From positions 1 through 37,605 of the IMG/VR virus record IMGVR_UViG_3300025671_000187: DNA of 37,605 nucleotides; one strand, given 5' to 3'. The translations under genes were made by a program, and so were the position numbers. Position 1 is the stretch's first letter; the number at the start of each line of letters is the position of its first letter. Below, in pieces: positions 1 to 37,605 of the stretch. Below the pieces are notes generated by a model, which made no database searches, was not told the DNA's origin, and worked only from the letters and a program-made list of their open reading frames with translations. The stretch is from a virus (Duplodnaviria > Caudoviricetes).

Positions 1-291
1 ATGGTCACTGGTGTGCAGGAATACACAGAGATCGGAGACGACTACCAGTCGTCCGTCGACAACATCAAGTCGAAGCTCAAGAGTATCAGCAAGATCCGGG
101 GGAGCGACCGGCGTCGTGGCCGCAAAGGCGAGAAGCAGTGGCAGAGCATCATGAAAGAGCTTGAAGACATGTCGCTCGCTGAGAAAAAGGACTTTGTCGA
201 AAGGCACAAAGGCATCCTCGACCAAGCCATCGACCTCGCGAACGAATATTGGGCCGACAAGATGCGGGCCATCCTCGACGAGGTGCTGTGA
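1..291 (+). CDS. Hypothetical virion-associated protein, probably 5'-truncated
   Basis: Open frame from base 1 to TGA at 289-291, which overlaps the next ATG (TGATG coupling). Helical and charged; no motif recognised. Confidence 0.6.
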   Translation: MVTGVQEYTEIGDDYQSSVDNIKSKLKSISKIRGSDRRRGRKGEKQWQSIMKELEDMSLAEKKDFVERHKGILDQAIDLANEYWADKMRAILDEVL

Positions 292-1292
292 TGAACAGGA
301 CAGTAGCACCAACACCAGCGCAGCGCGCCCGCATGCGGGCCATTGTTGCTCGCGAGCGCGAACGGATGATGTCGGAGCGCGGATCACCGACGCCCGCCGC
401 CCCCATCGTTAGTGCGATGCGCCCAGCCATGCAGCGCACACCGATGCAGGCCGCTCGTCAGGCTCAGGACACAAGCACTTCGCTCAACCTTGCGAACCGA
501 GGCCCCGACCCGTTGCGGGCGCAGTATGACGCGGCCATCGACCGGCGCGTAGACGCCGGCCTGAACCACGAGAGGCGCAAAGAGCTGTTCGGCATGGAGA
601 CGGAGGCGCGTGTGGCGCTTGAGGAGCTGCGCCATCGCTATGCGCTCGCGCGCAGGCGTCGTGGCCGGAAGCGCTCATCGCCGCTGGCGCGCTACATCCA
701 AACCTACGGCGCAAAAGCGTCTGGCACCAAGGCAAGCACAAAGTCGCGCAAAGCCACGTTGGCTGCGTTGTGGTCGAAGCTCGATGAACGAGATCGACAG
801 CTCTTGCAGGCGCAGGAGATGCCCCCCGCGTCGTGGTCGCCGGAAATGGACTACAGCCAGCGGCTTGCGAAAATCAAGGCAGAGGCCCCGGTCGTGAAAG
901 CAGGGCTCGATGCTGCTGGTCGGCGCGAGGCCCGTGAGGCTGATCTTCGGATGCAGGCGCAGAAAGACGCCACGCGCCGCGCAGAGCTGAAAGCGAGCGC
1001 CCGCGCCAAGCTGGCGACCGAAATGGGCAAACTGCTGCAAACCGATCAGGTCGATAAGATGCTTGGCGAGGTCGACTCCATCTTGGACTCCTACGCTGGA
1101 GCCTCCGTTCCCCCTGCGGCCGCTGGCCCCAGCTCTGGTGGTGCGCTTCCGGTCATGATCGAGGGTGCGGGTCGCGGGGAAGTGACGCCCGACGGTATTC
1201 TGTTCTTCAACGGAACGCGGATGGCCGGCACCCATCTGGGCGCTTATGAGGCAGCCCGTGCCGGCACCACATACAGCGGGCCTGATGGATGA
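291..1292 (+). CDS. Hypothetical protein, possible internal virion/ejection protein
   Basis: ATG at 291 (in-frame GTG at 288) coupled to the upstream stop; Ala/Arg-rich helical protein; stop overlaps the next start (ATGA). Function inferred from position only. Confidence 0.55.
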   Translation: MNRTVAPTPAQRARMRAIVARERERMMSERGSPTPAAPIVSAMRPAMQRTPMQAARQAQDTSTSLNLANRGPDPLRAQYDAAIDRRVDAGLNHERRKELFGMETEARVALEELRHRYALARRRRGRKRSSPLARYIQTYGAKASGTKASTKSRKATLAALWSKLDERDRQLLQAQEMPPASWSPEMDYSQRLAKIKAEAPVVKAGLDAAGRREAREADLRMQAQKDATRRAELKASARAKLATEMGKLLQTDQVDKMLGEVDSILDSYAGASVPPAAAGPSSGGALPVMIEGAGRGEVTPDGILFFNGTRMAGTHLGAYEAARAGTTYSGPDG

Positions 1293-4200
1293 GCGACAAG
1301 CTGCCGTCATGGATGAAGCCTGCGGACGATGAGGAGCAAGCGCCCAAGGGGCAGGCGCTTCCCTCGTGGATGAAGCCTGCGGACACAGTGCCGCCACCGG
1401 ACCTTCCGGTCACACCGAAGTTGCCCTCATGGATGGAGCCGGAAGGGCAGGCCGATCCACCCATCTACGAGCTACGCGAGCAGATTGACACCCCGCTCAT
1501 CGAGGGCGGCGACATGGCCAACAACGCTCTGTTCCGCGCCACCGCCTATGTTGGTGGTGGCGAGTTCGCGCGCGGCTCGACGGAGCAGAGGCTTGGCCCG
1601 ATCAGCAGGCGGCAGGGCACCTACATGCAGCTCAAGCCCGGCGAGTCGGTGGTCGAGGCTGACCGACGCCTGCGGCTGGCTCGTGCCAAGGGCGAGGTGC
1701 AGAGCAGCTTTACGAGCTTGATGGACAAGGAGGCGTTCAGGGCATCAGCAGAGCGCGGCGGCGGTTTGATCTCTCGCCCAGCGATGGGCGAGGACACGGC
1801 TTGGGGTGCGCTGCGCGAGTGGCCGTTCTTCCAGTTCGCGGCCAACGTTGCTGGCGGTGTCTACGGGCTGTTCGGCTCCGTCGTCACAGCGCCGTTCATG
1901 GGCGCGATGGTTGCCTCTAAGGAGGTGGCGAACGCTGCGGCGGCCATCACCTACAGGGTCACAGCGGACGATGCAGAGCTGCGCCACGCGCGGAACACGC
2001 TTGAGCACGGGGCTTTGTCGTCCGACGCAGAGCTGGAGCGTTTGGCCGCGCGGGCCAAGTTTGGAGCCACCGCCTTTGTGCAGGGGCTCAACCCAGCCAT
2101 CACGGCGGCGGTGGTCGCGCCGGAAGGGGAAAAGGGAGCGGCCGTTGCGGAAGCCCTGTTCGAGTACCCGGTCGAGTCTTTGCTTCCGCTGGCGGCTTTG
2201 GGCCGCAAGTTCATGACCGTCGGCGGCAAGACGCAGACGTTCCATGTGGAGATTGGCAGCACGAAGATGCCTGACGGCACTGTCGGGCCGTCGGTCAATA
2301 TGGACGTGCCGCTTCGCAAAGGGTCGACCTTCCAGAAGTTCAAGAAGGGTCGCGAGCTGTCGGATGCGGAACTGGCCGAGGTGCGCCGGGCCGCTGAGTC
2401 CGGTGTGCTTGACGTGGGCGATGGTGACTCCGGGCAAATCCGGCATGACGTTGACCTGAGCAAGGTCGTCGACGGTGCTGTCGTGACGCGAACGATCGTC
2501 TACCCGGAGGAGTTCAAGCTGAACCGGCTTGGCGAGGCGGCCTTCAACCTTCTCGGCCTTGCGGACACTGGCGTCAGCAAGGCGACGCGCGGGTTCGTCA
2601 AGACGGACACTCCTCGAGTGGTTCAGTGGGCGCTGTTCGATGTTGCTGACCCGTACCGCACGCTGTCGGCCACGCTGTCGGAGCAGGTCAAGTCAGACAT
2701 CAAGCTCGACCCCCGCTTCAAAGAGGTCATCGGGGAGATCACAAAGATCGGCAAGCGCAAGGGCGACACGCCGATCACCGACGAGTTCCGCGCCAAGCAC
2801 GAGGAAATGTTCGGCTCTCAGTACCCGCCCGACAGCGACCAGCGTCGGGCTGAGGCTTTGTCTACCGTCGACATCGTTCGGGCGATGGAGGGCTCGTTCA
2901 CGCGCCACAAAGGTGGCGGGACATACGACGCGAAGCGGGAAAGCGGGCTAAGCGTCACGGTGCAGTCAGTCGTACCCATCGGCAACAGCAAGCAGGGCCG
3001 CTCGCGCATCTTCGAGCACCTGCAAGAGAGCATTGGGCTTACGCCAGATGAGGCGAAGGTGGCCGTTGGGCTGATGGAGCCCATGATCCCCCGCATAATG
3101 GAGCTGGCCAAGCGGACAAGGGAAGCTGGCGGGAAGCTGCAAGACGCGGACTTGGAGGGCATCCCCGGAATAGTTCAGGCGATGGATGACGCAGCCATGC
3201 TGTCGCTGGCGGAGGCGGACCCGCAGTTCCGCAAGGCTTTGTCGGAGGCGCGCTATGTCGCCGGGGCCTACGCTTTTATTGCCAGCCGCATGGAGAAGTC
3301 GCTCAAGTCGATGAGCAACAAGGAGAAGCAGGTCTGGAAGCAGGCGCTGTTGCGGCGCATCGACAGGACGCGACGCGGCGTGGCTTGGGACGAGTACGTC
3401 AACCTGAGCTTTGAAAGCACCGACGCGCTAAACATGACCGTGAAGTACCGCCCGATCAGCGACGCAGAGCTAAACGGACGCTTCAAGCGGGCTCTGGTGG
3501 CGATGAGGGAGTACCAGCGGTCGAGCGGCGACGAGCTGGCGGAGCTGCCCGTCTCAGACATCGGCGTGCTTGAGCAGCAGACCTTCATCGAGCAGTTCAA
3601 GAAACACCTCAAGCGCATGGCTGAGGTCGAAGACCTCGAGGGGCAAGCGAAGGTCGACGCCATTTCGGCCAGAGTTTTATTCGCGCTGCGCACCGACTGG
3701 TCATATCGGGTGCAGTCCTCGCCGGAGTCGCCACGCACCGCCAAGGTCTTCGCAGAGCTGATGTCTGACCCGACCAGCAAGATGTCTCGGTTCCGTAAGG
3801 CGCTGGTGGACTTGCAAATCGACATCGCGAGCAAGATGGGTGTCGACCCGGCCATCATCGCCGACAGCTTCGACAGCTACATCAGCAGGGCGCTGTACGA
3901 TGGCATGCTGAGCGCGGAGGACACTTTCGCGCGACTCGGCATGCCGGGTGTCATGGGGCGGAAGTCGCGTCAAGAGGGCCGCTTCCGGCGACGACGCACG
4001 GACACAGAGTGGGAGGAGCAGCTTCGCGATTGGGCCATCGCTGGGGAGATCCAAGCCGAGACGGTGCTCTACAACACAGCCGAACAGCTCCTGCTGCTTT
4101 CTGGCCAGATGCGCTATTGGGACGGCATGTGGCGCATGCTCAACAAGTCCGGCCTCGCTTCGGAGGAGTACCGACCCGGCTACATGAAGATCGCCACGAC

Positions 4201-6232
4201 AAAGGTGGCCGGCAAGGACCGGGCGGCGAGTAGCGACCCGTACAACTTTCTGTTCGGCACGATGGCCGGCAAATACATCGACCCGCGCATCGCTCGCCAA
4301 CTCAAGCTGGACGAGGCCATGCTCAAGCGGGCACCCGTGGTGATGCGCATCTGGAAGTTGCTCAAGACGGCCTACAACCCGCCCGGCTACCACATGCGCA
4401 ACCACATCGGCGACACCAACAACATCATGTCGCGCGCAGACCTTGGCCTGTCGGAGTACCGGTCGTTCTTCAAGCGCGGGCACAACATGGTTTCGCGAGC
4501 ACGACACGGTCAGATCGTCGGGCTGGACCGCAGCAAGGTGTCCCCCATGATGAAGGAGGCCATCGACGCCGGTCTGATCGACCCCGACGCCGCGACGCCG
4601 CGCATCACTGGCGACATGGACAACATCACCGAGGCCGGGATTCGTCTCGGTGACATCCTCGACAGGTACACCCCTGATGAGGACGCGCTCGTCGAAATGG
4701 AGAAGGTGGGCTCCGCGCTGCTACACCTGCGCCTGATGAAGACCCTGCCGGAGCGCATCAAGGGCATGCCAAAGAAGGCGCGGGACTCCGCCCAGCGCAT
4801 CATTGATGCAGCCGTCGAGGTCGAGCAGAAGCAGCAGGAGGGCAAGATCGTCAGGACCACGCTGTGGACGCGGGGTGCGGCAGCTCTCGAGCAGGTTTAT
4901 GAGGAGCTGCTGGACACGTCCATCGCTCGCATGACGCGAGCGCAAGAGGATGCCCGGCGCATGACGGCGTACATCATCGCCCGCGAGAAGCTGTCCATGA
5001 CGCCAGCCGAGGCCACACGGTGGACGCTCGACACCCTGCACGACTACAGCGACAAGCCGTCGTGGATGGCCTCGATGCAGTCCGGCCGGTTCACCGGCAT
5101 GATCGCTCCACCCTTCCTGACCTACGGCTACAAGCAGCCAGCGCTCGTCATGCGCACGGCCATCAACAAGCACGTCCGCTTCCTCACCATGCGCGCGATG
5201 ACCGAGGGCATGACCTCGTGGCTTGAGCACAGCTACCTCGACAGCGCCGACTCGCGAGCTGAGGACGAGGCGAACCGCATGTCGCTGGCGCTGGCGCAGA
5301 TGGCTGCGCTTACACCTGCCGGCCACCACCGCTTCTTCGTCGCCTCTGCCCGCGAGCTAGCTGACGCGCTGGAGGACGTTGGAGCGCCGAAGGGGTTTGT
5401 CAGGGCGACCCGCGAAGGGGATGTCGCGTACAGCCTGAGCCTTCGCGACATCGGGAACCTGTCGAACTCTGTGCTGGACTTCGATCCAAGCGGTGGCGCG
5501 CTGCGCGTGCTGGCCCGCCAAAACCCGTTTACGCGAGCGACATTCACGCTACTGGACCCTGACCTTCAAGACCCCGTCTCGTTCACGATGGTCGACCCGG
5601 CGCGGACAGACGGCCTCGAGTGGCACGCCCATGTCACGTCGATGCTTGCGTCCATGTTTGTGCCGTTCTTTACGATGGCGAGGGAGGGTAAGGCTGCCTT
5701 CGACATCGTCACGGAGGCGTCGGGGGGTAAGCAAATCGCCCGCAACAAGCGTGGTGGTCGGCTCGGCACCCTGACAGCGATGCGTCCGTTTGCACAGGTT
5801 GCGCGCGTCAGCCCTCTCGACCACGTCGACATCACGATGCGCCTGCTCGCACGCATGCGCGGCCAGAAGACTGACCTTGCGCGCCGCCACGCTACCTTCA
5901 TCGGCAAGATAGACCCGTCCACTGATGAGGGGAGAAGGGATTTGCAGCGAGCGAAGATCAACTATGCCTTCCGAACGGTGTGGACGACGATGCGCATGCT
6001 GGAAATGCTCAAGGGATCTGGAACCATGAGAAAGGAGTCTCAGAAGTTGCGAGAGGCGTACACAAAGACGATGCGCAGGTTCGAGGCTGGAGAGGCCGTG
6101 GACGATGACAGCCTCTGGCAGGGCAACGCGGACTTGCGCGAGCGCTTCTACCAACTATACGATGCCGCCGCTGGCACCTTTTCCGACTACCTCAGAGGCA
6201 TGGATGGCATGGGAACGACCGAAGAACGCTGA
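1289..6232 (+). CDS. Large (1647 aa) putative internal virion / DNA-ejection protein
   Basis: Long helical ORF upstream of tail-fibre and lysis genes. C-terminal half (WKLLKTAYNPPGYHMRNHIGD, TLHDYS...PFLTY) resembles large podovirus ejection proteins. Three N-terminal LPSWM(K/E)P repeats. Confidence 0.6.
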   Translation: MSDKLPSWMKPADDEEQAPKGQALPSWMKPADTVPPPDLPVTPKLPSWMEPEGQADPPIYELREQIDTPLIEGGDMANNALFRATAYVGGGEFARGSTEQRLGPISRRQGTYMQLKPGESVVEADRRLRLARAKGEVQSSFTSLMDKEAFRASAERGGGLISRPAMGEDTAWGALREWPFFQFAANVAGGVYGLFGSVVTAPFMGAMVASKEVANAAAAITYRVTADDAELRHARNTLEHGALSSDAELERLAARAKFGATAFVQGLNPAITAAVVAPEGEKGAAVAEALFEYPVESLLPLAALGRKFMTVGGKTQTFHVEIGSTKMPDGTVGPSVNMDVPLRKGSTFQKFKKGRELSDAELAEVRRAAESGVLDVGDGDSGQIRHDVDLSKVVDGAVVTRTIVYPEEFKLNRLGEAAFNLLGLADTGVSKATRGFVKTDTPRVVQWALFDVADPYRTLSATLSEQVKSDIKLDPRFKEVIGEITKIGKRKGDTPITDEFRAKHEEMFGSQYPPDSDQRRAEALSTVDIVRAMEGSFTRHKGGGTYDAKRESGLSVTVQSVVPIGNSKQGRSRIFEHLQESIGLTPDEAKVAVGLMEPMIPRIMELAKRTREAGGKLQDADLEGIPGIVQAMDDAAMLSLAEADPQFRKALSEARYVAGAYAFIASRMEKSLKSMSNKEKQVWKQALLRRIDRTRRGVAWDEYVNLSFESTDALNMTVKYRPISDAELNGRFKRALVAMREYQRSSGDELAELPVSDIGVLEQQTFIEQFKKHLKRMAEVEDLEGQAKVDAISARVLFALRTDWSYRVQSSPESPRTAKVFAELMSDPTSKMSRFRKALVDLQIDIASKMGVDPAIIADSFDSYISRALYDGMLSAEDTFARLGMPGVMGRKSRQEGRFRRRRTDTEWEEQLRDWAIAGEIQAETVLYNTAEQLLLLSGQMRYWDGMWRMLNKSGLASEEYRPGYMKIATTKVAGKDRAASSDPYNFLFGTMAGKYIDPRIARQLKLDEAMLKRAPVVMRIWKLLKTAYNPPGYHMRNHIGDTNNIMSRADLGLSEYRSFFKRGHNMVSRARHGQIVGLDRSKVSPMMKEAIDAGLIDPDAATPRITGDMDNITEAGIRLGDILDRYTPDEDALVEMEKVGSALLHLRLMKTLPERIKGMPKKARDSAQRIIDAAVEVEQKQQEGKIVRTTLWTRGAAALEQVYEELLDTSIARMTRAQEDARRMTAYIIAREKLSMTPAEATRWTLDTLHDYSDKPSWMASMQSGRFTGMIAPPFLTYGYKQPALVMRTAINKHVRFLTMRAMTEGMTSWLEHSYLDSADSRAEDEANRMSLALAQMAALTPAGHHRFFVASARELADALEDVGAPKGFVRATREGDVAYSLSLRDIGNLSNSVLDFDPSGGALRVLARQNPFTRATFTLLDPDLQDPVSFTMVDPARTDGLEWHAHVTSMLASMFVPFFTMAREGKAAFDIVTEASGGKQIARNKRGGRLGTLTAMRPFAQVARVSPLDHVDITMRLLARMRGQKTDLARRHATFIGKIDPSTDEGRRDLQRAKINYAFRTVWTTMRMLEMLKGSGTMRKESQKLREAYTKTMRRFEAGEAVDDDSLWQGNADLRERFYQLYDAAAGTFSDYLRGMDGMGTTEER

Positions 6233-6557
6233 GCAGCTTGCTGAGGACATCCGCGACATGACTCGCGACCCCGTCCGCTTCGGCGCGTTCATCAAGTCGA
6301 ACCCCGTCCGCGCGGCTCTCCAGTCGCTGTGGCGACAGGGCACAAACGCCTGCATGGACGTGCGGCTGGTCGCGAGCTACGCGATCTACGCCACCATGCG
6401 CCTCGACCAAGAGAACCTTGACCGGCAGCGCGAGAGCATGAACCTCGAGCTGCGCGTCAAGGAGCTGGAGAAGCAGCTCGAGTCAATCAAGTCCGGCAGC
6501 AAGCCGGCCAAAAAGGCCGCGACGCGGCGTCGGACGCAGAAAGCGTCAGGAGAGTGA
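6204..6557 (+). CDS. Hypothetical protein with C-terminal coiled coil
   Basis: ATG 6204 (MAWERPKN) preceded by AGAGG; stop lies 1 nt before the next ATG. Confidence 0.6.
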   Translation: MAWERPKNAEQLAEDIRDMTRDPVRFGAFIKSNPVRAALQSLWRQGTNACMDVRLVASYAIYATMRLDQENLDRQRESMNLELRVKELEKQLESIKSGSKPAKKAATRRRTQKASGE

Positions 6558-6558
6558 A

Positions 6559-7371
6559 ATGAGTGGCAGCCTGTTCCTCACCGAAGCAGAAAAGGTGCTG
6601 AATCCGAACTACATGGCGTACCTGTCATCGAAGCTCGGCAGCCACATCCTCCCAGTCCATCGCGTCCACTCGGCCAACGTGTCCGACCTTGCGGCTGGCG
6701 CGCCGCAGACCGTCGACGGTGGGTCGGTGTCGCTCGAGGAGCGCATCCTCGTCGCGGGCCAGACCGACAAGTCGGAGAACGGTGTCTACGTTGTCGACGT
6801 AGTCGGCACCGGCAGCAACGGCTCGTGGACCCGCGCGAAGGACATGGAGGCCGGCGACATTCTGAGCCCCGCCTCGATCATCGTCGTCCACGAGGGCTCG
6901 ACGATGGCCGACGCTGTGTTCAAGTCGACGAACCTCGTGAACAAGACGGTGGGCACCGACGACATCGAGTTCGAGAACATCGAGCCCCGGCAGCTTGGCG
7001 TGCCGAACATCGCCGGCATCGAGAACAACGCCTACCTGCCGTTTGAGATCGAGATCGCCACCAGCGGTGCTGGAAGCGCGAACGTGGACGTGTCGGTCCC
7101 CGTCGACTGCGAGGTCACGGATGTCCGCGTGGTCAAGCTCGCCCTCACGGGTGGAGCGAGCGACACGGTGCGCATCATCAACGGCACCGGCTCGGACTAC
7201 ATCACCGACGCGATGTCGCTCAACACCGTGACGGCTGGCGGGATCGTGCGTCCCTCCTCGCTGGACCAGAGCCACGTCGCGCTCTCCGCTGGTGACACGC
7301 TGCGTGGCACCTTCACGGAGGGCACGGATGACTGTCAGGCCAAGGTGACGGTCGTCTGCAAGCCGCTGTAG
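6559..7371 (+). CDS. Tail fibre/structural protein
   Basis: ERILVAGQTDKSENGVYVV...GSWTRAKD matches the xRVLVKNQTxxxQNGIYV...WxRAxD motif common in phage tail-fibre N-termini; beta-rich C-terminus; SD AGGAG. Confidence 0.7.
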   Translation: MSGSLFLTEAEKVLNPNYMAYLSSKLGSHILPVHRVHSANVSDLAAGAPQTVDGGSVSLEERILVAGQTDKSENGVYVVDVVGTGSNGSWTRAKDMEAGDILSPASIIVVHEGSTMADAVFKSTNLVNKTVGTDDIEFENIEPRQLGVPNIAGIENNAYLPFEIEIATSGAGSANVDVSVPVDCEVTDVRVVKLALTGGASDTVRIINGTGSDYITDAMSLNTVTAGGIVRPSSLDQSHVALSAGDTLRGTFTEGTDDCQAKVTVVCKPL

Positions 7372-7378
7372 GTGAACC

Positions 7379-7708
7379 ATGCCTGAGCCATCCGCGACAA
7401 GGTTATCCATGTCGATGAAGGAGGTGGTTCAGGTGCTCGTGCTGGCCGTAGGGCTTGGCGCGAGCACAGTGACCACCTCCAGCAACGTCACAAAGGCCGC
7501 CAACGACATCGGCAAGTCCGTCTCGGCGCTCGAGAAGGACGTGCGCGAGGTCCGTGTGCGCACCGAAGGCGTGGCGAAGGACTACGCGCGGATCGAGCGA
7601 CAGGTCGAGCTGCTGGGCGCTGAAATGCGCGACCTGTCCACTGCCGTGGCGGCTTTGAAGGCCAGCACAAACGAGCCGGTCAAGCACTCGGGGCGAGGCA
7701 GGAAGTGA
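7379..7708 (+). CDS. Membrane-anchored coiled-coil protein (holin-like lysis protein)
   Basis: One hydrophobic segment (VVQVLVLAVGLGA) followed by a heptad coiled coil; directly upstream of the endolysin. Confidence 0.5.
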   Translation: MPEPSATRLSMSMKEVVQVLVLAVGLGASTVTTSSNVTKAANDIGKSVSALEKDVREVRVRTEGVAKDYARIERQVELLGAEMRDLSTAVAALKASTNEPVKHSGRGRK

Positions 7709-8238
7709 TCGACGCCCGTGACCTACAGGCCGTGTTCGACGACATGGGCATCCGCTACTTCAAGGCCCGTCGCTACCTGCGGCTCTCGAAGACGGGGGTT
7801 GTCGAGGAGCTGCCGGATGACTTCTTGCCGGCGACGAAGCTAGTCGTTCAATACGCCGACGCACTCCGCGAGTTGCATGGCAGCGCCATCATCTGCGGCA
7901 ACGGCTACCGTCCGGTCGACTACAACGAGCGCGTCGGTGGTTCGAAGAACAGCGCGCACATCCGTGGTGCAGCGATGGACCTCGACCCGACACGGGGCCA
8001 CAGCGACTTCGCCCTGCTGTGCGCTCGAGCGTGGCTCGGGACGAAGCGGATGCACGGGCTCGGTGTCTACAACCGGCGTGTCCACATTGACGTGGATCAT
8101 GACGGCAGCGTCGGCAAGCGCGCATGGCCTCGCAGGTGGGTTCCCAGCAGCAAGCTGGCCCGCCTTCTACGCAAGGCCAAGAAGCTGGGAGCCATCGACC
8201 TCGACGCCCACATCCGTGGGGACAGCGTCGTGGCGTAG
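7705..8238 (+). CDS. Endolysin, peptidase M15A (YcbK/Peptidase_M15_3-like zinc peptidase)
   Basis: GYRPVDYNERVGGSKNSAHIRGAAMDL and GLGVYNRRVHIDV contain the SxHxxGxAxD and HxD zinc-ligand motifs; GTG start overlaps the upstream stop. Confidence 0.85.
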   Translation: MIDARDLQAVFDDMGIRYFKARRYLRLSKTGVVEELPDDFLPATKLVVQYADALRELHGSAIICGNGYRPVDYNERVGGSKNSAHIRGAAMDLDPTRGHSDFALLCARAWLGTKRMHGLGVYNRRVHIDVDHDGSVGKRAWPRRWVPSSKLARLLRKAKKLGAIDLDAHIRGDSVVA

Positions 8239-8247
8239 GAGCGAATC

Positions 8248-8502
8248 ATGGAACAGACCATCGTCGGCATCTACGATGCCATCCCCGACAACGCCAAGCC
8301 GTATGTGATGCTGGCCCTGCTGCTGGTGGTGACGCTCGTTCACGGCCTCGCTGCGTTTGGCGTGCCGACGAAGGGCGCAGCTCGCCATGTCGGCAAGGCG
8401 CTGAACATCATCGCCGGCAACTACGGCAAGACGCCCAACAAGGCCGACGGTGATGATGATGACGAGCCCTCGTTGGCCGGCGTCCGTCGCCCTCGACGAT
8501 GA
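8248..8502 (+). CDS. Putative holin / small membrane protein
   Basis: Hydrophobic helix YVMLALLLVVTLVHGLAAFGV with a charged C-tail; lies between endolysin and spanins; SD AGGAG. Confidence 0.55.
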   Translation: MEQTIVGIYDAIPDNAKPYVMLALLLVVTLVHGLAAFGVPTKGAARHVGKALNIIAGNYGKTPNKADGDDDDEPSLAGVRRPRR

Positions 8503-8876
8503 GCATCATCAGGGCAGTCGCCAGCCTGCTCGAGGCTCTGACGCTTTGGCTGCGCCATCGCATCAAGCTCGAGAGCGAGCAGGTAGAGCGTCAGCGCAAG
8601 CAGGACTACTTCCTGTTGCTCAGGAGAAGGGACGATGCACTTGCTGTGGGCGATGCGGTGGAGCTTGCTGCCCTTGACGCTATGCTGCGTGACCGCATGC
8701 GGGCAGAAGAAGGCCCCCTCCCCGACCCCGAAGACGGTGGTGGTCGAGAAGGGGGCCTTGTACCTGACGGAGACTCACGTCTGCCTATCGAAGCGACAGT
8801 ACCGGGAGTCGCGAGCCGACATGGAGGCTTGCGTGTCGGCTCTCACGGCGTGTCGCCGTTGAGAGAGCGGTTGTAA
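8499..8876 (+). CDS. Putative inner-membrane spanin (Rz-like)
   Basis: Weak N-terminal hydrophobic segment then a helical region; fully contains a lipoprotein ORF in another frame. Confidence 0.45.
   Translation: MSIIRAVASLLEALTLWLRHRIKLESEQVERQRKQDYFLLLRRRDDALAVGDAVELAALDAMLRDRMRAEEGPLPDPEDGGGREGGLVPDGDSRLPIEATVPGVASRHGGLRVGSHGVSPLRERL
8653..8862 (+). CDS. Putative outer-membrane spanin lipoprotein (Rz1-like), nested gene
   Basis: MRWSLLPLTLCCVTA|CG signal peptide with lipobox, Pro-rich linker and further Cys residues; in the +1 frame of 8499-8876. Confidence 0.65.
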   Translation: MRWSLLPLTLCCVTACGQKKAPSPTPKTVVVEKGALYLTETHVCLSKRQYRESRADMEACVSALTACRR

Positions 8877-8897
8877 AGCATCTGCTTTGGTCTTCTC

Positions 8898-8943
8898 AAA
8901 AAATCGCCCGCCCGGCCACGCCTCGCCGTGCGACCGGGCGGGC
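8898..8943 (-). terminator. Intrinsic terminator at the convergence of late and early/middle transcripts
   Basis: 10-bp stem GCCCGCCCGG/CCGGGCGGGC (8906-8915/8934-8943) with inner CACG/CGTG pairing; A6 at 8898-8903 is a U-tract on the - strand. Confidence 0.65.
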
Positions 8944-8994
8944 TGCACCTACCCAGCGCCCGCGCTCGACGGGTTGGGTTGGGTGGTCTGGTAA

Positions 8995-9360
8995 TCATCT
9001 CATCCTCGCGAGGACAGCGAGCGCATAGGCCCGCCCGTGTTGCGGGTCATGCAGCGCACGCGACCCGGTGGCGTAGGCTCGCAGGGCGCACTCGATGTCC
9101 CCGCCGCATCGCCGACGCCAGCGCCGCAGGATGCGGACGCCCTCGAGCCGCCCGATGGCGGGGATGTGCAGCGCCCAGCTCGGCCAGCGTGAGTAGCGCC
9201 GCGCGACCTGCATGAGCCCGGAGCAGCAGGCGTTTTTCGCCATCGTGTGGCCCCGGCTCTCGACGTGGACGATGGCCTCGACCAGCCCGGCGGGCAGGTC
9301 CGGGGTCGGTGGCGTCCAGTGCCACGACAGGGCGGTGAGTAGGACAAGGGTGGTCATCAT
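8995..9360 (-). CDS. Lytic transglycosylase (SLT domain) with N-terminal hydrophobic signal
   Basis: AIVHVESRG (catalytic ES), GLMQV and ALRAYATG (AYNAG-like) motifs; SD AAGGAG. Confidence 0.8.
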   Translation of the reverse strand: MMTTLVLLTALSWHWTPPTPDLPAGLVEAIVHVESRGHTMAKNACCSGLMQVARRYSRWPSWALHIPAIGRLEGVRILRRWRRRCGGDIECALRAYATGSRALHDPQHGRAYALAVLARMR

Positions 9361-9378
9361 GCTCTGCTCCTTGCGGTG

Positions 9379-9741
9379 CTACCGCTTGTCTCCGGCAAGA
9401 CGCTTGCGCTGCTCACGCAGTTGCCTGCGCTCACGACGAAGCTGCCTCGCTTGTTCCTGCTCGTTCTTCCACTCAACGAACAGTCTCATGCGTTCCTTGG
9501 CCACCTCATACGAGCTGGTCAGGTCTTCGGATGCGCACTCCAACGCCCTGCACATTTCGCGGATGCGCGCGAGTTGCGGGGCTCTGGTTCCGTTCTCGTA
9601 CCTGCTGATGGTGACGCGGCCTGTCCGATCCTCCATCCCAAGCTCTGCGGCAAGCTCGGCCTGCGTCATGAGCCGCGCCTCGCGCAGCTCCCGCAACCGA
9701 GTGCCGTCGAAAACGCGCATGGTCTTTGGTGGTTTCGCCAT
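9379..9741 (-). CDS. XRE-family HTH transcriptional regulator
   Basis: RLRELREARLMTQAELAAELG...TISRYENGTRAP matches the HTH_3 pattern; C-terminal coiled coil. Confidence 0.85.
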   Translation of the reverse strand: MAKPPKTMRVFDGTRLRELREARLMTQAELAAELGMEDRTGRVTISRYENGTRAPQLARIREMCRALECASEDLTSSYEVAKERMRLFVEWKNEQEQARQLRRERRQLREQRKRLAGDKR

Positions 9742-9744
9742 CCT

Positions 9745-10200
9745 CTACTCCACTATGCCGGGCACTGCGTGAAGAAAGCGCCCGATGTTGCATGGCCAGC
9801 CCGTGTCAGGCTTTGCGCTGGTACGAGCTGGCCACTGGTGCCAGTTGTAGGCCCGGATAACCCCGTGCCTTGTGAAATGCACAAGCACGATCGACACGGG
9901 TGTATCGTCGAGCCATTCCTGTTGTTGCTTCGGCACGTTGCTGCGAGGGAAGGTGTCTTTGCTGGTCATCTTGCACTCAACAGCGACGGCCTCGTGTCGA
10001 CGCGGGCCAGACAGCATCACGCCATAAAAGTCGACGTGACCTGCCTTGAGCCGAATGGCGCGGAACACACCACCCTTGTCTGCGCCACTGACCTGCCTGT
10101 AGGGCGGGTCGACCTTGTAGAGCCGCGCGATGCGCATGCTCAGGTACGTCTTCGCCGCCTTGGCGACCTCATCCTCAAGGCTAGCTCCTCGTTGTGCCAT
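9745..10200 (-). CDS. recU: RecU-like Holliday junction resolvase
   Basis: RGASLE...YL...IARLYKVDPP...VDFYG...VECKMT...FP.SNV..QQ parallels RecU RGMxLE...KKPTP...DYNG...FEAKET...FPLxN..HQ. Confidence 0.75.
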   Translation of the reverse strand: MAQRGASLEDEVAKAAKTYLSMRIARLYKVDPPYRQVSGADKGGVFRAIRLKAGHVDFYGVMLSGPRRHEAVAVECKMTSKDTFPRSNVPKQQQEWLDDTPVSIVLVHFTRHGVIRAYNWHQWPARTSAKPDTGWPCNIGRFLHAVPGIVE

Positions 10201-10277
10201 CGTTTACGCTCCGTGTGCTGGTTCGCTCCGCCAGTAGACCCCCTGCCAGCATCCGGGGCTGGCAGGGGGTCGCTTGG

Positions 10278-10934
10278 CTAGCCCTGCTCTGGCTCGACGT
10301 CGGCGACTTTCCAGCTACGCGCCTCGGCGTACAGCCGGCGCAGATTGGAGTAGTCCATCGTGTGAACCTCTTCGAGCGCCGGGGCGCTCTCCGGCACCAC
10401 ACGGCTCTCGTACAGCTCGACGACGCGGTCGATGCCTTCGAGGCGGCGCTTCTCCTGCTCCTGCTCCGCCTGCTTCTTGCGGTCGTCTGCACCGAACACG
10501 GCGTTGTTTGTCTCATCCGGGTCGTTGCCCGTCTCGATGAGCATGGTCTGGCGCAGCGCGTACTTGAGCGCGCCCGTCATCGCCTTGTAGCTGCCTTTGT
10601 CGTCGTTGCCGAAGGACTCGCCGATCGCCTGCACGTCGAAGAACGACCCGCTGGCAGCGTGCGTGTAGCGGTAGCAGTGCCGCCACAGCATGTGGATCTT
10701 CGGACCCCTCTCTGTTTGGACGACCTCGTGGTGGATGAGTTCGCTCTCGCAGCACCTGATCGACAGCCCGACGTCGACCATGTACGGCCTGCACGCGGCG
10801 ATGAACTGCGCCTCCCCAGCGTAGGCGTAGTTGCCCCCGCCCTTGACCCGGTCGGCCTTGTGGACGTAGCCCACCCGCTCCATGACGTACTGCAACGCCT
10901 CGTAGACGTTCTTGACGGATTCCTTTGAAATCAT
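10278..10934 (-). CDS. ERF-family single-strand annealing protein
   Basis: NYAYA motif and DDKGSYKAMTGALKYALRQTMLIETGNDPD (ERF signature G.A.TYA.KYAL...DxD); start overlaps the upstream stop. Confidence 0.85.
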   Translation of the reverse strand: MISKESVKNVYEALQYVMERVGYVHKADRVKGGGNYAYAGEAQFIAACRPYMVDVGLSIRCCESELIHHEVVQTERGPKIHMLWRHCYRYTHAASGSFFDVQAIGESFGNDDKGSYKAMTGALKYALRQTMLIETGNDPDETNNAVFGADDRKKQAEQEQEKRRLEGIDRVVELYESRVVPESAPALEEVHTMDYSNLRRLYAEARSWKVADVEPEQG

Positions 10935-11242
10935 TGAACCTTCTCCCGGTTTATGTAGATGCTCCAAGGCACGCGATGACGCGCCAGTCGCAGCTCCTCG
11001 CGCTCGACGGACATGCTCTCAGGGTCGCGGGTCCACAACGCCGACTTGGGTATCCCAAGCTCCGCTGCGAGACGCCGGGCAATCCACATTGGGGGCACCC
11101 GGTCGCCGTTCTCGTAGCGGGAGATCGACGGCTGGTCCCGGCCCACGAGCAGGCCAAGCTGGCGCTGGCTGAGGCCCCGCTCAAGGCGGGCGCTCCTCAG
11201 CGCGTCAGGGTCGAAAGCGATGGTGACTGGAAGGCACGTCAT
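10931..11242 (-). CDS. XRE-family HTH regulator
   Basis: LRSARLERGLSQRQLGLLVGRDQPSISRYENGDRVP...LAAELGI. Confidence 0.85.
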   Translation of the reverse strand: MTCLPVTIAFDPDALRSARLERGLSQRQLGLLVGRDQPSISRYENGDRVPPMWIARRLAAELGIPKSALWTRDPESMSVEREELRLARHRVPWSIYINREKVQ

Positions 11243-11251
11243 GGCGTCCTC

Positions 11252-11280
11252 ATGCTATGTGATGGTTACTCACCGGTCAA
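11252..11280 (-). promoter_or_regulatory. Sigma70-type promoter
   Basis: TTGACC (11280-11275), 17-bp spacer, TAGCAT (11257-11252); ends 9 nt upstream of the ATG at 11242. Confidence 0.6.
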
Positions 11281-12147
11281 CACCTGTGACTGGCTCATTC
11301 TCTTGCGGCGCGCTTCCTCGCGCCTCCTCGCCGCCCTCGCCTCCGCCTCCTCCATGCGGCGGACGAGGTCGTCCGGCAGCTCCTCGCTGGCCGGGCGCTC
11401 CGGTGGTGGACTGGCCTTCTTGCGTATGCGGTCAAGCCGGTGGCCAAGCTCGTCGAGCTTCGCCCCCTTGTCCTTGTTGAGGAGCCACGTCAGCGACCAG
11501 ACCCAGCCGGAGTCGTTGCTGCCCATCATGAAGCGGTCGTGGACCAGCATGGTGAACAGCTCACGCCACCAGTCCGGGTCGGGCCGCTCCTCCCATCGGG
11601 CCGCTGCTGCCTTGGCGACGGCGGCGTGGTTGGGAGGGGGGCACAGGCCCCTCGTGACCTCGACGTAGGCATCCACCAAGGGTGCCCATGTTGGCGGCGT
11701 CCTGCCCCCCTTGCCGGGCTTCCTGCGGGGGGTCTGCCCCCCGACAGGCTTGGTTCCTTGGCTTGGTTCCTTGGCTTGGTTCTTTACAGCCGCCACTTTT
11801 GGCGGGTCACTCCCGCCATTTCTGTCAGGTGTCTCCTGCCGTTTCTGGCTGGTCGCCACATCTGGCGAGTCGCCAGATCTGGCTGGTGTCAGGATGCGAA
11901 AGACTTTGCGCCGCCCCATGCGACGTGTGGTGACGTACCCGTTCTTCTCCAGCTCAGAGACGCAGCGCGAGAGAGTTCTCTCGGACATGCCTGCCTCCTT
12001 GGCGAGCGTGTCGAAGCCGGGCCAGCACTCAGCCGCACCCGTCCGCTCGGCTGCTGTGTAGCTGTTGAGCAGCGCCACAAGCAGTCGAGCGGACGGGGAT
12101 AGGTTGCGGTCGCCAAGCACACGCTTCGACAACCACGGGCGAGCCAT
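11266..12147 (-). CDS. Replication initiator, N-terminal winged HTH (lambda O-like organisation)
   Basis: LSPSARLLVALL...CWPGFDTLAKEAGMSERTLSRCVSELEKNGYV (HTH_36-like); low-complexity linker overlying DNA repeats; ATG 12147 coupled to the upstream TGA. Confidence 0.75.
   Translation of the reverse strand: MARPWLSKRVLGDRNLSPSARLLVALLNSYTAAERTGAAECWPGFDTLAKEAGMSERTLSRCVSELEKNGYVTTRRMGRRKVFRILTPARSGDSPDVATSQKRQETPDRNGGSDPPKVAAVKNQAKEPSQGTKPVGGQTPRRKPGKGGRTPPTWAPLVDAYVEVTRGLCPPPNHAAVAKAAAARWEERPDPDWWRELFTMLVHDRFMMGSNDSGWVWSLTWLLNKDKGAKLDELGHRLDRIRKKASPPPERPASEELPDDLVRRMEEAEARAARRREEARRKRMSQSQVLTGE
11747..11884. repeat. Putative replication origin: three 13-mers plus five iterons
   Basis: GGCTTGGTTC(C/T)TT x3 in tandem at 11747-11785; CGCCA-N4-TGGCG-like palindromes at 11791, 11814, 11837, 11854 and 11871, inside the initiator gene. 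Confidence 0.7.
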
Positions 12148-13103
12148 CAGAGCCACCCTTTCCCGACCTCGACGACCTCACCGGCTGGGCGTGACCACGC
12201 GCCGTCCTCGTGGGCGATGACGCGGTCGACGCCACGCATCCACTGGTCCAGCGAGGACTGCCACCAGTCGGCGTTGATGGTGCGCTGCCACAGCCAGTCG
12301 TGGTTGCTGGCGATGAAGACGAGCCGGTGCTCAAGGCGGAGCTTGCCGGACTCGCGCGCCTCGCGCAGGCCGGGAAAGTCGTTGTCGAGGCGACCGTCGG
12401 AGATCCACGACCAGAGACACACACCGTGGTGGACGGCTTGAAGGTCGTAGCGGAACTTGCGGATGGAGTTGTCGACCTCGCGGTCTGTCTCTGCCGACGT
12501 GGTCTTCCAGTCGATCCAGACCAACCGCTCGCCATCCCACGCCAAGTGGTCGGGCAGACCCTTGAACGGGACGCCCTTGACCTCGCAGTAGACGGGCACC
12601 TCGACGCAGCAGTGCATCTTGATGATGTCGGCGAGGTCGGCGTAGCCCTTGAGCTTCGACAGGCGCTGGATGCGCTCGTGCAAGACCTTGGCCTGCTCCA
12701 GCTCGGAGCCACGGACAAGCAGGTTGCCCGACTTGGTGGCCTGCTGGATGAGCTTGGCACCCTCTGGCTTGGTTTTCTTGTCGAGCCGGGGGATGGACCA
12801 AACGATGATGTCCTGCTCGCGACCCTCGATCATGGCGTGCAGCGCCTTGCCGAGACGAAGCGCACTGTCGCGCCCGAACGGGTTGCCATCGGCGAAGACG
12901 ACCTCCGGGTCGCCACTGATCAACGCATCGTTGCGCTTCTTCTCGGTGGCCTTGGCCTCGAGTCCGTGCTGCATGCAGTTGGCGGCGATGTGCTTGAAGT
13001 GGCTGCTACGCCAGTGCTCGCACAGGTCGTAGTTCTCCTCCGGCTCAGGCACGGAAGCAACGTCGAACCCCGCGTTGCGATAGAAAAAATCCATGATGTC
13101 CAT
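12147..13103 (-). CDS. RecE/ExoVIII-like PD-(D/E)XK exonuclease
   Basis: ALRLGKALHAMIE, EVPVY, FKGLPDHL, IDWKTT and YDLQA motifs; two genes upstream of the ERF annealase in the same run. Confidence 0.8.
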   Translation of the reverse strand: MDIMDFFYRNAGFDVASVPEPEENYDLCEHWRSSHFKHIAANCMQHGLEAKATEKKRNDALISGDPEVVFADGNPFGRDSALRLGKALHAMIEGREQDIIVWSIPRLDKKTKPEGAKLIQQATKSGNLLVRGSELEQAKVLHERIQRLSKLKGYADLADIIKMHCCVEVPVYCEVKGVPFKGLPDHLAWDGERLVWIDWKTTSAETDREVDNSIRKFRYDLQAVHHGVCLWSWISDGRLDNDFPGLREARESGKLRLEHRLVFIASNHDWLWQRTINADWWQSSLDQWMRGVDRVIAHEDGAWSRPAGEVVEVGKGWL

Positions 13104-13415
13104 TCAGTCCTCCAGATCGAGTGCTTCGATGATGAGATCGGCCATCACGCGGCGGGCTGCGCGTCGCGTGCTGGCGGTGTAGGCGTGTCGCTGGTCCTCG
13201 ACCTCGACGACGTGGCCGACGTCGTTGGACGCAGCCCACTTGCTGGCGTACTCCAGCGGCGAGCGGCACTCGGAAGGCAGGGTGCGCAGCGCGATAGTGC
13301 CAAGCGACCGTCGTCGCTCAAGGTTGTGCAGCAGGCGCTGCCTGATCTTCTCCATGTCGCCGAACGTGCCTTCCCAAGCCAGATCGACGAGCCGTTGGAC
13401 ATGGTTGGTAGCCAT
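13104..13415 (-). CDS. Hypothetical early protein
   Basis: ATG 13415 with AAGGAG; abuts the exonuclease start. Confidence 0.6.
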   Translation of the reverse strand: MATNHVQRLVDLAWEGTFGDMEKIRQRLLHNLERRRSLGTIALRTLPSECRSPLEYASKWAASNDVGHVVEVEDQRHAYTASTRRAARRVMADLIIEALDLED

Positions 13416-13510
13416 GACGCTCCTTGCCCCTGTCGGGGCGCTGTGTGACGGCGGAATGCCGCCACGTCGCATACCCACCGACCGAAGCCGATGGGCATGG
13501 TGACGTGGCG
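13416..13510 (-). promoter_or_regulatory. Structured intergenic leader element A
   Basis: Minus strand: CGCCACGTC-AC-CATGCCCATCGGC-TTCG-GTCGGTGGGTATG-C-GACGTGGCG; GGCATTCCGCC; GCCCC-GACA-GGGGC-AAGGAG-N4-ATG. Confidence 0.75.
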
Positions 13511-13831
13511 TCAGTCTGTGAACGGGATGCCAATCGCGTCCTTGATGTGCTCAGTCAGCTCGTCGAGGCCACGGTCGCTCCCCTCCACATGCTCGACGCT
13601 CTCAAGGGCGGCGAGGAGGCGCGCGTCGGCGTCGCTGGAGATACGCCTGAGCAGGAAAAGCAAGAGCAGCTTCTCCTCGTCGGCGTTGATGTGGATGCTG
13701 CTGTTGATGCTTGTGGCCCAGCGCGTGATCGAGAACGAACTGGTGTGGCTGTAGAGTTGAAGGCTCCTGTATTCGTCCTCGATGGACGTGCGGGACATCG
13801 ACTCTTTGTCGAGTCGGTAGGTCGCTGCCAT
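13511..13831 (-). CDS. Hypothetical early protein
   Basis: ATG 13831 (MAATYRL) with GGAG SD. Confidence 0.6.
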   Translation of the reverse strand: MAATYRLDKESMSRTSIEDEYRSLQLYSHTSSFSITRWATSINSSIHINADEEKLLLLFLLRRISSDADARLLAALESVEHVEGSDRGLDELTEHIKDAIGIPFTD

Positions 13832-13892
13832 GACATGCTCCAGCGCGTTGGTAGGCAGCCGCGCCCCTGCCGTTGGGTTGTGGCGAGGTGTC

Positions 13893-14663
13893 CTAGAAGT
13901 TCCAGCAGACGATGTCTTCGACGTCGAACAGGTTGGACAGGGCGGCGAGGAACTTGTGAGTGCCGTGGGCCTCAAGAAGAGCGTTTAGCTCGTCATCGAG
14001 GCCAGCGTTACTCGCGACGACGCACGACTTGTTCGACGCGACCTTGCGCAGCTCATCCACGTCGAGACTGTCGAGCAGCTCGTACAGCATCGCATCACGG
14101 ACCTCGTCATCGCCGTGGTACTCGTCGTGCAGCCAGCGCACGACGTCGTCGGCCTCGATCTCCATCATCCCGTTCTCGCGCAGGTACTCCGTGACCCGGT
14201 GCATGCCGAAGACGCTCTGCGCAGATTCGAGCACGTCGGACAAGCAGACGGTGCTGACGCTGGTCAGCTCATCGAGGAAGTTGCACCACACCCCGTTCAG
14301 CACGGCCTCGCCGACACGAACGACGAAGTCGTCGTCTCCCTGCACGATGAGGGCCAAGACTTCCGGCAGACGGTTGATGAGGGAGAGCTGGCGCTCGCCG
14401 TCGTTCAGGAACGCGAGACGCGCCGACTTGCTGTCAGCGAGCGCCAGCAGGGAGACAGAGTCGGAGAGCGCGCTCACTGCCTCGGCGATGGCGCTGGCCG
14501 GCAGACTCTCCGGCAGCACGCCGGACTTCGCGATGTTGCGCCAGCCCTCCTTGACGGGCGTGACTTCCACCTCCTTGACGGAGGGCTCGTCCCTACGCCG
14601 ACTGAGGTCGATGAGGGCGTTGGCGATGTCCTCGAGGGCCTTCTGGATGTTCTCGTTGCTCAT
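13893..14663 (-). CDS. Acidic hypothetical early protein
   Basis: ATG 14663 (MSNENIQ) after the leader hairpin; D/E-rich helical C-terminus. Confidence 0.7.
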   Translation of the reverse strand: MSNENIQKALEDIANALIDLSRRRDEPSVKEVEVTPVKEGWRNIAKSGVLPESLPASAIAEAVSALSDSVSLLALADSKSARLAFLNDGERQLSLINRLPEVLALIVQGDDDFVVRVGEAVLNGVWCNFLDELTSVSTVCLSDVLESAQSVFGMHRVTEYLRENGMMEIEADDVVRWLHDEYHGDDEVRDAMLYELLDSLDVDELRKVASNKSCVVASNAGLDDELNALLEAHGTHKFLAALSNLFDVEDIVCWNF

Positions 14664-14770
14664 GGTTTTCTCTCTTGCCCCGCTTGGGGCTACTTGTGCG
14701 GCATGTTCGCCGCTTGATTGAGACGCATACACTGGCGCAACCTTAGCGTCAAGTGCTGTCATGCGTCGCT
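14664..14770 (-). promoter_or_regulatory. Leader element G with possible sigma70 promoter
   Basis: TTGACG (14752-14747), 17 bp, TATGCG (imperfect -10); then GCGGCG-AACA-TGCCGC and GCCCC-AAGC-GGGGC-AAGAGAG before the ATG. Confidence 0.55.
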
Positions 14771-15106
14771 TCAGTCCTTGTTGAGGGACGACCCGATGGC
14801 GTCGTTGTAGGCGTCGATGCCAAGCCCCATGCCCATCTGCATGGCGTATTCTCGGCGGTCGGCCTCATCCTCTCGGCGCTCCCTGTGCTTGCGCTGCTGG
14901 ACCGCCACGTCGGTTGGTTTGTGCAGCTCGTGCTCCGTCTCGATGAAGCCCTGCACATAGACGAGGCTTACCCAATAGCCCTCCTCGGTGTACGAACTGT
15001 TGGCGATGAGACCCTTGGCCTGATCGAAGGTCAGGTTCTCGTGGTACTCGACGTCGACCGCGCCATACTCCAGCGGGTGGCGGTCCCAAACGATCACTGC
15101 GTACAT
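14771..15106 (-). CDS. Hypothetical early protein
   Basis: 111 aa ORF with AGGAGG SD, tightly packed with its neighbours. Confidence 0.7.
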   Translation of the reverse strand: MYAVIVWDRHPLEYGAVDVEYHENLTFDQAKGLIANSSYTEEGYWVSLVYVQGFIETEHELHKPTDVAVQQRKHRERREDEADRREYAMQMGMGLGIDAYNDAIGSSLNKD

Positions 15107-15107
15107 G

Positions 15108-15692
15108 TCAGTCCTCCTTCCTGCTGCGGTGGACGATGACGCCCTCGCGCGTCTCTTCGACGAGGTCAGGGTGGTAGACCATGTTGATCAGAGCCCATCC
15201 CTTCGCTTCCGGCATCATGTGGCACAGCTCAAGGAGCGCACGCATGCTGCGACGTTCCTCGCGCAAGCCGAACGGCCTGAATCTGGTGAACTTGGTAACG
15301 AAGTCGATCATCGTCGCGGCGTTCGTGAAGCCAGAGTTGTTGATGCGCATGGTGTCGTGCTTGCCAGTAAAGTCGCGGTACAACTTGCTGCTGCACAGGT
15401 ACAAGTTGCTATGGGGCCACCGCTCCTCGTCCTCGACGTGCAGTTCGCAAGCCTCGATCGGGCCGCAGTTCTGCTTGTAGATGGTGACGCCATCGGGCAG
15501 CAGACGGTCGATGTATTCGCCGACCGTCATCATCCGCACCTCCATGTTGCAGTCATCGCACCACGCGCGATCGTCCTCGCACGAGCCAAGGTCTTCGTCG
15601 GTATCGAAGTTGACCCGCGCCCAGACGCGCGTCTGCACGTCGATGCTTCCGCACTCGGCACAGCAGATGTGCCCCCACTTGATGTCAGTCAT
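15108..15692 (-). CDS. Hypothetical protein with N-terminal zinc ribbon
   Basis: CAECGS...WCDDC (two CxxC); ATG 15692 with AAGGAG. Confidence 0.7.
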   Translation of the reverse strand: MTDIKWGHICCAECGSIDVQTRVWARVNFDTDEDLGSCEDDRAWCDDCNMEVRMMTVGEYIDRLLPDGVTIYKQNCGPIEACELHVEDEERWPHSNLYLCSSKLYRDFTGKHDTMRINNSGFTNAATMIDFVTKFTRFRPFGLREERRSMRALLELCHMMPEAKGWALINMVYHPDLVEETREGVIVHRSRKED

Positions 15693-15789
15693 GTCATCAC
15701 TCCTTTGCCTCATGTCGAGGCTGGGCGCGGCGAAATGCCGGGCTCCCGCATGCCCACCGACCGAAGCCGATGGGCATGGTGGGAGCGCG
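15693..15789 (-). promoter_or_regulatory. Structured intergenic leader element B
   Basis: Core 15747-15781 is 34/35 identical to 13468-13502; outer stem GCTCCC/GGGAGC; GGCATTTCGCC; GCCTC-GACAT-GAGGC-AAAGGAG. Confidence 0.75.
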
Positions 15790-16065
15790 TCAGTCCATGC
15801 GCATCAGGGTCCACTCGAAGCGCGGTCCGGGCATGCCAGACCAGCAGCAGTCGCACGAGCTGGTGCCGAACTCCTCGCGGTCGCGGTGCTCCATGATGAG
15901 GTAGCCGCCGTCCTCGACGCGCTCCAGCGCCTGATCGACGACGACGTCATGGTCGTCGGGCAGGTCGAAGCCCTCGGGCGTCATGCCGTAGGCGTGGTGC
16001 AGCATGATGGCGTTGCAGTCGGGGCAGACGCTCCACTGCTCCGTGTCGTGGTTGTTCTCAGACAT
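15790..16065 (-). CDS. Small Cys-rich (CxxC...CxxC) acidic protein
   Basis: VCPDC and SCDCC motifs; ATG 16065 with GAGGAG. Confidence 0.65.
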   Translation of the reverse strand: MSENNHDTEQWSVCPDCNAIMLHHAYGMTPEGFDLPDDHDVVVDQALERVEDGGYLIMEHRDREEFGTSSCDCCWSGMPGPRFEWTLMRMD

Positions 16066-16387
16066 CGTCTTGCTCCTCGCCTGCATCGGCGTTGAGCCGC
16101 GCACAGTGGATGTGGTTGCCCAGCTTTTCGTTGACCTTGTCGCGGTACAACGTCAGCGCGGCGTGCAGCCGCTCGTCCTCGTTGGCGAACTGGACCGGGG
16201 TGAAGTAGTTGCCCCAATAGGTCGAGACGATGCGGCCGGACTTGGCGTCGACCATGCACTGCCAGACGACGTACTCCTCGCCGACCTTGCACAGGCACCA
16301 GCCGTCGACGTTACCGTCGCCGTTCGGGCGGGGGTGGACGGCGGACCAGAACAGGTACTGCCGGTCTTCGTTGTTGTAGTGGTGCAT
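16058..16387 (-). CDS. Hypothetical early protein
   Basis: 109 aa, translationally coupled on both sides. Confidence 0.65.
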   Translation of the reverse strand: MHHYNNEDRQYLFWSAVHPRPNGDGNVDGWCLCKVGEEYVVWQCMVDAKSGRIVSTYWGNYFTPVQFANEDERLHAALTLYRDKVNEKLGNHIHCARLNADAGEEQDDV

Positions 16388-16635
16388 CAGGCGTTCTCCT
16401 TGTTGCGGTTGGCCATGCGGCGCTCGATCTCCTCGACCACGCGGGGCAGAAGCTGCTTGGCGGTGCGCCCCGCGAAGCCCATCTGCCGGGCCACCTTGAC
16501 CGGGCTGACCTTGCTCATGCGGATGCCCTTGATGTGCATGCGCAGCGCGGCCTTGAGGGTGATGAGCCTCATCAGCTCGATGTCCTGCTTTCCGGTGATG
16601 ACGTGACCCCCTCCGGGGATTTTCTCGATGGTCAT
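16387..16635 (-). CDS. Small basic hypothetical protein
   Basis: ATG 16635 (MTIEKIPG) with GGAG; Lys/Arg-rich. Confidence 0.6.
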   Translation of the reverse strand: MTIEKIPGGGHVITGKQDIELMRLITLKAALRMHIKGIRMSKVSPVKVARQMGFAGRTAKQLLPRVVEEIERRMANRNKENA

Positions 16636-16636
16636 T

Positions 16637-16972
16637 TCACAGCTCCATGTTGTTGGCCCGCTCGATGATGAGAGGGATGCGCTTGTGGAAACGCTGGGGG
16701 ACGCGGGGGGCGGGCTGCTCGAACGAGTCGAAGTGGGTCGGCAGGATGCCGTCCACCTCCTCCGCGTAGCCCCGCGAGTAGAGGTCGCCGGCCTTGTAGA
16801 ACCGACGCTGCACCTCGATGCAGACGCGCGCGTGCTCGCCGCGCATGATGGCGTAGGTGCGGGCGATCGGCCCCAGCTCCTTCGTGTCCTCGAAGAAGAA
16901 CTGCTGCTCGATCTCACCGAACTCGTTGAGCCCCTGCACCGCGTACTCGTAGTCGACGCGCCGGCCCATCAC
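16637..16972 (-). CDS. Hypothetical early protein
   Basis: GTG/ATG start overlapping the upstream stop; GAGG SD. Confidence 0.65.
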   Translation of the reverse strand: MMGRRVDYEYAVQGLNEFGEIEQQFFFEDTKELGPIARTYAIMRGEHARVCIEVQRRFYKAGDLYSRGYAEEVDGILPTHFDSFEQPAPRVPQRFHKRIPLIIERANNMEL

Positions 16973-17262
16973 GACACCTCGCTGAGGCTCAAGTCCTCAC
17001 CGTAGAGCACGATCGCCTCGTCGAGCTGGCGGAACTCCGCGCTGCTCGCGTCGCGGAACTCCTCGACGTACTTGGCGCGCAGGTACTTGAGCAGGAACAG
17101 CTCAGCGCGGGCCTTCTGCTGCTCCAGCGGGCACCCGGTCTTGTTGGCGCGCTCGATGTGGCCGTGCAGCTTGGCGCACGAGTTGTAGGCCCGGCTGATG
17201 AGCCTCGTCTGCCGGGCGCGCTTGCGCAGCGCCTTCACGCCGCAATCCTGTGGAACGTACAT
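16969..17262 (-). CDS. Hypothetical early protein
   Basis: 97 aa; GGAGGA SD after leader C. Confidence 0.65.
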   Translation of the reverse strand: MYVPQDCGVKALRKRARQTRLISRAYNSCAKLHGHIERANKTGCPLEQQKARAELFLLKYLRAKYVEEFRDASSAEFRQLDEAIVLYGEDLSLSEVS

Positions 17263-17367
17263 GGAATCCTCCCCCCATCGGGGTGTTGTGTTGCGCCCTT
17301 GCGGGCGTGGTGGCCAATGACACCAGTCCTGCCCCGGAACGCTCGCGCGCTCCGGGGCAGAGTGGAA
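17263..17367 (-). promoter_or_regulatory. Structured intergenic leader element C
   Basis: CTGCCCCGGAGCGC-GCGA-GCGTTCCGGGGCAG hairpin (17329-17360); CGCCC-GCAA-GGGCG; CAACACAACA linker; CCCC-GAT-GGGG-GGAGGA. Confidence 0.7.
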
Positions 17368-18318
17368 TCACTCGCCCATGTAGGGACGTCCGGGGTAGAA
17401 CGGGAACACGACCAGCCCGCAGTCGTCGTGGCAGACAGCGAGGTACTTGATGCCGTTGTCGTCCTTGACCCAGCCGATGTTGTTGCCCTCCTCGTCCTCG
17501 GCGAGCGAGAAGCCCTCCGACTCAGCGTGGTACGACGGGTTGGAGCTGTAGCCGCGCGAGAACTCGCCACGGTCGTTGTAGCTCTCCGCCATGTCCTCGG
17601 CGCGCTCCAGATCGCTCTCGTCGTCCTCATCGGGAGCCATCGCCTCGATGCGCTGCGGGATGAGGCTGGGGTCGCCGATGTACCACTCGACGCTCAGGTC
17701 GATCGGGATGGCGTACTCGCCCTCGAAGTAGCCGAACTGCGGCGAGCTGTAGCCGCCGCGCACGTCCGCGCCGTTGTGCGTCTGGATGACGATGAAGCGG
17801 AACGGCAGGGCCCACCCGTCGACGAGGTCGGCCAGCTCCTCCGCCTCCTCCGTGCTGTCGCAGTGGTCGAACAGGTAGTGCAGCGGCGGGTCGTAGTCCG
17901 TCGTCTCGAAGTCGGCCCACAGCCAGTCGCCGGAGTGGTGGTCCTTGGCCTCGAACACGCTGTAGACGAAGTTCTGATCGAGGTCGTTCTCGCTGTTGTA
18001 GGTGTTGTCGCGCGCGACCTCCTCGTAGCCCAGCATGTCCGCGAGCCGGTAGACGTCCTCCATCCACGAGTTGTTGTCGTCGGCGATGTGGTCGAACACC
18101 TTGTGCAGCCCGGTGTGGTACTCCCACAGGTCCGCGAGCAGCTTGGTCAGGTTGATCTGGCACGACCCGTCGATGTCCCACGGCTTCTCGTCGAGCGTGA
18201 TCGGGCTCTCGTCCGGCGCGGGCTGCTGCCAGTGCCGCCCGCTCGCGCCCCCGCTGTCGAGGAAGTGCTTGCCGGTGTTCTCGCGCGTGATCTCCAGCGC
18301 GGTGTTGTAGCTGATCAT
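17368..18318 (-). CDS. Highly acidic conserved-looking phage protein
   Basis: 316 aa, very D/E-rich; motif-like blocks ENTGKHFLDSGG..GRHWQ, DNTYNSE and QTHNGADVRGGYSSP. Confidence 0.75.
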   Translation of the reverse strand: MISYNTALEITRENTGKHFLDSGGASGRHWQQPAPDESPITLDEKPWDIDGSCQINLTKLLADLWEYHTGLHKVFDHIADDNNSWMEDVYRLADMLGYEEVARDNTYNSENDLDQNFVYSVFEAKDHHSGDWLWADFETTDYDPPLHYLFDHCDSTEEAEELADLVDGWALPFRFIVIQTHNGADVRGGYSSPQFGYFEGEYAIPIDLSVEWYIGDPSLIPQRIEAMAPDEDDESDLERAEDMAESYNDRGEFSRGYSSNPSYHAESEGFSLAEDEEGNNIGWVKDDNGIKYLAVCHDDCGLVVFPFYPGRPYMGE

Positions 18319-18425
18319 TCTCTCACTCCGATGCCCCTTGTTGAGGCTCTCTGCTGGTTGGCGTAACTGCCAGCCATGCGCATGCGCACCACCTCTCGCA
18401 AGGTGATGCGCATGGTGCTTGGCTA
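18319..18425 (-). promoter_or_regulatory. Structured intergenic leader element F
   Basis: TAGCCA-AGC-AC-CATGCGCATCACCTT-GCGA-GAGGTGGTGCGCATG-C-GCA-TGGCTG; GGCAGTTACGCC; CAGCAGAGA; GCCTC-AACAA-GGGGC-ATCGGAG. Confidence 0.75.
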
Positions 18426-18887
18426 TCAGCCGTCAAGCTTGTTGACGCCAAACGTCCATGCGGACGTGCGGACGATCTCCTTGCCCTGCAACCGGGACAG
18501 AAGCTGCCCCGCCTTTGCGGCGATGCGCTCGACGTTGCAGCGGTGGAACTCCGACTGGTGCACCTCGGTGTAGTGCAGCTCCCTGCATCCGATGACCAGC
18601 GGCGCGTAGCCACAGCCACCATCCATCGCGTCGTAGGGCACACCAACGACGTATCGGGAGGACGGCGATGTCAGCAGCGACCGGATGCGCTCCGAGTGGT
18701 ACAGGTCCGGCTCGATGAGGCGTAGACCATGATCGCGGGTCCACGAGTCCGGCATGATGACACGCAGGAACGAGCGCACCTCGCACTCGAAGTCGAAGTC
18801 GAGCATGTCGGCGTCGAGCCAGTGGTCGGCGTCGAAGTAGAGCGTCTGCGCGACGCCCCGTGCCTTGTAGATGCCACGACCCATCAC
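18426..18887 (-). CDS. Hypothetical early protein
   Basis: 153 aa; AAGGAGG SD; start overlaps the upstream stop. Confidence 0.7.
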   Translation of the reverse strand: MMGRGIYKARGVAQTLYFDADHWLDADMLDFDFECEVRSFLRVIMPDSWTRDHGLRLIEPDLYHSERIRSLLTSPSSRYVVGVPYDAMDGGCGYAPLVIGCRELHYTEVHQSEFHRCNVERIAAKAGQLLSRLQGKEIVRTSAWTFGVNKLDG

Positions 18888-19219
18888 TTCACCTCCTTGT
18901 CGTCCTCGACGTCGCCGACGAACGCCTCGATGAACTCATCCGCCTCGTTGCGCAGGCACTCGATCCAGTCGGCCTCATCCCACGGAACGAACGCGCCGCT
19001 ATCGCCGTTCAACTCGGCCTCCTCCGCGTCGTCCCAATCCTCGTACAGCGGGTGCGGCTTGCGCCCGTAGCTCTCGACGGACAGGCAGTGCGGGTTGTGG
19101 AACAGGTCCAGCCAGTCTTCACCATCGAACCGCTCGATGATCAGACCGTAGTCGACGTACATGCTGTTGAAGGCCGTCAGACGGAACACTCCGTAGGTGG
19201 CCTGTGCGATGATTCCCAT
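18884..19219 (-). CDS. Very acidic small protein
   Basis: ATG 19219 with AAGGAG; C-terminal half dominated by D/E with aromatic residues. Confidence 0.7.
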   Translation of the reverse strand: MGIIAQATYGVFRLTAFNSMYVDYGLIIERFDGEDWLDLFHNPHCLSVESYGRKPHPLYEDWDDAEEAELNGDSGAFVPWDEADWIECLRNEADEFIEAFVGDVEDDKEVK

Positions 19220-19325
19220 TGGGAACTCCTTGCGCCCCGTTCGGGGCTCTCTGCTGAACGGCATGATTGCCGGTCATGCGCATGCCCCGGAACGCTCGCA
19301 CGCTCCGGGGCATGGTGCTTGACCG
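19220..19325 (-). promoter_or_regulatory. Structured intergenic leader element D
   Basis: CGGTCA-AGC-AC-CATGCCCCGGAGCGT-GCGA-GCGTTCCGGGGCATG-C-GCA-TGACCG; GGCAATCATGCC; CAGCAGAGA; GCCCC-GAAC-GGGGC-GCAAGGAG. Confidence 0.75.
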
Positions 19326-19538
19326 TCAAACACCCTCGGCGAGCAGGGCGTCAAGCGCAGCGTTGATCGTCCGCTCCGCGTCGCACGTCTCGCCGTTGGC
19401 GATCTGGAACAAACGGTTGGCGATGTCGTCGAGCGACGGCCACTTGCGCCAGCTCTCGACGCACTCGATCTCGGCGAGCAAACGCTCGACGTCGGCGAGA
19501 AGCATCGCGGCGATGCGCTGGATCTCGTTGTTGTTCAT
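19326..19538 (-). CDS. Small helical hypothetical protein
   Basis: ATG 19538 (MNNNEIQ) after a GCCCC-GAAT-GGGGC hairpin; first gene downstream of the strong promoter. Confidence 0.65.
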   Translation of the reverse strand: MNNNEIQRIAAMLLADVERLLAEIECVESWRKWPSLDDIANRLFQIANGETCDAERTINAALDALLAEGV

Positions 19539-19634
19539 GGCATTCTCGCTTGCCCCATTCGGGGCGATTGCGCCGCATGCGCGGCATGGTTCAGGCAGAT
19601 GCACCGCTCCCTGTGAGCGACGATGCCTACCGGC

Positions 19635-19663
19635 ATCATACACTAATCCGTCAATAATGTCAA
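19635..19663 (-). promoter_or_regulatory. Near-consensus sigma70 early promoter
   Basis: TTGACA (19663-19658), 17 bp, TATGAT (19640-19635); followed by structured leader H (19539-19634). Confidence 0.85.
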
Positions 19664-19706
19664 CCCCCTACGAGGCACGGTTGACGCTGGGTTTCCGGCT
19701 CGTTTT

Positions 19707-19801
19707 CGCACAGGGTTGGCGAGCTGCGCACAGGGTTGTCGGGTTACGCACGGGGTTGGCGAGCTGCGCACAGGGTTGGCGAGCTACGCACAGGGTTGGC
19801 G
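19707..19801. repeat. 20-bp tandem repeat, five copies
   Basis: CGCAC(A/G)GGGTTG(G/T)CG cores start at 19707, 19727, 19747, 19767 and 19787; non-coding. Confidence 0.9.
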
Positions 19802-19894
19802 TTCTTTGGTGGTTGGATGGTCGGCTGCGCTTGCGTCGGGCGGTTTGGTGGGGCGGCGCGCTCGTTTGGGCCAGAGATTCCAGGCGGATTGCCC

Positions 19895-19940
19895 AAAACG
19901 AGAAAAGCCCCGCCGATCTTGCGACCGACGGGGCTTTTCG
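19895..19940 (-). terminator. Intrinsic terminator, possibly bidirectional
   Basis: Minus strand AAAA-GCCCCGTCGGTC-GCAA-GATCGGCGGGGC-TTTTCTCGTTTT directly after the stop at 19944. Confidence 0.8.
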
Positions 19941-19943
19941 TTG

Positions 19944-20162
19944 CTACCTGTGCTTGTTTTCTTGGATTCGCTCGTAGGTCACGTCCATGACGTGGAAGCC
20001 GAAGCCGATCGCGGCGATCGTCATGGCGAGGCTTCCCAGCGTCGCGAGCATGCCGCCACCCATGACGATCGTCATGGGTACGCAAAGCACGCCGAAATGC
20101 AGGATGCCCGCGAGCGCGAGGAACAGACCCAACACAAACGCTGCGTAAATGATGATGTTCAT
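19944..20162 (-). CDS. Small membrane protein (about 2 TM helices)
   Basis: 72 aa, almost wholly hydrophobic except a charged C-tail; GAGG SD after leader E. Confidence 0.7.
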   Translation of the reverse strand: MNIIIYAAFVLGLFLALAGILHFGVLCVPMTIVMGGGMLATLGSLAMTIAAIGFGFHVMDVTYERIQENKHR

Positions 20163-20257
20163 CGTTGCTACCTCTGCCCCGTGCGGGGCTCATAGGGGGC
20201 ACTAGCGCCCATTCATGCCCCGGAACGCTTGCGCGCTCCGGGGCATGGTGGGGGCTA
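20163..20257 (-). promoter_or_regulatory. Structured intergenic leader element E
   Basis: 20214-20250 is 35/37 identical to 19281-19317 (differences at the apex; loop GCAA); GCCCC-GCAC-GGGGC-AGAGG. Confidence 0.75.
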
Positions 20258-20854
20258 CTACTCCGCGCAGATCTTGTCGTGAATGGCCTTGACCATCGTC
20301 TCGACGCGATCCAGACGGTTCCGCGTGTCGATCAGGAAGGCGACCGCGCGGCTCGCGTCGTTGATCGGCTTGCTGATCGACGTGCCGGCCTTGCCCCGGC
20401 GCGAGTAGGCGACCGTGGCGTTGTTGTCCGTGCACCGCTCGCCACTGGCCTGCATGGCCTTGTACGTCTTGGCGATGGCCCATGCGTAGGCCAGCGTTCC
20501 GGCGGGCTTCTTGGACGTCACGCCGCGCAGGAGGCTGCGCATCACGCGCGCGGCCGCATCCTCATCGACGTCGGACAGCGCCCGGATCGTCTCGAAGGCC
20601 TTGACCGCTTCACCGCACGTCCGGACCGCGTAACCCGGGATCACGTGGCCACCGAGCTGGGCGCTCCGGATCGCCGGGATGATCAGGGTGTCGACGGCGG
20701 AGATCACATCGGCGAGATCCACCTTCGAGACGCTCTCGCCCAGCTCGAGATCGGCCTTGCCGATCGTCGTCGGCTTGAACATGCTGAACATGGTCGACGT
20801 GGACCCGTAGGTCTGGTCGACGGTGCGCTTGATGTTGGCGATATCGTTGCTCAT
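20258..20854 (-). CDS. Hypothetical protein, first gene of the early region
   Basis: ATG 20854 (MSNDIANIK) with GAGG SD; the upstream extension in the ORF track runs through hairpin-rich DNA and is not accepted. Confidence 0.7.
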   Translation of the reverse strand: MSNDIANIKRTVDQTYGSTSTMFSMFKPTTIGKADLELGESVSKVDLADVISAVDTLIIPAIRSAQLGGHVIPGYAVRTCGEAVKAFETIRALSDVDEDAAARVMRSLLRGVTSKKPAGTLAYAWAIAKTYKAMQASGERCTDNNATVAYSRRGKAGTSISKPINDASRAVAFLIDTRNRLDRVETMVKAIHDKICAE

Positions 20855-20954
20855 TTTTTCTACCTCATGGCCCCGTTTCGGGGCGTTAGGACCGGGCGGT
20901 ATTGCCCGTGCCCTGCCCTGCCCTGCGACCGGAGCCGTAGGGCAGGGCAGGACA
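20855..20954 (-). promoter_or_regulatory. Structured leader element I
   Basis: TGTCCTGCCCTGCCCTACGG-CTCCGG-TCGCAGGGCAGGGCAGGGCA long hairpin; CGGGC-AATACC-GCCCG; GCCCCG-AAA-CGGGGC-CATGAGG. Confidence 0.7.
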
Positions 20955-21095
20955 AGCGACCGCGAACGGTCGCAAGCCTGCGAGGTAGTAGCTTGAACTA
21001 TGCTGTAACGCTGCCCCTTTCGGGGTGTCGGTCCGCTGTCGGACCCGTCTGCGATGCCAGCCTTAGCGGGGCGCTCAGCCCCTGTCGGCAAACGC

Positions 21096-21124
21096 ATCAT
21101 CGCCAGACGACAACCCGGCGTCAA
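21096..21124 (-). promoter_or_regulatory. Possible sigma70 promoter for the early region
   Basis: TTGACG (21124-21119), 17 bp, GATGAT (21101-21096). Confidence 0.45.
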
Positions 21125-21630
21125 CTCGGCGGGCAACCTGCCGGAATGACTGCGCTTTCTCGGCTGGGCTGGTCGTCTTGGCATAGCGGGCTGCACGTCT
21201 CAGCCCGTGCCTTTCCTAGTGCTTTCGGTGGGTTACGGACCGTTGCCCCATGCCGGGCACGCTGTCGACGCTTGCGGGCGGTGCCGGGCCTTCGGACCCC
21301 ACGGAGCCCCCGGCCCAGCCCCAAGGGGGGGCGGCATCGCAGGCCGGGGGCGCGCGGGGGTAGACCACGCACACAAAATAACCCATCCCCAGACCTGCAC
21401 CCGGTTTGAGGCTGGGAGCTGTGTGTGAACGAGAGGCTTCTCTGTTGGAGAGGCTGACTCAGATGGCTTACTGCTAGTCAGTGAGCCTGTTGTAGAGCAC
21501 AAGATGTGTTTGATGGTAGCACGGATTCTGAGTGATCGGAAGCAGCTCTCATAACGCCCTGATGTTGTGGAGGGCGGAGAGCGAGCTACGCGCTGACATG
21601 AGGGGGATGCGCGTAAAAGGCTGTGTTTTG

Positions 21631-21703
21631 AAAAGGGAAGGCCCTGCCGCCCCGCCTCGTCTGGTGCTGGCAGACAGGTTGTGGAGACGAGAACGGCAGG
21701 GCC
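21631..21703 (-). terminator. Probable terminator of the middle operon
   Basis: GGCCCTGCCG/CGGCAGGGCC stem (21640-21649/21694-21703) with inner CTCGTCT/AGACGAG pairing, followed on the - strand by TTCCCTTTT. Confidence 0.5.
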
Positions 21704-21715
21704 AAGGTCGTGATG

Positions 21716-21997
21716 CTAGCTGTGGTGGAGCTTGAGCGCCAGTGCGTGCAGGTCGTCGCTTGAAGACGATGCTCGAGCTGGCTGTGGCCGCTCCTCCGGC
21801 TCGTAGCCTGTGAGGTCGCGGTACATGGCCTTCGCCAGCCGCTGCGCTGCCTGCTCCTTGTTGCGCTGGTGGTCGGGGTTGGGCTTGCCGAACAGGATGA
21901 GGTCCGGGTCGCTCCCGAAGATGTCGTGGGCGATGCGCTTGCCCATCGTCTCCGCCAGCTCCATCAACTGCTCCTTGTCACACGGCTCGAAGCTCAT
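21716..21997 (-). CDS. Hypothetical protein
   Basis: 93 aa; AAGGAGG SD. Confidence 0.65.
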   Translation of the reverse strand: MSFEPCDKEQLMELAETMGKRIAHDIFGSDPDLILFGKPNPDHQRNKEQAAQRLAKAMYRDLTGYEPEERPQPARASSSSDDLHALALKLHHS

Positions 21998-22220
21998 GGG
22001 CCACCTCCTTTGCGATCATGTTGAGGTGGATGGTGAGCAGGACGTTCAGCTCGCGGATGGAGGCCGCTTCCAGCGCGTGAAGCTGCGCCCAGCGGGCGTG
22101 ACCTCCCTTCGTCGGCAGCCCTGCCTTCTTCTCGAGGATCAGGTCGAACACCCTGCGGCACTCGTACAGGCCGCTGGAGGTGATGCGCAGCGTCTCGCGC
22201 ACCTCGTTGATGTCCATCAT
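21978..22220 (-). CDS. Hypothetical protein
   Basis: 80 aa; ATGA overlap with the upstream gene. Confidence 0.6.
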   Translation of the reverse strand: MMDINEVRETLRITSSGLYECRRVFDLILEKKAGLPTKGGHARWAQLHALEAASIRELNVLLTIHLNMIAKEVAHELRAV

Positions 22221-22513
22221 GCGTTCCCATCGGGCGGCTCGATGGCCAGCCCCTCACTGAACCCGATGGTCTGGCCCAGCTTGAAGGCGTTGTCGAGGTC
22301 GATCTCCCGGTGCCCCGTCACGAAGAACGTCACGGAGGGCTCGCCCGTCGGCGGGACCAGAACCCATGTCCGCTCGTGCTTGTCCTTGAACGCCACGTCC
22401 GCCCCGACCTGACAGACCTTGAACGCCAGCCGCTCTGCCGGCACGTCAGGCAGCCCCTGCCGAATCTCCGCCTGCCCGCCACGCTTGGCGCGCTTTCGCT
22501 TTCCCTTTCCCAT
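22217..22513 (-). CDS. Hypothetical protein with basic N-terminus
   Basis: ATG 22513 (MGKGKRKRAK) with AAGGAG. Confidence 0.65.
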   Translation of the reverse strand: MGKGKRKRAKRGGQAEIRQGLPDVPAERLAFKVCQVGADVAFKDKHERTWVLVPPTGEPSVTFFVTGHREIDLDNAFKLGQTIGFSEGLAIEPPDGNA

Positions 22514-22528
22514 GTTGTGCTCCTTGGT

Positions 22529-22576
22529 GGCCAGATATGGCGACCCGCCAACTTTGGCGACCCGCCATATCTGGCG
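22529..22576. repeat. Triple palindromic site (C/G)GCCA-N4-TGGCG, 17-bp period
   Basis: GGCCAGATATGGCG (22529), CGCCAACTTTGGCG (22546) and CGCCATATCTGGCG (22563), in the spacer downstream of ssb. Confidence 0.8.
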
Positions 22577-22609
22577 TGTGTGCTCCACCGTCCACGCTTG
22601 CTTGATGGA

Positions 22610-23056
22610 TTAGAACGGAAAGTCGTCCTCGAACCCGTCATAGCCGGTGTCGTTGTTGCGTGTGTTGCTTGGCGGTGCGCTGCGCTGCGAGGAGGGGGCC
22701 GCTCCGCCGTCCTTCTTGTCTTTGCCGTCGCCATCGAGGAACTGGACTGTGCGGGCGACGATCTCCGTCTTGTAGCGGTCGGTGCCGTCCTGCGCCGTCC
22801 ACTTGCGAGTCTGAATCTTGCCCTCGACGAAGACCTGACGTCCCTTTGACAGGTAGCGTTCACACAACTCGGCGAGCTTGTCCCACGCGACGACGGAGTG
22901 CCACTCGGTCTTCTCCTGCTGCTGGCCGCTCTTGTCCTTCCATCGCTCGCTCGTTGCGACGCGAAGCTGAACCACAGCGCGGTTGGAGTTGGTGTGGCGG
23001 ATCTCAGGGTCAGCCCCCAAGCGCCCGATAATCATCGCTTTGTTCAGTCCTGACAT
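22610..23056 (-). CDS. ssb: Single-stranded DNA-binding protein
   Basis: LNKAMIIGRLGADPEIR...ATSERWKDKSG...EKTEWHSVV...KGRQVFVEGKIQTRKW, with acidic DDFPF tail; ATG 23056 with GAGGAG. Confidence 0.95.
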   Translation of the reverse strand: MSGLNKAMIIGRLGADPEIRHTNSNRAVVQLRVATSERWKDKSGQQQEKTEWHSVVAWDKLAELCERYLSKGRQVFVEGKIQTRKWTAQDGTDRYKTEIVARTVQFLDGDGKDKKDGGAAPSSQRSAPPSNTRNNDTGYDGFEDDFPF

Positions 23057-23057
23057 A

Positions 23058-23471
23058 TCACTGCTCCTCAGACCCGTACCGGGTCGTTGTCTTGAACTCT
23101 TGACGCCGGCTCTCGTCCGGCTTTTCACGTCTTCCGCTGACGCGCCGCAACCATCCCTTGGCTGCTCCGACGATGTCCTTCCAGAAGAACCCGACGTTTA
23201 GCGCGCCAGCGAAGCCCCACATGGCTCCAACGAAACCGTCGTTGCCCATCGTGTCGCTCAGGTGCCCGTAAGCGAAGCCTACGAGCGTGCCAGCGATGGC
23301 GGACAACAAGCTGCTGACGCAGTACCAGAGAAAGTCTGCGGTGCCCGAAAGCCCCCCAACGTCTCTCTCATACCTTTTATGCGCTGCCTCGAGGCCCTGC
23401 TTGAGCCCCGCAGCTACGCCCATCGCGATGGCCGGACACCCGGCCCACGTCAGCAGATCTGTTGTCCCCAC
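23058..23471 (-). CDS. Membrane protein, about 3 TM helices (holin-like topology)
   Basis: Three hydrophobic Gly/Ala-rich segments and a basic C-tail; GTG start. Confidence 0.6.
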   Translation of the reverse strand: MGTTDLLTWAGCPAIAMGVAAGLKQGLEAAHKRYERDVGGLSGTADFLWYCVSSLLSAIAGTLVGFAYGHLSDTMGNDGFVGAMWGFAGALNVGFFWKDIVGAAKGWLRRVSGRREKPDESRRQEFKTTTRYGSEEQ

Positions 23472-23480
23472 CTTGGCCCC

Positions 23481-23888
23481 CTACGACCCCGGGTTGTCGG
23501 GAAAGCGGACGATATGGACCTTCCGCTTGCCTTCGACCATCGTGACCACCGTCCATGTTCGGTCACGAGGAACTGAGCTGTCGTTCAAGCCCTCGTTGCT
23601 TACCAGCATCTTCGCTTCTTCGACGCTCTTTGCCCTTCCCTTGCAGAAGTAGGCGTAGGTGCCCTTGTCGAAACGATCGACCTGCCACCGCCCCCGAAAC
23701 TCTACCGGGTGCGTGATAACGAGGTAAGCCTTAGTCAGGTGACGCAGCCGCTCGTCGTCGAGCGTCTTCTTGCCGCGCTCCCACATCTGAATGGCACGCC
23801 GGGGGATGTCCGACAGCTCCTCTAGCCTTTTGAACGTCAGGCGCTCGTCGGCGGCGCGCACACGCCGCAGCTCATCAGGGCGAAGCAT
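23481..23888 (-). CDS. XRE-like HTH protein with extra C-terminal domain
   Basis: ELRRVR...LTFKRLEELSDIPRRAIQMWERGKK; ATG 23888 with AGAGG. Confidence 0.65.
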   Translation of the reverse strand: MLRPDELRRVRAADERLTFKRLEELSDIPRRAIQMWERGKKTLDDERLRHLTKAYLVITHPVEFRGRWQVDRFDKGTYAYFCKGRAKSVEEAKMLVSNEGLNDSSVPRDRTWTVVTMVEGKRKVHIVRFPDNPGS

Positions 23889-24477
23889 CGTTGCCTCTCT
23901 GCCGGACACGCGGCTCGAAGGCATCCCATAGCTGGGGCCGTGGCAGCCCAATGCTGGCGCACGTCTCCGAGAAGCTGCGGATGAGCGTCGGGCGACTGCC
24001 GGCCACCGTCTCCTGCGTGAAGTGCAGAAGCACGCTGGGCGCTGGGGCCACCGGCTTGCGCTTCATGTCGGGCGGGAACCCTCTAGGCGCAGGGGCCGGA
24101 GCACTGAAGCGCACCCTCCCCTCGATGCAGTGGACGTCAGCCTTTCCCAAGACGTACTTGTGAGCCCACTCGGTGTCCAGACGGGCGAAGACGAGGAACG
24201 TGACCGAGCACCCCTGCTCGCACGCTTCAAGGGCCTTCTTGAAGGGCCACGCCATGTCCTCCTTGTTCCGGCTGTAGACCGGGTTGCACCAAATGTTGCT
24301 GCCGTGCTCCCACCAGTCCTCTCCGCGACCGTCGATGCCAGACAGCGAGAAGTAGCGGTCGCACAGGTGGTTGCTGCTGTTCGCGCAGGCGTCCAAATCA
24401 AAGTCGCCGAAGACCTCAGCCGCACGCTTGAACAGCGGCAGCGGCGTCCTCCAGTCGCCCTTCGAGGACGAGAACAT
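23875..24477 (-). CDS. Phage DNA N6-adenine methyltransferase (phage Dam family)
   Basis: DWRTP..LF, FDLDACA, IWCNPVYS (motif IV), ARLDTEW and GRVRF are typical of T1/HP1-type phage Dam; ATG 24477. Confidence 0.85.
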   Translation of the reverse strand: MFSSSKGDWRTPLPLFKRAAEVFGDFDLDACANSSNHLCDRYFSLSGIDGRGEDWWEHGSNIWCNPVYSRNKEDMAWPFKKALEACEQGCSVTFLVFARLDTEWAHKYVLGKADVHCIEGRVRFSAPAPAPRGFPPDMKRKPVAPAPSVLLHFTQETVAGSRPTLIRSFSETCASIGLPRPQLWDAFEPRVRQRGNDASP

Positions 24478-24481
24478 CGCC

Positions 24482-24697
24482 TCACTCCACATCATGCAAC
24501 TCCTTGCACCCAAGGCGGTGCAGAACACCGACCCACTCGAGGTACATGGTCATCGTGGGCTGGCGCTTGCCAGACTCGTAGCGATGCAGTGTGTTGCGGT
24601 GTACGCCAAGCTCCTTGGCTACCAAGGAAAGCGAGCGCTTTCCAGCAGTTCTGCGGCGACGCAGGTTCTCTGCCCGCCGCTTCCAGTCGACTGTCAT
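24482..24697 (-). CDS. Small XRE/Cro-like HTH regulator
   Basis: LRRRR...SLSLVAKELGVHRNTLHRYESGKRQP; ATG 24697 has a GGAG SD (alternative ATG 24709). Confidence 0.8.
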   Translation of the reverse strand: MTVDWKRRAENLRRRRTAGKRSLSLVAKELGVHRNTLHRYESGKRQPTMTMYLEWVGVLHRLGCKELHDVE

Positions 24698-24731
24698 GAT
24701 GTGCTCCATGCCTCAACCGCGAGGCACCAGA

Positions 24732-24760
24732 ACACTACACCCGTTTGGGTGCGATGTCAA
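24732..24760 (-). promoter_or_regulatory. Sigma70 promoter of the middle operon
   Basis: TTGACA (24760-24755), 17 bp, TAGTGT (24737-24732); followed by GCCTC-N6-GAGGC hairpin and GGAG. Confidence 0.7.
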
Positions 24761-25578
24761 GCAAGTTGGTGTGATGCCGAGAGGGCAAGACTGGTTCGTC
24801 GGGCGTCGTCGGCAGACAGCGACTTTGGGATGGCAATAAAGCGGGCGAGGCGACCGTCAAGGCCCTCATTTGGGCCGCCGCGAGCGCCAAGCAGGGCTTG
24901 AAGGTTGGCATACCACGGCGCGCCGCCGCTTGATCCGTTCTGCGTGCCGGTTTCCTCAGCGCCGTTGACCCACACCCGGATTTCATCGCTGGCTGCGGCG
25001 TCCGTGTCGTGCGTCGTTACGATGACCCGCAGTTCCCCGGCGTCGGCGTCGGCGTCGCGCTCATAGACAAAGCCACCCGCACCGTCGGCCTTGTGCAAGC
25101 CGGTGACCTTGTCGTCGAAGTAGTAGTGACACACGCCACCGACCGTCGGCACGGAACCAGACGCTCCGGCGCGCATTGCACCCGGGCCGCGCACGATCGT
25201 ACCCGCGCCCGTCGGGGTGTAGCACACGGAGATTAGGGTTGCGGTGGTGTAGGTCGACCAGTCAATCGTGGCGGTGGTCGCGTGGTAGTCGGAGCCGCCG
25301 AAACCATACGCGACCGCAGGCGTGCCGACTGTCGCGTCGGGTGCCGCGTAGGTCGGTGCTCCTGTCGCGCTGGCGGTCAGCCCGCTGCGCCGTGCGACCC
25401 AACTACCCACCGTGTCGCCATTGGCGTAGCCCTTGAGGTCAGAGGCACAGAGGTCGATGGCGAGGTCATCCGCAGTCAGGCTGCGCAGCACGCTCTCGTT
25501 CGTGGACCACAGCCGCCGCTTCGTGCGCGCAACGCGCTTGAGGTGGCGTGGCTTGCCGAAGTGGCGCTTGATCCTCAT
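24757..25578 (-). CDS. LamG/concanavalin-A-like beta-sandwich protein (putative virion appendage)
   Basis: IDLCASDL...GDTVGSW...PTY...GTPAV, IRVWVNG and LLGARGG...LDGRLARFIAIPKSLS follow the LamG-like pattern; ATG 25578 coupled to the upstream TGA. Confidence 0.6.
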   Translation of the reverse strand: MRIKRHFGKPRHLKRVARTKRRLWSTNESVLRSLTADDLAIDLCASDLKGYANGDTVGSWVARRSGLTASATGAPTYAAPDATVGTPAVAYGFGGSDYHATTATIDWSTYTTATLISVCYTPTGAGTIVRGPGAMRAGASGSVPTVGGVCHYYFDDKVTGLHKADGAGGFVYERDADADAGELRVIVTTHDTDAAASDEIRVWVNGAEETGTQNGSSGGAPWYANLQALLGARGGPNEGLDGRLARFIAIPKSLSADDARRTSLALSASHQLA

Positions 25579-25988
25579 CAGTCGTTCTCGCACACGCCCA
25601 TGAGCCACACGCCGACCGAGCCGCTGCTGTGGGCTGTGCAGCGAACGGCGATGCGCTGGCTGCCACGGACTTCGATGCTGAACTGCACCGCGCTACCGTT
25701 CGGCAAGGTGGCCTCGCCAAACTCAAGGTCTTCGACCCACTCCTCCGAGCAGTAGTCGTACTCATAGACCTTGATCTTCGCGCCGGCCGCGCTCGACTGC
25801 GCAACGAGTCGGACAATGGGCTGCTTTGCGGTCGAGAAGCCGTCCGTGTAGAGCGAAGGGGCCGACGTTGTCCCAGAGAAGTTGTAGGCACGCCGGTCAG
25901 TGACGGACTTGCCGCCGTCGGCAGCCTCCTCCGGTGTGCCGAGCTTGTTCCCGGTCGTCAGGCAGATGGCTTTCGTGTATCCGCGCAT
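25578..25988 (-). CDS. Hypothetical beta-rich protein (possibly structural)
   Basis: ATG 25988 with GGAGG; beta-strand-like pattern. Confidence 0.6.
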   Translation of the reverse strand: MRGYTKAICLTTGNKLGTPEEAADGGKSVTDRRAYNFSGTTSAPSLYTDGFSTAKQPIVRLVAQSSAAGAKIKVYEYDYCSEEWVEDLEFGEATLPNGSAVQFSIEVRGSQRIAVRCTAHSSGSVGVWLMGVCEND

Positions 25989-26014
25989 GGTACACCTCCG
26001 CGAGGAGCCTAGCA

Positions 26015-26269
26015 GTGAGCGCACCACCGAACAACGAGGAAGACGGGTTCATCGACGTTCTCATCGAGAACATCGAGGCTACCGAGTTCTCGCGCCCCAT
26101 CGACCGCACGCTGTGCATCTACGCCTGCGACAGGCTTGCTCGAGCAGAGGTTGAGGACGACCGGAAGCACTGGTTCGACCGCATCCTCAAGATCCTCAAA
26201 ATCGGCGAGCCCACCTCCGTAAGGAAGGGGAACAGGGGGCGCAGGGAGGAGGCGTTCTCTCGTGGATGA
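26015..26269 (+). CDS. Small protein upstream of TerL (possible terminase small subunit)
   Basis: GTG 26015 with GAGGAG SD; overlaps the TerL start. Function from position only. Confidence 0.45.
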   Translation: MSAPPNNEEDGFIDVLIENIEATEFSRPIDRTLCIYACDRLARAEVEDDRKHWFDRILKILKIGEPTSVRKGNRGRREEAFSRG

Positions 26270-28121
26270 CTACCGGGTCAAGAGTCTGCTGTCGCTGGCA
26301 AAGCAGAAGCCTGAGAAGCGCGCTGCATCCCTCTACGACAGGTGCAACGGCAACTTTGAGCTGTTCGGCCGCGAGGGAGTGACCATCCCCGACAAGTATG
26401 GCGCGCCGGTGCCGTTCATCATGCGCGAGGAGCAGCGCGACCTCTGGAACCACATCAAGTCCTGCGCCGACCAAGGCGTCGAGTTCAGGATCATCATCCT
26501 CAAGCCTCGCCAGATCGGCTTCTCGACGTTCATCGCGGTGCTCTACGTCTACCTGATGATCTACCAGAAGCTGAACGTGATCCTCATCACGCAGGACAGC
26601 GACTCGCTGTCGCGGCTGTGGGAGATCTACGAGTTCATCGTCGACAACATGAACCCGGAGCTGACGCAGCGCATCACGTTCTCCAAGCGAAGCCGGCAGG
26701 ACGGCTGGGCGCTTCGCGGCGGCGGCTCCCTCCGTATCAACATCGCTGGCCAGACCGAGGCTTCCGCGACAAAGAAGGGCCGCTCGCAGTCAAACCAGCT
26801 CGCGCACTTCTCAGAGGTCGCCTTCTGGAGCCACCCGCGCATCACCTTGCGTGGCGCGCGTCAGTCCATCCACCTCAAGCGTGAGCCCGGCGTGTTCTCC
26901 GGCATCATCTGGGAGAGCACCCCGAACGGTCGGCAGGGCGCGTTCTACGACGCCTACATGAAGGCGAAGAACCGTACTCCGAAAGAGATCGAGATGGGTC
27001 GCGGCTACACGCCTTGGTTCGTCCCGTGGCACGAGCACAAGCCGTATTGGGTCAAGCCCACCGCCGAGCAGCGGCGGCTGTGGCGGCTGTGGCGCGAGAC
27101 GCGGCGCACCGAGTTCCGGGTCGAGGGTGGCTTCGAGGAAGACGACGACGACCAGATCGACCGCTACGGCCTGACGTGCGAGCAGTGGCTTGGCTGGGGT
27201 AAGCTGCTCGACAACAACGACGGCGACATCGAGACGACGAGGCAGGAGTACCCGCCCGACGACGTGACGTGCTTCCTGATGTCGGGCACGCAGGTCTTCA
27301 CGTCTCCGTATCTCCAACACATCAGAGAGGCCATCTGCGACCCGCACCGCATGCAGCTTCGCCGTGTGCGCGGCAAAGTGCAGCTCGTGCCTGACAGCCA
27401 AGGCGACTGGCGGCTCTACGAGTCGTTCGACCCGGCCGAGCGGTACTGCATGACCGCAGACATCGCGTCAGGCCAAAAGAGCAAGGACCATGACAGGGCG
27501 TGGATCGGCATCTGGCGGATGCGCGGCTCCAAGCTGTACCTGTCGGCGGTGTGGAGCGGCCAAGAAGACCCTGACGTCATCGCCGACTTCATGTACGAGA
27601 TCGGCCAGCTCTACGGATGGCCCATCGCAGCACCAGAGCTGAACCGAGCCTACGGCCAGCTTACGGTCAAGCGCCTGCTCCAGCGCGGATACCCAAAAAT
27701 CTACTTCCAGCCGGTGGTCAACAGCGCCACGGGGCGCATCGCGCGCGACCGGCCGGGATGGCTCACGGACGAGCTGACGCGCCGGGACATGTTTTCCACG
27801 CTGAAAGCCAAGCTGCGGCGCAGGATGCTCGTCTTCCGCGACCACGACCTCCTGCTGGAGTTCGAGGGCATCATCCGCAACACAACCAACGGCAAGGAGG
27901 AGGCTGGACCGGGCGGCTTCGACGATGGCGTCATGATGGCCGGCATCGCTGCGTGCGTCGTCGACGACGGAGACATCGACAGCGGCCTGAACGACATGGA
28001 CGGCACGTTGCAGGCCAAGTACCGTTCGCCGTGGGACTTTGCTTCGTCCTACGACGACGACGCCAGTGAAGCCGAGAGCAAGTCGCTGAGCGAGAGCTGG
28101 GAGAACATGGGCCTATGGTAG
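26262..28121 (+). CDS. terL: Terminase large subunit
   Basis: IIILKPRQIGFST (Walker A), LAHFSEVAFW (Walker B variant), WESTPNG (coupling motif), TADIASG..D and FDDGVM (RNase H-like nuclease). Confidence 0.92.
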   Translation: MDDYRVKSLLSLAKQKPEKRAASLYDRCNGNFELFGREGVTIPDKYGAPVPFIMREEQRDLWNHIKSCADQGVEFRIIILKPRQIGFSTFIAVLYVYLMIYQKLNVILITQDSDSLSRLWEIYEFIVDNMNPELTQRITFSKRSRQDGWALRGGGSLRINIAGQTEASATKKGRSQSNQLAHFSEVAFWSHPRITLRGARQSIHLKREPGVFSGIIWESTPNGRQGAFYDAYMKAKNRTPKEIEMGRGYTPWFVPWHEHKPYWVKPTAEQRRLWRLWRETRRTEFRVEGGFEEDDDDQIDRYGLTCEQWLGWGKLLDNNDGDIETTRQEYPPDDVTCFLMSGTQVFTSPYLQHIREAICDPHRMQLRRVRGKVQLVPDSQGDWRLYESFDPAERYCMTADIASGQKSKDHDRAWIGIWRMRGSKLYLSAVWSGQEDPDVIADFMYEIGQLYGWPIAAPELNRAYGQLTVKRLLQRGYPKIYFQPVVNSATGRIARDRPGWLTDELTRRDMFSTLKAKLRRRMLVFRDHDLLLEFEGIIRNTTNGKEEAGPGGFDDGVMMAGIAACVVDDGDIDSGLNDMDGTLQAKYRSPWDFASSYDDDASEAESKSLSESWENMGLW

Positions 28122-28441
28122 TCACAGCCACCGCTTTCGTTGCCGGCCTCTCCATCGGGGCTCTCCTCACGCACCTCTTGCTGCGCAAGGAGCTGTCGTC
28201 GAGGGCAAGCGAGGCTCAGGCCATCATGGACGGCGCGCGGGAGCTTGCAGAGGCGAACCTGCGTGTCGCGCAGGTCAACCAGAACGCAGTTGACCGGCTC
28301 GTCGTCGCGTTTGGCTCCGACACAGCACTTGAGGTCGTCAACGGTCTGCGCAGCCTCGAGGAAGCCCGAACCATCCGAGCAACCCCCGTTGAGGTCGGCA
28401 AGCCCATGTCGAACTACAACTCGCCCTCCTTTCAGGTGTAG
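28115..28441 (+). CDS. Small protein with N-terminal TM helix and coiled coil
   Basis: VVTATAFVAGLSIGALLTHLLL hydrophobic segment; overlaps the TerL stop. Confidence 0.6.
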   Translation: MVVTATAFVAGLSIGALLTHLLLRKELSSRASEAQAIMDGARELAEANLRVAQVNQNAVDRLVVAFGSDTALEVVNGLRSLEEARTIRATPVEVGKPMSNYNSPSFQV

Positions 28442-28443
28442 AC

Positions 28444-30633
28444 ATGGCGAACCCACGCACAGCAGCGGCACGCAAGAAGTTCCGAGGGCTGAACAGGCGC
28501 AGCAGCGACATCATCTACTCGCGCCCGCCGAAGGCGACCCCACCGCCCGGTGAGACGATGGAGCCTGTCGGGTTGCCCAGCGATGGGCAGCCGGAGGGTG
28601 GTCCCGACATAGACCTGTCGTTCTACCCGGAGTACGCGCGCCCCTCCGGGTCGGGTGGCCGCATGTTCATCGACCCGACGGCGGATGCTGCGCTCATGGG
28701 TGTTGGTCGGAGCATGGAGGAATACCCCGCAACGTGGGTTGCTGGGGCGACCGCTCTGCCGGTGGGTTTCGCGCTTGGCGGGCTTGCTCCGCCCGTAGCC
28801 GCTGCTGGCGAGGTGGCTCTCGGCGGTGCAACGGCGACAGCCGGGGCTATTGGCGACCAGCTCGTCACCGGCAAGAAGCAGGATGTGATGCTTGCTGGTG
28901 CGGAAGGGTCGGCCTTTGGCGCTCTCAGCGCTGGCTTCGTGGCCACCCCCTTGATGATCAAGCAGGCCACGCGCGTGCTCGAGCGAAGCCCTGCACTCAA
29001 AAAGTTCATCCAAAGTTTGCGTGCGATGGGTGACTACGACCCGGACGTCATCAAGGCTTACTCCAAGCAGACAGGTGTAGACCCCGCCGACGTCGAGGAC
29101 ATGATCACGTCGGCAGAGGAGGTGAGCGGTGACGCCGAGCTGCTTGCCGAGCTTGTGGATGTTTGGGATCTGGAGGAGATGCGGTCTGCCGGCGCGAAGG
29201 TTGCCCGATCTCAAAAACTGACCGACGCACTCGGTATCAAGCCGGAAAAGGGCATCCAGCTCAAAGCGACGTCAGACGAGACTTCGGTGTTTGCCGCGCT
29301 GGATTTGGAGGCCGAGCAGGCACGCAAGGCATACAACGCGAAGGCCAAGGCGAGGGCGAAGGCTCAAACGGCAAGAACGAGTCCCAGCGCCGACAGCATC
29401 AAAACGACACCCTCATCTATACCGGAGCCTGTTGCACCTCCGCCTGCGCCCGCGCCTGCATCATCTGATGGGCTGACCGAGTCGCAACTCGCCATCTTGG
29501 ATCTGCCAGACGACGAGTTCGCTGCCGCAGCCCGTGCCGAAGGGATTGACGAGGCGACGATCGAGCAGGCGCTGGAGGCCAGAGCTTCCATGGCCGATCG
29601 ACAGTCCGGCCTGATGACTCAGGTCGCCGACGTGGCAGAGAAAGCCTCCGCGCCCGCCCCTGCTCCGCAGATGTCGCAGATGCCGCCTCAGCAGAGCCTG
29701 ATGCAGGAGCCGCCGGCCCCGGCCCCCGCACCAGCTCCGGCCCCCGCACCAGCTCCGGCCCCCGCACCAGCTCCGGTTCCGGCCCGCCCGGCCCCCGCTC
29801 CTGCGCCCGCTCCTCCGCCCGCCCCTGCTCCGCAGATGTCGCAGATGCCGCCTCAGCGGAGCTTGATGCAAGAGCCGCCGGCTCTCGCACCAGCGCCGGC
29901 TCCGGCTCCGGCCGGGGCACTGCCGGCCCTACCAGCTCCGACACTGGCCGACTACTCGGCTGAGGTTGCCTTCCGTCGCGCTCAGGAGCAGATGCGCCAG
30001 CAGCACATGGCGCGCCTTGGAATCGACCCCAATATGCGAGCCCTGCCAGCCCCCACGCACGAAGACCGTGTGGCCGCAGAGGCGTTCCGGCGCGGGCAGG
30101 AGCGGCTAAACGCCCCTCCGGCTCCCCCTCCGTACCAGCACCCGCCTATGAGCGGTGCTCCGCCGCCGCAGGCGCATCCGTCCATGATCTGGAGAAGCGG
30201 TGTAGGGCCAAATCCACTCATCTTTGATGCGCAGGACGATGTCCTGATGCCCGTCGCGTCGATGCGCGAGACGGCAACACCCCTCAACATGCCGCCACAG
30301 AGGTATGACGGCAGGCGATATATCCACACCGAGGGTCCGCCAGACCTCGCGCGTGGGTTTGAGGCACCGGACATCGCCCCGATGGCCCCGGGGCCGTCGC
30401 AAAGGGCGATTGGGCTTGCCTCTGGTCTGGCTGGTGCCGGAGGCATGATGAGCTTGGCTGGCGGATCGCAGCCCGTGCCGCAGATGACTCCTGCGTACCC
30501 GCCGATGATGACCCCGATGCAGCAGCCTTCCGCGCCTGCGCCAGCACCTGCACCCGCACCACCCTTGCCGTCGCGCCCGCCTGTCGACGAGAAAAAGCTT
30601 GAGGAAGAAATGCTTCGGGCTTTGGAGGACTAG
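28444..30633 (+). CDS. Pro/Ala-rich low-complexity protein (729 aa)
   Basis: Gly/Ala hydrophobic region near the N-terminus, (PA)n tracts and duplicated PQMSQMPPQ.SLMQEPPA. Confidence 0.7.
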   Translation: MANPRTAAARKKFRGLNRRSSDIIYSRPPKATPPPGETMEPVGLPSDGQPEGGPDIDLSFYPEYARPSGSGGRMFIDPTADAALMGVGRSMEEYPATWVAGATALPVGFALGGLAPPVAAAGEVALGGATATAGAIGDQLVTGKKQDVMLAGAEGSAFGALSAGFVATPLMIKQATRVLERSPALKKFIQSLRAMGDYDPDVIKAYSKQTGVDPADVEDMITSAEEVSGDAELLAELVDVWDLEEMRSAGAKVARSQKLTDALGIKPEKGIQLKATSDETSVFAALDLEAEQARKAYNAKAKARAKAQTARTSPSADSIKTTPSSIPEPVAPPPAPAPASSDGLTESQLAILDLPDDEFAAAARAEGIDEATIEQALEARASMADRQSGLMTQVADVAEKASAPAPAPQMSQMPPQQSLMQEPPAPAPAPAPAPAPAPAPAPAPVPARPAPAPAPAPPPAPAPQMSQMPPQRSLMQEPPALAPAPAPAPAGALPALPAPTLADYSAEVAFRRAQEQMRQQHMARLGIDPNMRALPAPTHEDRVAAEAFRRGQERLNAPPAPPPYQHPPMSGAPPPQAHPSMIWRSGVGPNPLIFDAQDDVLMPVASMRETATPLNMPPQRYDGRRYIHTEGPPDLARGFEAPDIAPMAPGPSQRAIGLASGLAGAGGMMSLAGGSQPVPQMTPAYPPMMTPMQQPSAPAPAPAPAPPLPSRPPVDEKKLEEEMLRALED
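29651..29882 (+). repeat. Intragenic duplication and 18-bp tandem repeat
   Basis: About 67-bp near-identical copies at 29651-29717 and 29816-29882 flanking CCGGCCCCCGCACCAGCT x3. Confidence 0.85.
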
Positions 30634-30635
30634 TG

Positions 30636-32096
30636 ATGTCGGATGACAAGTACGAAGACTGGGCATTCGCCCTAAGATTCAACCTTCGCGAAGCTGATGG
30701 TCCTGATGAGAAGCGACGACTGGCGCTAAGGTTTTATAAAAAGGGATGGTTACCGTGGCACCTCATTGAACAAGCCATGATCGACACAAGGAACGACCCG
30801 TCCTTGGTCCAGAACCCCGATGAGCGCAAAGTCTCTGCACTAACGCGGGTTTTCTCGAAAACCGATGATCCTGATGTGTTGCGCCGGCTCGCGAGCAAAG
30901 CCCGACGCAAGGTGCCGTACACTGTCATTGAGGAAGGCATGGTCCGTGCCGGGCACGACCCGTCTTTGATCTACAGTGGTGGGATGACTAGCGCTCCTAG
31001 CCGCCCCAACCTGCGGCCTGCTGCCCGCGAAGCTGCCGCCCGCCGCGCCCATCGGCATCAGTCGCCAGACCCAACGTTCGGCCTAGTCTTGCCCGCCATG
31101 ACTATGGCTGATGGCCGTGCGGCCCAGCGCAACCCAGCGGAGCAGGTTGATTTTGACGTGAGAGGCGATGCCTTCGCGGCAGTCAAGAGCCTGCTGTCTG
31201 ATGCGGCTGCCGGCGCATCGGGCCAAGTCAAGAAAGCGGTGTCCCCGTTGGCCGGGGCGGCGAGCATGGTTAGCAACGCGCTATCCGGCACGGCTGCACC
31301 AAGCGGCCCTGCACCGGCACCTGTCGTCGCCTCTCGATCCCGCAGAGTTCGCAGGAAGGCGTCGCGGACGCGACCGAGGCACGACATCCCAGAGAGCCCT
31401 GCGAGCAGCGTGTCGCCGCCCGGATACCTGACGGCGCTTGGTGTAGCAGAGGCAAGCGGCGATGCCTATGCAGCGAAGATGACCTCGTTGATCGCGCAAG
31501 CACGCCGCGACGCAGGACAGTCGGCGATGCGTGGCGGACCTCGCTTCGCCCCGCTGATGGACTGGCAGAACAACCAGATGCTCATCGTCACGGCTGGCGG
31601 GCCGATGTTCCAGTTCGACTTCAACTCGGCTTCCGGCTACGACGCATACGACCGCTTCGCAACGCAGCTCGAGCAGAACTTCGGGATGAGCCGCACTGAG
31701 CTGGCTGATGCAGCGCAGCGCCGAGCACAGCCACTTGAGGAGTGGTATCAGCGCAAAGGCTTCACGGCTGAGCAGCGCACTCAGTTCGGCATGCTGGTCA
31801 ACCACGAGGAGACGGAGGCTGAGGCGTTGTCTCAGTACGAGCGGCTTGCCAACAGCGTGTTGATAGCTCGCTCAGCACGCACGGGCAGGGCCGCTCGCAA
31901 GTTCAGCCTCAGCTTCGACGACGAGAGCGGCAGCCCTTACGGGCTGAGCCTCGACGGCTCGAGGTCAGGGGAGCTTCTTGCTACAGCGCCCCCCACAGAG
32001 GCAGGCTTGTCTGAGGAGGTAGGCCCGCGTGCGACTCCGGACATTCGCGTGACAGGGAACTACAACCAGCGCCAGCCTGAGCCCATCTTGAAGTAG
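30636..32096 (+). CDS. Hypothetical protein (486 aa)
   Basis: GGAGG SD; long ORF between TerL and portal; central low-complexity linker. Confidence 0.7.
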   Translation: MSDDKYEDWAFALRFNLREADGPDEKRRLALRFYKKGWLPWHLIEQAMIDTRNDPSLVQNPDERKVSALTRVFSKTDDPDVLRRLASKARRKVPYTVIEEGMVRAGHDPSLIYSGGMTSAPSRPNLRPAAREAAARRAHRHQSPDPTFGLVLPAMTMADGRAAQRNPAEQVDFDVRGDAFAAVKSLLSDAAAGASGQVKKAVSPLAGAASMVSNALSGTAAPSGPAPAPVVASRSRRVRRKASRTRPRHDIPESPASSVSPPGYLTALGVAEASGDAYAAKMTSLIAQARRDAGQSAMRGGPRFAPLMDWQNNQMLIVTAGGPMFQFDFNSASGYDAYDRFATQLEQNFGMSRTELADAAQRRAQPLEEWYQRKGFTAEQRTQFGMLVNHEETEAEALSQYERLANSVLIARSARTGRAARKFSLSFDDESGSPYGLSLDGSRSGELLATAPPTEAGLSEEVGPRATPDIRVTGNYNQRQPEPILK

Positions 32097-32105
32097 GAGT
32101 CCCCC

Positions 32106-32603
32106 ATGCCGTTCCGACCAGAGCCACCACCTGTACCGCAGGGCAGTGGACGCGACTGGAAATACTATCTTGGTCACGGCCTTGCGGCTGTTGGCCCCAT
32201 CGCGGGTGCCGCCATCGGGTCCTACGCGAGCAACCCGCAGCTTGGGGCTGCTATCGGTGGGTCCGTTGGAAATGCGGCGAACGCCATGCTCAACCCGGAG
32301 ACGGCCGGCCAGTCCTCTGCCATCGCGCAGAGCTACGGGCTGGCGGCTGTCCAACCGCTGGCAGACATCGCAGAGCGCAGAAAGCAGGCTGCCAGAGAAA
32401 ACCGTCGCTTTGGTCAGGCCATCGGCCAGCCGAGCGCCACGCCGCCACCGACTTATCAGGGTCTAACCTATGGCGTCGGCCAGCAGCCGCCGATCGCTCA
32501 GGAACTAACCTATGGCGTCGGCCAGCAGCTACCGAACATGCAGTTGAGCCAGCAGGCCAGTGTGTTAGCGAACCCGTACATGAACCCGTACATGCCGAGG
32601 TAG
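32106..32603 (+). CDS. Glycine-zipper-like protein, possible pilot/ejection protein
   Basis: GLAAVGPIAGAAIG...GAAIGGSVG (GxxxG) and a Gln-rich tail; 25-bp direct repeat at 32463 and 32505. Confidence 0.6.
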   Translation: MPFRPEPPPVPQGSGRDWKYYLGHGLAAVGPIAGAAIGSYASNPQLGAAIGGSVGNAANAMLNPETAGQSSAIAQSYGLAAVQPLADIAERRKQAARENRRFGQAIGQPSATPPPTYQGLTYGVGQQPPIAQELTYGVGQQLPNMQLSQQASVLANPYMNPYMPR

Positions 32604-32604
32604 C

Positions 32605-34560
32605 GTGGACCGAAAGTCTGCCAAAGCGGTGACGCAGCGGAAGCTGCGCACGAACACCGACCGTGTGATGTTCGTTCAAGAGCTGTGGGACCGCTCGAAT
32701 GAGTGGCGGCAGCCGTGGACGTCCGCGTGGGCGATGCGCTTCCAGTTCATCTTCGGCCAGCAGTGGTGGCGTCGGGACAGCGACGGCTTCTACGAGGCTG
32801 TGGTGAAGAAGCAGTCGCATGACCGACGCGAGACGCGCAACCTGCTGTTCAACCCGCTCATCGTGATGGTTGCTCGTGAGACGGCCAACGACCCCCGGCC
32901 TCGAGCCACACCCGCCTCATCCAGCGAGGAAGACCGCAACCGTGCTCGAGCGGCAGAGCTAATCTTGAAGTCGGTGTGGTCGGCGTCGAAGATGTCGTCG
33001 CAGAACATCAACTACACGCTTCACCGGAAGGTCTGCGGCATCGGCTACATGCGCGTGTCTGTCGACTTCGCGAACGAGTCGGACGCCTTCCCTGCGGACG
33101 CAAGCGGTGAGGCTGGCTTGCGTCCGTACATCGACGTCATCCCGCCTTGGGAAGTGTTCCCGCAGCCGGGATGCTCCGACGTGAACAAGGCCCGGTGGAT
33201 CATTCACAGCCGCATCATGCACGTTGACGACGTGTACGAGGACTTCGGCAAGGCCGTCAGCCCGGAGCCGCCCCGGTACGAAGCCCACTACGGCTCGTTC
33301 AACAACGTGCGCAACGTCCTCCATCAGGACATGGTCCACGTTCATGAGCTGTGGATGCGGCCCAACGCTGCTCACCCGGACGGGCTCTACATCGCGGTCG
33401 CCGGCAACGAGCTGCTTGAGCACGGGCCTCTGCCGGCCATCGGCGTGCCGATCGTCGGCGTTGTGAACTTCGAGCGCGTCGGCGATCCCTTCGGCTACAC
33501 GACCACCGAAGACGCCATCGAGGTGCAGCGCAGCATCAACATCAATGAGTCCATCCTTGCGGAGCAACGGGACACTGCCGCTCACGGCAAGTGGTTGGCT
33601 GCGAAGGATAGCGGGTTCACGCCGCCGACAAACGCGCCGGCTGAGGTGCTGACCTACCTGCAAGGCCGCGTCCCACCGCAGTTTGTCCAGATGCCCGGAC
33701 CAAGCGAGTCGGTGGTCGCACTCGGCAACCGGGCTCGAGAAGACTTGCAGGCCGTCCTTGGCGTTAGCGACCCGGCGATGGGCGTCGCTCCAGCTAGTCA
33801 GTCGGGACGAGCGTTCGCTTTCCAAGCTGAGGAGGACGCTCAGAAGCAGGCACCGTCGGCAAAGATCCAGAACGAGGCGTTGAAGCTCGTCGCACGCAAG
33901 GTGCTTATCGCAGCGCGGACGATGTCGAGTGATGACTACCTCCGTGAGGCTGTTGGTCCAAACAACGAGCACGAGATCAAGGCCATCAAGGTCAGCGACA
34001 TTCACATCCGTGACATCGACTTCGAGATCACGCAGCGACTGCCGCTGAACCGGGACGCGCGCCGCGAGGTCGTGGTCAGCATGTACCAGACGGGCCTGAT
34101 CAGCGATCCGAACGAGGCTCGCAGCCTACTCGAGTTTGGCGATCTGGCCGAAGCATACGGCACAGACGATCTGGACCGAGACAGGGCGCGGCACGAGAAC
34201 GACGCGCTGATGAACGGCGAGGCAGTCGTTGCCCGCCCCCACGAGGACCACATCTGCCACATCGACGCGCACGTTCGCTTTATGAAGCAGAAGGAGTGGT
34301 ACGATGCGCCAGAGCAGATCAAGCAGGCGTTCCATGCGCACGTTCAGCAGCACGTCGCTGCCTTGAGCGGCCCATCAACCCAACCACCCGGAGCAGGCGG
34401 GCCGATGGAGCCCCCGTCTGGACCAGAAGTGGACACACCGGAGCTGGACATTGTGGAGGCTGGGCAGGGGTTGCCCGGCAACGACGCTTTGTCGCAAGTT
34501 CCGCCCACAGCCGCACCAACCCTTGAGGCGGCCGGCATGAGCAACGGAGCAGTATCATGA
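32605..34560 (+). CDS. Portal protein (P22-like podovirus type)
   Basis: 651 aa directly upstream of scaffold and capsid; F.FGQQW, VIPPWEVFPQP, EVQRSIN, LGVSDPAMG and EDHICHIDAH motifs; Pro-rich C-tail. Confidence 0.8.
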   Translation: MDRKSAKAVTQRKLRTNTDRVMFVQELWDRSNEWRQPWTSAWAMRFQFIFGQQWWRRDSDGFYEAVVKKQSHDRRETRNLLFNPLIVMVARETANDPRPRATPASSSEEDRNRARAAELILKSVWSASKMSSQNINYTLHRKVCGIGYMRVSVDFANESDAFPADASGEAGLRPYIDVIPPWEVFPQPGCSDVNKARWIIHSRIMHVDDVYEDFGKAVSPEPPRYEAHYGSFNNVRNVLHQDMVHVHELWMRPNAAHPDGLYIAVAGNELLEHGPLPAIGVPIVGVVNFERVGDPFGYTTTEDAIEVQRSININESILAEQRDTAAHGKWLAAKDSGFTPPTNAPAEVLTYLQGRVPPQFVQMPGPSESVVALGNRAREDLQAVLGVSDPAMGVAPASQSGRAFAFQAEEDAQKQAPSAKIQNEALKLVARKVLIAARTMSSDDYLREAVGPNNEHEIKAIKVSDIHIRDIDFEITQRLPLNRDARREVVVSMYQTGLISDPNEARSLLEFGDLAEAYGTDDLDRDRARHENDALMNGEAVVARPHEDHICHIDAHVRFMKQKEWYDAPEQIKQAFHAHVQQHVAALSGPSTQPPGAGGPMEPPSGPEVDTPELDIVEAGQGLPGNDALSQVPPTAAPTLEAAGMSNGAVS

Positions 34561-35516
34561 GCATGGCAACAGCGCCCGACAGCGTGGACTTTGACGACAT
34601 CTTGGACCGCGACTTCGGCGAGGACGACAGCGGCGGCGGCGCGCCGGAGTCGGGTGGCGATGAGGATGGCAACGAGGGTGGCGGCAGCTTCCCCGTAGAC
34701 GAAGACGGTGAGGGTTCGGGGGACGACGACAGCGCCGGCCTGTTCTCGCCGCCAGACGAGAGCGAGCCCGGTGGCGATTCGAGCTACGACTACCGCGCCG
34801 AGCTGGCCGCGCGTGATCAGCAGCTCGCGGACATGCGCTCGCAGATCAGCCAGCTTACGGGCTCGCTGTCGCAGATGAACCAGATGTTCCAGCAGCTACC
34901 GAGCATGCTCAAGCAGGACAAGCCGGAGCCGGAGCCGGAGGACCCCTACAAGGATCTCGACCTCAACGACCCATACGACGTGGCGACCAAAGCCAACATG
35001 GAGGCCGAGCGCGTCCGTCGCGAGCTAGATGAACTCAAGCGCCAGATGTCGGATCGCGAGGAGACGCAGCGCAAGAGCCAGCACCAGCAGGCGCTCCAGC
35101 AGTGGGCCAGAACCACGATGGAGAACGGGCTCAAGCACTACGAGTCGCAGTTCGCGAGGAAGTTCGGCGGCAAGGTTCCGCAGGTGGTCCGTGAAGCGGC
35201 GTGGAGCGCTGCAAAGGACGCCTTCTACCAGCACGGCTACACGCAGGAGGCTGGCAACCACGCTATCCGCCTGATCCACAGCATCTTCGAGCGTTCTGCG
35301 AGCGAGCTGGGCGGTCGGTTCGCGCCTCCGCCCCCACCGTCTAGCGGGGGTAAGGACCGTTCGCGCACGGGAATGAAGCGGCGCTCATCGGCGCGCGGCG
35401 CGCCCGGTTCTGGATCACGCGGGCTGCGCCCGTCGAAGCCGGTCGAAAAGATGTCGAAGGAGGAGTTTGACCGTGAGGTCGACAACTACCTCGACAAGGT
35501 CTTTGGAGAGGACTAG
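34557..35516 (+). CDS. Capsid scaffolding protein
   Basis: Acidic disordered N-terminus, coiled coils and C-terminal KMSKEEFDREV helix; lies between portal and capsid. Confidence 0.7.
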   Translation: MSMATAPDSVDFDDILDRDFGEDDSGGGAPESGGDEDGNEGGGSFPVDEDGEGSGDDDSAGLFSPPDESEPGGDSSYDYRAELAARDQQLADMRSQISQLTGSLSQMNQMFQQLPSMLKQDKPEPEPEDPYKDLDLNDPYDVATKANMEAERVRRELDELKRQMSDREETQRKSQHQQALQQWARTTMENGLKHYESQFARKFGGKVPQVVREAAWSAAKDAFYQHGYTQEAGNHAIRLIHSIFERSASELGGRFAPPPPPSSGGKDRSRTGMKRRSSARGAPGSGSRGLRPSKPVEKMSKEEFDREVDNYLDKVFGED

Positions 35517-35595
35517 GGATTGCGGCTTGCAGCCGCACAACCCGTAACGTAGAGTCGGCGTCGCTGGCAACACGCTGACGTTTGGAGAAAGGAAC

Positions 35596-37044
35596 ATGGC
35601 GATTTCCAGCGAGCTGCTTGCCCGTTTCGACGGGCTGTTCAAGGACTTCTACAACCCGGAAATGCTCAAGACGCTGCCGGAGCACAACGAGCTCTACAAG
35701 CGCATCAAGAAGCTGTCTTCGGTGAAGTGGGAGGGTCGTAAGGGCGTGTTCGCTCTGCACACGCAACGGAACCACGGCATGGGTTTCCGTGGCGTGAACG
35801 ACACTGTGCCCTACGCGGGCTTTCAGGGCGTCACGCAGGGGGCTCTGGCCTACACGAGCTTCTACAGCGCGATCGAGCTGCATGATGAGGAGATCATGCG
35901 GGTCAAGACCGACCGTGGCGGCTTCAAGAAGACGCTGGACCTTGAGACGAAGGGTGTCGTGCGCGACGTGATGACGCGCTTCGGCACCTACGTCTACATG
36001 TTCCCGGCGCAGGCGCAGTCGAAGCCCATCCCCACCGCGACCGCCCTGACGCAGTACGCGACGGGCATCGGCATCGCGTCCGCCATCGGCGGCGGCTACG
36101 GCTCGCTGAACGCCGTGATGGCGTTTGTCGACGGCGCGCCATCGGTTGCGGGTGGCGTGGCGACGATCAACGTCAAGTGGCCCCTCGGCTACGCCGACCC
36201 GTCAGGCCAGTCCATCGGCGGTGCCCGCTACCTCGAGAAGGGACAGGTGCTGGCGTGGGGTACGCTTTCGGAGCTGAACTCCGGTGCGACGCTGGGCTTC
36301 GGTGAGATCACCGGCATCGACTACTCGGCGCAGCAGATCACCGTGGCGGTGCGTGGTGCCATTCCGCACAACCCCGCAGCGAACGACGCGCTGGTGCTCG
36401 CCAGCACGCCGGACAACCAGCTCCTGAGCGGCCACGAGTACGACAAGGGCATCAACGGCCTCGGCACGCTCTACAGCTTCGTGCAGGACGGCAACTACAG
36501 CACGTCCAGCGCGAACTACCTGTCACGTTTCTGCGACGTGGAGACGACCCCCGGTGGCGACTACGTCTGGCGTCCGCTCGTCAAGCAGAGTGGCGGCCAG
36601 TGGAACGAGCAGGAGGTCCACGAGGTCATCCAGCAGGTCGAGGAGATCGGCAACGGTCGCACCAACCTGCTGGTCAGCCACCACAGCGTCCAGCGCGAGT
36701 ACATCGCCGACATTCAGGCGTCGACGATGTACCAGCCGGAGAAGGTGAACGGCGGCTACAAGACCCTCCAGTTCTCGTCTGGCCGCGAGCTGGACTGGCT
36801 GGCCGACGCCAAGTGCCCCTACGGCACCATCTTCTGCCTCGACACCGAAGCCCTCGGCTGGGCGACGAAGGACGACTGGCACTGGGATGAGAAGGGCGGC
36901 GTGCTCAAGAGCCTGCTCACTGGTGGCACTGGTGGTCAGGACAAGGTGCGCGGCATCTACAAGTGGCGCGGCAACATGGGCATCGAAGCCCTGAACAAGC
37001 ACGCGGTCATCCACGGCATCAACGTGAGCGGCACGGTCAAGTAG
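35596..37044 (+). CDS. Major capsid protein
   Basis: 482 aa after the scaffold; strongly biased codons; HK97-fold-like order of elements (FKDFY, LHTQRN.G, INGL, ADAKCPYGTIFCLD, NKHAVIHGI). Confidence 0.8.
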   Translation: MAISSELLARFDGLFKDFYNPEMLKTLPEHNELYKRIKKLSSVKWEGRKGVFALHTQRNHGMGFRGVNDTVPYAGFQGVTQGALAYTSFYSAIELHDEEIMRVKTDRGGFKKTLDLETKGVVRDVMTRFGTYVYMFPAQAQSKPIPTATALTQYATGIGIASAIGGGYGSLNAVMAFVDGAPSVAGGVATINVKWPLGYADPSGQSIGGARYLEKGQVLAWGTLSELNSGATLGFGEITGIDYSAQQITVAVRGAIPHNPAANDALVLASTPDNQLLSGHEYDKGINGLGTLYSFVQDGNYSTSSANYLSRFCDVETTPGGDYVWRPLVKQSGGQWNEQEVHEVIQQVEEIGNGRTNLLVSHHSVQREYIADIQASTMYQPEKVNGGYKTLQFSSGRELDWLADAKCPYGTIFCLDTEALGWATKDDWHWDEKGGVLKSLLTGGTGGQDKVRGIYKWRGNMGIEALNKHAVIHGINVSGTVK

Positions 37045-37064
37045 ACCAGCTCAGGAACGGGGAC

Positions 37065-37092
37065 GGGTGGCCCTGCTTAGGCGGGGCCACCC
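37065..37092 (+). other. Stable hairpin after the capsid gene
   Basis: GGGTGGCCCTGC-TTAG-GCGGGGCCACCC with no U-tract; likely an mRNA stabiliser or partial terminator. Confidence 0.55.
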
Positions 37093-37110
37093 CCTCAAAC
37101 GGAGGCGCAC

Positions 37111-37605
37111 ATGCGCAACAGCCTCAAGAAGTTCAGCCCGTTCCAGCGCGTTGGCGCTGAGGATGTCGCGCTGCCCATCACGGCAGCCGTCAATGCCTCG
37201 ACCAAGGTGCAGTTCGGCCCGGCAACGCACCTCGCCCTCTCTCGGTGTCGCATCGTCCAGACGCTGGTGGCGGCGGCGGCAGACAGCGACTTCATGCTCG
37301 CTTCGATCGAGAAGAACGGCACGCGCGTGCCGGTGCGTGTCCGCGCGAAGACCACGTCGGGCCAGCTCTCCTACGTCGATTTTGACGGCACCACGACCGC
37401 CCTAAACGACACGCACACGGTGCGTCTCAAGGGCATCTGCGAGGCGACGACGACGTCGGCCGCTGGTCGCACGCCGGCTAACATGGTCGACGACATGAAG
37501 ACGGCGCTCGATGCAGTGCTGCCGAGCGGGTACTCCTGCACCGTCCGTGAGACGGGTCAGGCGATGCCCTCCGGCGTGCCGCAGAACCTGCTGGAGATTT
37601 CTGGC
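37111..37605 (+). CDS. Structural protein downstream of capsid, 3'-truncated
   Basis: ATG 37111 with GGAGG; frame MRNSLKKFSPFQRVG... is open to the window end. Absent from the ORF track because it has no stop. Confidence 0.7.
   Translation, partial: MRNSLKKFSPFQRVGAEDVALPITAAVNASTKVQFGPATHLALSRCRIVQTLVAAAADSDFMLASIEKNGTRVPVRVRAKTTSGQLSYVDFDGTTTALNDTHTVRLKGICEATTTSAAGRTPANMVDDMKTALDAVLPSGYSCTVRETGQAMPSGVPQNLLEISG

What the first reader, a model, noticed from the sequence alone, without database searches (positions are those of the whole stretch)
13416..20954. Early region is punctuated by a family of nine covarying, multi-hairpin intergenic RNA elements (cassette-like array)
Seen: the spacers at 13416-13510, 14664-14770, 15693-15789, 17263-17367, 18319-18425, 19220-19325, 19539-19634, 20163-20257 and 20855-20954 are all about 95-107 nt. 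On the - strand they read [long hairpin, or promoter] - [short GGC..GCC hairpin] - [A/C-rich linker] - [GCC(C/T)C-loop-G(G/A)GGC hairpin] - SD - ATG. Structure is kept while sequence changes. Elements D and F share AAGCACCATG, the TGCGAG apex, CATGCGCATG and CAGCAGAGAGCC, but their stems are swapped with pairing retained (CGGTCA/TGACCG vs TAGCCA/TGGCTG; CCCCGGAGCG/CGTTCCGGGG vs CGCATCACCT/AGGTGGTGCG). G-U pairs and GNRA/UUCG tetraloops read correctly only on the coding strand, which points to function as RNA. Inference: each 1-5 gene module has its own processing and translation leader, forming a modular array of probable host-takeover or anti-defence genes. Known analogues are the T7 early RNase III sites and T4-type PeSL cassettes, but I do not recognise this tripartite motif.
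Basis: partly seen in the sequence, partly recalled or inferred. Interest (0 to 1): 0.85.

Follow-up and report, generated by a model that had tools for sequence, protein, structure and literature searches.

The report
Cut-and-refold leaders between phage genes
An uncultured aquatic phage separates its small unknown-function genes with nine folded RNA spacers kept by compensating mutations, which likely mark where the host enzyme RNase III cuts the long message so that each piece would refold into a protected, ribosome-ready start, a familiar trick in an uncatalogued three-part form.

Summary
The nine spacers are real. Eight of nine fold far better than shuffles on the coding strand (z -3.4 to -6.5) and none matches Rfam. 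Seven carry a long GNRA/UNCG-capped stem (P1), then two short hairpins (P2, P3) and the ribosome-binding site. In two, a promoter-like sequence stands in front of P2-P3. A sister strain keeps element I by compensatory changes. P1 has most of the RNase III proximal box, and the cut it predicts leaves 0-2 free bases before a longer P2 that competes with P1's lower stem. Best reading (0.6): T7-type processing signals that also build a protective 5' hairpin, as in S. aureus cspA. Cleavage is not shown, the host is unknown, and no null was run for the RNase III score. The sequence family is private to this phage, but the layout recurs in distant phages, and this scan noted such arrays before on other DNA. 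Anti-defence function and cassette swapping are unsupported in this phage. New variant of a known kind.

The parts
21096..21124 (-). sigma70-like promoter candidate heading the block
   Evidence: 9 of 12 consensus match; -35 hexamer unchanged in the sister strain, -10 changes but keeps A at 2 and T at 6 (read by hand). Function inferred.
20955..21095 (-). structured non-coding leader: several hairpins, including a P2/P3-like pair (21047-21013) with no start codon behind it
   Evidence: fold; compensatory U-A to C-G at 21043/21032 in the sister strain
20855..20954 (-). element I: P1 20954-20909, extended P2 20913-20889, P3 20884-20870, SD; predicted 3'-strand cut before 20914 or 20909
   Evidence: z -6.0; 11 substitutions in the sister strain, 10 compatible with the fold; registers
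20163..20257 (-). element H: P1, P2 overlapping P1's lower stem, P3 20189-20176, SD; predicted cut before 20211
   Evidence: z -6.5
19902..19939 (-). intrinsic-terminator-like hairpin with U tract, ending the first two modules
19635..19663 (-). sigma70-like promoter in front of element G
   Evidence: 11 of 12 consensus match; in the sister strain the -35 hexamer shows no change while flanks and spacer change, and the -10 keeps T1, A2, A5, T6 (read by hand; 40 of 502 differences shown)
19539..19634 (-). element G: no P1; variant P2, P3 19565-19552, SD
   Evidence: z -1.3 only; P3 pattern match
19220..19325 (-). element F: P1, P2, A/C-rich linker, P3 19247-19234, SD; predicted cut before 19278
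   Evidence: z -5.5
18319..18425 (-). element E: same frame as F with swapped stems; P3 18347-18333; predicted cut before 18378
   Evidence: z -5.9; sister-strain change at 18344 turns a U-G pair of P3 into C-G
17263..17367 (-). element D: P1, P2, an extra GNRA hairpin, looser P3 17283-17272, SD; predicted cut before 17325
   Evidence: z -5.8
15693..15789 (-). element C: P1 with UUCG cap, P2, P3 15721-15707, SD; predicted cut before 15746
   Evidence: z -4.3
14664..14770 (-). element B: degenerate P1 containing a promoter-like sequence (14752-14724; -10 lacks its last T), P2, P3 14690-14677, SD
   Evidence: z -3.4; promoter-like match by my own pattern, not listed by the scan
13416..13510 (-). 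element A: P1 with UUCG cap, 8-bp extended P2, P3 13439-13426, SD; predicted cut before 13467; heads the run into exonuclease, replication initiator, Erf, resolvase
   Evidence: z -5.2
13104..20854 (-). 16 small ORFs of unknown function in modules of 1, 1, 1, 2, 1, 5, 2, 2 genes plus the gene after A; the 316-aa gene 17368-18318 belongs to a widespread phage family

Best explanation
The spacers are RNA signals kept by compensating mutations; the long stem P1 is likely cut by host RNase III at its internal loop, and the freed strand is predicted to refold into a longer hairpin P2 at the new 5' end, which would protect the downstream message while P3 would keep the ribosome-binding site apart from upstream structure. 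Shown: the folds, their conservation, the overlap of P1's lower stem with extended P2, and promoter-like sequences standing where P1 is missing. Inferred: early polycistronic transcription from three promoter candidates, the cut, the enzyme, the refolding in vivo, and the stabilising effect. If only the 3' strand is nicked, as the unpaired positions between the two cut sites suggest, P1 would also stay as a protective 3' hairpin on the upstream message, as described for T7.
For: Geometry: upper stems 13-18 bp above an internal loop, no U tract; E. coli RNase III needs an 11-bp helix and internal loops limit it to one nick (PMC1540722). Proximal box: U-A at +3 in 7 of 7 P1 (the position where G-C/C-G blocks binding), G-C at +4 in 6 of 7, A-U at +2 in 5 of 7, in a 64% GC genome. 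With the in vivo E. coli pair table (PMC6212723 Table S4) the best of up to 16 registers scores -23.2 to -25.3 in 6 of 7, above that paper's stricter threshold of -25.5; D scores -26.6. In A, C, E, F the best full-score register gives the same 3'-strand cut as the proximal-box register. That cut leaves 0-2 unpaired bases before a hairpin in 7 of 7 minimum-energy folds; in the ensemble 6 of 7, with E at 6. The first ten bases after the cut pair upstream in the precursor (0.57-0.88 in six; 0.31 in I) and downstream in the product (0.47-0.89). Sister strain, element I: two double compensatory changes, one mismatch turned into U-G, one G-U of the P2 extension turned into G-C, three loop or flank changes, one broken pair; the 11 pairs at the foot of the stem are unchanged. 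At G and B a promoter-like sequence precedes the same P2-P3-SD frame, so P1 looks like another way to make a 5' end. Precedent: RNase III cut in the S. aureus cspA leader leaves a shorter 5' hairpin and a more stable mRNA (PMC3386247 passages).
Against: No cleavage or expression data. +1 is C-G in 6 of 7 and U-G in 1, where E. coli in vitro prefers A-U/U-A (C-G costs 7-fold; 7 of 85 in vivo). The distal box is only half met: U-G at +9 in 3 of 7, U-A at +10 in 0 of 7. The positions between the cuts are unpaired or bulged in 6 of 7, against about 90% paired in E. coli double cuts. The matrix score has no null of my own, well-paired stems score well anyway, many registers were tried, and the copies are not independent. 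For D, H and I the proximal-box, half-site and full scores pick different registers. In the distant array L061 the same register has G-C at +3 in 3 of 4 (read by hand). SD accessibility does not change consistently after the cut (up in 5, three of them by 0.05 or less; down in 2), so a translation switch is not supported. The host, and so its RNase III preference, is unknown.
Confidence: 0.6

Rival explanations
1. The spacers are not cut by a dedicated step. P1 is a pause site, leaky terminator or 3'-exonuclease roadblock for the upstream genes, and P2-P3 only insulate the next ribosome-binding site.
For: P1 starts directly after the stop codon in six elements, where 3'-protective hairpins sit; some GC-rich bacteria are said to use terminators without U tracts (recalled). 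P3 lies 8-15 nt before the start codon in all nine.
Against: No U tract, while the phage's real terminator at 19939-19902 has one. No promoter follows P1, so termination would silence six modules. It does not explain the fixed pairs at the foot of the upper stem or the selected P2 extension.
Confidence: 0.2
2. P3 (with P2) is a binding site for a phage or host protein that controls translation or antitermination of all modules together, like a boxB hairpin or translational operator (analogues recalled).
For: P3 stem sequence, not just structure, is nearly fixed in 8 of 9 and also follows the promoters; the genome has many unknown small proteins.
Against: P3 loops vary in length (4-5 nt) and sequence; the sister strain changes a stem pair compatibly; distant arrays keep the hairpin with other sequences. 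Shared stems can come from duplication.
Confidence: 0.08
3. The cut is real but made by a phage-encoded nuclease or by the RNA itself at the conserved internal loop, not by RNase III.
For: The three bases before the predicted 5'-strand cut are the same in 6 of 7 P1, and L061 keeps its own fixed internal loop; several E. coli RNase III rules are broken.
Against: No ribozyme family match; no nuclease recognised among the module genes; stem length and +3/+4 pairs fit RNase III.
Confidence: 0.07
4. The elements act as single-stranded DNA hairpins: recombination sites for gene cassettes (attC-like) or hairpin promoters for an injected polymerase (N4-like).
For: They also fold as DNA; the phage encodes Erf and exonuclease VIII-like proteins; in L061 versus L195 two extra genes lie at module edges.
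Against: GNRA/UNCG caps in 7 of 7 and SD coupling point to RNA; no integrase or RNA polymerase among 47 ORFs scanned, and the 1647-aa protein resembles polyvalent virion proteins without a polymerase hit; the sister strain shows no joint at an element. Repeats may still serve as passive crossover points.
Confidence: 0.05

Closest known systems
RNase III processing signals of phage T7 early pre-mRNA (R1.1 and its sister sites)
   Same: Intercistronic long stem with tetraloop cap and internal loop; proximal-box-like pairs; single nick predicted to leave a protective 3' hairpin (PMC1540722, PMC8708148 section 2.2.2).
   Different: Here P1's lower stem doubles as the arm of a second hairpin, a third hairpin precedes the SD, and promoters replace P1 at two places; +1 and distal box depart from E. 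coli rules; the phage has no recognised RNA polymerase and an unknown host.
Staphylococcus aureus cspA 5' UTR
   Same: RNase III cuts a long leader hairpin and leaves a leader of about 52 nt with a shorter 5' hairpin and higher stability (PMC3386247 passages); predicted product leaders here are 49-63 nt.
   Different: cspA is one cellular gene with a double cut that also frees the SD; here the unit is repeated between genes and no consistent SD release is predicted.
Bacillus phage SP82/SPO1 early-mRNA RNase III sites
   Same: Repeated RNase III sites in a phage early region (seen only as a sentence and two reference titles in PMC4838370; host-takeover context recalled).
   Different: Original papers not held; structure not compared.
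T4-type promoter-stem-loop (PeSL) cassettes (recalled)
   Same: Repeated intergenic units bounding small early genes.
   Different: Those carry a promoter in each unit; here only G, perhaps B, and the head of the block do.

Membership tests
RNase III processing signal (T7 type) | helix of at least 11 bp above the cut, about two turns in all | tested here: met
   upper stems 13-18 bp in 7 of 7; 21-26 pairs in all in the six with a lower stem (control)
RNase III processing signal (T7 type) | proximal box: A-U/U-A at +3, G-C at +4, A-U at +2, A-U/U-A at +1 | tested here: inconclusive
   7 of 7, 6 of 7, 5 of 7, 0 of 7
RNase III processing signal (T7 type) | distal box U-G and U-A (+9, +10) | tested here: inconclusive
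   U-G at +9 in 3 of 7, U-A at +10 in 0 of 7; the paper expects this box to vary between species
RNase III processing signal (T7 type) | fit to the in vivo E. coli pair matrix above chance | tested here: inconclusive
   6 of 7 above -25.5 at the best register; no permutation null run
RNase III processing signal (T7 type) | RNase III-dependent cleavage with 5'-phosphate ends | not testable with these tools
   needs enzyme or rnc mutant
Intrinsic terminator | GC-rich hairpin followed by a U tract | tested here: not met
   none of the nine listed; the site at 19939-19902 is
Described Rfam family (riboswitch, ribozyme, cis-element) | match at gathering score | tested here: not met
   window: 6 matches up to E 5, all far below gathering; 8 distant loci: 0
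Integron attC cassette sites | integron integrase in cis | tested here: not met
   no integrase among 47 ORFs
Integron attC cassette sites | R and L boxes with extrahelical bases | not tested
   no attC model run
N4-type hairpin promoters | virion RNA polymerase gene | tested here: inconclusive
   no hit for the 1647-aa protein in PHROGs, Pfam, NCBIfam, PDB sequences; atlas neighbours carry LPD domains; not folded
T4-type PeSL cassettes (definition recalled) | early promoter in every unit | tested here: not met
   3 promoter-like sites in 8500-27000, one at G

The most novel reading that the evidence does not exclude
Many unrelated phages build their early regions from a portable RNA module in which a cut inside P1 triggers a programmed refold that caps the new 5' end, so a promoter and a processing stem are interchangeable heads of one leader, and the cut may be made by a phage factor or a non-canonical RNase III mode; the same modules give the points where accessory genes are added.
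Probability: 0.15. Interest if true: 0.75.

Novelty: new variant of a known kind. Interest (0 to 1): 0.42.

Why it matters
If right, it shows how a phage turns one early transcript into separately stabilised messages at both ends with one host enzyme, and gives nine natural, compact test cases (about 100 nt) of cut-triggered refolding. They can be tested in vitro and in E. coli rnc strains without culturing the phage, and could serve as insulator parts for synthetic operons. The principle (RNase III punctuation, 5' hairpin protection) is known, so the gain is a new design and its spread, not a new mechanism class.

Tried and rejected
Close relatives: IMG/VR holds only an identical copy; terminase relatives are at most 30% identical. 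A degenerate pattern gave 45 viral stretches; apart from the identical copy (2 of 45) none had the P1 fold. Covariance model R1 (6 elements) finds I (E 2e-5), B (0.013) and G (0.45) in the window but nothing below E 0.1 in 158 distant loci. Paralogue consensus fold: 13 of 27 pairs with a double change, but covariation term only -0.05 and the short stems misaligned; not used as a statistic. Consensus folds of the L061 and L165 arrays failed or were weak through misalignment. No RNA holder listed among 24 runs. Translation switch: not supported. A possible compensation at 21102/21052 was dropped: those bases lie in the promoter candidate and the pair is not in the fold. Cultured Gordonia and Mycobacterium phages with the 316-aa gene (L107, L112, L114) show no such array. 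Host by SSB: 43-66% hits across several phyla, not diagnostic. Permutation null for the RNase III score and linker-shuffle test of the P2 extension: not run, so both remain open. Paper searches returned nothing; PMID 6409421 not held; supplements of PMC10690425: no hit in 6 files searched, 3 files not searched, so the family could be listed there.
Full report
Setting. The window is the whole held genome, one contig of 37,605 bases, 62-66% GC, a tailed phage with terminase, portal, capsid and lysis genes on the + strand and, on the - strand, SSB, methylase, then a block of small unknown genes (20854-13104) that runs into exonuclease VIII-like, replication initiator, Erf and resolvase genes. 'Early region' is inferred from this order. 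The phage is isolated: terminase relatives are at most 30% identical, IMG/VR has only an identical copy. 23 of 24 listed runs hold the stretch, freshwater 2017-18 and seawater 2024. The host is unknown.

Observation. Confirmed; numbers are in the observation check. Seven spacers (A, C, D, E, F, H, I) have a long hairpin P1; G has a strong sigma70-like promoter instead; B has a degenerate P1 that contains a promoter-like sequence sharing G's spacer end but lacking the last T of the -10. All then have P2, a linker, P3 and an SD, with P3 ending 8-15 nt before the start codon. No Rfam match. A model of six elements recovers I, B and weakly G and no further full copy in the genome.

Selection on structure. 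Paralogues swap stems (13 of 27 consensus pairs with a double change), but they fall into few lineages and the alignment is imperfect. Better evidence comes from a sister strain in four seawater runs of one study, counted as one strain. Over 20786-21181 it has 39 substitutions. Eleven fall in element I: G-C to A-U at 20943/20920 and C-G to A-U at 20940/20923 (double compensations), a mismatch turned U-G at 20938/20925, G-U to G-C at 20911/20891 in the extended P2, three unpaired positions, and one broken pair (20926) (pair partners). A further double compensation lies upstream at 21043/21032. In the first lay only 40 of 502 differences were shown; among them E has one, which strengthens P3, and the G promoter keeps its -35 and the key -10 bases while its flanks change.

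What P1 looks like. PMC1540722 (abstract, introduction, passages, first parts of discussion and legends) defines an 11-bp minimal helix, a proximal box and single nicking at internal loops. Aligning P1 by that box gives U-A at +3 in 7 of 7, G-C at +4 in 6, A-U at +2 in 5, but C-G or U-G at +1 in all. With Table S4 of PMC6212723 (passages, one section, first supplement part) the best registers score -23.2 (A, C), -26.6 (D), -23.9 (E), -23.3 (F), -25.3 (H), -24.6 (I) against a threshold of -25.5. This is suggestive only: no null of my own was run, and D, H, I are ambiguous in register. The positions between the cuts are unpaired in six, unlike E. coli double cuts and like single-nick sites such as T7 R1.1 (PMC8708148 section 2.2.2). 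B. subtilis shares the box preferences but not the between-cut preference (PMC11780869 passages), so rules differ by host.

The refold. In every P1 element the 3' strand of the lower stem can pair either back with P1 or forward to lengthen P2. After the predicted cut the product starts with 0-2 free bases and then a hairpin in 7 of 7 minimum-energy folds; ensemble values agree except for E. The G-U to G-C change at 20891 improves a pair that exists only in the forward form. A transcript from B's promoter-like site would start about 4 bases before P2. 5'-terminal pairing hinders RppH and RNase J (PMC3997798 and PMC3386247 passages), and cspA is a direct precedent. SD accessibility does not change in one direction, so I infer stabilisation, not translational switching.

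How general. Using the 316-aa gene family I fetched 158 distant loci. The sequence model finds nothing below E 0.1. A structure-only scan (stop codon, stem of 10 bp or more, SD, start) over these plus L004 and the identical copy as control found two or more units on the gene's strand in 15 of 159 non-self loci and in 0 of 160 on the other strand; the loci are partly redundant, the other strand has fewer genes, and some hits are terminators or lie in genes. Clear arrays: L061 (4, with lower stem, fixed internal loop, P2, A/C linker), L165 (4 read by eye, 5 scan hits), L125 (4, three-part), L160 (2, three-part), none in Rfam. L195 differs from L061 by an 89-aa gene directly behind one element's SD and a 203-aa gene directly before the next element: one case of gain or loss at module edges, in another family. 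Earlier notes of this scan report similar arrays in at least eight other genomes; they are unchecked AI notes and not evidence.

Genes. 0 of 16 module proteins match PADLOC or NCBIfam, none reaches a Pfam cut-off, 3 match PHROGs of unknown function. Host takeover or anti-defence is a guess from position.

In print. Ten searches listed no paper on this three-part phage leader; most older phage papers are outside the library, and three supplement files of PMC10690425 (listing and supplement search only) could not be searched. SPO1 host-takeover, PeSL, boxB, attC and N4 features are recalled.

Verdict. Real, under structural selection, most likely an RNase III-type processing signal fused to a refolding 5' stabiliser and an RBS-proximal hairpin (0.6). 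It works like T7 early sites plus cspA; membership of the RNase III substrate class is untested. New variant of a known kind; interest 0.42.

Noticed in passing
window 19707-19801: 4.8 tandem copies of a 20-bp unit between the terminator and the G promoter; could be operator or origin repeats; sister-strain contigs break inside it.
   Followed up: no
window 20955-21200 (-): Structured leader with a P2/P3-like pair lacking a start codon, a UUCG hairpin and a compensatory change at 21043/21032; may be a separate small RNA released by a cut at element I.
   Followed up: partly
window 21200-21720: Long non-coding stretch with several very stable hairpins, including a terminator-like one near 21703-21637 and a GC-rich one near 21360-21305; possible genome end or packaging region.
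   Followed up: no
window 17368-18318 (-): 316-aa protein of a widespread unnamed phage family (248 relatives) with invariant N-terminal and central motifs rich in D, H, R, Y, found in marine T7-like, Gordonia and Mycobacterium phages; looks like an enzyme; not folded.
   Followed up: partly
window 1289-6232 (+): 1647-aa protein with no family hit; atlas neighbours carry LPD38/LPD3 polyvalent-protein domains, so probably an injected virion protein.
   Followed up: partly
window 11747-11887: Short 13- and 17-bp tandem repeats inside the replication-initiator gene, as expected for a lambda-type origin (recalled).
   Followed up: no
window 9379-9741, 10931-11242, 23481-23951: Three HTH regulators but no integrase recognised.
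   Followed up: no
L125 5732-7900; L160 1713-2400; L061 6889-9352; L165 8114-9862: Uncatalogued arrays of the same layout with their own sequences.
   Followed up: partly
window 15326-15395: 68-base segment replaced by diverged sequence of the same length in the sister strain, inside the 194-aa gene.
   Followed up: no
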